In this document: positions 1-64,000 of the stretch, in pieces
How the letters are laid out: the number at the start of each line of letters is the position of its first letter
How positions within the stretch are numbered: the stretch's first letter is position 1
Source: a virus
DNA length: 64,000 nucleotides
Virus record (IMG/VR): IMGVR_UViG_3300049489_000444
Coordinates: 23,108 to 87,107 of that record
Strand: one strand, 5' to 3'
The notes under the pieces: generated by a model
Database searches by the model: none
The model's input: the letters and a program-made list of their open reading frames with translations, nothing else
Told to the model about the DNA's origin: nothing
Translations under genes and position numbers: made by a program

Positions 1-74
1 CCGCTGATGTGCTTGCGGCGCCGCACCTTCATGGTTCCGTGTGCGATTGACTTCACGTATAGATCGCTGCTCAT
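1..74 (-). CDS. 5' end of the gene following the tape measure (runs off the window; probably tail tip/baseplate hub)
   Basis: ATG at 74 with AAGGAG RBS at 81-86, reading MSSDLYVKSIAHGTMKVRRRK. The product is guessed from gene order only. Confidence 0.5.
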   Translation of the reverse strand, partial: MSSDLYVKSIAHGTMKVRRRKHIS

Positions 75-89
75 ATGGTTCTCCTTGGT

Positions 90-2990
90 TCACTTGTGCG
101 TAGCGGTTGTTTGTGTTGACGGTAAAGCTCCGGCCGTCATTTCCGCACCATTAACTGCAGTCTCTTGCGCCTTATTGGGGTCCTCTTTAACAGTCAACGT
201 GCTTCCTGGCGCCATACTGACCTCGCCAGTTCTTTGATCCACGGATGACCCAGGAGCCATATAGAGCGAGAGACCACCAAGCTGACGTTCGCGTGCGGCT
301 CTGATTTGTTGTTCCGTGTCTCTGATCGCATTTGGACTGCCGGTCCCTATTGGTGTGATGGTTTGAATGGCCTTGGCGGCCTCAACTGCGTACTTGCCTT
401 GTTTGCGTAACGTCTCGTCAGAAATGTCAGAATCTGTCATCACTTTGGAAGCGCCTATTCTCTTGTAGGCATCTGCCTCTGGAAGATCAGCATGCTCCTT
501 TAGGGCGATGAGCTTCTGGTCATCAGTTGCTGCACTCTTCATGATATCGTCAATGAGATGTTTTTGCTTCTCACGGTAGTAGTTTACCATCTTAGCGGCG
601 ATATCGTCAGACACGCCGCTAGTCCTCTTTAGATTGGCTTTAAGGAAGGCGTCCGATGATCGGAGCCCATGTTGCTCGTCCATCATCTTTACGAAGTCTT
701 TAGGATCGAAACCGCCCTCAGACGCAATTTGCTGGATCTCTTTTGGGAGCGTTTTGAATTCCTCTGTTTTCTGCAGTCGACTGAACGCTACACGCTTTTT
801 GGCGTCCTCGTCGCCAAATGTTGCTGCCATAATATCAAGAGCAGCACCAGTCAACTTTAGTTTGACGTTGAGTTCGGTAAAGGCCTCGGCGAGGTTCTTT
901 GATGAATCTATGACACCATTCGAGGCGTACTGGATGGCCTCCATTCCTTTACTAGCATCATCGAAAGCTTTCTTCTGTGAGATAGGTTGGCCCGTCTTTG
1001 GGTCTAGTTTTTTGTTGTTTTCGTTGAGTCTAGCTAGTTCCTTATCGAGTGTACTGTTTTTGTCTGTAAGATTTTTCATCACAAACAGCAATTCACCGTC
1101 GTTGAGGCTAACACCTTTTTCTGCAAGCAAGGCGCGTAATGTTTCGATCTGAGATGCCATATCTCCGCTGGTCTGCTTGAGTATGTCTTTGAGGGCGGCA
1201 TCTTGGTATTGCATGCCCTTTGTGGAGCCGCCAATCATGCTACCGATGTACTTGGCAGCCATATCCTTTGATATCTTCCCCTTGCCTAATTCGGAATACA
1301 CGTCAGCCATTTGCTCCGCGGCGGCAGTATCATAATCCTTGGATAGCTCTTTGACGACATCCTTACGGTCCATCTTTGCGAATTTATCGCCGCGAGATTC
1401 GATCTCCTTACGTCCGCCGAGGATATTGAACAACTCGCTCTGTGTCCCTGTCTGGAAATCAATAATCCCCTTGGCGATCTTTTGACGGCGCTCCTCAGCC
1501 ATACCGGCCTTGGAAGCCAAAGCAGCTATTGTGGTGAGCTTTTTGGCAACTTCACCGTAGTTGAAAGACCAAAGATCAGCACGCCTAGCTGACTCGAATG
1601 TTATCTTGCTGAACTCATCCATGCGGATGATATTAGATCCAAGTTCCTTTTTGAAAACGTCGTTCCCTGCCTGGAAAACATTGTAGATAGAGGCCATCTG
1701 CTCAGATATTTTTTCACCAGAACTGCTAAAATTACGGAAGCTATCCTCCATGATGGAGGTCATCTCTTCGCCAGTTTTTCCGAATGCTGTCTGGAACTTA
1801 AACGAGTCAACAGCCAGTTGTGTCATGACCTTTCCGGCTTCGGCTCCCATTGGACGAAAGGCCTTGCTCATGGCCGCGATACGTTCACGCGTGGCGTCAA
1901 CACTTACGCCCATCAGTCGAGTCTGTTCGATGGTATCTCGGTATGTATCGCGAAACATACCGTGGAATTCGGCCAGCGATACAACGGCCTCGCTATTTGA
2001 TTTAGGGATCTGTCCGGTAAATTTTACGTAATTTCCGGCAAGCCTCAGGAGCTTGTCGTCCATATCCGCTGCCGCTTTGATCCCTTCCTTTATAAGGGCA
2101 CCACCGCCCTCAGTAACCGCGCCAATCAACATCCCAGGTATCCCGGCACCAGCGCCTTTCATGGCCCCACTGGCTAACCCGCTGATGACATTCCCGAGAG
2201 TACCGGTGTCGCCACCGACCATACCTCCTACGCCTTGCGCGATTCCGCCCACAGCACCTAAACCGGCCCCTACAACGCCTTTAGCGAGCGGAGCCAGAGC
2301 ACCGCCGCCGGTAGGCTGACCACCAGTTGCTCGAGCCAATCCTGCGGATAGTCTGGCCTCCCGTGAACCATGAATGCCTTTAGCCAGTGTTCCAAGAATC
2401 CCATCCCTATCTGACATCTTCTGGATGGCTTGTGCGGCCCTTCCTTTTGCGCTTATGGCGCGAAGTTGCATCAATGTCCGTTCCCGATCGAATGCAGCCT
2501 TATCCTGCTTGTCGATCAGTGCGTTCGTCTTTGCCTGCCGATTACGGAATGCCTCAAACTTTCTAGCGTTCTTGGTCTGTAGGTCATCCTTTTTCTTTAG
2601 GATCCGAAGCTCTCGCTCTGCGCGCTGCTCAGACTCGAGATCGCCGTCAGCGATCGCCTTTTTCAGTTTAACCTCGGCCTCAAGCGCCCTCTGACGGCGA
2701 CCAGCCTCAGCCTCCTCTGCCTGCCTGATTCTGCGTGAGCGCGTCTCTTCTGCTTTCTGTAAGCTAGCCCTCGCGGAATGAATGCTGTTCAGTTCCTTTT
2801 CGGCCTTCTTTATTTCTTCAGCGATCTTTAGCTCAGCAGCGGTGTGACCTGTACTGGAGGCCCTCTCACCCATGGGTTCACGATGGAACGGCTGACGTGC
2901 TCCGCTCTGTTTGGCGGAACTCTCGCCGAGCATGACAGCCAGCTTACGTAAGCTGGCGTCCGACAAATCTACTGGTCCGCCGGCCATCAC
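90..2990 (-). CDS. Tail tape measure protein
   Basis: 966 aa, Ala/Lys/Glu-rich and helical with a Gly/Ala-rich hydrophobic segment. Lies directly downstream of sheath, tube and chaperone genes. Confidence 0.8.
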   Translation of the reverse strand: MMAGGPVDLSDASLRKLAVMLGESSAKQSGARQPFHREPMGERASSTGHTAAELKIAEEIKKAEKELNSIHSARASLQKAEETRSRRIRQAEEAEAGRRQRALEAEVKLKKAIADGDLESEQRAERELRILKKKDDLQTKNARKFEAFRNRQAKTNALIDKQDKAAFDRERTLMQLRAISAKGRAAQAIQKMSDRDGILGTLAKGIHGSREARLSAGLARATGGQPTGGGALAPLAKGVVGAGLGAVGGIAQGVGGMVGGDTGTLGNVISGLASGAMKGAGAGIPGMLIGAVTEGGGALIKEGIKAAADMDDKLLRLAGNYVKFTGQIPKSNSEAVVSLAEFHGMFRDTYRDTIEQTRLMGVSVDATRERIAAMSKAFRPMGAEAGKVMTQLAVDSFKFQTAFGKTGEEMTSIMEDSFRNFSSSGEKISEQMASIYNVFQAGNDVFKKELGSNIIRMDEFSKITFESARRADLWSFNYGEVAKKLTTIAALASKAGMAEERRQKIAKGIIDFQTGTQSELFNILGGRKEIESRGDKFAKMDRKDVVKELSKDYDTAAAEQMADVYSELGKGKISKDMAAKYIGSMIGGSTKGMQYQDAALKDILKQTSGDMASQIETLRALLAEKGVSLNDGELLFVMKNLTDKNSTLDKELARLNENNKKLDPKTGQPISQKKAFDDASKGMEAIQYASNGVIDSSKNLAEAFTELNVKLKLTGAALDIMAATFGDEDAKKRVAFSRLQKTEEFKTLPKEIQQIASEGGFDPKDFVKMMDEQHGLRSSDAFLKANLKRTSGVSDDIAAKMVNYYREKQKHLIDDIMKSAATDDQKLIALKEHADLPEADAYKRIGASKVMTDSDISDETLRKQGKYAVEAAKAIQTITPIGTGSPNAIRDTEQQIRAARERQLGGLSLYMAPGSSVDQRTGEVSMAPGSTLTVKEDPNKAQETAVNGAEMTAGALPSTQTTATHK

Positions 2991-3472
2991 TTACCTCCAA
3001 CGCCGAGTCCTTGCTGGAATGTGCTGAAGAACTCACGGAACTCCTCATAAGATAGCTCACTGGTATCGACAATTTCTTCGTCAGTTCCAGGGATGTAGTC
3101 GCCTCCAGCGATTCTGGGTTTGGTGGCCTCGAAATCCTTCTTGATCTGCTTGAATAGGTTGTTCGGGCTTGTGAGCAGGGCGTGCGGGTAGAATAGAACG
3201 TCAGGATCCTTTGGAGCGCGCACGACCCTTTCGGTCTTGTTCTTGGGCTCTTCAAAGTCTGATCTGTGCCAGATCGTGCCCATGTGCCGGCCGAACTTAT
3301 CCCAGTAGCGTGCCTCGTCCTCCCGTTGTTTCTTCGCGAGCGCATACTCCCAGAACTGAAGTTCCAGTACGGAATGTCGCGCGATTTCGCTGGGAGGCCG
3401 ACCCGTCTGGGCGCTGATGAACGCGATTCGCGCTAGGTCGGAATCGTTGTCGGTCTCCGTTAGACCAAAGGG
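2987..3472 (-). CDS. Frameshift extension (gpT-like part) of the tail assembly chaperone
   Basis: The -1 frame is open from the slippery heptamer at 3466-3472 to the stop at 2987 and includes the 98-aa ORF 2987..3283. Confidence 0.8.
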   Translation of the reverse strand, partial: PFGLTETDNDSDLARIAFISAQTGRPPSEIARHSVLELQFWEYALAKKQREDEARYWDKFGRHMGTIWHRSDFEEPKNKTERVVRAPKDPDVLFYPHALLTSPNNLFKQIKKDFEATKPRIAGGDYIPGTDEEIVDTSELSYEEFREFFSTFQQGLGVGGK

Positions 3473-4488
3473 CGGAGGTCCTCATCGATACGCGGCTTCG
3501 TCGTCGACACGTCGATCATAACGGAACCATGAATCTGACAGTAATACGGTAGCTCTTGGTCGCCCTCGTAGTGCCGCGGCTTCGAGAACTTGTGCTCACA
3601 ATCAGGCTCAACACAGACCCAGACAACATGGTCTGTTTTCTCGTACGACGTATACGAGGCCACCGACCCCTCGGGGTCGACCTTGGCCATGTACGCCTCA
3701 TACAGGGCATCCATGAGGCGATTCTTCATCCCACTGGTAAGCTCACCAAACAACATGACGGCCGCATTCTGCCTGATTGGTCCTTTGGGGATGAGCGGAA
3801 AACTGACATTATCATGATCAGTCGGTTCAAGGCCGAGCATCAACCAGACCGGGACGCTATCAACGGCGACGATCGAGAAACAGACCGCGGCCTGTTTGGC
3901 ACGCAGTGAATGTTCACCGATGGTCTCGGCCAACGAGTCCGCCGCACGTGCGGCCAGACTGACTAGGTCTGGCGTCAGTGGAACGAATGTCCACACATGG
4001 TCTGCAACCTTGACGTCGACGGGCGGCTTTTGGTCTGATCCGATTCCGAATTCATGACGCAACTGAGTCAGGAGCGGGTGTGGCGGCTTCTTACGGCCGA
4101 CGACGGCTTCGCGCTTAGTCTTCTTGCTCTGGAAGTCTGCAGGATTTGGCGGCGGCCCTACCGGAATACCGGCCGCACGCATGTCGTTCTCGTACTGGAC
4201 CCGTTCAGCCTCAGCCTCTTGCTTGGAGAGTTCTTCTTCCTCTGCCCTGGTTACTTCAGGTGGCTTTGGGATGACGATCCGCTGTCGGACGGGTTCCTTT
4301 ACGGTTCCTGTTTTCGGTTGAGGCGGACCCATCGGGATGCCCTGACTGAAGTCGATCGGCATACCGAGTTTTTGTCCGACCTCCGCGATGGCCGAACTCC
4401 GGGCGGCCATCTCGGCTTCAACCGTCTGGGCATGTTCTTGGGCGCGCCGTTGCGCGAGGCGTTCCTTCATATCAGTCATCTGAGTCAC
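3460..4488 (-). CDS. Tail assembly chaperone (gpG-like) with C-terminal Zn-ribbon-like motif
   Basis: 342 aa between the tube and tape measure genes. Contains CVEPDC...CQIH and ends two codons after the start of a slippery heptamer. Confidence 0.75.
   Translation of the reverse strand: MTQMTDMKERLAQRRAQEHAQTVEAEMAARSSAIAEVGQKLGMPIDFSQGIPMGPPQPKTGTVKEPVRQRIVIPKPPEVTRAEEEELSKQEAEAERVQYENDMRAAGIPVGPPPNPADFQSKKTKREAVVGRKKPPHPLLTQLRHEFGIGSDQKPPVDVKVADHVWTFVPLTPDLVSLAARAADSLAETIGEHSLRAKQAAVCFSIVAVDSVPVWLMLGLEPTDHDNVSFPLIPKGPIRQNAAVMLFGELTSGMKNRLMDALYEAYMAKVDPEGSVASYTSYEKTDHVVWVCVEPDCEHKFSKPRHYEGDQELPYYCQIHGSVMIDVSTTKPRIDEDLRPLV
3466..3472 (-). other. Programmed -1 ribosomal frameshift site C CCT TTG
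   Basis: X XXY YYZ heptamer in the correct phase one codon before the TAA stop; the -1 frame is open downstream. Confidence 0.8.
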
Positions 4489-4542
4489 CCGCTTGAGTTG
4501 GACTTACTGAAGTGGTCTTACCAAGTTTGGTTTATTGGACAA

Positions 4543-5046
4543 TCACTGGATCATCACGCGCTGGATGTACGCGACGGTCGCGTTTACGGTGTAGATCGCA
4601 TCACCTTGGGCGTCAGCGGTGTCCTCGTTGCGCTCTTGGAACCAGCAGCCACGGTACTGCCAATGGCGATACAGGGAGGTTCCACGGTAGAGGAACTCAT
4701 CGATCGTAAACGGGCGGGTCTGATCGGTGAGGTCATCCCATACCTGGGATGTGCTCGTCAGACCAAGCTCGACCTCGATCTCGTGCATCCACAACTCGAC
4801 GCGGCTGAATGCGATCGTGAACCCGCTCGCGACGCCAGGAACCAAGTCCACGGGACGACCGAATGAATCGACATTCAGTTCGTAGACGTGAGCCGTTGCG
4901 CGAGAATACGCCGTTGGCTGCCAGGACTTGATGCGGCCAATGACCACGTTGTCGACCTGAATGGTCAGACCGTGGTACGTCTTGGCCGTTGGCGCGTCAG
5001 GCGCGAACGAGTTGAGCTTCTGAACTGCCTTGCCGAAGATTGCCAT
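4543..5046 (-). CDS. Tail tube protein
   Basis: 167 aa right after the sheath, with tube-like motifs (IGRIKSW, ELN...DLVPG, PFTIDE, YRGCWF) and a GGAG RBS. Confidence 0.8.
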   Translation of the reverse strand: MAIFGKAVQKLNSFAPDAPTAKTYHGLTIQVDNVVIGRIKSWQPTAYSRATAHVYELNVDSFGRPVDLVPGVASGFTIAFSRVELWMHEIEVELGLTSTSQVWDDLTDQTRPFTIDEFLYRGTSLYRHWQYRGCWFQERNEDTADAQGDAIYTVNATVAYIQRVMIQ

Positions 5047-5093
5047 GCTTGACTCCCTTAGAGATCAGGTAAGCTAACCGCCGACCTTGCTGT

Positions 5094-8000
5094 TCAGCCG
5101 CCGAAATCGTTTGAGTTAACCGAGTATAAACCGAAAATTCTCTTGATTTCGTTCTTCAGCCAGAACGCAAACAGGATGTGATACAGCGTTGGATCGCTGG
5201 TATCGCGGAATACGATGACATCCTTGGACGGATCGATCGGACGCTCGCTACCGTCAGCCTTCTGGTAGCGTCCAATGAGGCCACGACCCAGAAGGGTTGC
5301 CAGCATCTGAACCAAGAAGCCACGAACCAAACCGACACCGGCCTCCGCGCTCGGAACAATGAGTCCAATCAGTTTGGAATCCAGTTCCTGCCTGACCTGC
5401 TTCACGACGTACATCTTCTGCGTCATGTTGTTGATCAGGTTGAAGTCTGGCGCGAAGGTGTCCGTGGTGACGTCCTCTTCGATACGGAAGACGCCGCCGC
5501 CCTGGTCGGTGAAGAAGATGATGTTGTTCGAGCCGAGCGCCAAGTTATTCGGGCTCTCGCTGTCACCGTAGGTCTGGACCGACTTGAAGCCTGGAAGGCT
5601 CTTGCGCAACACGGTGTCAGCCGGGTCAGCGAAACTCGCCACAAGGGCAGCAAGGGCTCCCGCCACGAATGAACCATCCAACGTGACCTCAGTGACCACG
5701 TTGTTCTCCAGCTTGAGATCGCGTGTGCAGGACGTGGCGCCAACCAACACACGGGTCCCGTGCGCTGGGTTTGCTCCGTATACCTGTAGGGTACGACGGC
5801 TGAGGGCGATGAGGGTGTTGGCCTCTTCCTCGCTGCCGATGGCGGTCCCAATAGGGGCACCTACCCACGTCATGCGGAAACGACGCTTGAACGGGTCAGC
5901 CATCTTGTTGACCGACTCAAGCTGCTTGGACAGCGTCGAGAAGTGACTCAGCACCACAATGTCGCTGATGTTCCGCGGCGCCTCAGAAGCCGCGATACCG
6001 TCGGCGAAATCGACGTCTGAATAGACGCCGTCACCGTCAGCATCCTTGACCTGAACGATATAGATGGCCGGACAAGCCACATCGCCCATGGCGATCTCGT
6101 TCATGATGTACAGGTGATTCGTCACCTCAGCCGGGGCGAGCAGCTTACGGCCATCGTCGAGCGAACGAATCAGGATGGGCTGGTTGTACAGTTCATCCGG
6201 GCGAACGTGCTTCGAGGTGACGTAATAGATCTGACCGGGAGCCGGCTCAGCGCCCTTGTAGATGTACTGTACCCGGACATCCACGGTCGGCTTTCCGCCG
6301 AGGAACACCAGATACTGCGTGGGGTCGCCGCTGGAGGTTGTGACCAGCGAGTACGAGAGCGGAAGACCGCTCACGGCTTCGGTCACCGACAACACGCCGT
6401 CAGTTTCCGGGACGTTGGCCAGAATCACGTACGGGGTCGCGGCCGCTCCGGTGATCACCCCGAGAACATCCGTCAGAATGGAACCCTTCGCGATGGTCTC
6501 AGTGGTCTTGCTGACCAGCGACCAGTTGATGGTTCCGTTCATAGTGGCCGAGAACGTGAACTTATTGCCGGCCACGTGACGGTTACCGCTGCGGAGGATC
6601 GTGAACGACGCACCAGCGACTGCCGGAGAAAACGCCGGAGCAGTCGTCAGGGCAGTCGCTGACGTGATAGCGGAAACCCTCACGGTCTGACCGCTGGCGG
6701 TGATGTAATCACCCACGGCAAGTTGAGTATCGAATTCCGTACCAGAACCGGTAACTGCGGTACCGGTGTTGGAGATAGTTCCTGTGCCGACCACGGTACC
6801 GACCGTCGGACCGCCGTGCATGTTACGAACGGCACAGTTGATGTTGCCGTTCATGATGAACCAGCCGTGCTTCCACGAAGCGCTCGACGGAGCGTACGAG
6901 TTATCCTCGGGAGCAGGCGTCACAATCCCGAAGCCGCCCTCTGGTGTGTTCGTGGTGTACGAGAGCGTAACGGCGCCGGAACCAACACCAGGGTTGGTGG
7001 CTGCGTCCGTGGTCAGCGTGACCGCCCGGTCGTCCTTCATCTGGTAGAACTGGCGCGGTGCCAACACCTTGAAGGAGAACGTGTCACCAACAATGAACGG
7101 ACCGCTCTGCAGATCAAGAGTCAGCACGATGCCATTGGACAGCGCCATCGTCGGATTCGCAGGCATCGTTGGAGCCTGCACGAACGAGTATGCGCTCGTG
7201 CCGGAGACCCCGATACGCTCACCGTATTCGGCCCAGGCCAACGTACCGCTGAGGGTCCCGTTAACGCCGAGGACCGTCTTACCCATCGGGGCAGACACCT
7301 CGATGATATCAGCGCCGGGTTGGGTGCCGCTGACCGTCGATGACGTGGTGCCAGTGAATGGCGTAGTCAAGGTCAGTGCGGTTTCCGATGACACGGACGC
7401 CACAACATAGACGTGCGTGAGTTGGTTGGAGAATTTGACTCGCGAACCGGCAACCAATCCGTCCGCCAAGAACGTGGTGCCAGTACCGGTAACGCTGGTG
7501 CTATTGGCTGTAACGGAGATGTTCGCGCCACCAGTCAATACGCTGGCCGTCACAGCAGAGCCAGTGTATGCCGGTGAGACCGTGAAGCTTGTAGCAGCTA
7601 GTGCCGAGTCAACCGTGTAGATGCTGTTCGGCTGCGTTGAAAACTTAATCTTGGAGCCAACCTTCAACTCGGAACTGAGTGTGGTTCCAACGCCAGCAGA
7701 GACGCTTGCGCCAGCGATATCGACCGTACCAGTAACCAGAGGTGTCGCGATGCTGGTGTTGAGCCCGACAGTTGTGACCGTGAACGGGCACGACGCTGTC
7801 GCGTTAACGGCAGCCTCGACCTGAGCCAACGTGCTGACGAGATTTCCAAGGTTGTCAGTAGCCAAGGTGACCGTGACAACCTTACCGCTGACAGACACAG
7901 AGAGTGGGCTGTTCGGTACGCCTGGGTTAACGAGACCGATCGTTGAATCGCCAGGACCGCCAACGGAATCGTCGTTGTATGCGGTACCGCCAACTTTGGC

Positions 8001-9203
8001 AGTATAGACGAAACCAACACCAGAGCGCAGCACCTGAACGGTAGCCTTGGTCGAGCTATCAGCCGCAGCAACACAGGACACCTTGTAGCTGGCATTCCAA
8101 GTGTTGTTTGGCTCAGACGTTCCGGCGTACGATAGTGCCGCATAACCAGTACCAGCGCTCTTGGTGATGGCGCCCTGCTCGTAGTACTGGTTGGTGTTGG
8201 CGTGACGTTCGTCGACCTCAATCAGGGCCGGACCCTGACCGTTGAGGGTGAACACGTCGCCGGGCGCGAAGTTGGACGCACCGCCGCCACCCCAATCGAG
8301 GTCCATCTCAAGCCCAAGTTCAAGAGCCTGCGTGGCGGAGGCTGGTGTGGCCTCACTGAATACGAAACTGGGCTTCGATACTGAAGGATCAAGAGGCGTA
8401 TTGGGTAGGTTGTTGTTACCTGAACTGGTTGCCTGCGCGGTCCATTCGAACGTCGCCGTACGGGTCGGTGACGTCCCACCAGCCGCCACACACCGCAGCG
8501 TGTAGAAGCGGTTGTAGTCGTGGTTGAATGCAGACGCCGAGCTATGCACCACCGTGCCGTTTCCGGTGTTACCAGCATCAGCGGCGATAGCCGTCACCGC
8601 ACGCAACTTAGACTGTGCGTCATTTCCTGTGTCGGCGGCCATCTTGTCGCTGAGTACGCCACCCACGACAGAGCCAATGGTGAAGTCGCCGAAGAAGTGC
8701 GTGTACTCTTCGTAATCGTTCGCATCAGGACCGTTACCGACGGCCATGAACTCACGAATCTCAGCAACCGGGAACGGATCGAGCACGTTACGGTCGATGG
8801 ACTGATATGAGATGAGGTACGTGGTGACGTTGTCGAATACCTCGGTGGAGATCTGGACGGAATCATACTTCCCAGTGTTGAGGTTCTTCAGGAACTGCCA
8901 CTGGTTCTGTTTGACCTCAGTCCCGTCGGCCTTCACGATGCGAGACACGCTCTTGTCGTTGGCGGCCGCGAACGGCAACAGCGCCGTGTAAGGAGGCAGC
9001 GGGGAGAACGTAAGCTCGGCGTCATAGACGAACGATCGACGAAGCTGCTGATTCTTCGCCACCGCGAAACGCGAACCAACCCCGATATAGCCAGGGATGC
9101 GTGTGTCGGGCGTGACCGCGGGTGCCGGGACAATCAATTGTCCAATGTAGGCGCCGGCCGTCGTGTACCTCGTAGTTACCAGAGTGGGATAGTTCGTCGC
9201 CAT
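5094..9203 (-). CDS. Tail sheath protein with multiple inserted beta domains
   Basis: 1369 aa. The C-terminus is sheath-like (DGSFVAGALAAL, FRIEEDVTT, VRQELDSKLIG, DPTLYHILFAF); AGGAG RBS; precedes the tube gene. Confidence 0.88.
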   Translation of the reverse strand: MATNYPTLVTTRYTTAGAYIGQLIVPAPAVTPDTRIPGYIGVGSRFAVAKNQQLRRSFVYDAELTFSPLPPYTALLPFAAANDKSVSRIVKADGTEVKQNQWQFLKNLNTGKYDSVQISTEVFDNVTTYLISYQSIDRNVLDPFPVAEIREFMAVGNGPDANDYEEYTHFFGDFTIGSVVGGVLSDKMAADTGNDAQSKLRAVTAIAADAGNTGNGTVVHSSASAFNHDYNRFYTLRCVAAGGTSPTRTATFEWTAQATSSGNNNLPNTPLDPSVSKPSFVFSEATPASATQALELGLEMDLDWGGGGASNFAPGDVFTLNGQGPALIEVDERHANTNQYYEQGAITKSAGTGYAALSYAGTSEPNNTWNASYKVSCVAAADSSTKATVQVLRSGVGFVYTAKVGGTAYNDDSVGGPGDSTIGLVNPGVPNSPLSVSVSGKVVTVTLATDNLGNLVSTLAQVEAAVNATASCPFTVTTVGLNTSIATPLVTGTVDIAGASVSAGVGTTLSSELKVGSKIKFSTQPNSIYTVDSALAATSFTVSPAYTGSAVTASVLTGGANISVTANSTSVTGTGTTFLADGLVAGSRVKFSNQLTHVYVVASVSSETALTLTTPFTGTTSSTVSGTQPGADIIEVSAPMGKTVLGVNGTLSGTLAWAEYGERIGVSGTSAYSFVQAPTMPANPTMALSNGIVLTLDLQSGPFIVGDTFSFKVLAPRQFYQMKDDRAVTLTTDAATNPGVGSGAVTLSYTTNTPEGGFGIVTPAPEDNSYAPSSASWKHGWFIMNGNINCAVRNMHGGPTVGTVVGTGTISNTGTAVTGSGTEFDTQLAVGDYITASGQTVRVSAITSATALTTAPAFSPAVAGASFTILRSGNRHVAGNKFTFSATMNGTINWSLVSKTTETIAKGSILTDVLGVITGAAATPYVILANVPETDGVLSVTEAVSGLPLSYSLVTTSSGDPTQYLVFLGGKPTVDVRVQYIYKGAEPAPGQIYYVTSKHVRPDELYNQPILIRSLDDGRKLLAPAEVTNHLYIMNEIAMGDVACPAIYIVQVKDADGDGVYSDVDFADGIAASEAPRNISDIVVLSHFSTLSKQLESVNKMADPFKRRFRMTWVGAPIGTAIGSEEEANTLIALSRRTLQVYGANPAHGTRVLVGATSCTRDLKLENNVVTEVTLDGSFVAGALAALVASFADPADTVLRKSLPGFKSVQTYGDSESPNNLALGSNNIIFFTDQGGGVFRIEEDVTTDTFAPDFNLINNMTQKMYVVKQVRQELDSKLIGLIVPSAEAGVGLVRGFLVQMLATLLGRGLIGRYQKADGSERPIDPSKDVIVFRDTSDPTLYHILFAFWLKNEIKRIFGLYSVNSNDFGG

Positions 9204-9336
9204 CGCAGTCTCCTACTACCTTTGGGTTCAGATCAAGTAAGTTCATCCAAAAGGTAGCGCCGGGCGCTTTGGGTATTCGATTGGCAATCACCAAACCAAA
9301 CGACCCAAGCCTTCAGGATCAAACATAAGGGCCGAA

Positions 9337-10353
9337 TCAAAATGTCACCACAACCGGGTGGGTCAGTACGACCTTCCTGGCCCACGGGACCGGAGCGGTC
9401 TCTTGTCGTTGTGTTGTATCGAGAATGAAAATGTCGAATGAACCTGTCCGGTGCGGGGTAACCATGAGGGAGTCTGGGTCGAGGGACGCGATACGTCCGT
9501 CCGAGAGCGCCAATCTATGCTGGTCACCCATGCGGGCAGGTACAATCATGAACGGCCCGTCGCTCAGTTTGACCGTGCTGGGTGCATCCAACGTAGGCCG
9601 GTAGGTCAGGCTGAGGTCTGGATCGTTGACCACCGCGCCATCCAAGATGGTCCTTGGAATCGGACGCTCGATTACGAACATATCTTCGGCCTGAAGTTCC
9701 ATCTCGATGGTGGAGGCCCAGATTTGATCTTTTGGGTCGTCGGCCACGTTTGAAGGCTGATTGATGGTACTGTTGAAGTTCAACGGAACACGAACCTCCC
9801 AGTACTCGTGAGGTTTCCCGGACGTCATTCGGGAGCCGCCGGCCTCGACACGTAGCTGCTTGCAGAAAATGCTGATGAGGTTCTGCAGCATCGAGCATGA
9901 TTCTGGATCTTGAGTCACGCAGGCCACGACAACATTGATGCGGGCCGCAATACGGTACCATCCCTGCCAATTGCCGTTGATTGCCGAGACGCGTTCCAGA
10001 CCACCACCCAGACCGGGTTCCTCCCAGATGAGCCCGGCATCGATAATCATGATCGCAGGTAGGCGTTGCCGGATTTCGTTGAACATCCGTGCAAGCTGCG
10101 TGGGCTTCTTGTTGGGGTCCGGGTTGTCCTGTAGGGACTTATCCGTGACGTACTGCAGGGCAGCCGTGCTGATGGCTTTGGTATAGTTTCGGTTGAATCC
10201 GGTCGTGTCTAGGAACGACGCGATATAGGCTTGAAGGGCGTTTTTCGCTACTGAAACGATGCGGTCATGCGAATCTAGGCTGACCGCCTCGGCGACGGAA
10301 CGTACCTTCGGGCGGTTAACGAATCCGCTTGGTGGGGCAGCCATGCCCACCAA
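9337..10353 (-). CDS. Putative tail completion/terminator-like protein
   Basis: 338 aa immediately upstream of the sheath, with an RLPAIMI motif and a beta-rich C-terminus. The call is largely positional. Confidence 0.45.
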   Translation of the reverse strand: MVGMAAPPSGFVNRPKVRSVAEAVSLDSHDRIVSVAKNALQAYIASFLDTTGFNRNYTKAISTAALQYVTDKSLQDNPDPNKKPTQLARMFNEIRQRLPAIMIIDAGLIWEEPGLGGGLERVSAINGNWQGWYRIAARINVVVACVTQDPESCSMLQNLISIFCKQLRVEAGGSRMTSGKPHEYWEVRVPLNFNSTINQPSNVADDPKDQIWASTIEMELQAEDMFVIERPIPRTILDGAVVNDPDLSLTYRPTLDAPSTVKLSDGPFMIVPARMGDQHRLALSDGRIASLDPDSLMVTPHRTGSFDIFILDTTQRQETAPVPWARKVVLTHPVVVTF

Positions 10354-10359
10354 ATAGGG

Positions 10360-10614
10360 TCATAACCGCTGCAGGACCCGTTGAGCGGCGCCGAGTAGCT
10401 CTTCGTCGGTCTGGTGGTCCCTGCCGGGGATGCGCAGCCCACGGTCGGTTATCAGGCAGAACACCTGCAGGGCCGCAACGATCGCATCACGATCCTCAAC
10501 GGAACGCACTACGTCTGTGGGTAGCGTGAATTCCTGTCCTGTCGGGACGACTACGCGATTCTTCTGGATGTTTGTGTCGTGGGTGCGTTTATTATGGATG
10601 ACCCTGGTTCCCAT
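10360..10614 (-). CDS. Hypothetical protein
   Basis: ATG at 10614 with GAGG RBS; fills the gap between orn and the tail gene. Confidence 0.5.
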   Translation of the reverse strand: MGTRVIHNKRTHDTNIQKNRVVVPTGQEFTLPTDVVRSVEDRDAIVAALQVFCLITDRGLRIPGRDHQTDEELLGAAQRVLQRL

Positions 10615-11156
10615 GCGTCGCCTCGTAGTTCGCGGTACGCCGCGCAATATGCCATGTATTGGTGCATAGCGGATTTTATGTCAGACAGTGCACGATGTTT
10701 ACCGTCTTTGGGTTGCTCTTGGTGGAGTCCAAGATGTTCGGTAAAGATCGATATAGACGAAACATCAAGATGACGATGATGCAGAAATGATTCTAGCTCT
10801 GGCATATGTGACTTGAGGAATGAACGGTCGAAATGAACCGACCTACCAGCCAAAACAACTTCGCGCGGCTTGGCCCACATACGGAGCATCGCCATCAGTG
10901 ACGATTTGACGTCCGCCAGGGACAGCCCTCGCTCGCTGATTTCATGAATCAGCCCGTTTTGTCTGTGTTGCTCTACCGCCCAGATCGACCATCCGTTGTC
11001 GTTGATTGGTCTGACCACGTAGGATATCTCTTTATGGATGTCGAGATTATCGTTGGTCAGTATGGCGGCGACCTCAACGATCGAACAAGACTGAGGGTCG
11101 AGCCCTGTGGTCTCAAGATCGAGCCATAGGAGTTTCTTCGGGTTGCCGTTCATCAC
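10551..11156 (-). CDS. orn: Oligoribonuclease (DEDDh exonuclease, Orn family)
   Basis: LLWLDLETTGLDP, HRQNGL, GRSVHFDRSFL..HMPELESFLHHRHLDVSS and HRALSDI match Orn motifs. Confidence 0.88.
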   Translation of the reverse strand: MMNGNPKKLLWLDLETTGLDPQSCSIVEVAAILTNDNLDIHKEISYVVRPINDNGWSIWAVEQHRQNGLIHEISERGLSLADVKSSLMAMLRMWAKPREVVLAGRSVHFDRSFLKSHMPELESFLHHRHLDVSSISIFTEHLGLHQEQPKDGKHRALSDIKSAMHQYMAYCAAYRELRGDAWEPGSSIINAPTTQTSRRIA

Positions 11157-11473
11157 TTTTCCTCATCGTCACTCATAGCCTTGATCGCGTTGAGGAGGCC
11201 GGTCATAGCCTTGGTGTTCTTTCCCATGCGCTTGATTCGATTACGCAACTTACCGTAGAGCTTACCGACTTCTTGATCGAGACGCACCGCGGCGTCTTCC
11301 TGTGTGATTCGCTGCTCCTGAAGGTCTTCGTTAATTTGTCCTGTTTGGGTATTGATTCCCATGATGCACTCAGCCGCATCCTCAGCCCAGTGCGTGATCT
11401 CTTCTGACGCCTGTCCGACGATCGAAACAACCTTCTCCATCTTCGCATCGACCAACCTGAGTTTCTTAGTCAC
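11153..11473 (-). CDS. Hypothetical helical protein
   Basis: 106 aa, GTG start with AGGAGG RBS, coupled to orn. Confidence 0.65.
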   Translation of the reverse strand: MTKKLRLVDAKMEKVVSIVGQASEEITHWAEDAAECIMGINTQTGQINEDLQEQRITQEDAAVRLDQEVGKLYGKLRNRIKRMGKNTKAMTGLLNAIKAMSDDEEK

Positions 11474-11504
11474 TACGTCCTCCTGGGTGTGTTGGTCGTT
11501 TACA

Positions 11505-11879
11505 TCATTGCGGGGTCTCCGGTCCAGAGACAGAGAATGTCGGCCTCAGCTTCTCTACTCGCTGTTGTTCGGCCTCTCGCTCTTCAAAACGCTGCTGAAC
11601 ATTCTCAACGGCCTTACGCCTAATAGAGGCGGAGACATCGGTCTCAACTTCGAACATGATGTGGCCTGGATCGACCTCGCATAACACGATGCGTCGAAGG
11701 CGGGCGTTGTAGTTCTGGTGCAATTCGGTACCGAGTTCTTGACCAAAACGCCCAACGATCTCAAGATACCTCAAACGGTCATCCGTGCTGGTTTGTTTGT
11801 GGTCGTACTCTCCAACAACGTAGACGGTTTTATTGCGGCCTAACGAGAAACTCACCTGTAGTGACGACTTGTCATCCAT
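11505..11879 (-). CDS. Hypothetical protein
   Basis: 124 aa ORF in operon, GAGG RBS. Confidence 0.6.
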   Translation of the reverse strand: MDDKSSLQVSFSLGRNKTVYVVGEYDHKQTSTDDRLRYLEIVGRFGQELGTELHQNYNARLRRIVLCEVDPGHIMFEVETDVSASIRRKAVENVQQRFEEREAEQQRVEKLRPTFSVSGPETPQ

Positions 11880-11882
11880 AGA

Positions 11883-12125
11883 TCACCTCGAGCAGGACCC
11901 AGATACCACATAGGTTTCTTGTGCCCCGGCTTGTGGGAATATACGGATTACGGCGTCCTTGCAGGACCGAACGATAACCACACACCAACGAGCCTCCGCG
12001 GCTGTCTGGACCTCTCTGGCGGTAATATCGGCGTCTTTTTGGTCTGCAGTCAGGCAGGCCGTATATGAGATCGGCACTAATGGTCTCGTTGGTGCGGTCA
12101 GCACCAACCACAACAAGATACTCAT
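11883..12125 (-). CDS. Small secreted/membrane protein, Cys-containing
   Basis: 80 aa with a hydrophobic N-terminus (MSILLWLVLTAP); ATGA overlap with the gyrA stop. Confidence 0.55.
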   Translation of the reverse strand: MSILLWLVLTAPTRPLVPISYTACLTADQKDADITAREVQTAAEARWCVVIVRSCKDAVIRIFPQAGAQETYVVSGSCSR

Positions 12126-14269
12126 CCGATACTCAGTATCTTGCTGATCTTCCTAGACCCGGTCGTGTTGGCGATAGTCCTGGCTGACGCGACAGCTTTT
12201 TGATTGTCATCCCATTCAACATAGCAGCGACCGGATGCCGCTACTTCCGGGTTTGGTTCATTCATGGCCCCGAACTGCAGCTTCTGTTTCTGCACGGTTA
12301 GTACTGAGTCTACCGTGGGCGCGGCCAGTATCTCGGTGGCACCGTACTTGTATTTCGGAAGAAGCTTCCATCCGCTACTGTTGACGCGGGTGGTTGGCAG
12401 TTTGTCTGGCTTGTGCGCGTAGACGGCCTTCTTGTTCCACGCAAACAGGCAATCAGTATCGCGCATACCAAGCGCCCGCACTGCTTTCTCTTGGGTCTTC
12501 AGTGCTTGGTATTTGTCCTTGATCAGCGTACCGGCGTCAAGCACGATACCTTCTCCGGTCTCGTCCATGACCGCGATACGACGAGCAGCGCTGCTCACGA
12601 TACCGGCGATCTCACCGAAGCTCTTAGGTTTTCCGACGACAAGTGATGCCGTATCGGTCCGCAACATCTGACCGCTTGCCAGTACAACCCAGAAGAACGG
12701 ACCTGTCTGGATGAGTTGGTCCCAGCCCTTCATGGAACCTCGGCGTTGTTCGGGAGATTCGTCCAGCCGGAGGACCTTACCATCACGGGAACAGGCCACC
12801 CAGGTCTGCACCTCGTCCATCGACGGAAGTTCCAGCTTTGGTCGCTTCTGGCCAAGTAGTGTCTTACGGGTATCATCACCAGCGCCCTTGACGGCCTCGC
12901 GTAGTTTTTCCGCGACCACTTTGCGGACCTGCTGCAGTTTGCGTTCCTCGGTCTGTTTGCGCTTCTTGAGATCGACCAACTCCCTATCCAGGGCCGGAAC
13001 CTGCAGGCGCGCCAGAGATCGGAGTGGTGTGTCGAGGATGATATTGGCCATCTCCGTGGTGATCTTGAAGGCCGACATGATGGCCTGATTGGGGTCCTCC
13101 GAGTCAGTCAGTATTTGAGCAATCTTTTTGAGATTGATTGCCGCTATCTTCTTGGCCTCGACACGCATGATCTGATGGTCTATGGAGACGATCTGCGCCT
13201 TGATTATCTGTTTCTCGTTTTTGATTCTGAATGACACCCAGCGCCCAAGTATCTCGGACAGCCCGAGTTGGCTGGTCACGGCGCCATCAGGCTTTGATTC
13301 GTTTACAAAAAATCGATACGAGACACTGGTCTCCAGCAATGGAAGCACGTGGTCGTGCACGAACCTCGGGTTGCTGAAGCAGACCACGATCCTCGTGCCG
13401 TCCTTCTTTGAAGACTTGTTGGTGACGCTCTGGATGTTTCCAGCTTCACGGAACTTCTCACAGGTCTCGACGAACTTCGACATGTTGAAGCGTGGCGCGT
13501 ACGAAGTGATGATGAGTTGGTTGCCGTCGTAGTGGTACTGACAACGAAAGCTCAGTTGCCCCTCACCAGCCCCGTACAGAGCACGAACCTGTTCCGGCGT
13601 ACTGAGTAGAACTCCTGACCCGTAGTCTGGACCACGGATATGCTCGAGCAGCACGTCCAGGCCCGGAGACTCGTCGGCCTCCAAAATGGCGCAGCACGCC
13701 CCAACAACCTCAGTGAGGTTGTGCGGCGGAACCTCTGACGCGATACCGACCGCGATACCGGAGCAACCATTCAGCAGCAGGAATGGAAGCTCAGCCGCAA
13801 AAACGACCGGTTCTTTGTATCGGTCATCAAAGTTCGGCTGCGTCTCGATGATGGAGTCGTCCTGGCCGATCATACGGCCAGAGAGCCTATGCAGGCGAGC
13901 TTCGGTGTAGCGGTAGGCCGCCGCTGGGTCACCGTCTACTGAGCCGAAGTTTCCCTTACCCTCGACAAGCGGGTAACGGCATGTCGCGAGCCCGACAAGG
14001 GCATCGTATACGCTTGTATCACCATGCGGGTGGTACCGCGCCAGCACCGTCCCAACTGTGTTGGCGCTCTTCGTGAAGTCTTTCCCGTGGTGGAGTCCTA
14101 GTTGGTGCATCGCCCATAGGATGCGACGCTGTACTGGCTTGAGGCCATCACGGTAGTCAGCAACAGCCCTGTTCCCGACGACATACTGCCCATAAAGACT
14201 GTAGGCGCTATGAGCATACTGCTGAGCTAGTGTCGACGAGCTACGGCTCATTTTCCGCCCTCGAGCCAT
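12122..14269 (-). CDS. gyrA: Type IIA topoisomerase subunit A (GyrA/ParC family)
   Basis: RDGLKPVQRRILWAM, YHPHGD, GNFGSVDGD, active-site AAAYRYTEARL, GIAVGIA..VPPHN. The C-terminal domain is divergent and no GyrA-box is seen, so it may be ParC-like. Confidence 0.92.
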   Translation of the reverse strand: MARGRKMSRSSSTLAQQYAHSAYSLYGQYVVGNRAVADYRDGLKPVQRRILWAMHQLGLHHGKDFTKSANTVGTVLARYHPHGDTSVYDALVGLATCRYPLVEGKGNFGSVDGDPAAAYRYTEARLHRLSGRMIGQDDSIIETQPNFDDRYKEPVVFAAELPFLLLNGCSGIAVGIASEVPPHNLTEVVGACCAILEADESPGLDVLLEHIRGPDYGSGVLLSTPEQVRALYGAGEGQLSFRCQYHYDGNQLIITSYAPRFNMSKFVETCEKFREAGNIQSVTNKSSKKDGTRIVVCFSNPRFVHDHVLPLLETSVSYRFFVNESKPDGAVTSQLGLSEILGRWVSFRIKNEKQIIKAQIVSIDHQIMRVEAKKIAAINLKKIAQILTDSEDPNQAIMSAFKITTEMANIILDTPLRSLARLQVPALDRELVDLKKRKQTEERKLQQVRKVVAEKLREAVKGAGDDTRKTLLGQKRPKLELPSMDEVQTWVACSRDGKVLRLDESPEQRRGSMKGWDQLIQTGPFFWVVLASGQMLRTDTASLVVGKPKSFGEIAGIVSSAARRIAVMDETGEGIVLDAGTLIKDKYQALKTQEKAVRALGMRDTDCLFAWNKKAVYAHKPDKLPTTRVNSSGWKLLPKYKYGATEILAAPTVDSVLTVQKQKLQFGAMNEPNPEVAASGRCYVEWDDNQKAVASARTIANTTGSRKISKILSIG

Positions 14270-14499
14270 CCCTGTGAACCATCAGCACTGATAAGCTCCT
14301 GTTCTTCGTCGGAGAGGTCCCACCAGAGCTTCTCCATGCGGTCGAGCACCGAGTTGACGATGGGTGACGACAATCCGTGGCCCTTCTTACCGAGGTCAGT
14401 AAGTTCGGCTTGGAGCTTCCTGTACTGGGTCAATGCGTTTTCCATCATGGTCTCCAGATATGCGAAATGCGTGGCAGGCCCGAAGACTCTGCCACGCAT
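14248..14499 (-). CDS. Hypothetical protein between the topoisomerase genes
   Basis: 3' part of ORF 14248..14628 (…LDRMEKLWWDLSDEEQ…); start codon uncertain. Confidence 0.5.
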   Translation of the reverse strand: MRGRVFGPATHFAYLETMMENALTQYRKLQAELTDLGKKGHGLSSPIVNSVLDRMEKLWWDLSDEEQELISADGSQGWLEGGK

Positions 14500-14519
14500 T
14501 TCGTCGAACGGCCGAAGTC

Positions 14520-14588
14520 TCAGCCCTTCTTGGACTTCTTGGTGATCTTCGCGGTAGCCTTCTTGGTGGTCTTCTTCTTGGCAGCCAT
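14520..14588 (-). CDS. 22-aa Lys/Ala/Thr-rich micro-protein MAAKKKTTKKATAKITKKSKKG
   Basis: ATG preceded by AAAGGA, TGA stop, all Lys codons AAG. Below the ORF-track length cutoff. Confidence 0.65.
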   Translation of the reverse strand: MAAKKKTTKKATAKITKKSKKG

Positions 14589-14648
14589 CTTCGTTCCTTT
14601 GTTGGGCTGAGCGGTATGCCCGAGCCATCGATGGTCAGTTTACGCCGG

Positions 14649-16526
14649 TCATTGCGTTTTTTGTGCGGGATCTTGATCGAGACCCAACAATAATCGGCGT
14701 GCCCCGGCGTCCGCCCCCATGAGGGCCTGTAGTCCGGCGTCGGTGGCGTCGTCGCGGGTGATGCGGAGCAGCCTACGCGTCTGCTGATTCATCGCGTAGT
14801 ACTGCAGGTCCTCTGGCTCGGCCTCTCCATGGCCCTTGAACCGGGTAATCTGAGGTTTGGCGTTCTTGGGGAGGCCCCGCATGACCTCCTCCAGGGTGTC
14901 CCCGTAGATGTTTTGATCTTTGTATTGCGCTTTGAATAGCGGCGACCGCACCACCCAGACCATCCCGGCATCGATGATGGGGGCCATGTAGCGGTTGAGA
15001 AACGAGATCATCAGGGCTGTGATATGAGCCCCGTCAGGGTCGGCGTCCATCAGCAAGAGCAGCTTGGAGATGCGAGCCTTACGTGGATCACACTTGTCGC
15101 CGATACCGGCCCCGACGGCCGTGATGATCATCTTGATTTCTTCGTTCTCCAGTAAGGACGACTTGGCTTTCTGGAGCGCATTAGGGATCTTGCCTTTCAG
15201 TCCGAGCACTTCTTGGTTGTACGGGTTACGGGCCTGCTTGACCGTGCCGCCCGCGCTCTCACCCTCGACTAAAAATGTTTCACGTTCTTCTGGTTTGCAG
15301 TCCGGGGCCTCGGCAAACTTGTTAGCCGGCAGGACTCCGCGTTTGTTCCGGTTGAACGTGACGACATTCTTGGACGCGTCTTTGTCTCGTTCAAACCGCT
15401 CACGGGCGCTCTTTAACTTGGTGGCCCGGCTGATGACGGAATCTACAACCTTAGACTGCACGTGCACGAATTTCGAGACCGTGTCCTTGAGCGCCTCGTA
15501 TACCTCTGAGGCTGTCTCTTTGTTCTGGAGGGCGTCCTTGGTCTGGCCCTTAAATTGAGGATTCTTCAGTTTGACATGGATGGCCACACGCAGCCCGACA
15601 CGAAGATCATCATTCTCGATAGCCTTGGTGGCCCGCGGAGCTATCGTGTTGGTGATGAGCCGCTTCAGGCCTGTGACGTGCGTACCGCCAAGTGGGGTCG
15701 GGCTGCTGTTGACGTAGCTGAACCACTTCTCGTCAGATGCGTTGGTCCAACAGAACGCGACCTCTATGGCGTCAGATTTGAACAACTGCACCGGGTGGAG
15801 GGCGTCACACTTTTCCTTGGCGACATGATCTTCGATGAAGCCCTTGAGTCCGTCCTCTTGGTGGTACCGCTCCAATTCCTCTTCATCGACTTGAAATGCG
15901 AAGGTTAAACCGGCGCAGAGATACGAGAGGTCCTTGAGCATCGTGCGTAGGACATCAGGATCGAACTTACATTTCTTGCCGAAAATATCCTCGTCTGGCG
16001 TGAACGTGACCTGCGTACCGTGTTTGTGGGAGGCCGGTTTCTTGGTCGGTATACCGCTGGCGTACTGTGGGTGCAGCTTGCCCTGCTGGAACTCCAGATA
16101 GTGCCTCACACTGTCGATTGTGCTGGCAACACGTACCCTGCTGGACAGCGCATTGACGACAGTGACCCCGACCCCATGAAGGCCAGCGCTGACCGAATAG
16201 GCGCCTTGGCTGAATTTACCGCCAGCGCCCGCGATAAGGAACACGGTAGCCAGCGCGGACATGTTTGTTTTGGGGTGAATCCCGACCGGGATACCGCGCC
16301 CGTCGTCCCAGATGGTCAGCGTATTGTCTTTGGTTACTAGCGTAACGCGGATCTCTGTGGCATGGCCACCCATGTATTCATCTACTGAATTGGAGAGAAC
16401 CTCACGGGCCAGTTGGTGCATCCCGGCCTTCCGTGTATCGGCGATGTACATGCCGGGTCTGGCACGCACATGGTCGACATTCTGGACAACCTCGATATGC
16501 GAGGCATCATATTCCTTCGATTTCAT
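14649..16526 (-). CDS. gyrB: Type IIA topoisomerase subunit B (GyrB/ParE family)
   Basis: VRARPGMYI, NSVDE, DDGRGIP, GGKF, GLHGVGVTVVNALS, EGESAGG, DADPDGAHI, RFKGHGE. Confidence 0.93.
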   Translation of the reverse strand: MKSKEYDASHIEVVQNVDHVRARPGMYIADTRKAGMHQLAREVLSNSVDEYMGGHATEIRVTLVTKDNTLTIWDDGRGIPVGIHPKTNMSALATVFLIAGAGGKFSQGAYSVSAGLHGVGVTVVNALSSRVRVASTIDSVRHYLEFQQGKLHPQYASGIPTKKPASHKHGTQVTFTPDEDIFGKKCKFDPDVLRTMLKDLSYLCAGLTFAFQVDEEELERYHQEDGLKGFIEDHVAKEKCDALHPVQLFKSDAIEVAFCWTNASDEKWFSYVNSSPTPLGGTHVTGLKRLITNTIAPRATKAIENDDLRVGLRVAIHVKLKNPQFKGQTKDALQNKETASEVYEALKDTVSKFVHVQSKVVDSVISRATKLKSARERFERDKDASKNVVTFNRNKRGVLPANKFAEAPDCKPEERETFLVEGESAGGTVKQARNPYNQEVLGLKGKIPNALQKAKSSLLENEEIKMIITAVGAGIGDKCDPRKARISKLLLLMDADPDGAHITALMISFLNRYMAPIIDAGMVWVVRSPLFKAQYKDQNIYGDTLEEVMRGLPKNAKPQITRFKGHGEAEPEDLQYYAMNQQTRRLLRITRDDATDAGLQALMGADAGARRLLLGLDQDPAQKTQ

Positions 16527-16559
16527 GAGGTCTCTCCGTTACCTTCTTGGTTGGTCGTA

Positions 16560-16904
16560 TTAGGGGGTGAACCGCCAGTTTGTTCGCACCGTACCGACCA
16601 GTGAGCCAAATGTGGTGTTGGTATTTTCAAGATTCTTCTGCGGTCTCGAACTAGCCTCTAGCGCCTTTTCAAGGTTATCCCGCAGTCTCAGGTCAGCCTC
16701 TAGCGCTTTGGCTTCCTCTTCAGCGCTCAGTGTGTCGGATACCGCCGATTGGTTCTGTACGATCTCATCTAGTTCAGCGCTTAGAACATTCAGAAAATCG
16801 CCATGAGACCTAAAGTGGACAGCACCTATCCTGCGTCCGTATTCGTTTTCGATGTATTCCTTGATGATGTTTGCGATCTCAGTTTGGTTCAGTGTGATCT
16901 TCAT
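16560..16904 (-). CDS. Hypothetical protein
   Basis: 114 aa, MKITLNQTEI... N-terminus typical of small phage proteins; ATGA coupling. Confidence 0.65.
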   Translation of the reverse strand: MKITLNQTEIANIIKEYIENEYGRRIGAVHFRSHGDFLNVLSAELDEIVQNQSAVSDTLSAEEEAKALEADLRLRDNLEKALEASSRPQKNLENTNTTFGSLVGTVRTNWRFTP

Positions 16905-17203
16905 TGTAGCTCGATCCTCGTCAGGTACATCGGCGTAAGTGGACCCATGTAGGCTCCCGCGACATTGAAATCAAAGTACTCGACGGCTTCCTCATACGTC
17001 ATTTGCTTGGCAAGAACATCGATGCAGCGAGTTACGTCGTAGCATACCACGGGCGGGCTTCCGCAACGCTCTACGACGCCAACAATCGCCTCATCGAACC
17101 CGTCAGCAAACATCAACTCATCATAGTTGTTTTCTAGCCACTCCCGCAGGTTTGCATGATTTTCTGGCACACACCCGTTTAACGACGAGGTCTTGGTCGA
17201 CAT
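16901..17203 (-). CDS. Conserved phage hypothetical protein
   Basis: DGFDEAIVG...YD...EEAVEYFDFNVAGAYMG..TP pattern common in phages; GGAG RBS before the ATG at 17203. Confidence 0.7.
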   Translation of the reverse strand: MSTKTSSLNGCVPENHANLREWLENNYDELMFADGFDEAIVGVVERCGSPPVVCYDVTRCIDVLAKQMTYEEAVEYFDFNVAGAYMGPLTPMYLTRIELQ

Positions 17204-17468
17204 CCTGATTGCTCCTATCCGCGTCAGTCGGAACGAACCCGTACCGACATCCGCATTGTGGGCATTCGCCGATCCTGAGATCAGGTCTCGGCTTGGCCTT
17301 GTGGCTTCGTTTGGTGCTTTGTTTGAGTGCAGGTTCGTTGTTCGTTGGCTGGGGTGTAACATCCGGTCTACGGTGAGATTCGGCGTGTGCTGGTCTCGCG
17401 ACACGCTTCAACCTGATAGACCTACCCCAGCCATCAGTGATCGTTTCAAAACTCGATGGTTTGGACAT
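17121..17468 (-). CDS. Hypothetical protein with Zn-ribbon-like Cys motifs
   Basis: 115 aa, CPQCG and CARKSC; overlaps the downstream gene. Confidence 0.45.
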   Translation of the reverse strand: MSKPSSFETITDGWGRSIRLKRVARPAHAESHRRPDVTPQPTNNEPALKQSTKRSHKAKPRPDLRIGECPQCGCRYGFVPTDADRSNQDVDQDLVVKRVCARKSCKPAGVARKQL

Positions 17469-17478
17469 AGACAGGTCT

Positions 17479-17763
17479 TTACTGCCCCACAGGCACCTTC
17501 ATCATGGGGTCTGTGTCGATCTCATCGGTCTTTTTAGCGGACTCTTGTTCTTTGATTTTGGCTGATGCGTCCTGATCCTCTACCTTCTTGGCGGTGAGGC
17601 TGATGTCGACGATGCCGACCTTAACATGCAGGTCCGGCACGACGAGATCGTGCTTGTCTACGAAGTTGGCTACCATCTCTAGCATCTCGCGGACAATCTG
17701 TTCCTTGTTGCCAGACTTCAGCTTGGAGATAGCGGCATCTAGAAACGCTTTGGGATCGAACAT
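17479..17763 (-). CDS. Hypothetical protein
   Basis: 94 aa with a GGAGG RBS. Confidence 0.7.
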   Translation of the reverse strand: MFDPKAFLDAAISKLKSGNKEQIVREMLEMVANFVDKHDLVVPDLHVKVGIVDISLTAKKVEDQDASAKIKEQESAKKTDEIDTDPMMKVPVGQ

Positions 17764-17853
17764 GTTTGCCTCCGTGGTTAAAATCAGACATAACGCGTGG
17801 GCGCTGACTCGGATGGATAGGATTCAGCGGAGGAAGATCGGGGCGATAGCCGC

Positions 17854-17964
17854 TCATGGCCACAGCCACGCCGCAATACCGATGAGCGTCACGAGAATCA
17901 AGAACGACCTGATGACCGGCCAGTAGTCGTACTTCCAACGAAGGGCGAAAGAGAACTTGATCAC
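17854..17964 (-). CDS. Small single-pass membrane protein
   Basis: GTG start overlapping the thyX stop, AAGGAG RBS, hydrophobic FLILVTLIGIAAWLW. Confidence 0.5.
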   Translation of the reverse strand: MIKFSFALRWKYDYWPVIRSFLILVTLIGIAAWLWP

Positions 17965-18905
17965 AGAATCTCCTTTCCACCGACCTTGTACTTCCTGAGT
18001 AGTTCGGTCTGTTTGGAGTCGGACATCCCAGCGTTCTTGGCATTCCTCATGAGGTTCTTCTCCGCCCACTCTAAGTCGCCATCGTCATGCATGGTGTCGA
18101 GGAGCGCCTTCATTTCCGTCCGACTCAGGTGCACGCCGTATAGGTCATATTCTTCAAAAAGCGCATAAGTACGTGGCCATAGGTCTCTGACAATAGCCGC
18201 GACAGCCTCAGCGTAAAGTCTGATTTCGAGTTGGGCGTTAGGCCTCATGCGGAGGTTGAGGAACCCAAGCCAGTTCCGTAGATCCGTCTTGGCTCGCATC
18301 TTCGAGTAGCGCGAGACCGGCGTATTGAGGCGGGCCACTTCCTTTGCCACCCCAGCCTGTATGAGGTTGTCATAGGTGCTGTAGACGTCATGCTGTTCTC
18401 GTTCCAGTTCGTCGCGGTACGCCACGGCCATGGCTTCAGTGAACGCCTCGTCACTGCCCTGCTTGTTGGTCTTGCTCTGCTTCTGGATTCGACCAACATC
18501 AGGCACGTAGTGCAGGTTGGGCATCACCGAATAACGAGCCGAAAATTCTGAATATGACTGAGTCCTGTGTCGGTGCCATTCCCGGAACACCATGATGGGC
18601 GCCTGCACCTCGATCTGCAACTCGCACATCTCGAACGGTGTACTGTGCTTGTTACGGTACATGAAATCAAGAAGCCCTTTGTCTCCCGGCTTCTTCTTCC
18701 ACGCATGTGGTAGGTCTGCACAACTCATACGGTGAGGTAGCCCCTTCACCTCCCCGCACTGCTCACATTGCTCACGGTCATCCCAGCCCTCGAAGCCACG
18801 ACCTGTCGACATGCGTGCCGCTGAAATAATATCCTCATCGGTTCCCATGTGGTCGATGAGTTTTACGTAGCCGTGGTCAAGGACTTTGATCTCATTCGTT
18901 TTCAT
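17961..18905 (-). CDS. thyX: Flavin-dependent thymidylate synthase
   Basis: AARMS, HSTPFE, REWHRHRTQSYSEFSARY, EVAR, RNWLGFLNLR, AQLEIR; GGAGG RBS before the ATG at 18905. Confidence 0.95.
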   Translation of the reverse strand: MKTNEIKVLDHGYVKLIDHMGTDEDIISAARMSTGRGFEGWDDREQCEQCGEVKGLPHRMSCADLPHAWKKKPGDKGLLDFMYRNKHSTPFEMCELQIEVQAPIMVFREWHRHRTQSYSEFSARYSVMPNLHYVPDVGRIQKQSKTNKQGSDEAFTEAMAVAYRDELEREQHDVYSTYDNLIQAGVAKEVARLNTPVSRYSKMRAKTDLRNWLGFLNLRMRPNAQLEIRLYAEAVAAIVRDLWPRTYALFEEYDLYGVHLSRTEMKALLDTMHDDGDLEWAEKNLMRNAKNAGMSDSKQTELLRKYKVGGKEIL

Positions 18906-19003
18906 CTGTTTTCTCCTCCACATAGATTTTAAGAACGCAAAGATAACACCCATTCATTTTATGGCGCGGCCAAATTACGGCTCGAATGTGTTCCTTCCTG
19001 AGA

Positions 19004-19378
19004 TTAGTCATTGAGGTTCCTCGGCTCTAACATGCAGGACGGACAAGCATCCAACACTGACCCGTGAGCGCACTTCATCTGCGCCGTCTTGTCGTCGATG
19101 ACAGCGCCATCCTCCAAGAGACCTTCATCGAACAGGTTCTGGATGGACTTATCGACATCTTCGAGTCCGTAAGGGACTGAATCGACCCACGTATCAGGAA
19201 CGCTCTTGATGTCACGAACACGGCGCGCCCGTACAGAGTAATCGAAGTTACCGATATCATTGAGCATGTCGTTCAAATGTTGTTCCTGTATTGCCTCCTC
19301 TACATTCGGGATGTCATGCCCGGCATCTTCAAGCCAACAGTAGGCTTCGTACTCCAGGGTCACTCGATAAAGTGGCAT
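19004..19378 (-). CDS. Acidic hypothetical protein
   Basis: GGAG RBS before MPLYRV; C-terminal CAHG...CPSC. Confidence 0.6.
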   Translation of the reverse strand: MPLYRVTLEYEAYCWLEDAGHDIPNVEEAIQEQHLNDMLNDIGNFDYSVRARRVRDIKSVPDTWVDSVPYGLEDVDKSIQNLFDEGLLEDGAVIDDKTAQMKCAHGSVLDACPSCMLEPRNLND

Positions 19379-19566
19379 TGTTTCTCCGGTTGCGGCATCA
19401 GGTGGGCGCATGTTCCAGCAGGGTTGCCGTTGTTGGGTTGCTGAAGGAGGACGAACGGTGGCTCGACGAAGTACGCCTGCCGCGACGACGGCTCCGCCGT
19501 GTAGCGATGGCAGGATTGACGCATCTGACAGTTACCGCCCGGACACATCGTGATGTCCGGCATCAC
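19360..19566 (-). CDS. Small Cys-rich phage protein
   Basis: PDITMCPGGNC..RQSCHRY...QAYF..PP pattern seen in many phages. Confidence 0.65.
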   Translation of the reverse strand: MMPDITMCPGGNCQMRQSCHRYTAEPSSRQAYFVEPPFVLLQQPNNGNPAGTCAHLMPQPEKQCHFIE

Positions 19567-20147
19567 TCAACCTCATGGTGGGTCGGCACGACCTCTCCAA
19601 TCCTAAGTGCTTGGCCGCCCACTTCGTTCTGGGCTACGCTCTTGAGATCGTTCAACTCATCAGCCTGCACCGCAGACCCCTTCAGGAGATCGATGACGTC
19701 GATGGGGCGCACAACAGAACCCTTTAGGAGATCGATGGGTGCGTTTTCGATCTCGCTGATGAATGGCGGATTCGGGCCTAGCCTCAAAGAGTGTATGATG
19801 GTGGCGGCCGCTACATTCATGGCCGGCGCATGGTAGATCAGTGCTACGAACCGTTCACCAAGAGCCTCAATGACGATCGCATCTTCAGTATCGACGGTGA
19901 TGTTGATGGCACGACCGTCAGCGAGTCCGTTGAGCTTTCCGCTCGGGCCGAGAATGTTGACGAGCGTGTCTTGACGGATAACCTCAACCGAGCAGAGCAA
20001 GACATACCTATAGGACGCTGCATGCACGGTCAGGCGCGCAGCCAGTCCTTGACTGATGGCGTTTTGCTCGGCCTCTTCCTCGGAATACCCGAGACCCAAC
20101 AGATCGCCAGAGATCCAGCACCGAGCTTCGAACGGTGGTAGCCGCAT
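19563..20147 (-). CDS. Hypothetical protein
   Basis: 194 aa with an AAGGAG RBS; internal duplication (IDLLKGSVV / IDLLKGSAV). Confidence 0.6.
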   Translation of the reverse strand: MRLPPFEARCWISGDLLGLGYSEEEAEQNAISQGLAARLTVHAASYRYVLLCSVEVIRQDTLVNILGPSGKLNGLADGRAINITVDTEDAIVIEALGERFVALIYHAPAMNVAAATIIHSLRLGPNPPFISEIENAPIDLLKGSVVRPIDVIDLLKGSAVQADELNDLKSVAQNEVGGQALRIGEVVPTHHEVE

Positions 20148-20175
20148 TAGATTTCTCCTTTGTGTGTTGATGTGT

Positions 20176-20517
20176 TTACTGCCTAGACAGGCGTTCCCAC
20201 AGAGTCTTGCAGTAACCTGTGATGTTGAGGCAGCGATTTAGCTCACGGATGTCAAATTTCTTGCTGGCGTAGATCGTGAGACAGTCGGCTGATGCTTGGT
20301 CTCCAACCCGGATATACTTCGATCTCATGTCTGCGGCGATCTTACGGATCCGATCAAAGTCCCCGTGCTTATGAAGCGTGCCGGACTTACGGTCAAACAG
20401 GATGGCCGGGCATCTCGTTGAGATCAACATATGGCCGCGATGGTCGCGCAAGATAAACGAGCCGTCCTTGGCGAACTCGTACTGGTTGCTGTATACCTCG
20501 TCGTCATCCCTTTCCAT
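20176..20517 (-). CDS. Hypothetical protein
   Basis: GGAGG RBS before MERDDDEV, overlapping the end of the polymerase gene. Confidence 0.6.
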   Translation of the reverse strand: MERDDDEVYSNQYEFAKDGSFILRDHRGHMLISTRCPAILFDRKSGTLHKHGDFDRIRKIAADMRSKYIRVGDQASADCLTIYASKKFDIRELNRCLNITGYCKTLWERLSRQ

Positions 20518-23470
20518 CTGTCCCTCCAGCGGCAAGCCACTCGCTCATCTTCTTCCAACCATCGTCAGTCCACTCGAGCTTCCTCATGTTGCCCCAAGCG
20601 ATTCCGAATTCGAAATCTACTTCGAGTGGGCAGATAAAATCTACACCCCAGATATCACGGATTTTATCCATCATACAGACCGTGAAACACTTTTCGGCAA
20701 CCGTCGCGGCTTCACGGATATCCTCGATAGGCACCTCAGTCACGCATGAGTCATGGACGATATTTACTATCTTCCAATCCTTCTTGTTCTGTTCAATGTA
20801 ATCAAGCCACAGCCCAGCCCCAATGATACAGGCATCACTGGCCACGCCCTGGATTGGTGCGTTACGAGCAAGCCGGCTTGCGCTGGCGTGTGTCCACTCT
20901 AGGTTTGGGAATGTCTCGGCATCAATCAGGTACTCTGGTAGGCGGCGACGACGCCCCAGTGGGCTCTCGACATACGTTTGTTGTCTGGCGATCTGCTCGA
21001 TCTTACGCAGCCAGCGGTTAGCCGCCGTGAACTGGTCAGCGAAATCCCTGCAGAGGCGTTTAACGTACTCGAGATCGTCTTCCTTCTTGATACGTTGGGC
21101 GATAAGTTTCGGGCCGCCGCCATAGATGAGCGCGAACACAATCGCCTTCGTCTGTTGACGTAGGTCTTTTGCGTCCTGTTTGAGCTTCTTTAGCAGGTTG
21201 TCGATATCCTTCTTCTCCTGATCGTTTTTGGCGTTCGCAAGTTTAGCTTTAGCGGACTTGGTCTCGGCATCAATCTTGGCGAATTGATCTGGAAACATCA
21301 TGCGGGCAGTCTGAAGATGGATGTCGCCCTCAGTGTCAGCCTTAGCTTTGTTCTCTGGGGTTGGGTTCTTGCGGTAAGCATCACGGGCGAATTTTCCATT
21401 ACGCAGGATTGTAGCGAGTCGCCCGTCTCCTGAAATGAGTGCCCACCACCGAACCTCGGCGGCCGCATAGTCTAGCTGCATGAATACCCGGTGAACTTTT
21501 TTGCCCTTGCGCCAAGCCCCATAGGGCTGCTCAGCGCAATACATTGATTTGACGGACGCCTTCGTTGGGGTATCCGCTCGTGGAACATTCTGGATGTTTG
21601 GCGCAGTACAGTTCGGCCGACCAGTTACGGTGTCAGTGAACCCAAAGTTGGCTCTGACTCGGCAATCCGTCGCGTGATCGATCTCTTTAGAGTTCGGATC
21701 AACGAGTTTGATGATCTTACGTGTGTATCCCGTGCTGAGCTTCTTGAAGCCGCTATACTCCTGCATCAATGCGACTTCTTTGATAGGGTCTGGCACAGGA
21801 GTTTGCTGCGTCCCGGCGTATTGCTCGTAGAACTCCTTGTTGACGGAGTGTTTGGCGGTCTTCTTTTTCTTTTTACCCACGACAGGCTTCAGGCCCAGAA
21901 CTTCGAAGAACAACGCCTGTTGATGTTCTTGTGTATCGAGGTTGAACACCCACGGCGTCCCGTATAGGGGCTTCTGTCCTCCGCTGATGCGCTTGGCCAG
22001 GGCGTCATTAGCTGCCCTGACTGTCGGGAGTGCGCGTAGCTCGTTCTTGATCTCTCCCATACGATCAATCAATGGGCTGTTCTTTGACGCCAGTACCCGC
22101 AGATGTTCTAGGTCTGTGTATATGCCGTTACGCTTCAAGACACTGAAAACGCGAAACCCAGAGTTGAACACGTGCATGACCAGCTTGAGTGCCTGATCCC
22201 AGTACCCCTGAGAGCGTGCCACCATGCGCAGGTACCTGAACAGCAGCGACGTGCTGATGACATCCTCAGCCGCGTACGGGATGAGTTGTTCCGGTTTGGC
22301 TTTATACAGGTTACCAGCGGAGCGCTCATCCAATATCTGGGTGTCGTAGGCGTCACGACCGAGGTACTCACTGGCGAGCATCTTCAGGCTGAGACCCTGC
22401 TGGATGATCTTTTGGGTCTTGACCCTATTTTCGTCCAACACGTACGTGAGGCCCATGACGTCGATCATCGGTGCGTTGGTGAATGTCTTTCCGTCGAGGA
22501 TAAACTCCATAACCTGTTGTTGTTCGAATACACCAAAGTGAGTCAACCAATAAGAGAACCCAGGACGCTCTGTGAACAGCTTTCTAAGTAGCTCCTTGAT
22601 GCGCACAAGATCGTCGTCCAAAAATGGACCATATTGGTAGGCATATGGTACTACCCATACCTCTTTGAATGGGTCGACACAGAACTGCAGCATCACGAGC
22701 CCGTTACCGTAGCGGGCATTGGTGTTACGCGTCTCGACGTCGAATGAGCATGTCTGTTTTGCTGTTGTCTCATACAGCAAATGATTGACCATCTTTTCGA
22801 TCTTCTCAACGGTGTCACAGTAGTGGATGGCTGGGTCTGCACGCCACCGCACAGGGTGGTGCATAGACTTTTCACCGTGCTGGGCGAGGTCGAATGCTTT
22901 GGCGATCCCTTCGATGTAGTGAGGGATCAGGGCTGTCGAATTCATAACCTCGTGCGTCTTTATGATCGCTAGTGCTAGATAGTTCTTGCCATCTATCTCG
23001 ACATCAAAAACTTTATTGTACCGCAATCTGTTGTGGTCGTGCGGACTAACCAGAGGCCGCAAGGCAGCGAGCCCGTGACAGACCAGAACTCTTGGAGTCG
23101 TCTCCTCGAGGTCTCTACACAGGTGCTTCCTGCAGTGACTTAGCTCAACCGCGTCCGGCCTACGCGGGGAACCGTCCCGGTCCATTGGTCTGCATCGCAG
23201 CAGGCTGGTGAAGCCGTACCCGTCAGATGGGCATCCGATCTCACATATGATGTCCTTCAGGAAGGATGCGCTGCGCGTTGCGAACGCGTGGCCCTTCTTG
23301 ATGTCCTCTTCAAAAGGAATATCACTGATGAACAGGAGATCGACGTGCTTTGACGGAGACGGTCCGGCCTCTGTCTTTTTCTGGATGACTATCGAGGCCA
23401 CGTTGTGGCAGTTGTCGATGGACGGGCAGTATCTCTGTGTGCATTTCTGTTCTAAAATCGAGATCGGCAT
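20504..23470 (-). CDS. polA: Family A DNA polymerase with N-terminal uracil-DNA-glycosylase-like domain and 3'-5' exonuclease
   Basis: Pol motifs TVTGR, PNIQNVP, DYAAAEVR, RQQTKAIVFALIYG, NAPIQG, VHDS. Exo motifs FDVET and YAAEDV. N-terminus has LRCRP...ELSHCR.HL (family-4 UDG-like). Confidence 0.93.
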   Translation of the reverse strand: MPISILEQKCTQRYCPSIDNCHNVASIVIQKKTEAGPSPSKHVDLLFISDIPFEEDIKKGHAFATRSASFLKDIICEIGCPSDGYGFTSLLRCRPMDRDGSPRRPDAVELSHCRKHLCRDLEETTPRVLVCHGLAALRPLVSPHDHNRLRYNKVFDVEIDGKNYLALAIIKTHEVMNSTALIPHYIEGIAKAFDLAQHGEKSMHHPVRWRADPAIHYCDTVEKIEKMVNHLLYETTAKQTCSFDVETRNTNARYGNGLVMLQFCVDPFKEVWVVPYAYQYGPFLDDDLVRIKELLRKLFTERPGFSYWLTHFGVFEQQQVMEFILDGKTFTNAPMIDVMGLTYVLDENRVKTQKIIQQGLSLKMLASEYLGRDAYDTQILDERSAGNLYKAKPEQLIPYAAEDVISTSLLFRYLRMVARSQGYWDQALKLVMHVFNSGFRVFSVLKRNGIYTDLEHLRVLASKNSPLIDRMGEIKNELRALPTVRAANDALAKRISGGQKPLYGTPWVFNLDTQEHQQALFFEVLGLKPVVGKKKKKTAKHSVNKEFYEQYAGTQQTPVPDPIKEVALMQEYSGFKKLSTGYTRKIIKLVDPNSKEIDHATDCRVRANFGFTDTVTGRPNCTAPNIQNVPRADTPTKASVKSMYCAEQPYGAWRKGKKVHRVFMQLDYAAAEVRWWALISGDGRLATILRNGKFARDAYRKNPTPENKAKADTEGDIHLQTARMMFPDQFAKIDAETKSAKAKLANAKNDQEKKDIDNLLKKLKQDAKDLRQQTKAIVFALIYGGGPKLIAQRIKKEDDLEYVKRLCRDFADQFTAANRWLRKIEQIARQQTYVESPLGRRRRLPEYLIDAETFPNLEWTHASASRLARNAPIQGVASDACIIGAGLWLDYIEQNKKDWKIVNIVHDSCVTEVPIEDIREAATVAEKCFTVCMMDKIRDIWGVDFICPLEVDFEFGIAWGNMRKLEWTDDGWKKMSEWLAAGGTDGKG

Positions 23471-23479
23471 GCCGGATGT

Positions 23480-23794
23480 TTACGGCATATCACGCTCGTC
23501 AGCAGGCGCGGCCTGCTGATAGCCGCTACCCGCATTCAGGTGGACGTACAATCGCCGTTTGACCTCCCTGACAAGGTCAGTCCAACCACCATGGTATTTC
23601 GGGTCTTGTCTGATCGAATCAGACAGACGCACAACCACGTAGATCACCTCATCTAGGGTCGGGTCAATCTTTCCGCCATGCTGCGCATTGTATCGCGCTA
23701 CGAGATCAGCCAACTCCTTCGGCGCTCCGCTCCGTGTAGACGTACATGCATGCCTTGAGTTGCCTGAGGGTTGCGCCATGTTGGGTCTCATCAC
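23480..23794 (-). CDS. Hypothetical protein
   Basis: 104 aa ORF upstream of polA; start uncertain. Confidence 0.45.
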   Translation of the reverse strand: MMRPNMAQPSGNSRHACTSTRSGAPKELADLVARYNAQHGGKIDPTLDEVIYVVVRLSDSIRQDPKYHGGWTDLVREVKRRLYVHLNAGSGYQQAAPADERDMP

Positions 23795-24032
23795 GGACTC
23801 GTTTGATCATGAAGATCGTATCGGTCCGTCCAACGATCTCATAGAATTGCTGGTCAATTCTGTGGTAGAGGCGAGCCCCGACAACAAGGTCTGCGGTCTG
23901 AGGTCGTCTCAGTTCTTGCTCGATCTCTACGCCTTCTCTGGTGAGAGAACCAGACGCAGATGTCGTGACCTGTAGATCGATCGGGATACCGGAGGCTGTC
24001 TCGATCGATGGGATCGACTTTGCTCGTATCAT
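23706..24032 (-). CDS. Hypothetical protein
   Basis: 108 aa, ATGA-coupled to the upstream ORF. Confidence 0.45.
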   Translation of the reverse strand: MIRAKSIPSIETASGIPIDLQVTTSASGSLTREGVEIEQELRRPQTADLVVGARLYHRIDQQFYEIVGRTDTIFMIKRVRDETQHGATLRQLKACMYVYTERSAEGVG

Positions 24033-24298
24033 TGGGCGCCGGCTGGCCGGTTCAGGAATGTCGCGTAGTGCGTCGCGACTGGGCTCTGGATTGCCGCAAT
24101 GAATGGCCGGCAGTTGAAGCAGCGCTGACCTCGTGCCTCCCTTGGGCAGTGCATCTCTTCATGTCGGACCGCGATATAGGCACAAATCTCAACGAATTCG
24201 CGTTGCCGGACATCATCAATGGCCCAGACGGCAGGCCTGCCGATAGCGCTGATCATGTGGTGACTTGGGTTTGATTCCGTAAGCATGTTAGACCTCAC
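24029..24298 (-). CDS. Hypothetical Cys-containing protein
   Basis: 89 aa, HCPR...RCFNC. Confidence 0.45.
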   Translation of the reverse strand: MRSNMLTESNPSHHMISAIGRPAVWAIDDVRQREFVEICAYIAVRHEEMHCPREARGQRCFNCRPFIAAIQSPVATHYATFLNRPAGAQ

Positions 24299-24315
24299 CG
24301 GCTATTTACGCCACA

Positions 24316-24651
24316 TCACTCTGGGGTTTCATGTAGCCTGAGACAGATAGCCTCGATATCGAACCACTGTTCAGGAACATACATACCGTCCTGAAGGTTG
24401 CGGGTAAGATGCTTGATTTGCTTGAAATCCCAGTAGAATCGACCACTCCCGATCAAGCATTGACAGTACCGCTCTGTGCGTGGGATATGACCGCGCTGGC
24501 AGCGCGTTACCCAGTCGTTAAACCAAACGGTATTGTAGGTCCGTCTCGGTCCGAAACGCGGACGCAGCGCCTCGATGGTGGACTGCGCGGGAGTATGAGG
24601 GTCGTCTGGGTTTGCCGCCAGGACCGTTACAACCAGTAGCGCTGTAATCAT
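24316..24651 (-). CDS. Secreted small Cys-containing protein
   Basis: Signal-peptide-like MITALLVVTVLAA, C...YCQC...C pattern, AAGGAGG RBS. Confidence 0.65.
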   Translation of the reverse strand: MITALLVVTVLAANPDDPHTPAQSTIEALRPRFGPRRTYNTVWFNDWVTRCQRGHIPRTERYCQCLIGSGRFYWDFKQIKHLTRNLQDGMYVPEQWFDIEAICLRLHETPE

Positions 24652-24881
24652 GGTTCGACCTCCTTTGGTGGTTTGGCGATGACGACGTAGACGTCCATGC
24701 CGTCGTTTTCATCCCATTCACTCCAACGGACATCCAGCCCGGCCCGTTCCAGGCATTGGAGGAATTCGGACCATTCACGGTCGTCAACCGATAGGCTCTG
24801 ACGGATTTCGTCCGCCGGACTTGGAGTTGTCGGGTTGAGTGATGCCTGCCATCTTCCAGTGTAACGATCGAGGATAATCAT
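24648..24881 (-). CDS. Small acidic hypothetical protein
   Basis: 77 aa directly downstream of the vWA gene, ATGA-coupled to the next gene. Confidence 0.6.
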   Translation of the reverse strand: MIILDRYTGRWQASLNPTTPSPADEIRQSLSVDDREWSEFLQCLERAGLDVRWSEWDENDGMDVYVVIAKPPKEVEP

Positions 24882-24899
24882 CTCTTCTCTTCTTTCGGT

Positions 24900-26243
24900 T
24901 TATGCAGCGAACAACTTGGTGGCGAGATCGTCGTCGATCCCGTAGGTCTGTTCGATGGTCTCGACGGTGTCGCACCACGGGCTGAGGCACTCCGCATTGA
25001 CCCCGATGGCCATCCCAAAGGAGTTGACGCCAAGTGCCTTGGCCTGCTCACGCAGCGCGGCCGTGCGGTTCTGGTTGGATCCACCGTCGGTGATCATGAC
25101 GATGTCGGCCTTGGCCAATTGACCGGGGTTCTGCTGGATGATCTGCAGGGCACGCTCGTACGCGACGTCGATGTCAGTCCCGCCGTGGCACTCCACGAAC
25201 AGCGCGGATGCGTCCATCTTCTCGCCCTTCTTGGTGATGGCCTCGTGCATGATGCGGGTGTCGAATGAGACCACGGCGAACACGCGCCCATCACGAACGG
25301 CCAGATCACCCAACGCCAAAGCCACCGCGGTGGCCCAATCATTCGGGTCGCCCTTCATGCTGCCTGATTTGTCCAGGCACACCACCATCGGCCCTTTGCC
25401 TTTGGTCTCGGTCCCGCGCATCTCGTACTGCAGGACCGAGCGCTCCATCATTTGCCTGTGCAGGTCCAGCCGTGAGAGCGGGTGCATCAGCTTGGCCAGT
25501 TCCGTGGGCAGGAAGCGGGAGATGTCGTCACCGACGGTGATGTCAGCGATCTCATCAGCCCCGTGACGGACCTTCTGCTTCTGCTTGGTCAGGGCCATCT
25601 TGCGGAAGCGGCCAATCAACTGCACCAGCCGCTGCATGCGGGGCTTGGTCTTCAGGGCGTTGGCGATCTGCCGAGTGCGTTCCCCGGCGGCGGCCGCGTG
25701 TTCGCCGGGCTGGTCGCCGGGCTGCCAGCCGAACGCGAATTGATCCAGGGCAGCCTCAGCCTCAATGAGGCCCTCCACGGTCTCCTGTGCACACTGGACG
25801 GCCTTCCGGGTGAGCCGGCGCAGCCCGTCCTCGAACTTCTTGACCTCACCGGGATCCATGGACTTGGGCGGCGTCAGACCACCCTGCTGGGCGCGCTCTT
25901 CGTCCCGGAGGGCTGGACCCAGGTCGCCCATCAACTGCTCGACCGCCATACCGGCCATGGCGGCCCGTTGGTGCTCGGGGAGCGACCGGATTTGGTCCGC
26001 CATGCGTTGGAACGCCGGGAGGGCGTTGCAGGCGTCGTGGACGCCCTTGGCCCAACGGGTCAGCTTGGGGTCGGCCTTTTCGGCCGGCAGCGCCTCAACC
26101 TCGTCACCATTGGCGAGCCGATCAAAAAGCTCGTCCTCGAACTGGACCCGCTTGTGATCGAGCGAGTCGACCTGATCCAGACCGCGGGCAGCGCGGTGTT
26201 GGTAGATCGTCCAACGCGGCACATCGAGGGTGAGTCGCTTCAT
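24900..26243 (-). CDS. viaA: vWA-domain protein (ViaA-like partner of the MoxR ATPase)
   Basis: MIDAS motif CLDKSGSM, GGTD, ADIVMITDG; GDDISRFLPTEL upstream; GGAGG RBS before the ATG at 26243. Confidence 0.85.
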   Translation of the reverse strand: MKRLTLDVPRWTIYQHRAARGLDQVDSLDHKRVQFEDELFDRLANGDEVEALPAEKADPKLTRWAKGVHDACNALPAFQRMADQIRSLPEHQRAAMAGMAVEQLMGDLGPALRDEERAQQGGLTPPKSMDPGEVKKFEDGLRRLTRKAVQCAQETVEGLIEAEAALDQFAFGWQPGDQPGEHAAAAGERTRQIANALKTKPRMQRLVQLIGRFRKMALTKQKQKVRHGADEIADITVGDDISRFLPTELAKLMHPLSRLDLHRQMMERSVLQYEMRGTETKGKGPMVVCLDKSGSMKGDPNDWATAVALALGDLAVRDGRVFAVVSFDTRIMHEAITKKGEKMDASALFVECHGGTDIDVAYERALQIIQQNPGQLAKADIVMITDGGSNQNRTAALREQAKALGVNSFGMAIGVNAECLSPWCDTVETIEQTYGIDDDLATKLFAA

Positions 26244-26266
26244 GGGTGTTGCCTCCAGTGGGTCAA

Positions 26267-26295
26267 CGTATATCAGGATGATATACACATGTCAA
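26267..26295 (-). promoter_or_regulatory. Sigma70-type promoter P1 with palindromic operator
   Basis: TTGACA-17 nt-TATACG. The perfect inverted repeat GTATATCA-GGA-TGATATAC at 26268-26286 covers the spacer and -10. Confidence 0.8.
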
Positions 26296-26379
26296 GGGTA
26301 ATCTTCTTGGCCTGCCGACCTCCTAGGACGCCTCAGGATCGACGTTCCGTGCGTGACCATGCGCACCCCGGTTTGGGTC

Positions 26380-27525
26380 TCAGCGACCCAGCGGACGAGC
26401 GCCGAGGCCCATTCCGGCAGAGACTTGGCGGTTGAACTCAGCCCGGACCTCGCTGATCTCTTTGGCGCCATCCAGGGCCACGGCCTTGGTCCGCTTGCCG
26501 GCCTTCTGGGCCAGATCTTCAATGGACACCCTCATACGGTCCAGTTCGACCATGGCGGAGGCGGCCGCAGCAACGAACGCCTTGCGGTCCCCGCCCTTCA
26601 GGGCCTCAGTCTTCCGCGTCAGTTCGCGGGCCGCGTCGACGACTTCAGACACCTGTGACGAGACAGGGTCCGCCACCTTGCCGACGACGCGCGCCACCTT
26701 GGTGCGCTCCTTGGGCTCGCGCCACAGGGCGTCCACCAGACACAGCATGTCCTCGGCGGTGACCTCGGTCTCACCGGCCAGATAGGCGCTGGCCTTGGCC
26801 AGACGCAGGCACTTCTTGACGCGGCGGTCCGAGATGATGATGCCCTCGACGGCCAGTGCCTCCCTGATCTCGATCAGGGCGTCCACGGCGGCGTCCGTGA
26901 CCTTGACGGCCATGGCGGCCGCCTGAGAGGCGCGCAGGTCACCCATGGTCAGGCGGACCGTGCTGGTGGGCTCATCCGCCAGCAGCATCGTGCGGAGGTT
27001 GGACGTGCGAGACAGATAGGCCACGTCGAACCGCACCATGAAGCGGTCCCAAAGGGCTTCCAGTTCCTTGCCCTCGGGCATCTCGTTGGAGGCGCCGAAG
27101 AGGGACACCAGCGGCATCTTGGTGGGCGCCCCGTCATTGTGGAACAGGCGCTCGTTCATGGCCGTGAGCAACGAGTTGAGGATCGCGCTGTTTGACTTGA
27201 ACACCTCGTCGACAAACGCGAACTCAGCCTCCGGGAGCTTGCCGGTGGTCACGCGGGCGAAGCGGTCCTGCTCCAAGGCCTTCAGGCTGACCGGCCCGAA
27301 AAGCTCCTCGGGCGTGGAGAACCGCGTCATGAGGCGCTCGAAGTACACGCCGGAGAAGGCGGCCGCAATGGCCCGCACGAGGGCCGACTTGGCCGTTCCC
27401 GGAGGCCCCAGCATCAGGACATGCTCGCCGGCCAAGATGGCCGCCAGAGCGCCCTCGATGACATCCCGGCGCTCCGGGAACTGCGCGTTCAACTCGGTCT
27501 TGAGGGCGGCGAATGGCTGGGTCAT
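26380..27525 (-). CDS. ravA: MoxR-family AAA+ ATPase (RavA-like)
   Basis: GPPGTAKS Walker A, TRFSTPEELFGP, FVDEVFKSNSAILNSLL, GASNE, LWDRF, ISDRR; GGAG RBS before the ATG at 27525. Confidence 0.9.
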   Translation of the reverse strand: MTQPFAALKTELNAQFPERRDVIEGALAAILAGEHVLMLGPPGTAKSALVRAIAAAFSGVYFERLMTRFSTPEELFGPVSLKALEQDRFARVTTGKLPEAEFAFVDEVFKSNSAILNSLLTAMNERLFHNDGAPTKMPLVSLFGASNEMPEGKELEALWDRFMVRFDVAYLSRTSNLRTMLLADEPTSTVRLTMGDLRASQAAAMAVKVTDAAVDALIEIREALAVEGIIISDRRVKKCLRLAKASAYLAGETEVTAEDMLCLVDALWREPKERTKVARVVGKVADPVSSQVSEVVDAARELTRKTEALKGGDRKAFVAAAASAMVELDRMRVSIEDLAQKAGKRTKAVALDGAKEISEVRAEFNRQVSAGMGLGARPLGR

Positions 27526-27565
27526 GTGGTGTATCTCCGGTGGACGGGATGTCCAAGTAACGTGG

Positions 27566-27594
27566 AGCATACATGGAGTGTACCGATCTGTCAA
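27566..27594 (-). promoter_or_regulatory. Sigma70-type promoter P2
   Basis: TTGACA-17 nt-TATGCT upstream of the MoxR gene; no clear operator. Confidence 0.7.
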
Positions 27595-27602
27595 GCGATA
27601 TC

Positions 27603-27800
27603 TTAGTGCGCGAGATCCGGCTCATCTTTGATGGCGGTCTGGACCGCCTCCCCGCCTGATGCCTCGTTGATGGCCTCGAGGATCTCGGTATCCGAGAGCC
27701 CTTTCTCTCGCAAAAACGCCATCTTCTGCTGGAGCGTACCGGGACCGTCGGCCGTGTCTCGGAGGAACTTCACGGCTCGGGCGAGGCTAATGGTTCTCAT
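27603..27800 (-). CDS. 65-aa protein resembling the Pex14 N-terminal domain
   Basis: AVKFL-x10-QQKMAFLREKGLSDTEI matches the Pex14_N signature; GGAG RBS. Confidence 0.65.
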   Translation of the reverse strand: MRTISLARAVKFLRDTADGPGTLQQKMAFLREKGLSDTEILEAINEASGGEAVQTAIKDEPDLAH

Positions 27801-27866
27801 TGTAGTATCTCCATTGGTCTGCATGACGGGCGCGCAACCACAGGCCGCGCCCGGACATCGCCTCCG

Positions 27867-28811
27867 TCAGGCACGCTTTTGCGCCAGCAGTGTCTCGACG
27901 GACTGCACCATCTGGTTCAGTTGGGCGTCAAGGTCTTCGACGGTGCAGCCGAGGATCGAGCGGTACAGCGTGGCGCGCCCACGCAGGTCCTCGAACGTCG
28001 CCAGACGGCGGTCCAGGGTGCTGGGGCGGACCCCGTCAGGGTCCTCGCAGAACCCCGCGATTTCGCCACGCAGGGCGGTCAGTTCGGCCTCAATGGAGCC
28101 CGCGGCCGCCACCTGCAGGGCACGCTCGGCCTGCTCGGACCGACTCACCGGCAGGACGAAAACCTCAGACGAGCCGATTCCGGCGATTGCACCCTGCAGG
28201 GCGCGGACCTTGTCCGCGTTCGTGCGCGGCACCCAGTAGATGCCGCCGGTCTCGCGCAGCGTCACGCCGTTGGCGGCCTTCAAGCATTTGACGATCGTCG
28301 TCATGACGTCACGACTCGGGTGGGTCGTGAGGTACCGCTGGTATTCCCTCACGATCAGCCCGGCCGTCTCGTTGACCGGGTTGTCAGTCGAGATTACCGG
28401 GTTGGCCTTGTCGGCCTTGTCCAGCATGACCAGCGCCTTCTGCGTTGAGAAGTAGTTCCCGGACGCGTCGTGGCCCTCCTCGACGACCGCGTAGATCAGC
28501 GCGTTGGCGCTGTCGACGGTGGGGCGCACCAGAGTCCCCTGGCGGTTGGCGCCAAGGTTGGTTGATGCCGCCCGCACCGCGAGCCGCAGCGCCTTGTCGG
28601 GCGTCTGCGCCTCCGGGAGCATCTTGGGGTCCAGCCCCGCGCTGACCCAACGCTGCTCCAGCACGGAGCGCTGGACGTCGGCGTCAGCCAACGCCCAATA
28701 GACGATATCGCCAAGGTGCTCGCCATTTGAGGTGGCGAGCACGTTGCGCAGGTCCGTAACGGACCGGACCTGCGTGGAGGAGGAGATGGCGGCGGCGGCG
28801 GTGTCGGTCAT
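27867..28811 (-). CDS. DUF6744/DUF3150-like protein associated with AAA-vWA modules
   Basis: LGDIVYWAL...W..AGL...LP, LRETGGIYWVP, RATLYRSILG. Family recalled from memory, not searched. Confidence 0.6.
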   Translation of the reverse strand: MTDTAAAAISSSTQVRSVTDLRNVLATSNGEHLGDIVYWALADADVQRSVLEQRWVSAGLDPKMLPEAQTPDKALRLAVRAASTNLGANRQGTLVRPTVDSANALIYAVVEEGHDASGNYFSTQKALVMLDKADKANPVISTDNPVNETAGLIVREYQRYLTTHPSRDVMTTIVKCLKAANGVTLRETGGIYWVPRTNADKVRALQGAIAGIGSSEVFVLPVSRSEQAERALQVAAAGSIEAELTALRGEIAGFCEDPDGVRPSTLDRRLATFEDLRGRATLYRSILGCTVEDLDAQLNQMVQSVETLLAQKRA

Positions 28812-28855
28812 TGGGTTTTCTCCGTGGGCTCAGTGGCCCGGTCCTTCGTTGTGGT

Positions 28856-28887
28856 AGGCATATATCATCGTGATATATGCCTGTCAA
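28856..28887 (-). promoter_or_regulatory. Sigma70-type promoter P3 with palindromic operator
   Basis: TTGACA-17 nt-TATATG. Perfect inverted repeat with 12-bp arms, AGGCATATATCA-TCG-TGATATATGCCT, at 28856-28882. Confidence 0.8.
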
Positions 28888-28913
28888 GTGAAATCGGCTG
28901 ACAGATCAGCCGA
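28886..28913 (-). terminator. Possible intrinsic terminator
   Basis: 8-bp hairpin TCGGCTGA-4nt-TCAGCCGA at the end of the upstream ORF, followed only by a weak TTTCACTT tail. Confidence 0.35.
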
Positions 28914-29403
28914 CAGAGATCACGGGGATCACCGGCTCGCCCTCAGCATCCTGGGATGCCACCTCATGGGGGCGGAACGCGTCACCCAGGACACCGCCAC
29001 TGACGACGGTGACATCCCGGAGGCGGACGGCACCCTTGACCGGGGTCTTGGGGAGGGTCTTGAGTTCCGCGTTGAAGCGCGCGGTGGCCTCTTTGACCCC
29101 GTTGACTTCCATGAGGGCCTCTTCGGCCTTCTCGTCCATGGCGGCGGCGTCACGCATGGCGCCGAGCAGGATCTCAATGGCGAGATCCCGCTGAAGCCCG
29201 CTGCGCTGGATGAACAGGCCGATGGCGGCCTTGGTCAGGCCGCGCGAGGTCGGGGTCTTCTCTGTATCGACGCCGCGGCAGCACACGCCGGACACCCGGA
29301 CCACGAAATCAAACGGGTGGTTTCCGGGGGCCACGTCGGATTCCGGCAGCTTGCTGCCGACCTTAGAGAGAACCAGCGACTCGATGGCTGAGAGGTTGAT
29401 CAT
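28906..29403 (-). CDS. Hypothetical protein, first gene of the leftward arm
   Basis: 165 aa, AAGGAG RBS, GC-rich codon usage like its neighbours. Confidence 0.75.
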   Translation of the reverse strand: MINLSAIESLVLSKVGSKLPESDVAPGNHPFDFVVRVSGVCCRGVDTEKTPTSRGLTKAAIGLFIQRSGLQRDLAIEILLGAMRDAAAMDEKAEEALMEVNGVKEATARFNAELKTLPKTPVKGAVRLRDVTVVSGGVLGDAFRPHEVASQDAEGEPVIPVISVG

Positions 29404-29465
29404 TGGGTGCTCCTTGGCGGGGTGCGGCCCGCGTCCGTTTTTCATTGATGCAGTTCGTAAGGTGG

Positions 29466-29494
29466 ATAATACATGACCTACGCCCGGCTGTCAA
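29466..29494 (-). promoter_or_regulatory. Sigma70-type promoter P4
   Basis: TTGACA-17 nt-TATTAT, close to consensus. Confidence 0.8.
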
Positions 29495-29551
29495 CTGTTT
29501 TCTGCCTAGACAGATCAACGCAGATCTATTGAGGTTTTTCGTTGAAACCGC

Positions 29552-29580
29552 TTGCGTCATGTATATCCTGATGCTATACA
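29552..29580 (+). promoter_or_regulatory. Divergent sigma70-type promoter P5 with operator variant
   Basis: TTGCGT-17 nt-TATACA. GTATATCC-TGA-TGCTATAC at 29561-29579 matches the P1 operator at 7/8 positions in each arm. Confidence 0.7.
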
Positions 29581-29619
29581 CGGGTAAGTGGTTGTTTTTC
29601 CCGGACAACAGAGGCCAAC

Positions 29620-30765
29620 ATGTCGCGCACACATCATACTGTGGAACTGACCATCCCCTATAGGACCAAACCGGACCTGCGGACCCTACGGGGACCGATC
29701 AACAAGGCGGTCAAATCGAGTGTAGACCGAGACCGCTGGCACTACGACGGTCGGCGCATCGAAATCTCCGACCTCGACGGAAGTCTAAAACTGCGCCTCC
29801 GTTTCGAGCCGACCGCGCGGGCATCGGTCGCCGACCGCGCCAAGCTCGCCCGGAGTGTCCGCCGGGCGGTCGCATCCATCGCCATAGACCAGCCTGGATC
29901 GACGGAACCTCAACCGACGGAACCTCAACCGACGGAACCTCAACCGACGGAACCTCAACCGACGGAATTGATGCCATCACCAGAGCCAGAGCCAGAGCCA
30001 GCGCCAGATATGTCACCGCCGCCGATAAACGTCGAGCGTGGCACCAATTTCGATCATATCTATGACCGTAGCGCTCAGGTCTCAATCCTCCTGTCGGCTA
30101 TCCGTGCTGCCGTCGAGTCCGATTTCCAAGTGCGATTCCATACGATTCTATTTGGCCCGCCAGGATGCGGCAAAACGGAAATTTTGCGGTCAGCTATCGC
30201 GATGCTCGGTCCATCACACGTCCTGCTCCTAGACGGACCTAGCACCACCAAAGCAGGTGCCGAGCAACTCCTGATGGGTGTGAAACGCATTCAACCGTTT
30301 GTCCTCATCGAGGAAATCGAGAAGATGCACCCAGCGCATATGCAATGGTTACTGGGGCTACTGGACGAGCGCGGCGAGGTTCGACGCACCAACGCACGGG
30401 ACGGACACGTGCAGCGCGACGCCAGGATGCTGTGCATCGCGACGGTGAACGACATGCTGAGGTTTCGTGCTCTGATGTTCGGAGCGCTAAGCAGTCGTTT
30501 CTCACATGAGATTTATTGTCCGCGCCCGGACACTGATGTCCTTAGCAAGATCGCACACCGCGAAGTCGCCCGTATCGGCGGCAACCCGTTTTGGGTTAAC
30601 GCCGCGGTCAATTATTGCGTGCACGTCGAGGGCACGTACGACCCACGCCGCGTTGTCAGCGTCTGTCTCAGCGGTCGTGATGCGCTGCTGGATGGGACCT
30701 ACCAGAGAGCCCTCCTGCATAACCGCATGCTGCAGCAACAAGCAGCCAACAACGAGAAGAAGTGA
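29620..30765 (+). CDS. AAA+ ATPase (RuvB/RarA-like core) with N-terminal domain and Pro/Glu linker
   Basis: FDHIY, HTILFGPPGCGKT Walker A, VLIEEIEK Walker B, IATVN sensor, LSSRF Arg finger. Confidence 0.8.
   Translation: MSRTHHTVELTIPYRTKPDLRTLRGPINKAVKSSVDRDRWHYDGRRIEISDLDGSLKLRLRFEPTARASVADRAKLARSVRRAVASIAIDQPGSTEPQPTEPQPTEPQPTEPQPTELMPSPEPEPEPAPDMSPPPINVERGTNFDHIYDRSAQVSILLSAIRAAVESDFQVRFHTILFGPPGCGKTEILRSAIAMLGPSHVLLLDGPSTTKAGAEQLLMGVKRIQPFVLIEEIEKMHPAHMQWLLGLLDERGEVRRTNARDGHVQRDARMLCIATVNDMLRFRALMFGALSSRFSHEIYCPRPDTDVLSKIAHREVARIGGNPFWVNAAVNYCVHVEGTYDPRRVVSVCLSGRDALLDGTYQRALLHNRMLQQQAANNEKK
29900..29967 (+). repeat. 15-bp coding tandem repeat (TEPQP)
   Basis: CGACGGAACCTCAAC in 4 perfect copies plus a partial one, followed by CCAGAG x3. 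Confidence 0.95.
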
Positions 30766-30772
30766 GGATACC

Positions 30773-31066
30773 ATGGCCAAGAAACGATCCGACGCCGCAA
30801 CAAAGCATCCAGCACTTCGTCATATCGAGGACCACGGTATCACCCGCGCTGAGGCTGCTGAGATGCTGGGCATCCCAGACAAACAGGCCTACCTGAATCT
30901 TGTCCTTGATCGATGGCGTGGTACATCCAAGGTGTACGCGCGTTTGTTTCATGAGGTGTTTGGCATCCCGTATGAGGAGTTATTTGACATCCCAGTAAGG
31001 TTGGACGCCAAAACATTCAAGCGACAACAGAACAAACAGAAGCAACAGAAACGAGGTCAAAAATGA
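30773..31066 (+). CDS. Cro/CI-type HTH transcriptional regulator
   Basis: 97 aa: HGITRAEAAEMLGI...YLNLV...FHEVFGIPYEELF with a basic tail; GAGGA RBS. Confidence 0.7.
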   Translation: MAKKRSDAATKHPALRHIEDHGITRAEAAEMLGIPDKQAYLNLVLDRWRGTSKVYARLFHEVFGIPYEELFDIPVRLDAKTFKRQQNKQKQQKRGQK

Positions 31067-31770
31067 AACCGGCCGATATCCTAGATCAAGCAGCCAACGC
31101 GCTCGAGGAACAGGCCCATGTGGCAAACTTCGGCTACGTCGAGGCGTCCAGCCTATCCCGATTGCTGAACATGGTCGGAACGCCGGAGAACAAGACTGAC
31201 CCGACGACCAACAAGAAGATGATCGATTTCAATGTTGGCCGGGCTTTCGCGATCCTGACGGCGTGGAAGGACGTTCTTGACGACAAGCCTCTGAGCGAGA
31301 AGCAGAACTGGGCTCGTAATCGGTTGCTCCTTAATGAGTTGAACGCCAAGAAGATGGGCGCCTACAAGCTCATCGGTTTCTTCCAGAACCCGCCAGAGGG
31401 CATGACCTACGACGAGGCGCGGGACCAAGGCAAGCTGCTGCCGGCATCCCGCGAAGAATCGTTCTTCGTGACCAAGCCGAAGGATATGGAGTTTGATGAG
31501 TTTGAAAACATCATTGGCGGTCTGGCTAACAAGTACGACCAATGGGCCTACCTGATCAGCAACGGCAAGGAGGTCTTCGAGGTCAGCAAGGCGGCCAGGA
31601 AATCGCTCGGTAACCGCTTGGTTATGCCGAAGATCCAACAGGCATACTCACGGATGCGCGGTTATGGAGACAAACCGTTCGTGTTCGCTGGTGTTGTGAC
31701 ACCTGACTCTATCGGGCAGATGCGGTATTTCCAGCATATCGGCCTGAATTGGATCCCGAGGATCAAATGA
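31063..31770 (+). CDS. SAM-lyase (T3 SAMase)/DUF3293-like protein, paralog 1
   Basis: Motifs in order: FAILTAWK, QNWARNRLL, LIGFFQ, REESFFV, KYDQWAYL. Confidence 0.55.
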   Translation: MKPADILDQAANALEEQAHVANFGYVEASSLSRLLNMVGTPENKTDPTTNKKMIDFNVGRAFAILTAWKDVLDDKPLSEKQNWARNRLLLNELNAKKMGAYKLIGFFQNPPEGMTYDEARDQGKLLPASREESFFVTKPKDMEFDEFENIIGGLANKYDQWAYLISNGKEVFEVSKAARKSLGNRLVMPKIQQAYSRMRGYGDKPFVFAGVVTPDSIGQMRYFQHIGLNWIPRIK

Positions 31771-32807
31771 GCAGACTCTACAGGTCAGCCCAAGCGCTGC
31801 TGAATCTCGTCGCGGGGGCCATGAAGTTCCGCGATTTCCGCTCACACGGAGGTACATCGAAGATGTGGATCGACCCGAAGAACAGGCCGATCCCTCTTGA
31901 TGGTATGCACTACGAATGGCTGCGTGAGAATGCACCGTTCGTCAGGAAAGCCTACAACCTCCCAGACATGCCGGACTGGGGTTACGACGACGAGGGTAAG
32001 GCCCGCCTGTGGGCTCTCAGCAATGGATTCACAAGAGTCAACTTCAAAAACAATTGGGTGACATTCGAGACCAACGAACGCTTCTGGACCAAGAAACGCC
32101 AGGACGTCATTTCCATGCTTGTCGCCGAGAACTCTGATGACATCGATAATATCGTCGTCAACGTCCTCAACGACTCAGGAAAGTTGATCAAGGACGGCCG
32201 GGCCGACGTCAGCGGCCTAGATGAGGCGGTCGCCAAAGTCGAATCGATTCCGGTTATCCCCGCGAAACAAACAAGATTGATCGCCGAGGTTCTCAGGAGG
32301 GTCCGTGTTGAGGCGTCGAGCCTGACTCGCATCCTGCGCCTCATCGGTAAGCCAGACCAAGACGGTATCGAGGTCCTACGTCCGTTCGGGATTGTCACGG
32401 CGTTCCAGACAGGCGTTTCTTTGGAGGTGAACAACCAGCGCCTAAACCAGATGAGCGAGAAGCTCGGCCGGTCAGGCGTTAAGACGTATCGCCTGCAGGG
32501 CAACTGGTTAGAGCAGGGACTATCGCCCGATGAGGCCAAGAAACCAGTCAAGGTCCGAGAAGACGCGTTGTTCTGTGTAGTCCAATCAGATGACGATATC
32601 GACTTTGAGGCGTTCTCGCAGGCCATCATCCGTCAGGCGGACCGATTCAATCAGGCGGCTGTCATCCTGAGTGATGGAGCGAACATTTGGCTGCGCTTCA
32701 AGGACGGCCATACAAAGGATTTCGGAGACACCGCGGACGTCGCTACACTCCAACAGGCCTATCAGCAGATGCGTGCCCAGCAAGAACACACGTTCACGTT
32801 CGAGTGA
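31767..32807 (+). CDS. Two-domain protein with C-terminal SAM-lyase-like domain, paralog 2
   Basis: FGIVTAFQ, EVNNQRLNQM, LQGNWLE, REDALF, RFNQAAVIL; clearly paralogous to 31063..31770. Confidence 0.55.
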   Translation: MSRLYRSAQALLNLVAGAMKFRDFRSHGGTSKMWIDPKNRPIPLDGMHYEWLRENAPFVRKAYNLPDMPDWGYDDEGKARLWALSNGFTRVNFKNNWVTFETNERFWTKKRQDVISMLVAENSDDIDNIVVNVLNDSGKLIKDGRADVSGLDEAVAKVESIPVIPAKQTRLIAEVLRRVRVEASSLTRILRLIGKPDQDGIEVLRPFGIVTAFQTGVSLEVNNQRLNQMSEKLGRSGVKTYRLQGNWLEQGLSPDEAKKPVKVREDALFCVVQSDDDIDFEAFSQAIIRQADRFNQAAVILSDGANIWLRFKDGHTKDFGDTADVATLQQAYQQMRAQQEHTFTFE

Positions 32808-32811
32808 CGAG

Positions 32812-33573
32812 ATGCACGATACTGCCGCCCTCCTCGACCGTGTCGCGATGGTGATCGAGGCTGATGATGATGATAATGATCCCATCACACTCGACACACC
32901 TGACGGTATCCTGCACGCCGTTCAGTTGTGTGATGATGGGTACCTCAGCGATGGCGAGTGCGCACAGCTTGATGCGGCGCTAAAAACCTATCCGCCGCTG
33001 AAGGTTCGCGCTCTCGACAGAACCGTTGATGATGTCCGTTTCGTCGGAGACAAAATTGTTGAAGGCGATCGCGACACATTCACAGCCTACACGCCCGAGG
33101 AATGGATGAGGTCCACTACAGCGGAGAACATCATCGAGGAGATCGCCGGGAAGATCGAGGAGCGCATCGATCGCGATTACCACGAATCTCCAGGCAAGCT
33201 CTGGCACGCCACCGACGCAGAAAACATCGAATCAATTATGCGTGACGGCCTAAGGGCCGAAAATCAATCACGTGGGCTGACCAACAGGTCGGTCGGGATG
33301 GCAATCTTTACGACCGACGACCGCAGCCTCGTCAGCGATGCCTACGGTGACACCGTGTTGGAGATCGACCTCTCCGGGATGCAGCGTGACGGCATCAGGT
33401 GGGCAGTCTCCCAGGAACCATCTGTCTCCCTGTACGAGGCCGAGAGTGCCTTGGCACATATGCTCGATCTTGATGACTACTCACCAGACAATACCAGCGA
33501 TGGGGCCGATGACCCGTCGACCATCATCCTGTACGTCGCGGTGGTCCCGCCGAAGTACCTACGGGTCGTGTAA
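32812..33573 (+). CDS. ADP-ribosyltransferase-fold protein (Tpt1/KptA C-terminal-like)
   Basis: LWHATDAENIESIMRDGL, AIFTT, VLEID and terminal VPPKYL. Confidence 0.65.
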   Translation: MHDTAALLDRVAMVIEADDDDNDPITLDTPDGILHAVQLCDDGYLSDGECAQLDAALKTYPPLKVRALDRTVDDVRFVGDKIVEGDRDTFTAYTPEEWMRSTTAENIIEEIAGKIEERIDRDYHESPGKLWHATDAENIESIMRDGLRAENQSRGLTNRSVGMAIFTTDDRSLVSDAYGDTVLEIDLSGMQRDGIRWAVSQEPSVSLYEAESALAHMLDLDDYSPDNTSDGADDPSTIILYVAVVPPKYLRVV

Positions 33574-33596
33574 ACAGGCCAAGGTGAGGCCGATCA

Positions 33597-34121
33597 ATGG
33601 ATGAACCGCAGCCGGGCTGGTGGGTCATCATCGAAACGAACTCGTACGCTGGTAATTTCGAGCGAACTATGGGTGCTTGGTGCACCGGGGCCTACGGCGA
33701 GACGCACGGAAAATTCGAGTCTGCCGACTGCTTATCCGAATTAGAGAACACCGGATGGGCTCATATCCCAGACAATGTCGGGTACTGCTGTGGCGGCGAA
33801 CGCGCAATGCGGTGGGCCTTACCAAAGAACCAGAAATCCACAGACGGACTCGACTCGATCTACACAGGAGTCGCGATCCCGTTCAACAAACGACCCAGCC
33901 GCAGTGATGTTCGATTCATGTTGTGGCGTGCGGCCGATTATGCAGAAAAAGTCCGCTCAGGTTACTTCTCCGGTAAGCGCACCATATCTTGTTACGCCCA
34001 GGAAACCCTGCAGGTGACCGGTATACAGGTCAGGCATTTACGTCTAAGTGAGACCATTACAGATCGGATCAAGGTACATGGCGCTGCAGCTAAGTCATCA
34101 AAGAAGAATCCACGCTCCTGA
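33597..34121 (+). CDS. Phage hypothetical protein
   Basis: 174 aa, IIETNSYAGNFER..AWCTG pattern; last gene of the + strand operon. Confidence 0.65.
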   Translation: MDEPQPGWWVIIETNSYAGNFERTMGAWCTGAYGETHGKFESADCLSELENTGWAHIPDNVGYCCGGERAMRWALPKNQKSTDGLDSIYTGVAIPFNKRPSRSDVRFMLWRAADYAEKVRSGYFSGKRTISCYAQETLQVTGIQVRHLRLSETITDRIKVHGAAAKSSKKNPRS

Positions 34122-34156
34122 TTCGTCTTTAATTCTGACGCGTGGGTAATCTTCCA

Positions 34157-34369
34157 TCAGGAATCTTCTCTGGATAACGCCTCCAGCGCCTCCTCCAATA
34201 AATCCCGCTTCATCGAGGATCTGTTGATTTGGAATTGAAGTTCTTTGAGTACAGCTTCCTTCGTAACACCTTGACGCGCGTGCCACGACCAGTGGCCCTG
34301 CTTCCGCATGACGACAACCTCTGGAGCAACGTCCACCATCACATCGGCCAAGTCCACTGTCGCGCTCAT
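34157..34369 (-). CDS. Hypothetical protein
   Basis: 70 aa with an AGGAG upstream. Confidence 0.55.
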   Translation of the reverse strand: MSATVDLADVMVDVAPEVVVMRKQGHWSWHARQGVTKEAVLKELQFQINRSSMKRDLLEEALEALSREDS

Positions 34370-34427
34370 TCATCTCGCCCTTCTCCTAGCCCATACTGAC
34401 CGGTCTCATGCAAATAATAGATCGATC

Positions 34428-34910
34428 TCAGTCTTTGTTCTCAATAGTCTTCTTCAGACTAGCGGCGGCGCGTTCGATTGCGTCCGCGGGCGGTTGGATG
34501 GTCACGATGATACCTGTCGGCTTCTGATAGTGCCGCATGAGCGAATCTTTCAGACTCAGACTTGCAATCCAATACGGTCCCGGATGCTTTGGACGCACGT
34601 AAAGGATACCGTCCTGCAGTTCCTCCTCGTAGGTTCCGGGGAACAGCCGAGTAGGCTCATGGGCCTGCAGGGGATACCGTGGATGGAGGATCAGGACCCC
34701 GCGGTTGGTTCCAGGGAACTGGTCTTTGACGACGTCAACAAGCCAGAACTCGTCATGCTTGGGGAACTCGAGATGCCCCTGCATGGACTGCGACCACGCG
34801 CGGTCAACGATCGCGACCTTCCCGAATGTCCGACTCAGAATGGCGTTCTGTTTGTCGGCTTTCAGGTTGAACTGGAACTTCGCGACCGCCGTACAGACCC
34901 CATCACGCAA
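34428..34910 (-). CDS. Hypothetical protein
   Basis: 3' part of ORF 34428..35090; a TTG start next to the upstream stop avoids a 180-bp overlap. Confidence 0.55.
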   Translation of the reverse strand: MRDGVCTAVAKFQFNLKADKQNAILSRTFGKVAIVDRAWSQSMQGHLEFPKHDEFWLVDVVKDQFPGTNRGVLILHPRYPLQAHEPTRLFPGTYEEELQDGILYVRPKHPGPYWIASLSLKDSLMRHYQKPTGIIVTIQPPADAIERAAASLKKTIENKD

Positions 34911-34911
34911 A

Positions 34912-35910
34912 TTAGCCCGCGAAGGGCTGACGGTATGTGGAGTGTCCGACACTAGCGACAAGTGTCCGCTTGTTGGCTGCGGTTTGTATGGTTGCTTGGA
35001 CACGGAATCTCTTTCCAGGCGTGAATGTGCCATTGGTAATCCTAAGTCGCTTGCGGCGAAGTTGCTGTCCTGATGAGGATTGAAGGACATAGTCTTGGGT
35101 GAAATCGCTGGTCAGCATGCTGGGCAGTACCGTTCCTGAGCCCCAGGTTGCGGAGACATTCCCGTCGGAATCCTCGATGTCCAACGTGATAATCTGACCG
35201 GTCTCTTGCACGTAATCGAACGTGATATTGCGCGGCTGTTCACGTCCGACGATGAACGCCCAGCGAAACCGGTCAATCGTTGGTGTGTTACCGTTGTTGA
35301 CGATCTGCATGATGTGGCCGAACGATGTATGATCGACCGTCTCGACCACAGGAGCCAGTCCGGCCTCGGTGTGTTTGTAGATCATCGACGTGAATGGCGG
35401 CGTCAAGAACGTACCATCAGCGGGACTCGAGAAGGCCTCAATTCTGGCTTTCGGGGCCGGAACAATCATCGTATCTGCGAGCCCGACTCCGCCACCCGGA
35501 TACAGCACGTAACCGAGCACAATACCATCATTGATGTTCTGATTCTGCAGGAGACCGTAATCTAGAGTCAGCGTTGCGGCGTTTCCGCCGAACACGTCAG
35601 AATCCGTGTGCCTGTATACGACCGTATAGTTGGCGGCGGCACTCGTGATAGGAACGACAAGCTGTTTGGGTTCGTCCTCGTGCAGGAGGACTCCTGCCCG
35701 CATCGTGCCTTGTTGGGTGGTACGTGGACTATCAAGAGATATCCAAACAGGCTGAATGACGATCCTGTCAGGCTGTGTTGGCGGTGTTACGGCCGACACG
35801 CCAATCTCACCGCCACTCAGGACGGTCTTGCCTGTCAGGCCGCTGAACATCTCTTTAAATGTGCTCGCTGTGGCAAAGATGCCGAAGTCGAAGTAACGGT
35901 GCTGAGTCAC
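34912..35910 (-). CDS. Putative virion structural protein
   Basis: 332 aa, beta-rich, in the baseplate/fibre operon. Confidence 0.55.
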   Translation of the reverse strand: MTQHRYFDFGIFATASTFKEMFSGLTGKTVLSGGEIGVSAVTPPTQPDRIVIQPVWISLDSPRTTQQGTMRAGVLLHEDEPKQLVVPITSAAANYTVVYRHTDSDVFGGNAATLTLDYGLLQNQNINDGIVLGYVLYPGGGVGLADTMIVPAPKARIEAFSSPADGTFLTPPFTSMIYKHTEAGLAPVVETVDHTSFGHIMQIVNNGNTPTIDRFRWAFIVGREQPRNITFDYVQETGQIITLDIEDSDGNVSATWGSGTVLPSMLTSDFTQDYVLQSSSGQQLRRKRLRITNGTFTPGKRFRVQATIQTAANKRTLVASVGHSTYRQPFAG

Positions 35911-35918
35911 GGATTACC

Positions 35919-38405
35919 TCACCAGAGAGCGGCAAGCATGAAACCGGAAAGTTTCTTGCCAGCCATCCTGAAACGTATTTTGAAATTTCCAGCCAGCCCT
36001 GTGATCTGACGCACCCTGGCGTTTCCGCTGATGGCCGGCATTGTTGTCCAGGCACCAGCCGTGGTTGGTGCGCTGTAGAGTTGGTACTCCACCACCGCAT
36101 CACCACCAGGGCTCTCAAGGCTTGTTGGTAGATCGCCAAAGACAACCATGAATAGCTTGCTCTGGTTGAATGGCAATGGGAATGCCTGGGAGTAGTACCA
36201 TTCACGGGCACCATCGAGGGTACCCTCAGAGTTGAATGTTGCGGTGAGGTCCTCGTCGGTGAAAACAGAATCAAGGGCCGTATTGTGACGGTCACGCCGT
36301 GATAGGATGTTGTCCTGATGTTTGACGTTTTTGAATGACTCGACGCCGATAATCTTTGTGTTTGTTGCCCCACCAAATCCGCCCATCATGGTGAGCATGA
36401 TGCGGAAGTTGCCGACCAGATGATCGACATGCTCCTGCTCTTGTGTGGCGTTCACGACATCACGCAAGTTACGGCTTATCGGACGAGTGTCATGGATGCG
36501 TGCAACGGACTGGCCGTTCCAGTTGAACGTACAGACGGGCAGCGCGTCGTCCAGCGCTGGTGTCGTTGTAGGTTCGATGTCGGCCCACAACTGGATTAGC
36601 GCATTGGCTCCGGCCGCTACCGGGGTCGGCTTTACCTTCCATGTGTCGAGGACAGAAAACACCGTATTGCTGATCTGGAATGCGTGCGTGGGCTCACCAT
36701 TCACAATTGTGGTCTGTTCCCAAGCGATCTGCTTTGGTGCTGCCGACCCGGCAGTTCCGTGAAAGATGAGAGTCTCAACGGCTATCGCGCCAGTCAGGTC
36801 CTTCCCCGTCAATTCAATCTGGACCTCCATATTCGAAGGCGGAGATAGCGGGGCATTCCACAGAGCAACCCTGATACGGGCAGGCCCGTACATAGGAAAT
36901 TGCGGGGTCTGGACGGCTGTGCCGACGCCGTTGGCGTCATTGATGAGTTTCGCGCAGCTTACGACCTGCGGGCCTTCGATGAATTGCTGCGAAGCATCTA
37001 GCCACAGGCGATAGTTCTTCGGAATCGGTCCGTTCGTCCCTACGGCATATTGCGTTGTTGGTAGAGCCTCGTAGATCTTCCCACCAGTGACGTACTCCTC
37101 TGAGGGGGTCGGATTCTGGAATTGGATGATGTCGCCGGCCACCAGCATCACATCATGGGGCAGCGCCGGAGGACGAAGACAATCAGAGTCCGTGTAGTAA
37201 ACGGTGAACCCATATGTGCTATTGAACCCTTCGTCGGTCGCGTTCTGTCGATAAAGCGCAAGGATATTCGTTCCAGGGATGAGGTCGGCCGCCAAACTGT
37301 AGGCGGTCAGGCCTGTGTCGGGTACCGATCCGCCAGAACCGTCATCTTTGTTCCCGCGAATGCCCAGGATACGGGTCGGGTATGAGTTGAGGTAGACATA
37401 GCGACGACCAACAGTCCCGGTCACCAGACCTGTCGCGTCCGTCAAGACCCGCACTCCCGGAGTGCCGTCCACGTATTCTTCGCAGATCTTCCCAGGACAA
37501 CCCGGAACATTAAGATCACGTGACAGAACAATTCCGTGCTGCAACATCTGCTGATAGAGTGTTAAGGCCCCACCACCTAGATCATTGTACGAAAGTTTGT
37601 GTGGAACCGTATCGGCGCCGGTTCCGCTCATCTGACGGTGTTCCTGATCGACCGCAGAGAACCATGGCCGTACATACTGATTGACCGCATTGGTCATATC
37701 GATGTTCAGGATTGTCGGTTGAGCCGCGTACGTGGCCGCATCCGGGTTCGGGACAACCTTGACGATAGCCAGCACCACACAATCATTGAGACGTTGAACC
37801 GAGAATTTCGTCAGGTCCTGAAAATCCTGAATCGTCACGACCTTGACCATCTGAGGTTTGTTGAGGTCAGGGTCGGACAGCGTCTCAGGTGTCGATTGTG
37901 GTAACGCCGGATCAATCGGGAGTGCCGTTACGCGACGCACGGCCTCGACGGTGTTGAAGCTTGTGACGGTGTTGGTCTCCGGGTCATCGACCACAAGATA
38001 TTCCAACAGAACGATATTCTCGATACCCTGTATGGCGGGGTCGCTCGATACAACGGCGTTATTGGCAAGGTTGATCCCGAAAAGCTGTTCTGGAATAATG
38101 ATGATGTTTCCGGCTTTGGTTACTGCGATCCCTGGCGTGATATCCAGCGTCAGCGGGTTACCGGCATTGGGCTGAACCGTCAACGGGCGACCAGATGCTG
38201 GCGTTGCCGAGTTTGGGTTCAATTCATCCACAACACCATGGGACGGGCCTTGTTCGCGGTACTGACCCATGAGGAGTTGCAGGCGTGCGCGTTGTTCGCC
38301 CGCAAACACCTGATCGAACAGGTATTCGAGGTCACGAACCCCAGGCGGAGCATCAAAGTTCAGTCCCGGAAGTTTTGAATTTGGTGTGATGAACGCGACA
38401 GCCAT
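35919..38405 (-). CDS. Putative baseplate/virion structural protein
   Basis: 828 aa, beta-rich (LDITPGIAVTKAG), in the structural operon. Confidence 0.6.
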   Translation of the reverse strand: MAVAFITPNSKLPGLNFDAPPGVRDLEYLFDQVFAGEQRARLQLLMGQYREQGPSHGVVDELNPNSATPASGRPLTVQPNAGNPLTLDITPGIAVTKAGNIIIIPEQLFGINLANNAVVSSDPAIQGIENIVLLEYLVVDDPETNTVTSFNTVEAVRRVTALPIDPALPQSTPETLSDPDLNKPQMVKVVTIQDFQDLTKFSVQRLNDCVVLAIVKVVPNPDAATYAAQPTILNIDMTNAVNQYVRPWFSAVDQEHRQMSGTGADTVPHKLSYNDLGGGALTLYQQMLQHGIVLSRDLNVPGCPGKICEEYVDGTPGVRVLTDATGLVTGTVGRRYVYLNSYPTRILGIRGNKDDGSGGSVPDTGLTAYSLAADLIPGTNILALYRQNATDEGFNSTYGFTVYYTDSDCLRPPALPHDVMLVAGDIIQFQNPTPSEEYVTGGKIYEALPTTQYAVGTNGPIPKNYRLWLDASQQFIEGPQVVSCAKLINDANGVGTAVQTPQFPMYGPARIRVALWNAPLSPPSNMEVQIELTGKDLTGAIAVETLIFHGTAGSAAPKQIAWEQTTIVNGEPTHAFQISNTVFSVLDTWKVKPTPVAAGANALIQLWADIEPTTTPALDDALPVCTFNWNGQSVARIHDTRPISRNLRDVVNATQEQEHVDHLVGNFRIMLTMMGGFGGATNTKIIGVESFKNVKHQDNILSRRDRHNTALDSVFTDEDLTATFNSEGTLDGAREWYYSQAFPLPFNQSKLFMVVFGDLPTSLESPGGDAVVEYQLYSAPTTAGAWTTMPAISGNARVRQITGLAGNFKIRFRMAGKKLSGFMLAALW

Positions 38406-38412
38406 GGTAGCC

Positions 38413-40158
38413 TCACAACAGCAAAGTTCCAGAATCTAAAGAGTCGACATCCATCTGGGTACAGAGATCGGCAATCGTTTTGAAATACGGTTTGATCTGC
38501 AGGGAGCCGGCCTGCCAATCGAAAGCTCCAACCTGCCTAGCAGATAGGCCGTACTGTAGCTGTTCGATGTGTCGACCGGTAACATTCCATGAATCCATCT
38601 CGATCTCGCCGTTTGGTGGACCGGATGTGACGAGCCGTAAGCGTGTCGCGTCCTGCTGACCGACCTTCAGACTGATTTGGACATTGACCGCAGCATTTCC
38701 GGCGCCAGACCCGGCAGCCAGTAACTGGTCTGGATATCCTGGCACGCGAGCCGCCTCGTTAGGTTCGAACTGATAATAGAGCGCGTTCACTTCACCGCTG
38801 GCGAACGTCACACGTGTCGTCCACGACAGGTCATCTTGGCCGGCTACCGGGGCAGGCCAAGCCGGGATAAGGTCGACCCAAATCTCACAACGACCACGGT
38901 CGTCATTGCGCATAACCAGTTTGTCATTCCTGTACGTGAGTACCCCGCAGTACCGGTGGAAGAACAGGAACGCACTCTGGTGGATCGGTACCCGCAGTAT
39001 GGGATGGTTCTTTTTGACCGCAACCGGATAAACTGAATCGATCGGAGACCCAAGCCCATCAGAGGTGAGGAGCGATAGCGTCTCGACAGGACTTGGCCCA
39101 TCAGTGAAGCGTCCGCTCACGTAATCGACAACGAATGGTCCGATTGGGTGCGGTAGTCGTCGGTGTGGCGGTATAGTTAGGGTGTTTGACTGGTATCCGG
39201 GGAAACCACGCAGGTACACGATATCCTCGATATTGAGGTCGCGTGGTAGCACGTTATCCAGTACGACAATTGTATTGTATTCTGACAGAGATCTAGAGTA
39301 ACCCTGAACCTCGACAACCGTGTACGGTGTCCCGCTCAGGAGTAACGATGGATCGTTTTGAATCCAAAGCTGATCACCAATAAGGACCGGAAAACGACCA
39401 CGAACACCCAGGACATCGGTCTCGGAGCCGCCAGACAGATAGGAGCCGAACGCGACCGGGACGGCCTCTGTATTTCCAGTAAACTCAGCGAAGACCATAC
39501 TCTCCAGACCGTTAATGGTGTCGAGCACTTGCCTGAACGGGGTGACCGGCGTGTTGGCCGCGTCGGTCGCGATGGTGACCGTGACGTCCAGACCATCAAC
39601 CGTGAGGCCAAACGGCGTCAACGGGACTGTCGGAATAACAATCGAGAAGAAGATACGGTTACCCAGGACACCGCCAGTTCGTGCGGTGACCTTCATGGTA
39701 TTCAGGCCCTGCGTGATGGTTGTGGATGCCTTAGGAAGCGCAATGGAAGTAACTCCAGTCGAGACAAACGCTTCTCCGTACAGGTCAATCGATGCTCCAG
39801 TATCGAAACTAGACTTGATGAGGTTGTATGTCTGGATGAGGAGTTGGTCGCGCGAGACATCCGCTACAAGCTGGATTTCATTTTCTGCGATCTGGATAAG
39901 CGAGCCAGGAACTAGCCCGTCTATGATGCGGTCGACTCTGATCTGCTGGCTGAGAGCCTGGATCGGCTCGGTTGTCTTGATACGATTATCAGGTTGGATG
40001 TTCGGCAGGAATGAACCGACACGGTTTGCGTAGCGCAACGTACCACGCAAGTTTTGATCTATGTACCGTGGCGTTCCACGCGGAACAACATGGACGGTTG
40101 TCCACTCAGGCGCGACGGCCTGAATGACGTCCTCACTCTTTCGGATGATTCCGGTCAT
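38413..40158 (-). CDS. Virion structural protein with an inserted sheath-type domain
   Basis: Contains TARTGGVLGN...VTVTIATD, a domain shared with the sheath and with 41249..42040. Confidence 0.6.
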   Translation of the reverse strand: MTGIIRKSEDVIQAVAPEWTTVHVVPRGTPRYIDQNLRGTLRYANRVGSFLPNIQPDNRIKTTEPIQALSQQIRVDRIIDGLVPGSLIQIAENEIQLVADVSRDQLLIQTYNLIKSSFDTGASIDLYGEAFVSTGVTSIALPKASTTITQGLNTMKVTARTGGVLGNRIFFSIVIPTVPLTPFGLTVDGLDVTVTIATDAANTPVTPFRQVLDTINGLESMVFAEFTGNTEAVPVAFGSYLSGGSETDVLGVRGRFPVLIGDQLWIQNDPSLLLSGTPYTVVEVQGYSRSLSEYNTIVVLDNVLPRDLNIEDIVYLRGFPGYQSNTLTIPPHRRLPHPIGPFVVDYVSGRFTDGPSPVETLSLLTSDGLGSPIDSVYPVAVKKNHPILRVPIHQSAFLFFHRYCGVLTYRNDKLVMRNDDRGRCEIWVDLIPAWPAPVAGQDDLSWTTRVTFASGEVNALYYQFEPNEAARVPGYPDQLLAAGSGAGNAAVNVQISLKVGQQDATRLRLVTSGPPNGEIEMDSWNVTGRHIEQLQYGLSARQVGAFDWQAGSLQIKPYFKTIADLCTQMDVDSLDSGTLLL

Positions 40159-40453
40159 TTGATTCCAAAGTACGCAAAAGAGAGTCGAAGAAAAAGCAGA
40201 ACGTCGCACCAGCAAAGCTATGCAGGACTACTTGTTTGATAGTCTGCACGGGCTCACCACCGTAGAACCGACCAAGACCAACAAAGAAGCTGACCCAGAA
40301 GCCAGTGCAGAAGTAGCACTCGACCAACTCTTGCCAGAACTTCGAACGTCCTACCAACCAATCACGAGGACGTTGTAGTATTTTGGCGTCGCACAGCGTG
40401 AATGTCATGCCGTATGACGCCATCCAGACAATGAGTTGATCGAATGCGTTCAC
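40133..40453 (-). CDS. DUF1360-like membrane protein
   Basis: 106 aa with hydrophobic segments and ELVECYFCTGFWV. Confidence 0.65.
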   Translation of the reverse strand: MNAFDQLIVWMASYGMTFTLCDAKILQRPRDWLVGRSKFWQELVECYFCTGFWVSFFVGLGRFYGGEPVQTIKQVVLHSFAGATFCFFFDSLLRTLESNDRNHPKE

Positions 40454-40758
40454 TTCTTGTTCTTCTTGGCGGGCTTCTCTTCGTCGTCTGACTTACTGGC
40501 CTTCTTAGAAGTCACAACCTCGACGACCTTCTCGACTAGCGTCTTAGCGGCTGGGGCTTCGTCAACGGCCTTGGAGACCTCTTCGACGGCCTTCTCGGTT
40601 GCCTTCTCGACAACCAGTGGGGCCTTGGCCACCATGGCCTTGGCCTCAGCCTTGGCCTTCTCGATCAACTCAGCCCCGACCTGCTCGATGGGCTTCAAGA
40701 TGTCGAACTTCGTGACGGTCTGTGGTTGCTGGTTCTTCACGTGGAGGCGGATAGCCAT
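40450..40758 (-). CDS. Lys/Glu/Ala-rich hypothetical protein
   Basis: 102 aa, GAGGA RBS. Confidence 0.65.
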   Translation of the reverse strand: MAIRLHVKNQQPQTVTKFDILKPIEQVGAELIEKAKAEAKAMVAKAPLVVEKATEKAVEEVSKAVDEAPAAKTLVEKVVEVVTSKKASKSDDEEKPAKKNKK

Positions 40759-40765
40759 GGTGTCC

Positions 40766-41182
40766 TCACTTCTTCTCGGGGTCTGAGGGTTTAGCTGGGG
40801 GAACGATCTCGTTGGCGGCTGGGGTTACCGTCGCCACTGGCGCGTTCTTTGGTGGTTGCTTGGAGAGCTTCTTGGCGGCCCACAGGACCAGCAAAGCGAA
40901 CGTGATAGCGGCCAACAGGTAGTTGTGGTTCTTGAGCGCCACAATCAGTTGGTCGATCAGCCCAGGAACCTCTGAATCGGTCGGGGCTGGGATTTCTGGC
41001 GCCTGCTTGGCGGGTTTGCCGGCATCGACCTTGCCGGCCGCGCTGGATACCGCGACAGCGGACGTAGACGAGGCCACGGCGGAGAAACTGCTGGAGACTT
41101 CGACGACGGTCGGTGACGCAACAACTACGCTGGCCCCAGCGTCCGCGGCAGCAAGCAACCAACAAACAATCAAGGCATTCAT
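40766..41182 (-). CDS. Membrane-anchored protein with signal peptide
   Basis: MNALIVCWLLAAADAG signal, Ser/Ala linker, C-terminal TM helix; GGAGG RBS. Confidence 0.6.
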   Translation of the reverse strand: MNALIVCWLLAAADAGASVVVASPTVVEVSSSFSAVASSTSAVAVSSAAGKVDAGKPAKQAPEIPAPTDSEVPGLIDQLIVALKNHNYLLAAITFALLVLWAAKKLSKQPPKNAPVATVTPAANEIVPPAKPSDPEKK

Positions 41183-41248
41183 AAGACCTCCGGGTGAAAA
41201 ATCTAAGTACAAAATACTCTGTTGGGCCGCTGTTGGTTCTGGCGTCTT

Positions 41249-42040
41249 TCAGAGAGCTAATATAAATCTGAAAACTGCCACGGTTTTGTCTGTCTTGGCC
41301 AGAATCGGCATATTGGCTAGGGCCAACAGGTAGTCCGTCCCGACCGTATAGGGGGTCGTCGGGGTAGTTCCGCCCGCGAGGTTGGTCGGGGCCACGTTGG
41401 CCGTTGGGGTTGTCGTGATGGTCCCGGTGGCAGAAGCCGCCATGACCGTATTGGCCGACGGGTCTGTTCGGATGGCCTCTGCGATTTGTTGGACCGTACT
41501 GGTCGGTACGCCCGAGCCGTCTGTGGCCATCTGGACCGATACGGCGGTCCCGACCGTGGTCACCACGAGCGGCAGGTTTGGGGTCCCTGTTCCGGTCAGG
41601 GCAAACGTGACCGAGTTCCCAGCAGGGCCAGCGGCTTTGGCCAGGAACAGGATACCGCCAGCACCAGTGGTGTACTGGTATTGCGCGAATGTCCCGATAC
41701 GGACCACACGAGCATAGAGTCCGATCTCGCCAAGTCCGTACAGGGCGTCATTGCGGTTGAGGCGACATACCGCCGCCACGACATTCGGGTATGGCGATTC
41801 GATCGTCACCAGCGGGGCCACACCGCCACCGAGCGGGTGGACCGGGTCGATGAGTGACGTAGATGACCCACTTGGTACCAAGACCCACACTGGGTTTGCG
41901 TCACTCAAGTACCCGCCACGACCAGCCTTGAACCCGCTCAACTGGAATGATAATTGACCAAGCAACGAACGCGCAAACAAATCGCGTCCTTGGTCCGTGA
42001 GGACCGACTCAATCGTCTGGGTGGCCGAGGTGAAGGTCAT
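41249..42040 (-). CDS. Baseplate/tail-fibre attachment-like protein with inserted domain
   Basis: LTDQGR...EIGLYA...LALAN.P..K pattern; paralog of 45878..46315 plus an insert of about 110 aa. Confidence 0.6.
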   Translation of the reverse strand: MTFTSATQTIESVLTDQGRDLFARSLLGQLSFQLSGFKAGRGGYLSDANPVWVLVPSGSSTSLIDPVHPLGGGVAPLVTIESPYPNVVAAVCRLNRNDALYGLGEIGLYARVVRIGTFAQYQYTTGAGGILFLAKAAGPAGNSVTFALTGTGTPNLPLVVTTVGTAVSVQMATDGSGVPTSTVQQIAEAIRTDPSANTVMAASATGTITTTPTANVAPTNLAGGTTPTTPYTVGTDYLLALANMPILAKTDKTVAVFRFILAL

Positions 42041-42048
42041 TCACATCC

Positions 42049-45000
42049 TCAAGATAATGGACCAGATGTGAGACGGTATGCTTCAATACTTGATGATACG
42101 AGAAACGTACCGGATCCATAACCTGCTTTTTGAACGAATGTGCTTCCGCCAGTCCCGTCTGTCTTGACACGCAAAGCAAGATACTCAGAGACAAGCAAAT
42201 AGTTAGAAGACGTTGATCCGCTCGATTTGACTTTTATTAAGGCACTCCCGTTCAGCGTCTGGACATCGCTTCCTGACGGAAAATGAATAACAGAAGATGA
42301 CCCGTAGATAGTTTCATCTCTTGTGACGTTAAATAGAGAAGCAAAACATTTTGTGACTCCGTCGCGGTGAATTACTAGTGAATAATTGACGAAGTACCAC
42401 CCAGGTTTTGTAAATTGAAAATGCCGGTATCTCGACGTTGGTGCCGGATCCGTACTGGTTATAGAGCCAGTAGCGTCATCAAAAACTATTGCATCAAATG
42501 CACAGTCTTGGGCGGTTGATACGCCAGAATTTAACGTCAGGTCGGAAGTTGTCACCCACTTAACACGCCCACCGCTCTGCCAGTACAAATCTCCGTCTCC
42601 GGTAGTACTTTCGACCGTACTCTCGATTTTGACGCCGTTGGCGTGAAGACCCGGTTGCGACGAGTCGCTGGATAACGCAATGACGCCAGGAACCTTCGTT
42701 CCGGCCCCATTCCCAGAAAGGAAACGCCCACCAACGCCGTTGGTGTTGGTCGCGACAGCATTACCGCCGGTAGCCGATACGCCAGCGCCGGCCGTGAGCG
42801 AGCCGCCGCCTGTTACAGCACCGCCTGTGGTGGCAACACCAGCCCTTGCGCTAGATGTCGCAGTCGCGCCTCCCGTAAAATACCCACCATATCCGGGATA
42901 TGCTGATCCTGAGGCGGTTCCTCCTGTGGCTACGATACCGCTCCCTGCGTTATTGCTCGCAGAGTTTCCTCCTTGGAATTCTCCTCCAGACCCTCCAAAT
43001 GCACCACCTACTGCCGCTCCGCCTATGCCGTATACGCCGCTTCCGCTGATCTTGGTGCTGGTGCTTGCTCCGCCGCCCAGGAAGTATCCACCGATATGCG
43101 CGTGGTCTGATGCATTGTCAGACCCTACGCCCATTACGCCCTGTGATCCGTATACCGGTACAAAAGAGACATTTGAACCTAAACCAAGCACCCCAGGAGA
43201 GGTAGACCCGCCTGTCCCGTATACACCAATTCCGCTTCCTGTTCCTGCGAAGCCTACGACGGCATGACCAGTACCGGTTGCGCTTGCGTATATAGCATGC
43301 CCAGTTCCGGTCGAGGCTCCGAATACTCCGATACCGGCCCCACTGTTTCCGCCGACAGCAATAAGACCTGCACCGTGGGTAGATGCCGTGATCGTGTGCG
43401 TAGCACCATTCCCAAGTGCAACAACGCCAATACCGACCAGACCTGTTCCGTCCTTAAACCCACCCTCGAACACGCCTCCAACACCACCAGAACCATTGGA
43501 GCCAGAAAGCCCTCCACCTCCTGCGGAGTGAATCCCAGCTACCGCATAAGCCCCAGCGCTTCCACCTACCAACCCGAATGGTCCGCCCTGAGCCTGTATT
43601 CCTTTTCCGTCAACAAGAGACTCGGCGTAGACACCAGTTCCGTTACCGGCCCCAGAGAATTCTCCACCTCTTCCGTTGGTCGCACCACCAACACCATTAA
43701 CCCCAGTTCCGTTGTTCGTTCCACCCTCGGCGCGGACGCCCTTCCCTGTCCCTTTCCCACGCAGGTCTGCGCCCCAGCCGTTCGTGCCTCCGCCGTCAGC
43801 GTAGATGCCTGTCCCGTTGGTTGCGCCACCGCGAGCATAGACGCCGACGTCTGCGCCGCCGCCGATGAATGCACCACCACGGGTACTACCAGCAATCGGA
43901 GACACTCCGGCCGCCACACCCACCACGGCATCATTCGATCCCTGCGCCTGTCCTATTACGGCTGGATTGTCGGTACCTGCGGACGATCCCTTGGCGTAGA
44001 CGCCAGGACCATCCGAGGTTCCACCTTGCGCGTACAACCCAGCACCATACCACGCGGATGCGGTCCAGAACTGATTTGATTGCGTGGTTCCGGGGCCAAG
44101 GAAGACACCGCCAGGACCGCCCGTGAAACCTTCGCCCCAAACCCCAGCCCCGCCGTCACCACCAGAACCGCCCCCACCAAAGACACCTGTTCCGCCAACG
44201 CCGCTACCAGCCGGAGACCCGCCCTGACCATGAACACCCGTACCGCCATTTCCGGTACTGGACGGTGCGCCACCCAAACCGAAAACGCCAGAACCGCCAA
44301 TCCCGCCGCCTGTGGTAAAACCGCCCGAACCAGAAACACCGACACCACCAGCCCCAGTACCGGTGTTGGTTCCACCCGTCGCCACAGCACCATAGCCGCC
44401 TGTCGCGCCTAGCGACGCCGACGACGTGGCCCCACCGAAAGCCTGGACGCCTAAACCACCGTCGTTGACTGCGGTCCCGCTGCCGGTCGCGACAATCGCG
44501 GTCCCGCCGCCGGTTGTGCCGGTCCCACCAAAAGCCTCAATACCTTTGCCGCCGACCCCACCAGAACTGGCCGCACCGGTCGCGTGAACGCCAGTACCGC
44601 CGGCCACACCAGTGCCGCCGACGAAAACGCCGCCCTTATCGCCGCCAGAACTGGTTGCTTCAATCGCGTTACCGCCAGTGGTCGTGGTGACCGACAGACC
44701 GACCCCACCCGTACGGTTGATGGTCAATTGGCCAGACATTGTGTCGCCGGCCTTCTTGACCTTCTCGACGTCAATCTCAGACAGGGCGTCCTGTACGTTC
44801 CTCGCAGTAACAAACGACCCACCAGGGGGTGCGTATTGGATTGATTTCGCGACGTGAGCCGGGTAGTGACCAGCGTCACGGGTCCCCAGCGGTGGCGACA
44901 CAATCGGAGTGCCACCATCCTCGGCATTGAGGTGCGTGATGGTGACGATCTTACCTGCGCCGGTTATGCCCGTGTAGGGGGTAGTTAGATCGAAAGACGT

Positions 45001-45843
45001 GTTGGTGATGCTTCCAGCAACCACATAGATTGAACTTTCGGAGTCAAAACGTACTTTGTCGCCGATGAACAGATTGGTCAGGAAGCTTGTCCCGCTGCCT
45101 GACGTGACAGCAACCAGACCGTTGGTCGCCGTGACGGTACCGGCCAGCACCACCGTTGGACCGTTAACGCCCTTGTGCCACTGCAGGTCTGTGTTGACGT
45201 ACTGGTCCGTCACGGTCTCCCAAGACGTACCGCTCCACCGCCAGAATTGGCGGTCATCAATCACCAAGTAGACGTCACCAGTTTTGACGCGCTTAACGGC
45301 GGTCGGGCTATCCGTCGGCAGCATCGAGTTAGACTGAACGACGCCACGAATGAAATATCGGTCAAACTTGTCGACGATGTCGTTCTCTCGCAGGTCGACA
45401 TCGCTGTCGCTGACTACTGAGCTTACGCCGGCCGTGACCTTGGCCAGGATGATCCGCTTGGCCTTTTCAGTTGACGAGAGCGCAGACCAATCAGCCGTCG
45501 ACAGCACCTCAAAAACCGTATCAGGTGCGCCAGCGGGTTGGTACACGGTCCGTACCACGACATATTGGGTGATGCTGGCCGTGAGACCCAAGCGGGTGTA
45601 GGGCGGGGCGTCGTGAACCACGACCATCCCGTCAGCCCCGACTGCCATGAACCCGAGCACGTCAACCGCCAGCATGCCGGGAACGCGGACCACAACGGGC
45701 GTTATGACCTGACCGGCCCCGCTTGGGTGTGCCGCTCCAGGGTCCAGAACACCACGGAGCACCAAACCGCTGAAGCGATCATTAAGATCCTTAGTTGAGT
45801 CTGGGTTTTGGAAACGAAACAGTCCGCGTAGCTGGCCCATCAT
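42049..45843 (-). CDS. Glycine-rich tail fibre protein
   Basis: 1264 aa with a long GxG-V-x-G/A repetitive shaft, KVKKAGDTMSG fibre motif and a beta-sandwich-like C-terminal tip. Confidence 0.8.
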   Translation of the reverse strand: MMGQLRGLFRFQNPDSTKDLNDRFSGLVLRGVLDPGAAHPSGAGQVITPVVVRVPGMLAVDVLGFMAVGADGMVVVHDAPPYTRLGLTASITQYVVVRTVYQPAGAPDTVFEVLSTADWSALSSTEKAKRIILAKVTAGVSSVVSDSDVDLRENDIVDKFDRYFIRGVVQSNSMLPTDSPTAVKRVKTGDVYLVIDDRQFWRWSGTSWETVTDQYVNTDLQWHKGVNGPTVVLAGTVTATNGLVAVTSGSGTSFLTNLFIGDKVRFDSESSIYVVAGSITNTSFDLTTPYTGITGAGKIVTITHLNAEDGGTPIVSPPLGTRDAGHYPAHVAKSIQYAPPGGSFVTARNVQDALSEIDVEKVKKAGDTMSGQLTINRTGGVGLSVTTTTGGNAIEATSSGGDKGGVFVGGTGVAGGTGVHATGAASSGGVGGKGIEAFGGTGTTGGGTAIVATGSGTAVNDGGLGVQAFGGATSSASLGATGGYGAVATGGTNTGTGAGGVGVSGSGGFTTGGGIGGSGVFGLGGAPSSTGNGGTGVHGQGGSPAGSGVGGTGVFGGGGSGGDGGAGVWGEGFTGGPGGVFLGPGTTQSNQFWTASAWYGAGLYAQGGTSDGPGVYAKGSSAGTDNPAVIGQAQGSNDAVVGVAAGVSPIAGSTRGGAFIGGGADVGVYARGGATNGTGIYADGGGTNGWGADLRGKGTGKGVRAEGGTNNGTGVNGVGGATNGRGGEFSGAGNGTGVYAESLVDGKGIQAQGGPFGLVGGSAGAYAVAGIHSAGGGGLSGSNGSGGVGGVFEGGFKDGTGLVGIGVVALGNGATHTITASTHGAGLIAVGGNSGAGIGVFGASTGTGHAIYASATGTGHAVVGFAGTGSGIGVYGTGGSTSPGVLGLGSNVSFVPVYGSQGVMGVGSDNASDHAHIGGYFLGGGASTSTKISGSGVYGIGGAAVGGAFGGSGGEFQGGNSASNNAGSGIVATGGTASGSAYPGYGGYFTGGATATSSARAGVATTGGAVTGGGSLTAGAGVSATGGNAVATNTNGVGGRFLSGNGAGTKVPGVIALSSDSSQPGLHANGVKIESTVESTTGDGDLYWQSGGRVKWVTTSDLTLNSGVSTAQDCAFDAIVFDDATGSITSTDPAPTSRYRHFQFTKPGWYFVNYSLVIHRDGVTKCFASLFNVTRDETIYGSSSVIHFPSGSDVQTLNGSALIKVKSSGSTSSNYLLVSEYLALRVKTDGTGGSTFVQKAGYGSGTFLVSSSIEAYRLTSGPLS

Positions 45844-45877
45844 GCACCTCTAGTGTGTACGGATATCTTGTGTCTCA

Positions 45878-46315
45878 TCACAACTGGATGAGACAATTGT
45901 ACGTGAAAGTGTCACTTCCGGTTTTCACTTTTAATGGGTAATTACCAATCGCGAACAAGAAGTCTTCACCGATATCGGGATCGTCCAGCACGGGACTGTA
46001 TACGATTGTCGCGATCAGACACAGGCTCGACAGAGGGGCGTTCGCCTCACCAGTGGTGAGCACGCAGGTGAACTGCGGGCAGAACGCACTTACGAGGGTG
46101 GCGGCATTGATCGCAATAGGACCATACGAGTACGTATTGAGCGGGCAAGTGATGGCGGCAGGGTTCGGGGCCAACGCTACCGTTGGATCGCCGACACTGT
46201 GGCCGCCGTCCGAGACAGTGAACTTGCTGATGGCAAATGCCTTCCCTGTCTTCAGTTGTTCAGCAATCCTCTGTCTGCCTTGGTCTGTGACCGTCGCAAT
46301 TATATTGAAAGCCAT
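45878..46315 (-). CDS. Baseplate/tail-fibre attachment-like protein
   Basis: VTDQGRQRIA...FLFAIGNYP.K.K; paralog of 41249..42040. Confidence 0.6.
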   Translation of the reverse strand: MAFNIIATVTDQGRQRIAEQLKTGKAFAISKFTVSDGGHSVGDPTVALAPNPAAITCPLNTYSYGPIAINAATLVSAFCPQFTCVLTTGEANAPLSSLCLIATIVYSPVLDDPDIGEDFLFAIGNYPLKVKTGSDTFTYNCLIQL

Positions 46316-46318
46316 GTG

Positions 46319-47020
46319 CTACTCCGCTCGCTTCCACACGTAACCGTGATGCGTGACATGGCGTCCGGCGAGGCAATTACTCACGCTTGATCTGATGAAA
46401 CCATCCTCAGCGACGCTTTTGATACTGTCGTATTTCTTCTCGGCTCCAGATATTGGATCGACTCTGATGATCGGTTTGACCCATCTAGCGAGTTTCTTTT
46501 TGATTGTTTCTGTGCTTTGCTTCACACCTCTATTGGCGAGTCCGATCTTCAATCGCGTTTCGGCACTCACGGTATGGCCCTTGAGAGAAGCGCTGCGTTT
46601 GGCTCGTGTTTCTGGTGAGTCGGTAGCTCCGAGACGGGTGAGTGCATGCCGGGATGCATTATACAACGGCCCGAGACGGCTGAAGAAATCGATGAACGTC
46701 TGCTCCACAGCAACAAGATATTGCTTGTTAACTACTGGCTCAACAACAGCAAAAGTGAATGTCAGTTCTCCGTGCTTGTTCCAAGCGTGTTGAAGATGAG
46801 CACAATGGTGAATGCCTCTGCGCAAAGCGCTACGGTGTATATCCCATCGTTTGATCGTGTCTACAGCACTGCCGATGTACCGCTTCCCGGACGGTGTATG
46901 GACAATCTCGTAGATTGACATCAGTTTCACTCTGGCCATAGCGCCCTCAAATAACCCAACAACCTTCGACCGACCAACCTCTTTTGGTTCATGTGCGAAA
47001 TCATCACTCGAATCAGTCAT
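46319..47020 (-). mobile_element. Free-standing GIY-YIG homing endonuclease with NUMOD3/NUMOD1-like DNA-binding repeats
   Basis: SIYEI...KRYIGSA..R...H...L, LQHAWNKHG, EQ, LYN; SPETRAKRS and SAETRLKIG repeats; YDSI...HHGYVWK. Confidence 0.88.
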
Positions 47021-47480
47021 TCCAAACGCGGTACACGGTCTTGCCGGATGCGTCCCTCGTGGCCGTCAGGACTTCTTTGCGGTTTTTCGTCCGGCTGAAA
47101 CTCACATGAACCCACCCACTATCGGGAACCTCTGGGTTATGGAATTCCAATATGAGTTGATCAAACTGCAGGTTGTCCTTGATCCAAACTAGTAGTTTTG
47201 AATTATGGACATTGCGCACTTCAATGTCGGCAGCTTCTCCTGTCTTGTGCTGTGAGTTCTTGGCTCCGCCGATCTTCTTGTTGAGTGCATCCCCACGGAA
47301 CCCGCTAACGATCTCTATCGAGCCGAACTCGGTACATATCGGCTCTAGCACGTTCCCACATAGTGCTTTGAGGTTCTCGATCTCTAGAGGCCCAGGGGTG
47401 TTGTCGATGCCTGCCCTGGTGGCCGTACTGCTTTTGATGAGATCGACAAGTCTGAACCGCGGGCTAAGTTGGACGACCAT
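47013..47480 (-). CDS. Peptidase M15A-family endolysin (Zn peptidase)
   Basis: SGFR...LN..IGG..NSQH..GEAADI, FDQLILE, WVHVSF. Confidence 0.88.
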   Translation of the reverse strand: MVVQLSPRFRLVDLIKSSTATRAGIDNTPGPLEIENLKALCGNVLEPICTEFGSIEIVSGFRGDALNKKIGGAKNSQHKTGEAADIEVRNVHNSKLLVWIKDNLQFDQLILEFHNPEVPDSGWVHVSFSRTKNRKEVLTATRDASGKTVYRVWND

Positions 47481-49946
47481 TCAGCGCTCCGTAGCGGCCA
47501 GTCGGTGCTTCCAGGCCCGTTCGGCCTCTGCCGTCCACCGAATACCGAACTCTTTGTGGTAGTCCAGATTGGCCTCGTAGTAGAAGCGATCAATACCGGA
47601 CAACGATACCTTCGAGGCCGTTACTGGCTGCACCGTCCAGCCGTGTTCCAGGGCGGCCTGACAGAATAGGGACATGTGGCGCTCGTCCTCTGTGGTCGCA
47701 AAGGCTGTGCCGTCCTTGCCGACGTGGAACTTGCACGGGACGTTCGTGAACTCCATGGCCGCCAGCGAAAGCTTCTGCACCAGATGTTTCGTGAATGCCT
47801 CACGCCATTCAGGACGCGCGACGCCTGCGCCCATCGGGTTCAACATCTTGGCCAAGCTGGTCACCCAGCGCTTTCCTGCATGCCCGCCCCAAGCATCCCA
47901 CAGCAACTCAGACGATGCCGTCGCTGTATGACGAGTCAGAAACAGGTGCATACGCTCAGCGGCTTCCAGTGAGATTGGCTTACCGGCCGCGAGAAGCTTG
48001 GCGTGCTGCAGGGTAATGCTCGGCAACAGATTGCCTTCTTTGGCGGAACGGTCCAGAGCACGTGCCGCGACTTTCTGCACGTCCTTAGGAGGGGTCATAT
48101 CGATGTCACGTGATGCCTTGACGTTTGAGCGCTTTGAGGCCTCCGTCATCAGCATGGCGGTGTCGAACCAATTCTTCGGAAGCTCATAACCTTCGAACTT
48201 CTTCATCGACTTCATCGCGCGCAGCTTGGTCGCATCACGTAGGCTCGCCGCCATGAACGACATGGCGAGCTTGGCTGCAGCTTCTACGTTATTGCCAAGG
48301 ATGTCCATGCAATAACTCAGCATGGTCGGGCTATTAGACCAACTCGAGTCCGAGTAGTATTTTTGCCGTGGACCGTATCCTATGTCGCCATGCTCATATT
48401 CAAACTGTGTGAGGTATTCGTCGATCTCCTCAAGGTATTTCCTGCTTGGGACGCAAACCAATCCGAGGCCTTCGTCTTGTTCGATTTCGCACTTCTCGAA
48501 CAGTCCGCTTTTTTCCGCAGCGAGCTTCAGCTTCTGAGTAGTTGAGACCTCTTCCTCTTTGTGTTGTGGCACGAAAAGTACCACGTTATCGCTCAGTAAC
48601 AGAAGCTCGATATAGACGCCGTCTTTGTTTCCTGCATCAGGGCTAAAACCGTTCTTGGTAATAAACTTTTCGACAGCTTCCTTGTATTCTTTTTCTATTT
48701 CATCAAATTGAACGGAATTGTCGTCACCTCTGTTGTATTTCCATGAATATGACACACTTGTAGTGCCATCAGGCTTTTTTTGCTGTTCGTGGTTAGGCTG
48801 CTCGGCAGATTCCTGGCTGTCGTTTGCATCCTCACTGCTGAGCTTGTCCTTAAGGGTCTTATCCCACTTTCGCCGCGCACGCTCAAAGAAGACGGACTTC
48901 TGTTCGCTGTCCATCTCGTCAACGCTGTTCACGTCAAACGAATCCAACAACTTAGTGAAGAATGTGTTCCAGATGTGCTGAATCTTTTTAGCTTCAGGGT
49001 TACCGGCGGTGTGCTCTACGGCAATACGGGTAATGTCATTCGGGACCTGACGGATCTCGCCATCCCGCAGCACGATATAGACATCGTCTGCGGAATCTAG
49101 GACGAACACACGGTCACGTCCGTTCTCCAACGCCATATCTCCAGACTTCAAACGCTGTGCGGGTTCCTCTGCGGGTTCCTCTGCGGGTTCCTCTGCGGGT
49201 TCCTCTGCGGGTTCCTCGGCAGGCTCCTCGGCGGGCTCCTCGGCGGGTTCCTCGGGTTGGCCGGCAGGCTGCTCTGGCGGAGGTGCCGCGACCTTATCGT
49301 TTTCGGCCGCCCGTACAATCTCCTGAGCCAAAGTCAGTGCGTCAACGTCAATAGACGAACCGTCTTTCCTGACCAATGTGATTGTGCCCTGGTCAGAGTC
49401 AATAGAGGCAACCTGAAGGGTTTCACCGCCGATCCGGTGAGTCCTGTAGAGATCGAATGAGGCCGCGATCCGACGACTACGAGCAGTGCGGTCCACGGCG
49501 GCCTGCGCCATTCGGTCCCCGATTCGGTTAAGCTGGTTCAGGGTTCGCGCGTCGATCTTGCCCGACAGGGTATGCATGACCGTGTCGATCTTCTTGGTCA
49601 TCTCACCAAGGGTCAGCTTGGGTAGCCCAAGCTCGTCCTCGGCCGATCCCACATCAGACTCAGTGCCGTGGTCTGAGGAATCATCCATCAGAACCGCATA
49701 CGGATTCTTTCCCTTCACGGACTTCTGGGTTGAACCGTCCGGGAAGACCAAACAGTAATGAACGCGGGCGCTCGGCACCTGAGGCCATTCGCCTTTCCTT
49801 TCGGAATCCCATTCCCAAACCGAAACAGCACGCTGCAGCTTCCGGGCTGCCTCAAGGGCCTTTTCGATGGCCTGCTCGGCCGTCGGCCAAGCGTTTTTGT
49901 CTGCCCTACGGCCCTCACCAGCGTCAACGGCGTACGAGATCGTCAT
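47481..49946 (-). CDS. Multidomain protein, probably head-associated/internal
   Basis: 821 aa with EEPA repeats; PP..V...A.RAL...RM..F..RH...W.AWGG.AG..W domain often seen in phage head genes; FF.KLL..F.V.S..E......K..FF motif. Confidence 0.5.
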   Translation of the reverse strand: MTISYAVDAGEGRRADKNAWPTAEQAIEKALEAARKLQRAVSVWEWDSERKGEWPQVPSARVHYCLVFPDGSTQKSVKGKNPYAVLMDDSSDHGTESDVGSAEDELGLPKLTLGEMTKKIDTVMHTLSGKIDARTLNQLNRIGDRMAQAAVDRTARSRRIAASFDLYRTHRIGGETLQVASIDSDQGTITLVRKDGSSIDVDALTLAQEIVRAAENDKVAAPPPEQPAGQPEEPAEEPAEEPAEEPAEEPAEEPAEEPAEEPAQRLKSGDMALENGRDRVFVLDSADDVYIVLRDGEIRQVPNDITRIAVEHTAGNPEAKKIQHIWNTFFTKLLDSFDVNSVDEMDSEQKSVFFERARRKWDKTLKDKLSSEDANDSQESAEQPNHEQQKKPDGTTSVSYSWKYNRGDDNSVQFDEIEKEYKEAVEKFITKNGFSPDAGNKDGVYIELLLLSDNVVLFVPQHKEEEVSTTQKLKLAAEKSGLFEKCEIEQDEGLGLVCVPSRKYLEEIDEYLTQFEYEHGDIGYGPRQKYYSDSSWSNSPTMLSYCMDILGNNVEAAAKLAMSFMAASLRDATKLRAMKSMKKFEGYELPKNWFDTAMLMTEASKRSNVKASRDIDMTPPKDVQKVAARALDRSAKEGNLLPSITLQHAKLLAAGKPISLEAAERMHLFLTRHTATASSELLWDAWGGHAGKRWVTSLAKMLNPMGAGVARPEWREAFTKHLVQKLSLAAMEFTNVPCKFHVGKDGTAFATTEDERHMSLFCQAALEHGWTVQPVTASKVSLSGIDRFYYEANLDYHKEFGIRWTAEAERAWKHRLAATER
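49159..49254 (-). repeat. 12-bp coding tandem repeat (EEPA x8)
   Basis: GCGGGTTCCTCT in 4 identical copies plus 4 synonymous variants (+ strand). Confidence 0.95.
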
Positions 49947-49987
49947 GGTTACCTCTGTGCTCCCAGATAATCATAATCAAATCATAG

Positions 49988-52900
49988 TTATGAAACGGAA
50001 CCTACCGCCGTGATGCTCGCGGTACCGGAATGGGTGGCGGAGGCGTTGTGGATCTCAGTGAGATCAGAACCCGTGATTTCCGCCACACCCTGCATGGTGG
50101 CCTGACCAACATAGCTCACCACAGGCTGACCGCTAACCCAACCATAGGCCGAGACGACTGAGGTTCCGAGCCAATTACTCGGACCAGTCACCGGGACGCC
50201 AACGGAATGCGCCGCTGCGACCGACCCACCATATCCGCGGATGCAGCCAAGGAATTGTGTGGCGTTCCGGCTCGCATACCAGATGTACTCGCCTTCCACG
50301 TAGATTGAACCGCTGTCCGCAAAACCATTAGTGGATGTCACGGTGATGGTCAGTGCGCCAGCATCAACATTGAACAGTGCGATCAACGTCTGGCCGTTTG
50401 GTTGCTCGAACGGAGTACCTCCGGTGGATGTCCCATACAGGAACGAGGTGCCCTCCATGGTCGTACCGGACGGAGGTACAAGGGTGGTGGCGTTCCTGAC
50501 GAGATTACCAGTCGCCTGTATGGTTGCTGTTCCGAGCATACCATTGAATGTGTCGTGGAGTGAGTTGAACGGAGGAGGGCCGGCAAATGTAGCTGGCGGA
50601 TACACCGTGTAGTTGGTTTGGTTCGCCGGGGTTACGACCGGCCCGAAGGATGCGTCTATGACGGCATCTGCCGTGATGGTCGCGACACCTTGCGCGAACA
50701 TGAGACCATTGAGATTCGGCGTCGCAATGCTGGTGATAACGATCTCAGTGACCGGGGCGCCATAAGTCAGGATGGTTGGAGTCCCGCTGATGTGAGACGC
50801 CGCGATTGTTCCGTTAACGGCCCGTACAACGCCAGTGAAAGAGCTTGGAGTCGAGCCGGAATAGCTGATCTGTTCGGCATTGAGGTGCAGGGTGCCGACG
50901 ACCGGGAACAAAGGAACGATAACGGCCGCCCCAATGAGGTGCGATGCCGCTGTTGTCCCGTCATGACCGCGTACACATCCAAGAAATTGCGTGGCATTCG
51001 TACCGGTATAGAGGATGCGCTCGCTATCGATATGGATCGTCCCGGTTGCCGCAAAACCTGCCGTGGAAATCACATTGATTGTTGTGTCGCCAGATGCGAC
51101 AGCACTCGTGGCCACTGACGTAGAGACGCCGGTACCCGTGCTTACCACTGGTAATGTCGTGACCAGTGCCGTGACTGGACCTGATAGGTCTGTGAAGATC
51201 CCGCCAGCATGTGAGGCTGCGGTCGATCCGTTCGTTCCGCGGACAACACCAGTAAGGGTTGTCGGGGTCGACCCGCTGTAGGTGATGATTTCGGAATCAA
51301 TAATGGCCGTACCACTAACTGACAATGTCCTGTACACCTCTGTGTTGATGAGGTGCCCAACATCGGACGTCCCGTTATGACCACGCGAGGCCCCAGTGAA
51401 GCTTGTCGCGGTCTTACCCGAATAGGCAATCTGTTCTGAATCAATCATCAGAATGCCACTCGTCGGGAACGCCGCGGTCGACACGACCGGGATCGTCGTG
51501 ACACCAGCAAGGAGTGCGCTGGTTAGCGTGGTCGGAATACCTGTCGTGAGGGTGTTGACCGGTATCGTCGTTACTGAGTTGTTGATGCCGCCAACCTGAT
51601 GGACATGTGTCTGTGCGCCAACACCTTGGTAGAAAGCATCCATCGTCGGAGCCGAACCGTCCAACGTCACTATCACGTCTGTCGGGACCTGCAGCGACAG
51701 GTCACTACTGGCGAGGGCAACCGCTTTGGTAGCGTAGCCATCAAACACACAGCGCGGTGGCGTTACATCCCACAGTTTCCAGTCTAGGAGGTTCTCTGTG
51801 CGTGCGAATATGTAGTCCGCCATACCGGTCCCGGTCGGGCGACCAACACGCACTTGCGTTGAAGTAACGATCTCGGTAATGATGACCGATATTTCTCCGC
51901 TCAGTGAGTTTGAGATGGTGATATTTCTTCCAACGTCGGCAGCGGTGAAGCTGTAGTTGACCGTGTAGAATACGTCAGCATCTACGGTCGTGCTGCCGTC
52001 GGAGAAGAACTCCGCGATTGGGGTGGCCGGAGCCGGACCCTGTGAGTCCAATAGGCGCACGTCTCTGAGGAGGTCCCATACAAGCGGACTCTCAGTCACA
52101 TCAGACGTCCAATCCAATCTGACCGTCGTCGGCGTCAGGACAGCCAGAATCCTATACGTGTTCTGACGTGAACCAGATTTAATGCGGACCCATTTCCCGA
52201 CGTGCAATGTCGAATCAAAAGCACGATACACGGATGTGCTGATGAGGTGGGAGTCGTCGTCGGTCCCGTTATAGGCACGCGTGCACCCAGTAAATGATGT
52301 CGCTGTGGTTCCCGTGTAGCGAATTTGCTCTGAGTCGATAAGAATGACGCCCGACGGGGCGAATCCGACTGTCGACGTAACTGGTATTGTCATGTCCACG
52401 TTGTTGATGGCAGCCGACAATGATGTACTTGTGGTGTCCGCGAAAACATTACTGCCGACCTGTATTGAGCCGAGGGATTGCGCGCTGATCGTGACGCCGC
52501 TATCCCAGCGGTCAGCCCAGCACAGACCTACCCACCCATCATCTCCGGGATCCAGCATGTCATAGTCGAGAGGTATCCCGCTATCCCAGCCGATGGTAGA
52601 ATCGAAATTCGAGCGGCCTGACCCGAGCGGATTGAATCCGGTAAAGCACGAATCAAACGGATATGTCGCGGCACAGATCGGGATGGTGAAATCACCAAAG
52701 AAGATGATTCGGACCTGTATGTTATCAAGACAGTTTATAGCACTCGATAACGAACTGCATGTCGGATCTGCCAGATCAAACACGTGACGTCTGATGACGC
52801 CGCTTTGGTCCTCGCACAGGATCTCCTCTTCAGAGATCCGCACAGGACGTAGACGCTCCGGTGAGTTAGCGATGTGCCTGATGAACGATCCCCACCGGTT

Positions 52901-55399
52901 CAGGCAATCATTATGGAACCACGTATGGAGGTCAAAACCCCCGAATGCTTCCTGCGTGGTGTTGATTCTTTCGATTGCCGGATGAAAGACGGTGTGAGGG
53001 TTCCGAAGTTCGACAACATACGGGGTCTGCAGCGAAATGGCGGTTGTCATATCGCGGACTGCGCGCGAAGAACCCGCATCGGCCATATGAGCCCGGATAG
53101 CTAGCTTTGTAGCGAGAGTCTGTTGGGAACGCACGGATGGAGTTGGTAGAATCTCCGGGAACGAAAGATACGGTTCCGCCAGACGACTAGAGATCGGGCT
53201 GAATATCGCCCTATTGATCTCATCAAGCTCGACCTGGGAGTATGAGTAGATCTCGTTGGCGACCGAACAGAGCACGGTTGCGTACGTGGTTGCACTGACG
53301 ATGATGAAGTCGTGGTGTGTACCATCCGTGATGTAGATTAGGTTACGACCACGACCCATGGTCAACATGACCGTCTCGGTCAGGAACTGTGGTACCAGAC
53401 TTTGGTGAATCGTCTCCGGCTTACCTGTCGGCCCTTCACGGGTTATCGCGATGCTGACCGGAAGCCCACGCTCCAGAACTTTGATCGTGAACGGCATCGG
53501 TTCAAACTGGTACGGGATAACGAATCCGGCCCGCAAATAGAATGTCCCTGCCGGGATATCGCCGAGCAGACGGTCGCATGTTTCTTTATGGACGGGATAC
53601 AGGGGACGAATAGTGAGTGACGTCCCCGGTATGGTCTCGGAGCGTGCCGAGACTCCAATGACGTTGGACTCCTCCGAGATGTTATCGACGTCATCTATCG
53701 CCTCAATAGAGATCTTGAACGACGTCAGCAGGCTGTTGAACGCTATCTTGAACGTCCCGGTTCCGTCACCGTTGTTCACGAACGAACCGCTAACGATCTC
53801 AACACCTGACGACTGAGGGCCTAGCTGGATCGCCACAACGTCAGCATTGAGGTCGTGTATTTCGTACGTTGTTTGCCCGGCCTGATAATCAATAACCGTT
53901 GGGCCGCTGATTCCGGGAGTTGATACGATAGTATCTTTGTAAATCTCAACGACCTCTACGGGACCATAACCAGCGAAGTCAATTGTGTTATAGGGTGCTT
54001 CGGCGAACTTGTTGGACGATGATGCCCTCAATCCAAGGTTCTTGATGGTCAACCGGTACGGCTTCTGGCTGGCCATAGCGCTGGCGAATACGAGGTCAAC
54101 GTATGACGGACCCCCGCCAGGAACGGTAACGGAAGTCACGACAGGGGCCGGCACCCCAATATCGAGCGACGTCACCGCGTATGTCTCAGGGTCGGCGACT
54201 GGTGTGTTGGTTCCAGCCGCGTAATCCTCTAGGTTCTCGCTGAACAGGATACGGAGACCCAAACCGAACGGGTTCGCGATCTGTGGGTTGACTGTCGTTA
54301 TACGCGGTCGTGTTGACGTCGAGAATGTATAACTGCTTACAGGCTGTGTGACAGACAATTGGTTGGTCGTCACAAACTGCCCGAGCGTATCGCGGGCCAG
54401 GATGGTCACGGTAATGGACGCGCCAGATGCCGGATAACCTGAGAGGTCGGCGTCGCGGTATGCGGCGACCGGCGTACTCAGCTTCTGGTACGCGGCGATT
54501 GTGGCGCTGTCGTTGGTCGACACTGAACTGACTACTATGACGTCGTCGTCGGTGTGTTTCCCGTACAGCGATATCTTGGTGTTCTGGTGTAGCTCCGATA
54601 GAAACTTAGCCCCTGAACCGACAAGTGTTGTCCCGGTCGGAATAGCATCGTTAGGTTGCGGGATCGTCACAGTACCGGAGATGAGTTTCGTCGGCCACAC
54701 GTCAAGTTCGAAGCCCGCGTCTGGCCCACTGCTGTATGGTTTGATTGTACCACTGAATCCGTCAGCGAACGACTGAAGTTTCCAATCGCATAATGTCGAG
54801 TTGCTGTGGAAGATGGGACGTACAGTCACACCAAGCGGAAACTCTGGGTCTGTGTAGCCAACTGCTGAAGGAGCAGTAAGATTCAGTGTATAGTCATCAA
54901 TGACACTGGCTACCTTGATCGGATTTGTATAGTCATCGTTAAGGACAATCCAGTCGCCAACAGCGACTTCGCTGAGGAACGCAGTAGAGGCGAGGTAGGC
55001 CGACACAGTCGAACTACCGACAGAGAGTTTAGCCGTGCCCGTTAGCTTTTCGCGGTCTACGGTGACCTCTGTCGGGGACACCACACCAGTGACCCACATT
55101 TTTCCTATGTCACGCGTGTTGGTAGCGCTCTTGATGAAGAGCGACTTCCCGATATCAGAGGCAGAGAATGTACGGCCGAACAGCGATTTGAATACGTGAG
55201 TACCGGGTTGTACACTACCATCTCCTGGGTACGACTCCACCCTAATGGCGTCCAGTCCTCCGACAGCCATCGTGATGGTTGACTCGTCGATTAGCGCTTC
55301 GCTCGTGAGTTGCGTAAGGCGAACCTGTACCGACGAAGACGTCAGTACGTTGTTGGTGCCGTCGGTCGGCGCTACTGGGGTGATTAACGGTAGTGTCAT
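49988..55399 (-). CDS. Large baseplate wedge-type protein with Ig-like and nested repeat domains
   Basis: 1803 aa, ATGA-coupled to the baseplate J-like gene; six copies of a G.I.IDSE.I.Y.G.T...F.G..RG..GT...H domain. Confidence 0.7.
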   Translation of the reverse strand: MTLPLITPVAPTDGTNNVLTSSSVQVRLTQLTSEALIDESTITMAVGGLDAIRVESYPGDGSVQPGTHVFKSLFGRTFSASDIGKSLFIKSATNTRDIGKMWVTGVVSPTEVTVDREKLTGTAKLSVGSSTVSAYLASTAFLSEVAVGDWIVLNDDYTNPIKVASVIDDYTLNLTAPSAVGYTDPEFPLGVTVRPIFHSNSTLCDWKLQSFADGFSGTIKPYSSGPDAGFELDVWPTKLISGTVTIPQPNDAIPTGTTLVGSGAKFLSELHQNTKISLYGKHTDDDVIVVSSVSTNDSATIAAYQKLSTPVAAYRDADLSGYPASGASITVTILARDTLGQFVTTNQLSVTQPVSSYTFSTSTRPRITTVNPQIANPFGLGLRILFSENLEDYAAGTNTPVADPETYAVTSLDIGVPAPVVTSVTVPGGGPSYVDLVFASAMASQKPYRLTIKNLGLRASSSNKFAEAPYNTIDFAGYGPVEVVEIYKDTIVSTPGISGPTVIDYQAGQTTYEIHDLNADVVAIQLGPQSSGVEIVSGSFVNNGDGTGTFKIAFNSLLTSFKISIEAIDDVDNISEESNVIGVSARSETIPGTSLTIRPLYPVHKETCDRLLGDIPAGTFYLRAGFVIPYQFEPMPFTIKVLERGLPVSIAITREGPTGKPETIHQSLVPQFLTETVMLTMGRGRNLIYITDGTHHDFIIVSATTYATVLCSVANEIYSYSQVELDEINRAIFSPISSRLAEPYLSFPEILPTPSVRSQQTLATKLAIRAHMADAGSSRAVRDMTTAISLQTPYVVELRNPHTVFHPAIERINTTQEAFGGFDLHTWFHNDCLNRWGSFIRHIANSPERLRPVRISEEEILCEDQSGVIRRHVFDLADPTCSSLSSAINCLDNIQVRIIFFGDFTIPICAATYPFDSCFTGFNPLGSGRSNFDSTIGWDSGIPLDYDMLDPGDDGWVGLCWADRWDSGVTISAQSLGSIQVGSNVFADTTSTSLSAAINNVDMTIPVTSTVGFAPSGVILIDSEQIRYTGTTATSFTGCTRAYNGTDDDSHLISTSVYRAFDSTLHVGKWVRIKSGSRQNTYRILAVLTPTTVRLDWTSDVTESPLVWDLLRDVRLLDSQGPAPATPIAEFFSDGSTTVDADVFYTVNYSFTAADVGRNITISNSLSGEISVIITEIVTSTQVRVGRPTGTGMADYIFARTENLLDWKLWDVTPPRCVFDGYATKAVALASSDLSLQVPTDVIVTLDGSAPTMDAFYQGVGAQTHVHQVGGINNSVTTIPVNTLTTGIPTTLTSALLAGVTTIPVVSTAAFPTSGILMIDSEQIAYSGKTATSFTGASRGHNGTSDVGHLINTEVYRTLSVSGTAIIDSEIITYSGSTPTTLTGVVRGTNGSTAASHAGGIFTDLSGPVTALVTTLPVVSTGTGVSTSVATSAVASGDTTINVISTAGFAATGTIHIDSERILYTGTNATQFLGCVRGHDGTTAASHLIGAAVIVPLFPVVGTLHLNAEQISYSGSTPSSFTGVVRAVNGTIAASHISGTPTILTYGAPVTEIVITSIATPNLNGLMFAQGVATITADAVIDASFGPVVTPANQTNYTVYPPATFAGPPPFNSLHDTFNGMLGTATIQATGNLVRNATTLVPPSGTTMEGTSFLYGTSTGGTPFEQPNGQTLIALFNVDAGALTITVTSTNGFADSGSIYVEGEYIWYASRNATQFLGCIRGYGGSVAAAHSVGVPVTGPSNWLGTSVVSAYGWVSGQPVVSYVGQATMQGVAEITGSDLTEIHNASATHSGTASITAVGSVS

Positions 55400-56796
55400 T
55401 GGTGCGTCGAGATCAGCAGGTTATTTTGGTCGACCGCTGAGATTTGGCTCTTATTCAGTGAGACAACCTCAACGGGAAGCGTCCCTCCACTTGTCGTGGT
55501 GAATCTCTGGATTTTCACGCTACTCACGCCAGACACATCCGAAAGAATCTTCTGCTGGAGGGTCTCGGGAAGTAAGCTTCCGATGAAGCGATCTGTCTCG
55601 ACGTAATCGAAGATGATCGTGCGCACCGCATCCGTTGTACGGTTGACATCGAAACTAGGCAGGACGGTGACATCAACGTGTACGATGACCTGAACCAGTT
55701 CAGGACGACGCAACAGGATATCCGTACCGAACTCACGACCGTCGTCATCGAAGACGTTAGTCTGTAGACCGTTAATCAGACTGTCGTATGCGTAATTGAT
55801 CTCGACAATCTGACCTGACGTCAGTGGGGTCGAGAACACAATCAAGTCAGACGCCCTGGCTGTTCCCGAGGTTGAAGGGTTGGTGTCTGAATTCAACGCG
55901 TATGCCGTATACGGCGACCCATCAACCAGCACACTGCTGATACTCAGCACTGGAGCGGTATCGAGAACAACCACAGATTCCGTTCCGGTAGCCACAAAGC
56001 GTTGCTGTGTTGTGTCTTGCGTTTCACCAAGGATATAGGCGTCGATGGCTGGTCGTCCAGTATCACGACGAAAGATGGCACGGTCTTTCGGGTACACCAG
56101 AGAGATGTCCAGAACATCCTCCGGGGCGTACTCCACAATACGGGTCGCGATACCTGAACCGGTCTCTGGATTCAGACCAACAAACTTTCGGCGAATGCGA
56201 GCCAGATAATCAGCGAAACTCTGCCGGTCTGTCCCGAGCACGTTGGCCGTTTCACGGTTCTCGGTCCCATCAATCCCGCTGATGCGCGTCAAGAATCTCT
56301 TGATGCGAAACGCCGGAAGGTTTCCTGCGGTCCCGATAGAGGTGCACTCAACATTCGCGGTGATTTCGTACCGTTTGCGAGAAGCGTTGAGGTATGCGTC
56401 CGCGTTACTGGCCAACATGACCACACGCTCAGTAACGACATACACGCGAGACGCATCAGACGTTCCGACAAGAGTTCCGCGTTCGATTGGGATGTCACGC
56501 GTCGGACGAGAACTTGTGTAGAATGTCTGACGGTACCTTGCTGGTTTTCCACTGACCGGCGGAAGTCCGAATGCTGTGCCGATGGCGTTGATCTCAGTTT
56601 CTGTTACTACTTTATCCAACTGCAGGCTGGCCAGCACACGGAGGTCTTCAACGGTCTGCTCTGTCGCGGCCAACTCTGGCGCAACAGGAAACAACAGTAG
56701 GTCGGCGATCGGGCCTTTGGCGAGGTCCGCTGTCGGATCGGCCGTGGCGACCGTCAGACTAAGAGCACGTTTGATTTCTTCTGCAGAGCGTGCCAT
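55396..56796 (-). CDS. Baseplate J-like wedge protein
   Basis: IPIERGT.V.T, VECTSIGTAGNL...I, G.D..S.ADY..RI, ISLVYP; follows the gp25/W-like gene. Confidence 0.82.
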   Translation of the reverse strand: MARSAEEIKRALSLTVATADPTADLAKGPIADLLLFPVAPELAATEQTVEDLRVLASLQLDKVVTETEINAIGTAFGLPPVSGKPARYRQTFYTSSRPTRDIPIERGTLVGTSDASRVYVVTERVVMLASNADAYLNASRKRYEITANVECTSIGTAGNLPAFRIKRFLTRISGIDGTENRETANVLGTDRQSFADYLARIRRKFVGLNPETGSGIATRIVEYAPEDVLDISLVYPKDRAIFRRDTGRPAIDAYILGETQDTTQQRFVATGTESVVVLDTAPVLSISSVLVDGSPYTAYALNSDTNPSTSGTARASDLIVFSTPLTSGQIVEINYAYDSLINGLQTNVFDDDGREFGTDILLRRPELVQVIVHVDVTVLPSFDVNRTTDAVRTIIFDYVETDRFIGSLLPETLQQKILSDVSGVSSVKIQRFTTTSGGTLPVEVVSLNKSQISAVDQNNLLISTHQ

Positions 56797-56805
56797 GTCG
56801 GTACC

Positions 56806-57315
56806 TCAAGTAGGTGTAACAAAACTTCCGCCATTCGGGACATCCACCGTGCCGCCAGACAGCGCAAACTGGTGGTTAAGTTTGACTTCCTGTAGGTTTG
56901 ATACCGGCGGTACAGTAGACCCAGACCTAACAAATACTTCCACAAAGTAAATGAAGTCAGTCGTGTCGAGAGCCTCGACCATGAGGCGACCGATGTTGTC
57001 GATATGTTCGTCGTCAGTCACGTTCTGATCTTGGTCCTGCATATCAATCAGGCTCTGGATAGCTTCTTGAACTTTTCTGGCCACCAGAGGTTTTCCAACA
57101 AGACCACTGAAAAACATCGGTGTTTGGAGGCTCGCCAGTTCGTTCCCGTAAGCCCGCCTGAATGCTCGTCCTGACCGGTTCGTTTGTTTGCGGTCAATCA
57201 TCAGGACTTCCGCGACATCCTGTGAGCACTTATCGACTCCAGATATGAGGCTGGGCATACCGGTCACTTCATTGATATCGAGATCTCCGTTTGATACCTT
57301 GAGTGTTGTGCTCAT
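56806..57315 (-). CDS. Baseplate wedge / sheath initiator (gp25/W-like)
   Basis: LKVSNGDL, GVDKCSQD, YGNEL, QEAIQSL..MQ......DEHI; directly upstream of J. Confidence 0.7.
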   Translation of the reverse strand: MSTTLKVSNGDLDINEVTGMPSLISGVDKCSQDVAEVLMIDRKQTNRSGRAFRRAYGNELASLQTPMFFSGLVGKPLVARKVQEAIQSLIDMQDQDQNVTDDEHIDNIGRLMVEALDTTDFIYFVEVFVRSGSTVPPVSNLQEVKLNHQFALSGGTVDVPNGGSFVTPT

Positions 57316-57360
57316 ATGTGCCTACCTAATGAGTTTAGAACTAAAAAAGTATATTGAAAG

Positions 57361-57900
57361 TCAGAACCCAGAGTACTCACTCAGGACGGCAGACCAACTC
57401 TTACGTTCCTTCTCGAGATCCTCTGATATCCCTTGATTGCTGAGTCGTTCCGCCAATACAGACACGCATACCATCTGATGCTTCGCACGTTCCATGGCCA
57501 GTACGACCTCGTCTTCGCCCAGTTGGGCGTCTCGCAACAGCAGACCAACTTCCCCGACTGAGGCGTATTCCCCAAACTGTTCTTTGAATGACGATAAGTC
57601 GGATGTGGCATCTTGGAGTTCTTCGTACTTGGCCGTGGCGTTGTCTCCGTCGACCCTAAGGGCTGCCCGCAGAACGCTATCGCGCTTCCTTTGTCGCTCG
57701 TTTTTTGGTGTCTGCTGTGAGGTCTTGGTGCGTGCCTGCTCGCGGGCCGAATCAGGGACCAGAATCAGGACAGCCTCAAAATCAGAACTGATCTCTGTTT
57801 CGAGCTTATCGTCGGCGTTGTAGTACGACGGTCTCCCGGTCTTCTTGCGACCTGCGTCGACCGTCGCGGCCTCCGTGGTATCATGGAATCTGATCGCCAT
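57361..57900 (-). CDS. Hypothetical helical protein in the baseplate operon
   Basis: 179 aa, GAGG RBS. Confidence 0.6.
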   Translation of the reverse strand: MAIRFHDTTEAATVDAGRKKTGRPSYYNADDKLETEISSDFEAVLILVPDSAREQARTKTSQQTPKNERQRKRDSVLRAALRVDGDNATAKYEELQDATSDLSSFKEQFGEYASVGEVGLLLRDAQLGEDEVVLAMERAKHQMVCVSVLAERLSNQGISEDLEKERKSWSAVLSEYSGF

Positions 57901-57907
57901 GTGAGCC

Positions 57908-60900
57908 TCAGTTCAGCACCAACAGGAAATTAGCGACGGGACCGATACAGGGAATAGAGGCGTCAACCGCCAGCTTGCTAGCTGACCCGCCTGTGAGTTC
58001 GACATTCACGGTAAACGATGTGATGGCCTGCAGGATCTTGCGAAGCAGGAGTTCGATGGTGTCGACGAGAGCCTGTAGACGGTCCAAGAGCAGGTCGAGT
58101 TGTGGCGGACATTGACGATCCGCTACAACCTTAGGCTGCTCGATCCCGCATACCCCACCACGGATGGCCGCAATAAGTGTCTTCGGGATACACAACAGTC
58201 TATTGAATCTGTCGACCACGACGGTCGACTGATTAAGAACACTGGTTGCCTGTTCAAGAAGATGTTTGAGCAATGATACCACGGAATCAATCTTGATGTG
58301 GAACGGACGTGCCGAGAAGCTTGCGCTGACGTTGGCCACGCATGGGATGTATTTGTCGAACGCGAGTTTTTGGTTTCCGATAGAGGCACTCTCGCGCAAC
58401 GCGAATGGTACAATTACCGCTGTAACTCGACGCAGTATGCGCGAGACGTTACCGAGCATGTCATCAATGATAGCAATTAGGGCCTGACAGTCCTTATCGG
58501 CTGCAGTCAGGATATCATCAGTGATGATGTCATCGGTCTTCGCGTACAGGGCCTTCCCGAGGTCGACTGTCTGGGCCGTTACCAGAGCCGGATTCAGCGG
58601 ACTTTGGTCGCCATCTACCGTGACGCCACCCGGAGCCGTGATGGCCTTCTGGATGGTTGCCGCGACGGTACCAAGGTCAGGTGACGTGTTGATCGGAATT
58701 ATGGTTGGTGCCGAGATACCGGCTGTCGTGTCGTCAGGTCGTGTGGCGATTTCGTTGATGTCTGTTGTCGTGATACCGATACTCTGAAGCTTGACAGAGA
58801 TGTCCGGCACTGGGATCACATAGACCTTAAGCTTGTCTGTGGTGGTCACAGCGAGTGCGTCGGCAATCTGGGCGCCAGTCATGCCCATGTTGCGCATCTT
58901 CTGGATGGACGCGTCCTCAACGCCAACCGAGCCTATCCACCAAAAACGCAACTTCAGTGCGTCGGTATTGCTGTATCCTGCCGCCATCGCGGCCGCGTTG
59001 AGGTTCTTGTTGATGCCGACGATGCGCTCGGTAACGAGCAATGTCGTCGACGGACGACCACAACTATCCACAGAGGCAATCTCTTGGTAATCTTCCGTAA
59101 GGGCAATCAGAACAAACGACTTCGTCGGCTTACCGACAATCAGCTTGTCGGCCGCGTCGGTACTACCAACAGTCTTGGCCAGCGCGTTATAGGCGCTCAT
59201 GTCGGTCGAACCTTTGACAAGAGGTTGCCCGTTAGCGGTCAGCATCCCCCACTTCGGCATGAGTCGATTCAGATGGTCAATATCGTATTGGAGTGCTGGG
59301 TCTGGTGTTCCGATGGTCTGAGCGAGTTGGCTCGTTGTCTTGACGGTAGGGTTGTCCAGACCGGCCAACATGTCATCCAGTTGGGCATTGACTTGGTCTG
59401 TCGTGATGGTCGCGGTATTGAGGCTTGATTTGTACTCGTAGTCGCAATACACGGTCTGTCCGTCAGTGATGTCGCTGAGGACGCTGCGCTGTATGCTCTT
59501 CCCTGCCGCGATGTAGTCAGGGAAACTACGCGAGAACATCCGACGAATCTTTGCGTCGTGGTCTGGCGATTCTCCTGTGTCTATCGGGGCCAAGTACATC
59601 GACAATGCATTCATGGATCCAATGAAATTTCGTGCTGGGAATTCTGCGTCGTGACCTACGTAGTAGTTGGCTACGATGTTTCTGGTCGTGATGTTCTCTG
59701 GCGCTACTCCGCCGGTAGGCCCAGGTTTGTGATCGAACACCTGAGTGTTGAAGGTGCCGTCCAACTTTCCGACATGAATCATGATACGGTGGCTTGAGAT
59801 ATCCCCATCGTATGCGGGTAGAGCCAGCGTCACTGCGGTGGACTTCAACGTCAGTTGCGTATCACTAGCGACGTTATCGATTTCATAGAAACGGTCATCG
59901 ACACTTACACCATCACCTACAAAACGGATGAATTTCCCTGCCCCAGACCCGAGACCAAACTTCGCCGTGAACCCACTACCGGTGACAATCAGGCTGCTGG
60001 CAGGCTTCGTGACGTGACCAAGATTCCTGTTACGTCGTTGAAATCCTACGAACAGGTAATCACCCAGCGACCACGCTACGTTGGTGTTAACTGCCTCGTG
60101 CACGACACGCTGGTCGCGTTCCCAATAGAAGCGTACCTTTGATGTGGCCTGCTCGACACTCAGCGCATACAGCGTGTTGCCCGTCTCTGGTTGGTAGACC
60201 ACCCCGGATGCCTTGCTGAAGGCGGTCCTCATAGTCGAGGCAGGATTTGAAGTACCGCTGTATTGTTCGGAAAGAGTCAGGACAAGTCCTGATATCCCGA
60301 TCACCTCGTAGACACGGTCAGGTTGAGCGCCGAAAACGATGCGATCAAACTTGACTAGACCGGCTGTGCTGGTAACGGTGATTTGACTGACCGTTCTACC
60401 CTCAACAACAGTCGTCGTTCCCGGTAAGGACGCCGTTCCGTTTAACGGGTCTGGGCTGGCCGGCGACGAGAACGAAAAGACCACACGTTCAGATGCGCTG
60501 GTCGGTTTGACCCAGGCCCAGGCACACAAGTCGTTATGCACGAGCATCTGCGACAGCGAGATTGTCGAGATGGCTACCTTCGTTGGCAGTACGAAGTACG
60601 CTGAACCATCAAATGTCCGTGAATAACCGAGCGGACCTTCCGCGGTTGACGTGCTTGGTGCCGAGCCAGTTACCAGTTTCGGATTTTTACCGTAGAACGA
60701 AGAATCGATCAGATCGTCAGTTGCGGCAGATGCTGAGCCGTCTACATTCTGGAACAACCAATGACCGGTCGCGGCCTCGTAGGTTTCCTGCAGGCCTCCA
60801 CGGCCCTGAGTGATTGTCTCGCCGTTAGGTCCGGGAGAGGTATATTGTTTCTCGACTTTTGGTTCTTTGCGGTAGGTCAGCCCTTGCCCTTCAGGCATCG

Positions 60901-61132
60901 ATCGCACAACCAGGGTATCGGTTGGGGTTCTGATTGGCTCTTTGATGAGGGATGATGGGTTCTGCCCTGTGAGGGTGATGCTCTCGTCGCGGCGTTGACT
61001 TGTAAGGTCATTCAGTTTAACAAGTTCATCCTGAACTTCAGCCACGGCTTGCGCGACCGCCTCGCGAAACGTAAGGATCGCGTCAGCGCGTGTACCCTCT
61101 ATGGAACAAGAGCGATAACGGATCGATCCCAT
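57908..61132 (-). CDS. Virion protein with LamG/concanavalin-like domain and Cys-containing helical C-terminus
   Basis: GHWLF, FDGS.Y, WAWVKP, YVG...F.GSM..L..Y LamG pattern, interrupted by inserted beta domains. Confidence 0.6.
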   Translation of the reverse strand: MGSIRYRSCSIEGTRADAILTFREAVAQAVAEVQDELVKLNDLTSQRRDESITLTGQNPSSLIKEPIRTPTDTLVVRSMPEGQGLTYRKEPKVEKQYTSPGPNGETITQGRGGLQETYEAATGHWLFQNVDGSASAATDDLIDSSFYGKNPKLVTGSAPSTSTAEGPLGYSRTFDGSAYFVLPTKVAISTISLSQMLVHNDLCAWAWVKPTSASERVVFSFSSPASPDPLNGTASLPGTTTVVEGRTVSQITVTSTAGLVKFDRIVFGAQPDRVYEVIGISGLVLTLSEQYSGTSNPASTMRTAFSKASGVVYQPETGNTLYALSVEQATSKVRFYWERDQRVVHEAVNTNVAWSLGDYLFVGFQRRNRNLGHVTKPASSLIVTGSGFTAKFGLGSGAGKFIRFVGDGVSVDDRFYEIDNVASDTQLTLKSTAVTLALPAYDGDISSHRIMIHVGKLDGTFNTQVFDHKPGPTGGVAPENITTRNIVANYYVGHDAEFPARNFIGSMNALSMYLAPIDTGESPDHDAKIRRMFSRSFPDYIAAGKSIQRSVLSDITDGQTVYCDYEYKSSLNTATITTDQVNAQLDDMLAGLDNPTVKTTSQLAQTIGTPDPALQYDIDHLNRLMPKWGMLTANGQPLVKGSTDMSAYNALAKTVGSTDAADKLIVGKPTKSFVLIALTEDYQEIASVDSCGRPSTTLLVTERIVGINKNLNAAAMAAGYSNTDALKLRFWWIGSVGVEDASIQKMRNMGMTGAQIADALAVTTTDKLKVYVIPVPDISVKLQSIGITTTDINEIATRPDDTTAGISAPTIIPINTSPDLGTVAATIQKAITAPGGVTVDGDQSPLNPALVTAQTVDLGKALYAKTDDIITDDILTAADKDCQALIAIIDDMLGNVSRILRRVTAVIVPFALRESASIGNQKLAFDKYIPCVANVSASFSARPFHIKIDSVVSLLKHLLEQATSVLNQSTVVVDRFNRLLCIPKTLIAAIRGGVCGIEQPKVVADRQCPPQLDLLLDRLQALVDTIELLLRKILQAITSFTVNVELTGGSASKLAVDASIPCIGPVANFLLVLN

Positions 61133-61169
61133 AAGTCGATACCCCTAAGTTGGATTTCGCGATGTTGAG

Positions 61170-61544
61170 TTACTGGCGGGCCACACCGACGCCATGCGCC
61201 TCTTTGATCTTCAGCATACCTGCGATTCGTTGATGGATGTAGTCAGCGAATGTCCCAATTGAGGCCCCATAGGCCGCGTAGACCATCATCGGACTGGAGA
61301 TCTCTTGTGTCTTGAGGTAGGCGACCAAATAGTCAGGCCGCAACGGTACCAACACACCACTCAGCACCCCTAGCAGGATCGGAATGAGCGGGATGGCGAC
61401 CTCTTTCGCCCAAGCGAGCTTCAGTTTGTCTTGTCCGGCCATCAAAATGAATGCGTTCTTCATTGCCCGTGTTCCAACGTGAACACCGCAACTCAGTAGA
61501 AGTGACTGCCAGCAGTAGAGAATCTCAAGTGGTCCCAGTTCCAT
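61170..61544 (-). CDS. Holin-like membrane protein
   Basis: 124 aa with 2-3 hydrophobic segments (IPLIPILLGVLSGVLVP); AGGAGG RBS. Confidence 0.5.
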   Translation of the reverse strand: MELGPLEILYCWQSLLLSCGVHVGTRAMKNAFILMAGQDKLKLAWAKEVAIPLIPILLGVLSGVLVPLRPDYLVAYLKTQEISSPMMVYAAYGASIGTFADYIHQRIAGMLKIKEAHGVGVARQ

Positions 61545-62067
61545 GTGTTCCTCCTGTTTCTGCTTCATAGAACTTAAGGAGTTGGTCGGGCGTAACGACC
61601 TCTGGGTCATCGACAGTAAGATTCGGGTATGATTGACTGATGAGGCCGCGAGCGACCGCCTCAGAACAATACACGTTCGACTTCGACCTGAATGGGTTCT
61701 TCCATTGGCGTCTGAGGAATCGCCCAACCTGAACCCAAGCCGCGCCAAGCAGCCCAGCGAAGTCGTACATCGTACCTAGCCACTGCACGGAAAACAGCAG
61801 CGCATCATCTACATCATGCTTCGGCTGAATGATTGCAACAATCTTGTTCCTTTTTTGGAAGGTCGTAAACGGGATAAGACGATAACCAGTCTCGTGGGCA
61901 TCCATGACCATGTCGATGCCGAAATCTAGGTCATAGTAGATCCACCAAACATGTGAGCACTGCGCACCAGTCATGCTGCGAATCAAAGCTGAAACCGGAT
62001 TGTACCGCTGAGTGGACCACCCAATGCGGGTTTTTAGGTTTGGTCCATGATGTGCTGCGGCCATCAA
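61525..62067 (-). CDS. Permuted papain-like (NlpC/P60, YiiX/YebB-like) amidase
   Basis: SHVW His motif, G..YDF.GL, YCSEAVA Cys motif and VTPDQL, in permuted order. Confidence 0.8.
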   Translation of the reverse strand: MMAAAHHGPNLKTRIGWSTQRYNPVSALIRSMTGAQCSHVWWIYYDLDFGIDMVMDAHETGYRLIPFTTFQKRNKIVAIIQPKHDVDDALLFSVQWLGTMYDFAGLLGAAWVQVGRFLRRQWKNPFRSKSNVYCSEAVARGLISQSYPNLTVDDPEVVTPDQLLKFYEAETGGTHGTGTT

Positions 62068-62381
62068 ACTCTCCAGTGGTCAAGCGCATACCACGCGAAC
62101 AGTATACCGACCAGACACGTCAATGGATCGCTGATATACGAATTGAGGAAGCTCTCTGGTGTCTTCCAGAGGTGAGGCCAGCGTGGTTCAGCGTAGCGCT
62201 CGAATACCTCCCAGAGGTACGCTGTCACCATACAGACAAGCACCGCGCGCGGACGGTCGAACTTTCCGTCGAAGACGACCCAAATACAGTGTCCGAAGAA
62301 TATCCAGAACACCAAATGGAAGATGCTCCAGACATCAAGAAATGTTTGCCCTGTTCGTACGGGCCAGAACCAGTTCAACAT
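62064..62381 (-). CDS. Small integral membrane protein
   Basis: Three TM segments with D.WS..H, WEVFE and ES..N...D motifs. Confidence 0.65.
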   Translation of the reverse strand: MLNWFWPVRTGQTFLDVWSIFHLVFWIFFGHCIWVVFDGKFDRPRAVLVCMVTAYLWEVFERYAEPRWPHLWKTPESFLNSYISDPLTCLVGILFAWYALDHWRV

Positions 62382-62393
62382 TAGTCGCCCCCG

Positions 62394-63128
62394 TTACCAT
62401 ATCTTGGTTGTTCTGTATCGTTGACACTTTACTTCCCAAACGACCGTTACATCTCTGTCTGCCACAGTCTTTAGAGTAGCTTTGAACTTCCAGTGCGGAA
62501 GAAACGGCAACAACTCTACGTTGACGACATCGACCGATATTGCTCGGTTACCGAGAAGTTGAATACGATTTGATTGACGAGCCAATGGGATATCAGAAGT
62601 GTAGAGGTTGTAGCCTTGCTCCAGTGGATCAGCAGGGGCGCCTGGAGTAACATCGCCTAGCCCAAATGGAGGCTTGCTCCAAGAATAAAATGCAGGTTCT
62701 CCTACGCTGTTAGGGACCGGTACCTCTGTTCCGGGGACTACATTGTGGGTTCCAGAAGGCATCGGAACTATGACACTTAGCGGACCATCCTCCGTAGAGT
62801 ATCCGGTCGGGACAACAACTACGGAACCCTCACCGGGAGTTACTTCGACTACTTGAGTTGCTGGGGCATACGCCTCCGTAGAGAACTCGTCGCCAGCGCC
62901 AGCACCTGAGCACTGTCCAGATCCTCCGACCAATTTAACGACGTCATTGAATGACCACTCAAGCGTAGATGTTCCGGTAGTGGAGCGAGTCAATACGAAT
63001 GGGGAACCTTCACCACGTCCGTTCTCTGCGGGGTTATCACCAGCACCAGTGATGTAAAGGAAGGCGCCTTTGTCGAAAGCCAATGGGGCTACAAGAGGCA
63101 GACCGTCTAAAGTTTTTGGTGATCCCAT
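62394..63128 (-). CDS. Putative virion structural protein
   Basis: 244 aa, Gly/Pro/Thr-rich and beta-rich. Confidence 0.5.
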   Translation of the reverse strand: MGSPKTLDGLPLVAPLAFDKGAFLYITGAGDNPAENGRGEGSPFVLTRSTTGTSTLEWSFNDVVKLVGGSGQCSGAGAGDEFSTEAYAPATQVVEVTPGEGSVVVVPTGYSTEDGPLSVIVPMPSGTHNVVPGTEVPVPNSVGEPAFYSWSKPPFGLGDVTPGAPADPLEQGYNLYTSDIPLARQSNRIQLLGNRAISVDVVNVELLPFLPHWKFKATLKTVADRDVTVVWEVKCQRYRTTKIW

Positions 63129-63770
63129 TTAAGCCTCTAAGTGGACTTGAGAGTACAAAAATGCAAAATCAAACGTACCCACAGTAGTGGTTGTGTCGCA
63201 TTTGATATGGACGCCCTCTCCTTGACGGACCGTTATAGGTTTGCATTTGTCTGCTCTTTTGAATACTGGAAAATGTCTGGCAAATGCGGCGTCCATACCT
63301 TCTGTATCTAGAGTACCCGGACCCCATTCATCACTTGACGACATAAACCTGTCTAGCACTTGTGTAGCCTCACCAGTAACGGTAGCGCCTGTTCTGATCG
63401 TTATAGATTGTGATGATACGTCGTTCGTATCGTACGCTACGCTATCCACCAATGTTCCACCAGAGTGCGTCGAAATTCTGAATGTCTTGAACGACGTGGC
63501 TACGCCAGTGACGGCTGACGTCTGGGTAGGTTTGACCCATATCTCGTGTATTCTACAGATGATACGACTGCCAGTTACGTTCTGTAGTGACAGCATGCTC
63601 TTGCTGGTGCCACACACCACGTTCAGCGCGGTGGCTTTGAATACAGGCTCCTCGTCCGGCTCCAACGGTTCCCCCGATGAGGACAGGGTTACCAACAAGG
63701 ATCCATTACGAGTTAGGCCAGCGCGCCGGCCTGTGCCCCTACCATCTTTGATGAATACGCCAGCCGTCAC
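63129..63770 (-). CDS. Putative virion structural protein
   Basis: 213 aa, beta-rich (IKDGRGTG..A.....G.L.V; PITVRQGEG). Confidence 0.5.
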   Translation of the reverse strand: MTAGVFIKDGRGTGRRAGLTRNGSLLVTLSSSGEPLEPDEEPVFKATALNVVCGTSKSMLSLQNVTGSRIICRIHEIWVKPTQTSAVTGVATSFKTFRISTHSGGTLVDSVAYDTNDVSSQSITIRTGATVTGEATQVLDRFMSSSDEWGPGTLDTEGMDAAFARHFPVFKRADKCKPITVRQGEGVHIKCDTTTTVGTFDFAFLYSQVHLEA

Positions 63771-63772
63771 GG

Positions 63773-64000
63773 TCAGGCCCCGCCGTCTTCTTCCAAATAC
63801 CCGAATACGAGCGTCAGTGCGTAGTTCTGAGAGGTGTTGCCAGCCGGTGGCTGCACCGTGCAGGCGAGCGAAGACCCAGGAGAAAGCACAAATTTTAGTT
63901 CAAAGTCTCGCTGTTCCTGCGCCTTCAAAATGCGGGCTGCCAGTTCTGTACCTCCGGTCACCGTTGACCCTGTCGTTCCACGGTACATGGTGGCCGCAGG
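63773..64000 (-). CDS. 3' end of a putative virion protein (5' truncated by the window)
   Basis: Open frame to the window edge; FVLSPGSSLA resembles the neighbouring gene. Confidence 0.5.
   Translation of the reverse strand, partial: PAATMYRGTTGSTVTGGTELAARILKAQEQRDFELKFVLSPGSSLACTVQPPAGNTSQNYALTLVFGYLEEDGGA

Follow-up and report, generated by a model that had tools for sequence, protein, structure and literature searches.

The region studied here lies in a window of 64,000 nucleotides (the whole stretch of DNA that was analysed), bases 23108-87107 of an 87,107-base IMG/VR virus contig with a CheckV completeness of 26%. Some 10 kb of it is arranged as two arms that diverge from a single control region, and all of the genes named in the initial annotation are present. 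The left arm and its flank contain the following genes.

23480-23794 and 23706-24032, minus strand: two small overlapping genes (104 and 108 aa) that separate the island from the DNA polymerase
24029-24881, minus strand: three small ORFs of 89, 111 and 77 aa that follow the vWA gene
24900-26243, minus strand: vWA adaptor, ViaA-like, 447 aa from MKRL, with a MIDAS motif
26380-27525, minus strand: MoxR-family AAA+ ATPase, 381 aa from MTQPF
27603-27824, minus strand: Pex14_N-like three-helix protein, 73 aa (Pfam Pex14_N, E 3.4e-9, 36.6 bits, cut-off 23.2)
27867-28811, minus strand: DUF6744 protein, 314 aa (Pfam PF20529, E 5e-20, 72.1 bits, cut-off 27)
28906-29403, minus strand: g165, with GGAG 7 nt before its ATG and a GC3 of 0.83

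The MoxR protein matches the Pfam models bpMoxR (E 5e-56), AAA_5 (E 3.5e-24) and AAA_lid_8 (E 4.5e-18), and the motifs GPPGTAKS and VDE are intact in its translation. The vWA protein matches VWA_2 (E 1.5e-9) and VWA_CoxE (E 1.6e-7) in Pfam and phrog_24053 (E 1.5e-38); its translation reads DKSGS, GGTD and ITDG, with DKSGS intact. As in RavA-ViaA of Escherichia coli, a MoxR-family AAA+ stands beside a MIDAS-bearing vWA, and the best NCBIfam matches are indeed RavA (E 1e-64) and ViaA (E 3.5e-23). The names RavA-like and ViaA-like that the pair had been given are fair as a resemblance, but both scores are far under the equivalog cut-offs (219 against 681 bits, and 82.6 against 500). Unlike RavA-ViaA, which comes without DUF6744, the window pair is borne by phages and mobile elements and has DUF6744 as a constant companion. 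The AlphaFold model of the DUF6744 protein, which has 22 relatives, has a pLDDT of 91.2 and gave no Foldseek match in PDB at E ≤0.001, its N-terminal alpha/beta part being without a PDB counterpart; the fold is found in four BFVD proteins (E ~1e-15), all uncharacterised proteins of tailed viruses, one of them archaeal. No match to g165 was found in Pfam, PHROGs, PADLOC, NCBIfam or PDB, and a homolog (66% identical) lies upstream of DUF6744 in a relative, L054.

The right arm is a tightly packed operon of six genes, with ATGA overlaps and 5-nt gaps between them.

29620-30765, plus strand: AAA+ ATPase, 381 aa (AAA_5 E 4e-8, AAA E 7.4e-8)
30773-31066, plus strand: HTH protein, 97 aa, with GAGGA before its ATG
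31063-31770, plus strand: SAM-lyase-family protein 1 (g235), 235 aa
31767-32807, plus strand: SAM-lyase-family protein 2 (g346), 346 aa, its start overlapping the g235 stop (ATGA)
32812-33573, plus strand: candidate ART-fold protein, 253 aa, acidic in its N-terminal region
33597-34121, plus strand: 174-aa protein, last gene of the operon (phrog_23621 E 1.3e-10, residues 9-49 only)

This had been described as the only plus-strand operon, which is correct for the window, judged from a rough gene call, but not for the contig, the first 15 kb of which are plus-strand. The AAA+ ATPase belongs to an MCM/AAA_5-like viral cluster (its nearest Atlas cluster is 96% viral), and its gene contains a PQPTE tandem repeat at 29893-29967. 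Contigs of one other run (X1) break at 29929/29938. The last protein of the operon has no Pfam or PDB match.

Both g235 and g346 belong to the SAM-lyase family, as judged by profile and predicted fold, which bears out their initial description as SAM-lyase-like members of a family known for counter-defence. The g346 protein, an uncharacterised N-terminal half followed by a C-terminal lyase-like domain, matches S-AdoMet_lyase (PF23780) at E 2.8e-6 with 27.8 bits, just under the cut-off of 28. It is 27% identical to g235 over 194 residues (E 2e-15). Alone, g235 has no Pfam match, and 83 of the 94 members of the family profile match PF23780; this profile matches the T3 SAM lyase (7ock) at E 0.0013. 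The g235 model (pLDDT 91.5) gave a VIA Z of 9.5 to 8bb1_E; the fold scores Z 9.5 and 9.0 to the T3 SAM lyase and, against Svi3-3, 6.4 and 5.7, with Foldseek E-values to SAM lyases of only ~0.01-0.09. Active SAMases conserve a Gly and a Glu (PMC7877911), and in the match to T3 SAMase the G and E of the profile align with them. What is shared with T3 SAMase, Svi3-3 and the phage SAM-AMP lyase is PF23780 at the family level and a PII-like fold, whereas the window paralogs, at 235 and 346 aa, exceed the ~150 aa of those enzymes, have an N-terminal extension and extra residues inserted between the Gly and Glu motifs, carry F or W at the position of Svi3-3 Tyr58, and come as a tandem pair. Their most likely activity would be cleavage of SAM, or of a signal derived from it, by which a SAM-dependent host defence might be blunted.

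The other two assignments in this operon are candidates resting on sub-threshold matches. For the HTH protein these are HTH_23 (E 4.7e-4, 20.3 bits, cut-off 24.6), Xre-like-HTH (E 0.009) and HTH_28 (E 0.056), all over the same 30 residues, and there is no PDB match. The ART-like protein has matches to PARP (E 2.3e-4, 21.2 bits) and PTS_2-RNA (E 3.9e-4, 21.0 bits) and, over the same region as PARP, to DarT (PADLOC, E 0.0036) and RNA 2'-phosphotransferase (NCBIfam, E 7e-4), none above threshold; HxT, RGLTNRS, YGD and QEP are invariant in three homologs. For this protein Atlas gives leads only.

The five sigma70-type promoters noted initially, three of them with a TATATCA-N3-TGATATA palindrome, were all present when the sequence was scanned again.

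26267-26295, minus strand: candidate vWA promoter, TTGACA-17-TATACG with TG at the extended -10; palindrome at 26269-26285
27566-27594, minus strand: candidate MoxR promoter, TTGACAG-N-CATGTATGCT; no palindrome
28859-28887, minus strand: candidate DUF6744 promoter, TTGACA-17-TATATG with TG; palindrome at 28861-28877
29466-29494, minus strand: candidate g165 promoter, TTGACA-17-TATTAT (11/12); no palindrome
29542-29580, plus strand: candidate right-operon promoter (P_AAA), TTGAAA-16-TATCCT or TTGCGT-17-TATACA; palindrome at 29562-29578, two mismatches

A strict scan (perfect TTGACA, spacer of 16-18 nt, -10 hexamer with at least 4/6 matches and A at position 2) found only five sites in the whole 87 kb, four of them on the minus strand at 29494, 28887, 27594 and 26295; at least three such sites on one strand within 3.5 kb were seen in none of 300 Markov simulations. 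By count, a looser scan showed no enrichment (4 found against 3.4 expected). These consensus matches suggest that the island genes may be driven early, by the host polymerase. At the three promoters with the palindrome the -10 hexamer lacks the final T (TATACG, TATATG, TATACA).

The palindrome is perfect at the vWA and DUF6744 promoters, and each of the three copies lies 4 nt past a -35 hexamer, TTGACA or TTGCGT, and on the same strand as the gene that it precedes. No further copy with up to three mismatches exists in the window or contig. Since the pattern was taken from these same copies, a shuffle test is circular. The relative L054, with DUF6744 and g165 proteins 66-69% identical to those of the window, has a perfect copy at the orthologous DUF6744 promoter, the sole match with up to two mismatches in 804 kb of related loci, in which the -35 and both half-sites are kept perfectly and the 4-nt and 3-nt spacers differ. 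The sequence might instead be a by-product of promoter structure, an extended -10 (TGATATA) next to an AT-rich spacer. The downstream half-site does double as an extended -10, two of the five island promoters have no palindrome, and the full 27-nt pattern appears in eight unrelated low-GC IMG/VR phage contigs as ordinary strong TGATATAAT or TGATATACT promoters. We find this rather unlikely: TATATCA, the upstream half-site, plays no part in a promoter and is nevertheless identical in three of four aligned promoters (the two perfect window copies and L054), with a one-base change at P_AAA, the bases between the half-sites vary, and the surrounding DNA is 60-67% GC. The palindrome is thus probably a real shared operator, conserved in a relative.

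A dimeric repressor would probably occupy this 7-3-7 palindrome across the spacer and -10 of the three promoters. The best candidate, by its location, is the HTH protein of the right operon, in which case the operon would be self-limiting. Repressors of the Aca type, also HTH proteins, control anti-CRISPR and other anti-defence operons. The arrangement here is similar, with a small HTH gene within a candidate counter-defence operon and an inverted repeat over the operon promoter, but differs in that the same repeat is also present on two promoters of a different module and that the HTH protein, a putative binder of the repeat, has no nameable homolog.

The genes of both arms were searched for in 60 related loci (44 + 16, from two tblastn search sets). 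MoxR adjoins DUF6744 in 24 of the 31 genome loci, with vWA too in 21, and in 11 of the 16 metagenome loci, with vWA too in six. An AAA+/vWA pair is present in 12 of the 13 viral loci, two of the window's type and ten with a DUF2201_N/DUF2201 vWA. The window MoxR is 58-64% identical to the copies in Myxococcota, 54.5% to that of the syntenic relative L062 and 43.6% to that of the isolate Moorella phage MTATph1, which has all three genes; for vWA the values are 38-46%, 45% and 35% (CDS0114). DUF6744 is constant as the third member beside MoxR and vWA, and the three are a self-standing trio, which would form a conserved three-part machine of mobile DNA. The Pex14_N-like protein is a variable filler between DUF6744 and MoxR: it has no tblastn match in any of the 60 loci, its slot is taken by a Cys-rich ORF in L054, and in L062 the gap is only 116 nt.

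RavA-ViaA and other MoxR-vWA pairs suggest by analogy how the trio may act: ATP spent by the MoxR ring would remodel a target, either one protein or a complex, bound at the vWA MIDAS site, and DUF6744 may be a fixed adaptor or a substrate-side partner. The neighbours give some indication of the target. The trio lies directly beside the DNA polymerase in the window and in L062, where the polymerase block is the same and the palindrome is missing. In the genome loci (crude gene calls, high-GC loci) Rad52-like and PD-(D/E)XK genes were found in 12 of 31, RadC in 9 and ParB_N in 6, with SSB, beta-clamp and SNF2 genes in a few; viral loci include ParB_N and ResIII helicase genes, and a ribonucleotide reductase is nearby in MTATph1. 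Judged by neighbourhood, this company points to DNA-bound proteins during the establishment or replication of the element, and not to virion assembly.

Assembly would have two precedents among viral MoxR-vWA pairs, in tail development of the Acidianus two-tailed virus and in the MoxR and metallopeptidase-vWA of a group 2.2 jumbo phage (PMC7824862). The same metallopeptidase-vWA type partners a distant DUF6744 in the ten viral loci mentioned above, and the island sits between the replication and structural blocks of the window. The window vWA, however, has no DUF2201_N match or HExxH, the sigma70-type promoters are unlike anything upstream of structural genes in the contig, and the neighbours that could be named are replication and recombination genes (in a screen that did not extend to capsid or tail genes), which makes an assembly role improbable. 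A DUF6744 partner is absent from the descriptions of such pairs in the relevant part of PMC7824862.

We have also compared the trio with the MoxR-vWA ternary conflict systems (Kaur et al., 2020), which would make it a defence or exclusion system carried by the phage. Here too MoxR and vWA come with a third protein that is conserved. The bpMoxR model that the trio matches so well was built from those systems, its P-loop GPPGTAKS has the GXXXTAKS form noted there for two classes (PMC7159879), and the group with the closest copies, Myxococcota, is multicellular. This reading seems to us highly improbable, because the third component, DUF6744, is none of VMAP, iSTAND, FtsH or beta-propeller, no effector domain was recognisable in the three proteins by Pfam or PADLOC, and the vWA protein stops ~30 residues past the vWA domain and so has no C-terminal propeller.

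Somewhat better, although still unlikely, is the possibility that the trio is an anti-defence device that dismantles or blocks a host immune complex. HIDEN-SEQ showed genetically that coliphage Bas54 needs its MoxR ATPase gene to defeat DS-28, a predicted defence system (PMC13716836). The early-type promoters, the adjacent SAM-lyase operon and the company of ParB_N, SSB and RadC would fit as well. In conjugative elements these three are frequent members of the early-entry gene set. On the other hand, the Bas54 protein is not among the 31 phage records that match the window MoxR by tblastn at E ≤1e-5 and is at best a distant relative, and PADLOC gave only a weak mad8 match.

Homologs of the right-arm genes (AAA+, HTH, g235, g346 [listed as g352 in the search], ART-like and g174) were found in none of the 60 loci, and the trio recurs alone in most of them, including Myxococcota genomes, other uncultured phages, L062 and MTATph1. 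The initial proposal of a single undescribed system for host takeover or anti-defence, with parts that cooperate across the 10 kb, does not hold up well against this. Composition also separates the arms: GC3 is 0.83-0.87 in g165, DUF6744, MoxR and vWA, partly raised in Pex14_N (0.72), and 0.55-0.74 in the 19 other genes measured. In favour of a single system are the operator common to both arms and the SAM lyases, which are counter-defence enzymes (PMC7877911, PMC12255297). Short contigs in two other runs are 94-99% identical to parts of both arms, so that close variants keep both. Common regulation does not imply one machine, and we regard a single system as very doubtful. We favour instead, with a probability of roughly 0.6, an early region of composite build in a large uncultured phage, in which two functionally separate modules surround one divergent control region and the left one joins g165 to a widespread but unstudied putative remodelling module of three proteins, DUF6744, the MoxR ATPase and the vWA adaptor.

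The small genes at the left end are of two kinds. The 89-, 111- and 77-aa ORFs, with no Pfam or PHROG match and no tblastn match in any of the 60 loci, have a GC3 of 0.58-0.64, as in the rest of the phage, and are either lineage-specific or not genes. The 108-aa gene has no match in Pfam or PHROG either, and in L062 homologs of the 104-aa and 108-aa genes (50% and 37% identical) keep their order and likewise separate vWA from the polymerase.

The 10-kb stretch consists of a module of three minus-strand genes (DUF6744, MoxR and vWA, the trio hereafter) and a separate plus-strand operon with two genes of the SAM-lyase family, joined by regulation. The initial annotation had taken the whole as a single candidate for an undescribed host-takeover or anti-defence system, and this was not borne out: homologs of the six right-arm proteins were found at none of the 60 related loci searched around DUF6744 relatives, and the trio recurs alone. 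A tidy-looking island can, as here, consist of two unrelated modules sharing control. Every gene that had been named there was recovered by profile scans, with the matches of the HTH and ART-like proteins below threshold. The genes of the left (minus) and right (plus) arms are as follows:

28906-29403, minus strand: g165, no match in any library searched
Minus strand: DUF6744 protein, 72.1 bits against a cut-off of 27
Minus strand: Pex14_N-like protein (73 aa), 36.6 bits against a cut-off of 23.2
Start at 27525, minus strand: MoxR AAA+ ATPase, bpMoxR E = 5e-56
Start at 26243, minus strand: vWA protein, VWA_2 E = 1.5e-9, ViaA E = 3.5e-23
Plus strand: AAA+ ATPase with a PQPTE repeat, first gene of the right operon
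Start at 30773, plus strand: HTH protein (97 aa), sub-threshold HTH matches
Plus strand: SAM-lyase-family protein g235 (235 aa), no direct Pfam match
Start at 31767, plus strand: SAM-lyase-family protein g346, also labelled g352 (346 aa), S-AdoMet_lyase 27.8 bits against a cut-off of 28
Start at 32812, plus strand: ART-like protein (253 aa), sub-threshold matches
Plus strand: g174 (174 aa), last gene of the right operon

The start of g165 was reassigned to 29403, and those of MoxR, vWA, HTH, the second lyase-like gene and the ART-like gene were reassigned too. The four genes from HTH to ART-like are joined by ATGA overlaps or 5-nt gaps, with flanking gaps of 7 and 23 nt, so that the right arm is a single operon. 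Beyond vWA on the minus strand, three small ORFs without relatives are followed by two small genes common to L062, an 11-kb metagenome contig. The 73-aa protein is Pex14_N-like by profile (residues 10-54 match positions 2-46 of 46, above the gathering score), a functional likeness to peroxin 14 being putative. The convergent end of the right operon is covered by two long ORFs, 34308-34955 on the plus and 34428-35090 on the minus strand, which overlap each other; the latter gave no match in a Pfam scan. A PADLOC search over the island returned weak mad8, IetA, GajA, TRIP13 and DarT matches and nothing else.

The window spans bases 23108-87107 of an IMG/VR virus contig of 87,107 bases, to which CheckV assigned a completeness of only 26%, so that it covers only part of a large phage's genome. 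To the left of the island are gyrase A and B and the DNA polymerase, and to its right large structural-looking ORFs without Pfam match. Among nine large window proteins scanned against Pfam the two gyrase subunits were the sole matches and no RNA polymerase was found; nor was one found among eight ORFs of the contig 5' end, where the scan recovered one polyvalent protein and one PcfJ/pentapeptide protein. Megablast of the 10-kb stretch against GenBank phages gave zero matches. With the polymerases of PaBG and other jumbo phages the DNA polymerase shares 28.6% identity or less, and it has no close relative in IMG/VR, where single-protein scans with DUF6744, the polymerase and a SAM-lyase alignment (A2) returned zero relatives.

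The DUF6744 protein matches its family (PF20529) over the full length (residues 14-311, profile positions 3-311 of 314). The MoxR protein also matches AAA_5 (E = 3.5e-24) and AAA_lid_8 (E = 4.5e-18) in Pfam, and its translation contains an intact P-loop (GPPGTAKS) and Walker B (FVDE). The vWA protein exceeds the cut-offs of VWA_2 and VWA_CoxE, and DKSGS, GGTD and ITDG are present in its translation, the MIDAS motif being described as DxSxS, T, D (PMC7159879). The two adjoining genes make up a MoxR-vWA chaperone pair of the RavA-ViaA kind, although both proteins miss the cut-offs of the NCBIfam RavA (219.3 bits vs. 681) and ViaA (82.6 vs. 500) equivalogs. In the predicted model of DUF6744 (pLDDT 91.2) an alpha/beta region precedes a three-helix bundle. 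A Foldseek search of the PDB gave nothing at E 0.001 or better and no convincing counterpart was found there, and VIA-align matched the C-terminal bundle alone, to BAG domains, with a Z of 11 that is in the normal range for helical bundles. In BFVD the model matches four uncharacterised tailed-virus proteins (E about 1e-15, TM 0.64-0.72), one of them from Haloarcula vallismortis tailed virus 1. A PDB sequence search with g165 gave nothing meaningful.

A way to approach the biological meaning of the trio is to follow it through other genomes. Relatives of DUF6744 numbered 22 in a large protein collection, three of them with 49-55% identity and encoded on contigs of 71-276 kb, and a one-genome-per-species set contained 31 loci, nearly all in Myxococcota. 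MoxR directly follows DUF6744 at 24 of these 31, and vWA is present as well at 21; where MoxR is missing, at seven loci, the contig ends or the match is partial. These Myxococcota copies are 58-64% (MoxR), 42-47% (DUF6744) and 38-46% (vWA) identical to those of the window. Sixteen metagenome loci contained MoxR in 11 cases and also vWA in six. More distant DUF6744 genes (23-30% identity) appeared on 13 IMG/VR contigs: two have MoxR and vWA of the window's type, ten have another AAA+ ATPase (AAA_5/AAA_3) with a DUF2201_N/DUF2201 'metallopeptidase-vWA' protein, and the remaining one ends 780 nt from the DUF6744 gene. All three genes are also carried by the cultured Moorella phage MTATph1 (176.6 kb), in which they adjoin a ribonucleotide reductase and are annotated only as 'ATPase' and hypothetical proteins. 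Its DUF6744 homolog is CDS0119 (hhalign probability 98.7%, E = 1.5e-16), its MoxR the 'ATPase' CDS0115 (43.6% identical) and its vWA CDS0114 (35%, E = 3e-47). Tblastn with DUF6744 against GenBank phages gave zero matches, which reflects sensitivity only, since hhalign revealed this distant homolog. Another candidate homolog, gp71 of Bacillus phage 0305phi8-36, was rejected (probability 0.7%).

The codon composition of the left arm sets these genes apart. The GC3 of g165, DUF6744, MoxR and vWA is 0.83-0.87, against 0.55-0.74 in 19 other window genes, a difference that may reflect a high-GC source or special codon selection. We considered whether the trio was recently acquired from Myxococcota. 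GC3 favours a high-GC source. In the MoxR tree, which is unrooted and has L062 on a long branch, 26 copies from Myxococcota and metagenomes form a clade (support 99/95) that includes neither the window nor L062. L062 is a syntenic relative of the window phage: DUF6744 (41%), MoxR (54.5%) and vWA (45%) come first, then two unrelated genes, the pair of small genes (37 and 50%), and finally the DNA polymerase (49-53%) with the two genes that follow it. We therefore consider that the trio is long established beside the replication block of the phage. The position between DUF6744 and MoxR appears to be occupied by small genes that vary. The Pex14_N-like gene is absent from L062, a small Cys-rich, zinc-ribbon-like ORF replaces it after DUF6744 in the closest relative, the 1.7-kb metagenome contig L054 (L054:1441-1703), and MTATph1 has three tiny ORFs there.

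The same-strand neighbours in Myxococcota include Rad52-like (12 of 31 loci), PD-(D/E)XK nuclease (12), RadC (9) and ParB_N (6) genes, with occasional SSB, beta-clamp and SNF2 helicase genes; ParB_N and ResIII helicase are additional neighbours at the viral loci. The company of the trio is a replication/recombination or entry set of mobile elements and not a virion module. The role in virion assembly that has been proposed for the MoxR/metallopeptidase-vWA pairs of jumbo phages, and shown for Acidianus two-tailed virus (PMC7824862), fits this context less well, the neighbours being of the replication/recombination or entry kind.

We infer that the trio may act as an ATP-driven remodeller of DNA-associated proteins, with DUF6744 as its fixed partner, because the MoxR and vWA motifs are intact and known MoxR-vWA pairs are described as remodelling a client bound at the MIDAS site (PMC7159879). 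The same paper (Kaur et al., 2020) describes ternary conflict classes whose third component is a VMAP, iSTAND, FtsH or beta-propeller/TPR protein. In contrast to these, the third gene here matches DUF6744 alone and none of those components, and the vWA protein has no C-terminal propeller, its match ending at residue 430 of a 462-residue ORF. Neither Pfam nor PADLOC nor NCBIfam identified an effector or effector-associated domain in the trio, a search that diverged domains could escape. Judging from these domain assignments, the different third protein and the missing propeller place the trio outside the four classes. For a function as an anti-defence device a single genetic precedent exists: phage Bas54 needs its MoxR ATPase against the predicted system DS-28 (PMC13716836). 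The Bas54 protein was absent among the matches of the window MoxR in the phage collection. In the library searched, no paper contained DUF6744 or MTATph1, and for DUF2201 together with MoxR in phages there was no paper with both among the matches listed. As far as these searches reach, the trio is unpublished, and the parts of the stretch are variants or members of known families.

The first of the plus-strand findings concerns the two SAM-lyase-family genes. Phage SAM lyases are trimers that convert SAM into MTA and homoserine lactone. g235 and the C-terminal half of g346 are paralogs (27% identity over 194 residues, E = 2e-15), and only g346 comes close to the Pfam S-AdoMet_lyase cut-off (PF23780) directly. 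A profile search with the g235 family gathered 768 representatives at E 0.001 or better, and 83 of 94 members of the family alignment match PF23780 (best E = 1.3e-18). Against the PDB the family profile had a sole match under E 1, the T3 SAM lyase 7ock (E = 0.0013); a PDB sequence search with the second paralog gave nothing meaningful. For the g235 model (pLDDT 91.5), Foldseek ranked the SAM lyases first as a group, with probabilities of 0.95-0.99 at E 0.01-0.09. VIA-align superposed it on the T3 SAM lyase with Z 9.5 (8bb1_E, rmsd 3.6 Å, 121 residues) and Z 9.0 (7ock_L, rmsd 3.9, 124 aligned) and on Svi3-3 with Z 6.4 (6znb) and 5.7 (6zm9), the best unrelated chain reaching 5.6. The SAM-lyase-like label of the initial annotation thus holds, by membership in PF23780 at the family level and by the PII-like ferredoxin fold of the solved SAM lyases.

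Active SAMases are described as conserving Gly56, Glu69 and Gln104 (Svi3-3 numbering; PMC7877911). In the profile match the G and E of the T3 SAMase fall opposite G105 and E131 of g235, and Q160, nearly invariant in the family, is matched to Gln104 by motif order only. Svi3-3 Tyr58, which makes a cation-pi contact with the sulfonium, is not kept, being F107 in g235 and W in g346 and in at least 90% of the family; for Svi3-3 itself, a Y58F change is reported to lower activity only fivefold (PMC7877911). The SAM-lyase fold of one phage enzyme is described as also cleaving SAM-AMP, a type III CRISPR signal (PMC12255297). The N-terminal ~170 residues of g346 (31767-32270) have no family match. Some members of the g235 family sit in fusion proteins of 1496-1665 aa, so that the lyase domain is often a module of larger proteins. 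With its two diverged members, the operon broadens this counter-defence family.

Of the remaining right-arm proteins, the ART-like one has four matches, to PARP, Tpt1, DarT and RNA 2'-phosphotransferase models, which all fall on one region and none of which passes its cut-off: PARP (21.2 bits vs. 26.7) and PTS_2-RNA (21.0 vs. 26) in Pfam, RNA 2'-phosphotransferase (19.4 bits vs. 239) in NCBIfam and DarT (E = 0.0036) in PADLOC. Structure leads in the Atlas are weak (TM 0.33-0.43), and only two relatives were found, with conserved HxT, RGLTNRS, YGD and QEP. PDB sequence searches with the ART-like, HTH and g174 proteins gave nothing meaningful. The AAA+ ATPase falls in a mostly viral MCM/AAA_5-like cluster. 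Within its gene (29893-29967) there are 4.5 copies of a 15-nt repeat coding for PQPTE, whose copy number in the record may be uncertain: in the probable source run the contigs are interrupted at 29929/29938, a place where depth from other organisms accumulates. Two further sequencing runs yielded short contigs 94-99% identical to pieces of both arms, indicating that close variants carry both; these cover 27 and 14 of 30 bins of the stretch, respectively, the uncovered parts being uninformative.

What joins the two arms is their regulation. Strict promoter sites (perfect TTGACA, a 16-18 nt spacer and a fair -10) number five in the whole contig, four of them on the minus strand within 3.2 kb, preceding g165, DUF6744, MoxR and vWA respectively. 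Among 300 Markov simulations, which averaged 1.9 strict sites per contig, there was no case of three on the same strand inside 3.5 kb. A looser scan showed no enrichment by count (4 found vs. 3.4 expected), and terminator-like sites were fewer than expected (5 vs. 8.0). The fifth promoter of the island, on the plus strand ahead of the AAA+ gene, is weaker than the other four. The palindrome TATATCA-N3-TGATATA is perfect ahead of vWA and DUF6744 and has two mismatches ahead of AAA+, where it covers the -10 of the operon promoter (29562-29578); the entire contig contains no further copy at three mismatches or fewer. Our scan thus recovered the five sigma70-type promoters, three with a common palindrome, that had been described from the sequence. 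All three copies begin four bases past a TTGNNN hexamer, so that the downstream half coincides with a TGnTATA extended -10 and the upstream half with the spacer.

A shuffle statistic for this palindrome is circular, since the pattern was taken from the same copies, and the independent test is phylogenetic. L054 encodes homologs of g165 (66% identical) and DUF6744 (69%), and at the corresponding intergenic position it has TTGACAG ATG TATATCA TCT TGATATA, keeping the -35 and both half-sites while the spacer bases vary. This copy is the sole match at two mismatches or fewer within 804 kb of related loci. The expected co-occurrence of gene set and operator in relatives was therefore found in part: the operator is kept in L054, but the palindrome is absent from L062, and right-arm homologs were found at none of the 60 related loci. 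Eight low-GC IMG/VR contigs that are unrelated also contain the full 27-nt promoter-operator pattern, which there amounts to no more than a strong TGATATAAT or TGATATACT promoter; we rejected it as a marker of relatives, these contigs having no protein similarity to the window.

A conserved operator common to three promoters supports their predicted co-regulation. The HTH protein of the right operon is the most evident candidate for a repressor acting at the palindrome, an assignment to which we give slightly under even odds. As in the autorepressed anti-defence operons of the Aca type, an HTH gene lies in the operon and an inverted repeat at its promoter, the HTH matches here being sub-threshold. 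Early expression by the host polymerase is a reasonable prediction, because a single further promoter of this kind occurs elsewhere in the contig (contig 20449).

We have also entertained a broader role for the trio, in which it would serve mobile DNA universally as an 'establishment' machine. Strong host-type promoters would allow its immediate synthesis, and on the incoming genome it would spend ATP on stripping off or remodelling the DNA-bound proteins of the host (nucleoid or clamp-associated proteins, or immune sensors). A dedicated repressor would then shut it off along with the SAM-destroying operon. We regard this as unlikely, at perhaps one chance in five; if true, it would define a new functional class of MoxR chaperones common to bacterial phages, plasmids and, by fold, archaeal tailed viruses. 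MoxR-vWA pairs are common, yet few have a known client, and here the pair has a fixed third partner, in a combination met repeatedly in genomic islands and in phages whose hosts differ widely. Its presence in the cultured, barely annotated MTATph1 offers a practical way into an uncharacterised step of mobile-element biology. To the trio this locus adds individually promoted genes and a phylogenetically footprinted operator as a handle for regulation studies.

Outside the island the contig has a single strong sigma70-type promoter, on the minus strand at contig 20420-20449 (window coordinate about -2658). It reads TTGACAG-N-CATGTATGGT and has TTGACAG...CATGTAT..T(C)CAC in common with those of g165 and MoxR. 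Some 10 nt past its -10 there is an ATG, so that the transcript may be leaderless or nearly so. Within the g165 5' leader, between promoter and start codon, the plus strand has a GC-rich hairpin with a T-run behind it (29417-29446). It could serve as a terminator for plus-strand transcripts that are antisense or originate leftward, or it could give the leader structure. Ahead of the window, the contig (L072) encodes a 1542-aa polyvalent protein with two GNAT acetyltransferase regions, an ART-PolyVal and a PcfJ-like domain (L072:40-4668). The protein after it (L072:4665-6383) is 572 aa long and combines pentapeptide repeats with a PcfJ-like domain. Such large multi-domain proteins are typical of phages and conjugative elements, and the contig therefore holds further counter-defence candidates.

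Follow-up and report, generated by a model that had tools for sequence, protein, structure and literature searches.

The open reading frame at window positions 27603-27800 (minus strand) encodes a protein of 65 amino acids whose first ~47 residues are, judging from the sequence, homologous to the three-helix N-terminal domain of the peroxin PEX14 (Pex14_N). PEX14-N is the docking site for peroxisomal import receptors and is a drug target in trypanosomes. The best explanation of our data, and one that we consider reasonably probable, is that this is a real small phage protein, a Pex14_N homologue with a fourth helix that would act as a portable docking adaptor. From the homology and the conserved residues seen in the sequences we infer that the protein binds a peptide. 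The window denotes throughout the whole stretch of DNA that was analysed, 64,000 nucleotides corresponding to bases 23108-87107 of an IMG/VR virus record of 87,107 bases.

CheckV estimates this record to be 26% complete, which at 87,107 bases suggests a large phage, and its gene content, which includes a family A DNA polymerase (PolA), GyrB-like and GyrA/ParC-like subunits of a type II topoisomerase, and baseplate J, fits a tailed phage. The polymerase (20504-23470, minus strand) is 988 residues long and possesses an N-terminal domain of the uracil-DNA-glycosylase superfamily (E 3.4e-13) as well as a 3'-5' exonuclease domain. The peptide quoted in the original prediction is encoded exactly at 27603-27800 on the minus strand, and the ribosome-binding site claimed for it can be read directly in the sequence as a Shine-Dalgarno-like GGAG at 27809..27812 (minus strand; GGAGATACTACAATG), 8 nt before the ATG at 27800. 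An alternative upstream ATG at 27824 would give 73 residues but lacks a Shine-Dalgarno-like motif, so that among the two starts only 27800 has one. A nearly identical motif (GGAGATAC) precedes the ATG of the MoxR gene at 27522. The 65-residue protein is small, acidic (pI 4.9) and cytoplasmic, and its ORF is a real phage gene; the ribosome-binding site and the conservation at the protein level rule out the view that it is not a gene. When the 87-kb virus record was searched in its entirety in all six frames, the domain turned up just once, at 27603-27800.

The similarity to Pex14_N far exceeds what chance would give and is found at several levels. The protein matches the Pfam profile PF04695 with E 2.4e-9 and 37.1 bits, above the gathering cut-off of 23.2, over profile positions 2-46 of 46, and Pex14_N is the sole Pfam family matched at E <= 1. 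The profile search that had been proposed as a check hence confirms the predicted stand-alone, phage-encoded three-helix domain of Pex14_N type, and the opposite outcome, no Pex14_N match or a better one to a generic UBA/HTH-like bundle, was not what we found. The database carries a precomputed PF04695 label for the protein; the match itself was therefore not hidden, and automated annotation may already list such matches. The nearest clusters in the ESM Atlas are eukaryotic Pex14_N (score 0.82), which we treat as a lead only, and neither PHROGs nor PADLOC gave a match to the protein. When PDB sequences were searched with phmmer, the domains recovered were human PEX14-N (4bxu_A and 2w84_A; E 1.1e-3), rat PEX14-N (3ff5_A; 2.6e-3) and the trypanosome domains (~0.03), and the identity to solved PEX14-N domains is 33-41% across the whole domain. 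A gapless alignment to human PEX14-N had been anticipated; AVKFL, AFL..KGL and EI..A are indeed kept, but the alignment, which covers residues 6-49 of the query, contains one single-residue gap close to its end.

In the same phmmer alignment, F12, F29 and K33 of the phage protein fall on the VKF-L Phe, the AF-L Phe and the KKK-G Lys (the last before G-L) of human PEX14-N. We take these counterparts to be human Phe35, Phe52 and Lys56, which line the groove for di-aromatic peptides of the WxxxF/Y or FxxxF type. According to a preprint (bioRxiv 10.1101/2025.08.01.668090), binding of WxxxF depends crucially on Phe35 and Phe52.

The AF2 model of the 65-residue protein has helices at residues 6-17, 23-32, 37-48 and 51-59, with a mean pLDDT of 79.7 when no alignment was used and 75.5 with 17 sequences, helix 4 being the least confident segment (pLDDT 51-68). 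The first 14 rows listed by Foldseek against the PDB (ranks 1-16) are all PEX14-N (probability 0.94-0.99, TM 0.57-0.77 and 27-41% identity), and their E-values are at least 0.4 because the domain is so small. VIA-align, which is independent of Foldseek, also placed PEX14-N in the top four positions among 48,161 representative chains (Z 5.2, 5.2, 5.1 and 4.8), and chain 3ff5_B superimposes with an rmsd of 1.6 Å over 42 residues at 40% identity. The modelled three-helix bundle thus fits PEX14-N, as the proposed superposition was expected to show, with Z 5.2; the RecX three-helix repeats come next at Z 4.5-4.7, which counts as tied, being within 1 unit of the 5.2 of PEX14-N. Structure alone is not decisive, and it is sequence and structure together that decide for Pex14_N. 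No match was found among the BFVD viral structures at E <= 0.001.

The likeness to PEX14 (PF04695; PDB 2w84, 3ff5, 4bxu and 5aon) accordingly includes the full-length profile, the three-helix bundle and the VKF-L and AF-L..KGL..EI..A motifs. Unlike eukaryotic PEX14, however, the phage protein is a stand-alone domain of 65 residues that has neither a membrane segment nor a coiled coil. A full-length PEX14 orthologue was rejected, since the protein ends at residue 65 and belongs to a tailed phage of a prokaryote.

Our survey of relatives shows that the phage protein is a member of a small family. A word-based homologue search returned the protein itself and nothing else, and tblastn against GenBank phages and PLSDB plasmids gave nothing at E <= 0.1. 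An exhaustive comparison of 1.84 billion representative sequences by HMMER, on the other hand, yielded 34 matches at E <= 1e-3. They comprise the window's own protein, 16 small relatives, one fused protein (P0034), 12 proteins with Pex14_N repeats, three others whose repeats are not of Pex14_N type (P0024, which is GcrA-like, P0025 and P0033) and P0031. Among the proteins recovered, P0008 comes from a contig of 10.3 kb and P0012 from one of 14.7 kb. The 16 small relatives are 54-114 residues long, each forms a singleton cluster from metagenome assemblies, and protein-level conservation across these clusters amounts to 40-60% identity; to the query they are 40-54% identical in a MAFFT alignment (A1). 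Fourteen of the 17 small proteins in this alignment, the window's included, match Pex14_N at E <= 0.01, the best at 1.3e-13. The fused protein (769 residues, from a metagenome) is Lys/Glu-rich, with zinc ribbons and recurring ESKLKE linkers, and has its Pex14_N-like domain at ~535-575; it is presumably akin to the polyvalent proteins that phages and plasmids encode.

At the DNA level, an alignment scan of IMG/VR matched 151 stretches, one of which was confirmed, with the domain located inside a ~308-residue ORF of a complete 110-kb virus (L002). A degenerate DNA pattern, which gave one match when checked on the window, picked out 47 genome and 54 metagenome stretches; it requires G, [DE]I, A, N and GG with constant distances between them, and members without these are therefore missed. 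An HMM built from A1 confirmed, at E <= 1e-19, two genome stretches (titled Verrucomicrobia MAGs) and nine metagenome stretches, while two further loci (L059 and L062; E about 1e-3, partial model) were left out of the count. The search for prokaryotic and viral homologues that had been suggested has thus yielded 16 small proteins, one internal copy and 12 loci. Among 401 genomes of the Verrucomicrobia, the phylum of the source genome G001, a match was present in that genome only. Members of the family are rare, patchily distributed and flanked by different genes from one locus to the next; a distribution of this kind is what mobile genes would be expected to show.

Beyond the Pfam domain, which takes up residues ~5-47 of the window's protein, the family has in common a loop and a helix (E-A-L-N-x-A-S/T-G-G-E-x-V) that canonical PEX14 is without, and the fourth helix after the N-x-A-S/T-G-G-E loop marks a distinct prokaryotic/viral subfamily. 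K33, G34, N45 and G50 are each conserved in 16 of the 17 sequences, position 29 holds Phe in 14 and an aromatic residue in 16, and position 12 holds Phe in 9. Because the first phenylalanine of the PEX14-N groove is kept in just 9 of the 17 members, the di-aromatic groove may not be family-wide. Moreover, conservation is highest at A43, followed by the loop residues N45 and G50, and helix 3, the loop and helix 4 together form the most conserved region of the family; as this arrangement is absent from canonical PEX14-N, the key surface may differ from that of PEX14.

The prominence of this region also accords with another reading, namely that the protein is a small HTH-like nucleic-acid-binding regulator in which helix 3, the GG loop and helix 4 are the functional part and the likeness to Pex14_N reflects a shared scaffold. 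We consider this unlikely. Residues 29-63 (window 27603-27716) match BurrH TALE-like repeats with a summed E of 1.8e-9 over 17 repeats, residues 29-59 match P0024, which is GcrA/HTH-like by Pfam, and RecX, Rpa2 winged-helix and GntR chains appear in the structural comparison at Z 3.9-4.7. However, no single BurrH repeat reaches significance (the best scores 5.7 bits, with an independent E of about 280), the summed E-values being low because near-identical repeats add up, and no HTH family in Pfam is matched at E <= 1. The acidic character of the window protein and a pI below 7 in 9 of the 17 members also speak against binding of nucleic acids, and the loop exceeds the classical HTH turn in length. 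RecX three-helix repeats and GcrA/TALE-like helix-loop-helix units have a similar small helical arrangement but no significant single-domain sequence match. The weak likeness of residues 29-63 to BurrH and P0024 may be chance multiplied by repeats, or may reflect a shared helix-GG-helix motif.

The docking adaptor that we favour is encoded within a run of closely spaced, co-oriented genes on the minus strand, in which the small gene is the third of five. The first is ORF179 (28906..29445, 179 residues), for which there is no Pfam, PHROG or PADLOC match. Next upstream of the small gene is a member of the DUF6744 family (27867..28811, 314 residues; PF20529, E 5e-20), and downstream follow a MoxR-type AAA+ ATPase (26380..27522, 380 residues; PF20030 bpMoxR, E 4.4e-56, AAA_5, AAA_lid_8 and phrog_19600, E 1.6e-81) and its CoxE-like vWA partner (24900..26246, 448 residues; VWA_2, E 1.4e-9, and VWA_CoxE, E 1.6e-7). 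The small gene is separated from DUF6744 by 66 nt and from MoxR by 80 nt. A candidate sigma-70-like promoter (TTGACA-17-TATTAT, 11/12) lies upstream of the five genes at 29466..29494 on the minus strand, as a consensus match and not functional evidence, and the small gene would probably be co-transcribed with the other four. The GC content is 0.60-0.64 at window 24000-30000, compared with 0.52-0.58 in most of the window and ~0.54 around the block, and the block from ORF179 to vWA may be a horizontally acquired island.

Two further genes on the plus strand lie beyond this run. Divergent from the operon, 29620-30765 encodes a second AAA+ ATPase (AAA_5, E 4e-8), the N-terminal third of which has PTEPQ repeated four to five times and then PEPEPEP. 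A 352-residue ORF at 31749-32807 has a C-terminal part that scores 27.8 bits against S-adenosylmethionine lyase (cut-off 28, E 2.8e-6), and by this similarity may be an anti-restriction SAM lyase.

The gene order raises the question of whether the small protein is a dedicated accessory subunit of a DUF6744-MoxR-vWA machine that recruits the machine's substrate, a reading to which we give a shade less credence than to the nucleic-acid-binding regulator. The position of its gene, which is flanked by DUF6744 and MoxR and shares their strand, the short gaps, the similar ribosome-binding sites and the raised GC across the whole block (0.60-0.64) would be consistent with such a role. However, MoxR, vWA and DUF6744 were found in none of the 12 related loci (phmmer, E <= 1e-3), many of which are short (1.5-13 kb, several 1.5-4 kb), and no family member was found in the three GenBank phage MoxR loci (L104-L106) at E <= 10. 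Conserved co-occurrence with MoxR and vWA, by which we would recognise an accessory component, is thus not observed, and the original prediction, as a dedicated adaptor for the adjacent MoxR/vWA machine, is not supported; the link with MoxR is peculiar to this one phage and not conserved.

The comparison with other phages points in the same direction. The order DUF6744-MoxR-vWA is common to the window and Moorella phage MTATph1 (26% identity for DUF6744, CDS0119; 43.6% for MoxR and 35% for vWA), but there the slot between DUF6744 and MoxR is occupied by unrelated ORFs of 58, 30 and 91 residues. In Aphanizomenon phage CL131 an LPD29-domain protein directly precedes MoxR, and the slot is without a small ORF. 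Phage MoxR-vWA modules (MTATph1 CDS0114-0119, Bacillus phage 0305phi8-36 gp63-gp66 and CL131 gp146-gp148) differ from the window in having no Pex14_N-like gene in the loci examined, and the small ORFs in the slot vary from one phage to the next. The DUF6744, bpMoxR and vWA genes of MTATph1 (record 114188-116922) are annotated there just as hypothetical protein or ATPase. A tblastn search of phages with DUF6744 found nothing, and single-protein locus searches of IMG/VR with MoxR and with DUF6744 revealed no relatives. Complex prediction for the 65-residue protein with the full vWA neighbour scored 0.07 against a mark of 0.32, which is neither for nor against binding. A survey of MoxR-vWA systems (Kaur et al. 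2020; PMC7159879) contains no mention of Pex14, and the literature searched contains nothing on DUF6744.

Other neighbours accompany the family elsewhere. For instance, five metagenome loci (L054, L077, L100, L097 and L055) have a common upstream fusion of ~570 residues composed of HNH_4 and Peptidase_S24, and in two of them (L054 and L077) a HIT-domain protein of ~130 residues was confirmed between this fusion and the small Pex14_N-like gene. The HIT copy of L054 matches the ThsC-like HIT of PADLOC (E 1e-11). The arrangement of HNH_4-S24, HIT and small protein, which is located at L054:201-2658, has the appearance of a so far undescribed module of conflict systems or mobile elements. In two Verrucomicrobia loci (L020:1955-3337 and L029:4404-6117), the family member follows an HNH_2 protein, with HipA, FtsK/HerA-like and ResIII-DUF3427-PLD genes nearby, and the surroundings are defence-island-like. 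The differing neighbours across loci indicate that the family travels with different conflict or mobile modules.

The 12 repeat proteins recovered with the small family are eukaryote-like and carry 2 to 13 tandem Pex14_N repeats. One of them, from Hondaea fermentalgiana (GBG28837.1, 2200 residues), bears the NCBI name PEX14. Such protist multi-repeat proteins are the best matches outside the family (E 1e-21 to 1e-18), with 7-12 repeats that are each 33-41% identical to the phage protein. They differ from the phage family in being large, in having tandem domains, in lacking the fourth-helix signature and in their position across a branch of the domain tree. In this quick maximum-likelihood tree of 94 domain copies, one branch separates 28 small, viral or prokaryotic copies from 66 eukaryotic repeat copies, and the split has an SH-aLRT of only 68% with the family-specific columns included. 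The tree left out P0024, P0025, P0033, P0035-37, the near-duplicates P0038, P0040 and P0042 and domain hits of fewer than 30 model positions, and was made without canonical PEX14 from most eukaryotes. A recent capture from a eukaryote was rejected in view of the identity of at most 41% and the placement of the family on its own, weakly supported side of the tree. That we are dealing with a convergent short helical protein having no common descent with Pex14_N is highly improbable, because the small domain (just ~46 residues), the Foldseek E-values of at least 0.4 that follow from its size and the 68% SH-aLRT of the split are set against a profile E of 2.4e-9, reaching 1.3e-13 in relatives, 33-41% identity to solved PEX14-N over the whole domain, and the motif positions kept in the PEX14-N alignment.

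We tentatively suggest, and with less assurance than for the docking adaptor itself, that Pex14_N may not be restricted to eukaryotes: the docking domain of peroxisomes and a stand-alone sister family, carried by phages and by mobile or defence islands of bacteria, would descend from one ancestor. In that case the phage protein would take hold of an amphipathic helix in a host or phage protein with the groove that PEX14-N uses. The family may have a bearing on how the peroxin domain arose. The literature searched treats the origin of PEX14-N as eukaryotic and holds no description of a non-eukaryotic Pex14_N. PEX14 is classed as 'euk (a.o)' by Gabaldon et al. 2006 (PMC1472686), a label whose definition in that paper allows a monophyletic prokaryotic branch; the premise that the domain is regarded as eukaryotic is therefore roughly right, with room left for such a branch. 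Neither the small-protein family nor its fourth helix and gene contexts seem to have been described.

If the 65-residue protein works as PEX14-N does, it would be a passive docking module whose PEX14-like groove (F12, F29 and K33) holds on to a short amphipathic helix, probably an aromatic one, in a partner protein. It could thereby serve as a portable adaptor, or as a decoy, in conflicts between phage and host or in those that involve mobile elements. The hand-over of a client to the MoxR-vWA remodelling machine is the weakest step in this scheme, and we regard it as doubtful. The 65 window ORFs contain 12 WxxxF/Y motifs against 14.7 expected, which is no enrichment, and none of them is in the operon.

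A stand-alone relative from phages and bacteria would provide a minimal, easily expressed model of the PEX14-N fold, the practical value of which hinges on identification of the partner. The small family might also serve as an outgroup when the origin of the domain is traced, and it is a new candidate for an adaptor or decoy in the conflict between phages and their hosts. If the proposed common ancestry is true, the principle by which PEX5 docks on PEX14 would have a prokaryotic forerunner in this family, or else the family would go back to an ancient loan of it.

What the first reader, a model, noticed from the sequence alone, without database searches (positions are those of the whole stretch)
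31063..32807. Tandem paralogs with the T3 SAMase (SAM lyase) motif series
Seen: both proteins carry the same ordered motifs: ILTAWK/IVTAFQ, QN..RN/VN..RL, GFFQ/GNWLE, REESF/REDAL, YDQ/FNQ. From memory, T3 SAMase has VSAFR, VNMSRH, GCYRE, EEKT, WEQD in the same order. Established: phage SAM lyases deplete SAM, and T3 SAMase also binds MetK, defeating type I RM and BREX. Here the GxY tyrosine is F/W and the acidic residue after Q is W/A. Inference: divergent enzymes, a hetero-oligomer, or non-catalytic SAM/nucleotide sponges. Paralog 2 also has an extra N-terminal domain of about 175 aa.
Basis: partly seen in the sequence, partly recalled or inferred. Interest (0 to 1): 0.7.

Follow-up and report, generated by a model that had tools for sequence, protein, structure and literature searches.

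The report
Paired SAM-lyase genes plus unknown domain
Two overlapping phage genes encode two old, diverged copies of the T3-type enzyme that destroys the methyl donor SAM, one of them fused to a conserved domain with no recognisable relative, and the three parts stay together in related phages, which suggests an untested multi-part counter-defence device.

Summary
Gene A (31063-31770, 235 aa) and gene X-B (31767-32807, 346 aa) overlap by ATGA. They are paralogs (27% identity, E 2e-15).

The family call holds:
- B hits Pfam PF23780 at 27.8 bits, against a cut-off of 28.
- 71 of 111 relatives hit PF23780.
- A clade profile finds only T3 SAMase below E 0.1 in the PDB.
- The AlphaFold model of X-B (pLDDT 93) is closest to T3 SAMase (Z 9.8).

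Both paralogs keep the Gly, Glu and Gln that are strictly conserved in proven SAM lyases. The "odd" Trp in place of Tyr is the norm in this clade (80 of 89).

New points:
- A-type and B-type are old sister clades, and every system with two lyase modules in the tree has one of each (4 of 4).
- The N-terminal domain X has no hit in Pfam or the PDB by sequence, one PHROG hit among 26 relatives, and no clear structural match.
- X occurs with the lyase modules in permuted fusions: B-A-X, B-A|X, A|X-B, S-X and X-S.
- Both module types also sit in giant polyvalent proteins.

The most likely role is SAM-destroying counter-defence, but the activity, substrate and complex are all untested. This scan has noted paired SAM-lyase genes before, in other phages.

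The parts
29542..29569 (+). Promoter-like site upstream of the plus-strand operon. Weak: 9 of 12 consensus positions.
   Evidence: Only 3 sites were found against 2.8 expected in shuffles, so this is not significant on its own.
29620..30765 (+). AAA+ ATPase, first gene of the operon. Its N-terminal part holds TEPQP repeats.
   Evidence: Pfam AAA_5 E 4e-8 and AAA E 7.4e-8. It is 65% identical over 228 residues to the syntenic gene in related locus L002.
30770..31066 (+). Small helix-turn-helix protein (98 aa). Its stop overlaps the start of gene A.
   Evidence: ORF list and ATGA overlap. The L002 counterpart hits HTH_3 and HTH_28 and is 31% identical.
31063..31770 (+). Gene A: A-type SAM-lyase-like protein of 235 aa. 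It has an N-terminal helix region, the barrel module and a 25-aa C-terminal tail.
   Evidence: Paralog of B. It sits in the A-type clade (SH-aLRT 96). G105, E131, S133 and Q160 are kept. It has no Pfam hit of its own and was not modelled.
31767..32261 (+). Domain X: residues 1-165 of the X-B protein. An alpha/beta domain of unknown function.
   Evidence: AlphaFold pLDDT 91.3 when folded alone. No Pfam hit, one PHROG hit in 26 relatives, and no significant PDB sequence hit. Best structural Z is 5.3. 38 of 159 relatives scanned carry it.
32262..32807 (+). B-type SAM-lyase module: linker helix 166-190 plus barrel 194-346 of the X-B protein, with the stop codon.
   Evidence: PF23780 E 2.7e-6, 27.8 bits. 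T3 SAMase 7ock_L matches at Z 9.8, rmsd 3.5, 123 aligned, and Foldseek gives probability 1.00. It sits in the B clade (SH-aLRT 99).
32812..33573 (+). ADP-ribosyltransferase-like gene (253 aa), 5 nt after the stop of X-B. Possibly part of the same cassette.
   Evidence: Weak hits only: PARP E 1.8e-4, Tpt1/KptA E 2.7e-4, DarT E 0.0027. All are below curated cut-offs. A possible counterpart lies inside fusion protein P0164.
33597..34121 (+). Last plus-strand gene, 174 aa, function unknown.
   Evidence: phrog_23621 (unknown function) E 1.3e-10. No Pfam hit.

Best explanation
Genes A and X-B are the core of a phage counter-defence cassette. It consists of two anciently diverged T3-type S-adenosylmethionine lyase modules (A-type and B-type) and an unnamed alpha/beta domain X. 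They are translated as a coupled unit from a plus-strand operon: AAA+ ATPase, HTH, A, X-B, ART-like gene, unknown gene.

Inferred mechanism: each lyase module folds as a T3-like beta-barrel. Its conserved Gly, Glu (in an E-x-S motif) and Gln hold SAM, or a SAM derivative, in the conformation that lets its own carboxylate attack the gamma carbon. The products are methylthioadenosine and homoserine lactone. Loss of SAM would blunt SAM-dependent host defences such as type I/III restriction and BREX.

A, B and X are inferred to act together, probably as one complex, because nature repeatedly fuses them in different orders. X would then be an accessory part for targeting, regulation or a second activity.

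What is shown: paralogy, family membership, the fold of B, conserved residues, and module linkage across relatives. What is inferred: catalysis, substrate, complex formation, anti-defence role and timing of expression.
For: Family:
- PF23780 hits B at E 2.7e-6.
- 71 of 111 clade members scanned hit PF23780 (best E 1.3e-18). 86 of the 111 carry a lyase module.
- A profile of 82 clade members finds T3 SAMase (E 0.0074) as the only PDB sequence below E 0.1. It aligns AFR, N..R, GxW to GCY, the Glu motif and QD to QD.

Fold:
- The X-B model has pLDDT 93.3.
- VIA-align gives T3 SAMase Z 9.8, well above Svi3-3 at Z 6.4 and all other chains at 6.3 or less.
- Foldseek's top PDB hits are T3 SAMase chains (probability 1.00) and Svi3-3 (0.94).
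- 25 BFVD hits reach E 1e-3 or better, including phage proteins named S-adenosyl-L-methionine hydrolase.

Residues:
- Proven SAM lyases strictly conserve only Gly56, Glu69 and Gln104 in Svi3-3 numbering (PMC7877911, passages). In T3 the matching residues are E68 and Q94 (bioRxiv 10.1101/2023.02.27.530186, passages).
- In the A/B clade these are G 25/25, E 24/25 and Q 25/25.

Linkage:
- ATGA overlaps join HTH to A and A to X-B.
- Natural fusions exist: B-A-X (P0006, P0007), B-insert-A-X (P0164), S-X (4 proteins) and X-S (5 proteins).
- In 2 of 2 true metagenome loci fetched, X lies directly after a lyase gene.
- L002 is a syntenic relative (MoxR 50%, AAA 65%, DNA polymerase 50% identity) with the layout B-A | X.
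- A-type and B-type are separate supported clades, and 4 of 4 two-module systems in the tree have one of each.

Counter-defence setting: relatives of both modules sit in giant multi-domain proteins alongside SprT, PARP-like, 2H/Acb1-like, GNAT and polyA-polymerase domains.
Against: - No activity data exist for any member of this clade.
- A has no Pfam hit of its own and was not modelled. B is 0.2 bits under Pfam's cut-off.
- Secondary active-site positions differ from the proven enzymes. The Tyr is Phe in A and Trp in B. The acid after Gln is Trp in A and Ala in B. The Ser of E-x-S is Ala in B and in 6 of 10 B-type modules.
- T3 SAMase works as a monomeric barrel, so the fold does not demand an A-B complex. 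No multimer model could be run.
- The phage fragment itself encodes a SAM-dependent N6/N4 DNA methyltransferase, which sits awkwardly with wholesale SAM destruction.
- No host, expression or timing data are available. The promoter match is weak.
- The record is only about 26% complete by CheckV, so other SAM-related genes may be missing from view.
Confidence: 0.55

Rival explanations
1. One or both modules are lyases for a SAM-derived molecule and not for SAM itself. An example is the type III CRISPR signal SAM-AMP. The cassette would then be an anti-signalling device of the anti-CRISPR type, and the two paralogs would cover two substrates.
For: The same fold family includes SAM-AMP lyases. 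[quoted passage not shown] An old, conserved A/B pair with different secondary pocket residues fits two specificities.
Against: The B model is much closer to T3 SAMase (Z 9.8) than to the trimeric PII-like Svi3-3 (Z 6.4). No SAM-AMP lyase chain appears in the rows printed, though that absence is weak evidence. The residues that bind the AMP part were not compared.
Confidence: 0.2
2. The modules are non-catalytic binders: SAM or nucleoside sponges, or protein-binding scaffolds that inhibit a host enzyme, as T3 SAMase inhibits MetK.
For: The Tyr, the acid after Gln and (in B) the Ser are all replaced. A catalytically dead T3 SAMase keeps part of its anti-BREX effect through MetK binding.
Against: Gly, Glu and Gln are kept in 25/25, 24/25 and 25/25 A/B-clade modules, even though related phages share only 29-34% identity in these genes. 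In Svi3-3, the Y58F and E105Q mutants lose only 5-fold and 3-fold activity. The MetK-binding N-terminal tail of T3 is conserved only among close relatives of T3.
Confidence: 0.1
3. The proteins are packed into the phage head and injected with the DNA. Each would carry a leader ending in (V/I)-E-A that the head protease cuts.
For: V-E-A-S-S-L occurs in A (residues 26-31) and in the X-B linker. I-E-A occurs near the N-terminus of the ART-like protein. T4 packs and injects its ADP-ribosyltransferase Alt (recalled, not from a call).
Against: The Glu before A-S-S-L is present in only 5 of 12 aligned relatives; the others have Q, L, K or C. In the model the motif lies inside a continuous helix at 166-190. 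For B the 'leader' would be the whole folded X domain. The genes sit in a plus-strand operon with an HTH regulator, apart from the structural genes. No head protease or its cleavage sites were examined.
Confidence: 0.1

Closest known systems
Bacteriophage T3 SAM lyase (SAMase, gp0.3; PDB 7OCK, 8BB1; Pfam PF23780)
   Same: It is the best structural match to the B module (Z 9.8, 123 residues aligned; Foldseek probability 1.00). It shares the same ordered motifs (AFR, N..R, G-x-aromatic-x-E, Glu motif, Q-D in the wider clade). Both models show nine beta strands with helices packed outside. Both are phage-encoded.
   Different: Sequence identity is only 11-16%. The window proteins add an N-terminal helix region (ASSLSRLL motif), a third helix (QAYS motif) and a PFVFE/PFVFAG end. 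The T3 N-terminal tail that binds MetK is not evident. The Tyr is Trp or Phe, and the Asp after Gln is lost. T3 has one gene; here there are two old paralogs plus domain X.
Svi3-3 SAM lyase (PDB 6ZM9, 6ZNB)
   Same: Same superfamily. Gly56, Glu69-x-Ser71 and Gln104 correspond to the clade's G, E-x-S and Q. It is the second-best structural hit (Z 6.4; Foldseek probability 0.94).
   Different: Svi3-3 is a PII-like trimer with active sites between subunits. The B model resembles the monomeric T3 barrel more closely.
[quoted passage not shown]
   Same: [quoted passage not shown]
   Different: By the position of its catalytic Glu158, its N-terminal part is much shorter than X (inference). It is predicted to be trimeric and PII-like. 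No sequence relation to X could be tested because its sequence was not at hand. tblastn of X-B found nothing in the phage collection.
Polyvalent proteins of phages and conjugative elements (Iyer et al. 2017, PMC5512222)
   Same: Relatives of both the lyase module and X occur as modules of 800-2400-residue proteins, alongside SprT, PARP-like, 2H phosphoesterase, GNAT, polyA-polymerase and DUF7178 domains.
   Different: Here the modules are separate small genes. The main text of that paper contains none of the words SAMase, adenosylmethionine, SAM hydrolase, AdoMet or DUF3293. Its supplements were not seen.

Membership tests
SAM lyase family (Pfam PF23780 S-AdoMet_lyase; T3 SAMase type) | Sequence match to the family model at or above the curated cut-off (28 bits) | tested here: inconclusive
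   B scores 27.8 bits, E 2.7e-6, covering model positions 2-122 of 133. A has no hit at E<=1. 71 of 111 clade members hit at E<=0.001. Relatives in giant proteins score 36-69 bits. The database's precomputed domains list PF23780.2 for the X-B protein.
SAM lyase family (Pfam PF23780 S-AdoMet_lyase; T3 SAMase type) | T3-type fold: beta-barrel of about nine strands with outer helices | tested here: met
   B module only. The model has pLDDT 93.3 and nine strands between residues 194 and 345. 7ock_L matches at Z 9.8, rmsd 3.5, 123 aligned; the next hit is Z 6.4. Foldseek probability is 1.00. A was not modelled; its fold is inferred from E 2e-15 paralogy.
SAM lyase family (Pfam PF23780 S-AdoMet_lyase; T3 SAMase type) | The three residues strictly conserved in proven enzymes: Gly56, Glu69 and Gln104 of Svi3-3 (E68 and Q94 of T3) | tested here: met
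   A has G105, E131 and Q160. B has G245, E265 and Q296 in P0005 numbering. Clade-wide counts are 86/87 for each; within the A/B clade they are 25/25, 24/25 and 25/25. Equivalence rests on the HMMER alignment to T3. The register at the Glu is uncertain by one residue: the printed alignment pairs the clade Glu with T3 E67, while the E-x-S/T pattern suggests E68.
SAM lyase family (Pfam PF23780 S-AdoMet_lyase; T3 SAMase type) | Semi-conserved Tyr58 and an acidic residue after the Gln (Glu105 in Svi3-3, Asp95 in T3) | tested here: not met
   A has F107 and W161; B has W247 and A297. The clade norm is W (80/89) and D (64/87). In Svi3-3, the Y58F and E105Q mutants keep a fifth and a third of the activity, so these residues are not essential.
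SAM lyase family (Pfam PF23780 S-AdoMet_lyase; T3 SAMase type) | Cleaves SAM to methylthioadenosine and homoserine lactone | not testable with these tools
   This needs an enzyme assay.
SAM lyase family (Pfam PF23780 S-AdoMet_lyase; T3 SAMase type) | Binds and inhibits host MetK through the N-terminal tail (specific to T3 and close relatives) | not testable with these tools
   The binding residues are reported as conserved only in phages of closely related hosts. Here the N-terminal regions are helical. The host is unknown.
Trimeric PII-like SAM lyase / SAM-AMP lyase (Svi3-3, C. botulinum SAM-AMP lyase, AcrIIIB4) | PII-like trimer with active sites between subunits; for SAM-AMP lyases, residues that bind the AMP moiety | tested here: inconclusive
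   Svi3-3 matches at Z 6.4, tied with unrelated ferredoxin-like folds at Z 6.3 or less. The oligomer state cannot be predicted with the single-chain tool. The AMP-binding residues were not compared.
Module of polyvalent proteins (phage and conjugative-element conflict proteins) | The same domain occurs as one of many modules in very long proteins alongside known conflict domains | tested here: met
   Lyase module: P0024 (1665 aa; SprT, PARP-like), P0038 (1518 aa; two lyase modules plus 2H/LigT/Acb1-like), P0093 (1591 aa; GNAT, two lyase modules, polyA polymerase). Domain X: P0152 (2374 aa; GNAT, DUF7178) and P0149 (823 aa; DUF7178).

The most novel reading that the evidence does not exclude
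A-type lyase, B-type lyase and domain X (perhaps also the ART-like protein) form one obligate multi-subunit machine. In it X is a new kind of enzymatic or target-binding domain that couples SAM cleavage to a second action on the host, for example blocking SAM resynthesis or acting on a defence protein. The two lyase paralogs are specialised subunits: A keeps the full E-x-S site, B has a remodelled site. This would be a new class of compound anti-defence device, spread both as small-gene cassettes and as modules of polyvalent proteins.
Probability: 0.25. Interest if true: 0.75.

Novelty: new variant of a known kind. Interest (0 to 1): 0.55.

Why it matters
SAM lyases are a classic phage answer to restriction and BREX, but only a handful have been studied, all as single small proteins. 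This locus points to three new things:
- A large, uncharacterised clade of T3-type lyases. The two-module lyase-plus-X profile found 1194 representative proteins at E<=0.001, a count that includes X-only proteins.
- A conserved pair of old paralogs within that clade.
- An unnamed 170-residue domain that evolution keeps welding to them in different orders.

If the three parts work together, this offers a testable route to a new accessory activity in phage counter-defence. It would also assign a function to a domain found in many metagenomic phage proteins. If they do not work together, this is simply another divergent SAM lyase pair.

Tried and rejected
- **Curated collections.** Megablast of 29000-36000 against the phage collection, tblastn of B and of A against phages and tblastn of X-B against plasmids all found nothing.
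- **Single-sequence PDB searches.** Searches with A and B gave only chance hits. The 12-row profile A1 gave T3 SAMase at a non-significant E of 1.6.
- **Is X a degenerate lyase module?** Rejected. hhalign of the X alignment against a lyase-only alignment gave probability 0.2%. An earlier hhalign is void, because alignment A1 contained X-bearing rows.
- **X against known families.**
  - Pfam: 0 of 26 members with a meaningful hit.
  - PHROGs: 1 of 26, phrog_6432 of unknown function.
  - PDB by sequence: best E 1.7.
  - ESM Atlas: no usable hit.
  - Foldseek against PDB: best E 0.027, probability 0.23.
  - VIA-align wide and second look: best Z 5.3 (RlmO middle domain), then gelsolin/cofilin and phosphopentomutase at Z 4-5. 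All are below the level the tool notes as chance.
- **PADLOC.** No hit for A or X-B.
- **Further loci.**
  - Viral contigs gave nothing with X-B, A or the 5-row X alignment A5.
  - P0021 gave one spurious locus, L003, with no module by HMM.
  - Genome contigs gave nothing with P0009 or P0022.
  - So only 2 true related loci (L001, L002) were examined.
- **Protease-leader idea.** Judged unlikely; see the rival explanations.
- **ART-like insert in P0164.** BLASTP against the window's ART-like protein gave only E 0.092 over 29 residues. Pfam found nothing there. The Atlas gave ART-type clusters at 0.88, under its own 0.9 line. This is kept as a lead only.
- **Literature.**
  - 'SAM lyase' + 'polyvalent': 5 papers, none describing lyase modules in polyvalent proteins, going by the listing plus passages of PMC12839542.
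  - 'SAMase / SAM lyase / anti-defence / homologs' from 2023: 15 of 145 papers listed, judged by listing only.
  - I found no description of paired SAM lyases or of domain X, but these searches are narrow and X has no name to search for.
  - I did not ask for supplements of any paper. The supplementary alignments of PMC12255297 and PMC7877911 could refine the residue equivalences.
- **Not done.** No sequencing-run search.
Full report
**What is there.**
- The window is the last 64 kb of a single 87,107-bp virus record. CheckV rates the record about 26% complete and it has no end repeats. It is therefore a fragment of a probably much larger phage.
- The phage's family-A DNA polymerase is at most about 25% identical to anything in the phage collection. 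The best matches are jumbo Erwinia and Dickeya phages.
- Nearly all long ORFs are on the minus strand. A short plus-strand run holds six genes:
  - an AAA+ ATPase (29620-30765),
  - a small HTH protein (30770-31066),
  - gene A (31063-31770),
  - gene X-B (31767-32807),
  - an ADP-ribosyltransferase-like gene (32812-33573),
  - a 174-aa unknown (33597-34121).
- HTH/A and A/X-B overlap as ATGA, each behind a GAGG-type ribosome-binding site. These genes are therefore likely translated as a coupled unit.
- The only plus-strand promoter-like site is weak: 9 of 12 positions, with site counts no higher than in shuffles.

**The observation.**
- A and the C-terminal half of B are true paralogs: 27% identity over 194 columns, E 2e-15.
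- The real start of B is most likely ATG 31767 (346 aa). This is also the form held in the protein database (P0005).

**Family.**
- B hits Pfam PF23780 (S-AdoMet_lyase) at E 2.7e-6 and 27.8 bits, 0.2 bits under the curated cut-off. A has no hit of its own.
- A two-module profile (lyase module plus X) was searched against 1.84 billion representative proteins. It found 1194 proteins at E<=0.001, 423 at E<=1e-10 and 55 at E<=1e-30.
- Of 111 of these relatives scanned, 86 carry a lyase module and 25 are X-only. 71 of the 111 hit PF23780, best E 1.3e-18.
- A profile of 82 lyase-only members finds T3 SAMase (7OCK/8BB1) as the only PDB sequence below E 0.1 (E 0.0074). The alignment runs through all the motifs.
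- The AlphaFold2 model of X-B is confident: pLDDT 93.3, pTM 0.67.
- Against 48,161 PDB representatives the best match is T3 SAMase: Z 9.8, rmsd 3.5, 123 residues, model residues 199-346. It stands clear of Svi3-3 (Z 6.4) and everything else at Z 6.3 or less.
- Foldseek gives the same order, with T3 SAMase at probability 1.00 and Svi3-3 at 0.94.
- Foldseek also finds 25 viral predicted structures at E<=1e-3, including proteins named S-adenosyl-L-methionine hydrolase.
- So the lyase modules belong to the SAM lyase family and are of the T3 type. For A this rests on paralogy and clade membership, not on a model.

**Catalytic residues.**
- Proven SAM lyases strictly conserve only three residues: Gly56, Glu69 and Gln104 of Svi3-3. 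Tyr58 and Glu105 are semi-conserved. E69Q nearly abolishes activity, while Y58F and E105Q lose 5-fold and 3-fold (PMC7877911, passages).
- In T3 the key residues are E68 and Q94 (bioRxiv 10.1101/2023.02.27.530186, passages).
- In the clade, the matching Gly, Glu and Gln are each present in 86 of 87 rows.
- In the 25 modules of the A/B clade they are present in 25, 24 and 25 rows.
- The aromatic residue two positions after the Gly is Trp in 80 of 89 rows, Phe in 6 and Tyr in 2. B's Trp is therefore the norm and A's Phe is a minority state.
- The residue after the Gln is Asp in 64 of 87 rows, as in T3 (Q94-D95). It is Trp in A and Ala in B.
- The Glu sits in an E-x-S motif like Svi3-3's Glu69-x-Ser71. 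All 15 A-type modules keep the Ser. 6 of 10 B-type modules, including the window's, have Ala.
- The printed HMMER alignment pairs the clade Glu with T3 E67 and not E68. I read this as a one-residue register slip, and that reading is my inference.
- Taken together, both paralogs look able to bind and probably to cleave a SAM-like substrate. B has the more remodelled pocket.

**An old pair.**
- I built a maximum-likelihood tree of 68 lyase modules: 43 chosen systems plus the first 25 of the remaining 97 modules.
- It places B-type modules in one clade (10 rows, SH-aLRT 99). A-type modules fall in two neighbouring clades (7 rows, support 96; 8 rows, support 93).
- All three clades lie inside a 25-row group. 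That group has support 93, but its internal order is unresolved.
- Every system in the tree that has two modules has one A-type and one B-type. This holds for the window, P0006, P0007 and L002, so 4 of 4.
- Other tandem pairs arose by separate duplications: P0074, P0049, and the giant proteins P0038, P0093 and P0122.
- Doubling of this module therefore recurs, in line with earlier notes of this scan on other phages (not checked by me).

**Domain X.**
- Residues 1-165 of X-B form a confident alpha/beta domain: pLDDT 91.3 and pTM 0.86 when folded alone.
- No known family or fold matched it. The searches and their scores are listed under Tried and rejected.
- In 26 aligned members, R80, G87, R90 and K157 are invariant. 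K32, W34, P37, H48, N92, G96, E101, N122, I126 and P162 are nearly so.
- That many conserved charged residues suggests a binding or active site, perhaps for an anionic ligand. This is inference only.

**Linkage of A, B and X.** I scanned 159 stored relatives with the two-module profile.
- 38 of the 159 carry X. 27 of them show no lyase module in the same chain, and 2 of those 27 are giant proteins.
- 11 of the 38 are fused to lyase modules: 5 as X-S, 4 as S-X and 2 as S-S-X.
- The arrangements seen are:
  - A | X-B (this window),
  - X-B (P0008),
  - B-A-X in one chain (P0006, P0007),
  - B-insert-A-X (P0164),
  - B-X (P0009, P0010),
  - X-A (P0011).
- In both true metagenome loci fetched, a lyase gene is followed directly by a stand-alone X gene (L001, L002).
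- L002 comes from an 85-kb contig that is a syntenic relative of this phage. Identities are MoxR ATPase 50%, DUF6744 40%, AAA+ ATPase 65%, HTH 31% and DNA polymerase 50%. The lyase and X modules share only 29-34%.
- In L002 the layout is a B-A fusion (440 aa) followed by X (192 aa).
- Two related phages therefore carry the same three modules in circularly permuted order and with different fusion points. This is the usual signature of parts that work together.
- It does not prove a complex. T3 SAMase acts as a monomeric barrel, and no multimer prediction was possible.

**Setting.**
- Relatives of the lyase module and of X are also modules of proteins of 800-2400 residues. Their partner domains are SprT-like, PARP-like, 2H/LigT/Acb1-like, GNAT, polyA-polymerase and DUF7178. 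This is the make-up of polyvalent conflict proteins of phages and conjugative elements.
- The window's next gene is ART-like, with weak PARP, Tpt1 and DarT hits.
- The 130-residue insert of P0164 may be the same kind of domain. The evidence for that is weak: BLASTP E 0.092 at the H-x-T...DGLR stretch, and Atlas neighbours of DarT/PARP and Arr type at 0.88.
- All of this fits a counter-defence or host-takeover island.

**Points against, and open points.**
- No member of this clade has been assayed.
- The phage fragment encodes its own N6/N4 DNA methyltransferase (G000 17.8-18.4 kb). No MetK was found in the 26% of the genome in hand. Unrestrained SAM destruction would therefore cost the phage something, unless timing or substrate differs.
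I think this unlikely, for the reasons given under the rival explanations. I did not examine the head genes.

**Verdict.**
- The locus is a new variant of a known kind: a conserved A-type/B-type pair of T3-like SAM lyase modules tied to an unnamed domain X.
- The most likely mechanism is SAM cleavage for counter-defence by a joint A/B/X unit (confidence 0.55).
- The main rival is a different SAM-derived substrate for one or both modules.
- This scan has already noted paired or tandem SAM-lyase genes in other phages. The new elements here are domain X, its permuted fusions and the old A/B split.

Noticed in passing
window 32812-33573 (+); protein P0164 residues ~197-335: The gene right after X-B is ADP-ribosyltransferase-like, with weak PARP, Tpt1 and DarT hits. 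The fusion protein P0164 (B-insert-A-X) has a 130-residue insert with a similar W..H.T...I..DGLR stretch, and its nearest Atlas clusters are of ART type (score 0.88). The ART-like gene may therefore belong to the same cassette.
   Followed up: partly
window 29620-30765 (+) and L002 4235-5338: The AAA+ ATPase that heads the operon is the best-conserved gene of the arm (65% identity to the relative L002). It carries a run of TEPQP repeats and a PEPEPEP stretch in its N-terminal part. Its role next to the lyase cassette is unknown.
   Followed up: partly
window 31072-31107, 32262-32310, 32818-32860: A (ADILDQAANALE), the X-B linker (TRLIAEVLRRV) and the ART-like protein (TAALLDRVAMVIE) each carry a similar amphipathic helix. 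Stand-alone X proteins end with the same kind of helix (..LIAECLRRF). It could be a shared docking or assembly element.
   Followed up: partly
window 31720-31767 (C-terminal tail of A) and 31824-31880 (start of X): MAFFT aligned A's C-terminal tail (MRYFQHIGLNWIP) with the first conserved stretch of X (FRDFRSHGGTSKMWIDP). The fusion P0006 has both. Whether this is a shared strand motif or chance is unknown.
   Followed up: no
G000:C1:17831-18415 (-), upstream of the window: The phage fragment encodes an N6/N4 DNA methyltransferase (PF01555, 67.9 and 45.4 bits). A SAM-using enzyme thus sits in the same genome as two SAM-lyase-like genes. No MetK was found in the fragment.
   Followed up: partly
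whole record G000 (87,107 bp): CheckV completeness is about 26% and there are no end repeats. The DNA polymerase is at most about 25% identical to known phages, with the best hits being 260-kb Erwinia and Dickeya jumbo phages. This is probably a fragment of a large, very divergent phage, and the 85-kb contig behind L002 is a relative.
   Followed up: partly
proteins P0038, P0093, P0122: Giant proteins carry two SAM-lyase modules in tandem, next to a 2H/LigT/Acb1-like phosphoesterase or a polyA-polymerase/CCA-type nucleotidyltransferase and a GNAT domain. This combination was not found in the literature searched.
   Followed up: partly
window 33597-34121 (+): The last gene of the plus-strand run (174 aa) matches phrog_23621 (unknown function) at E 1.3e-10 over its first 50 residues only.
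   Followed up: no
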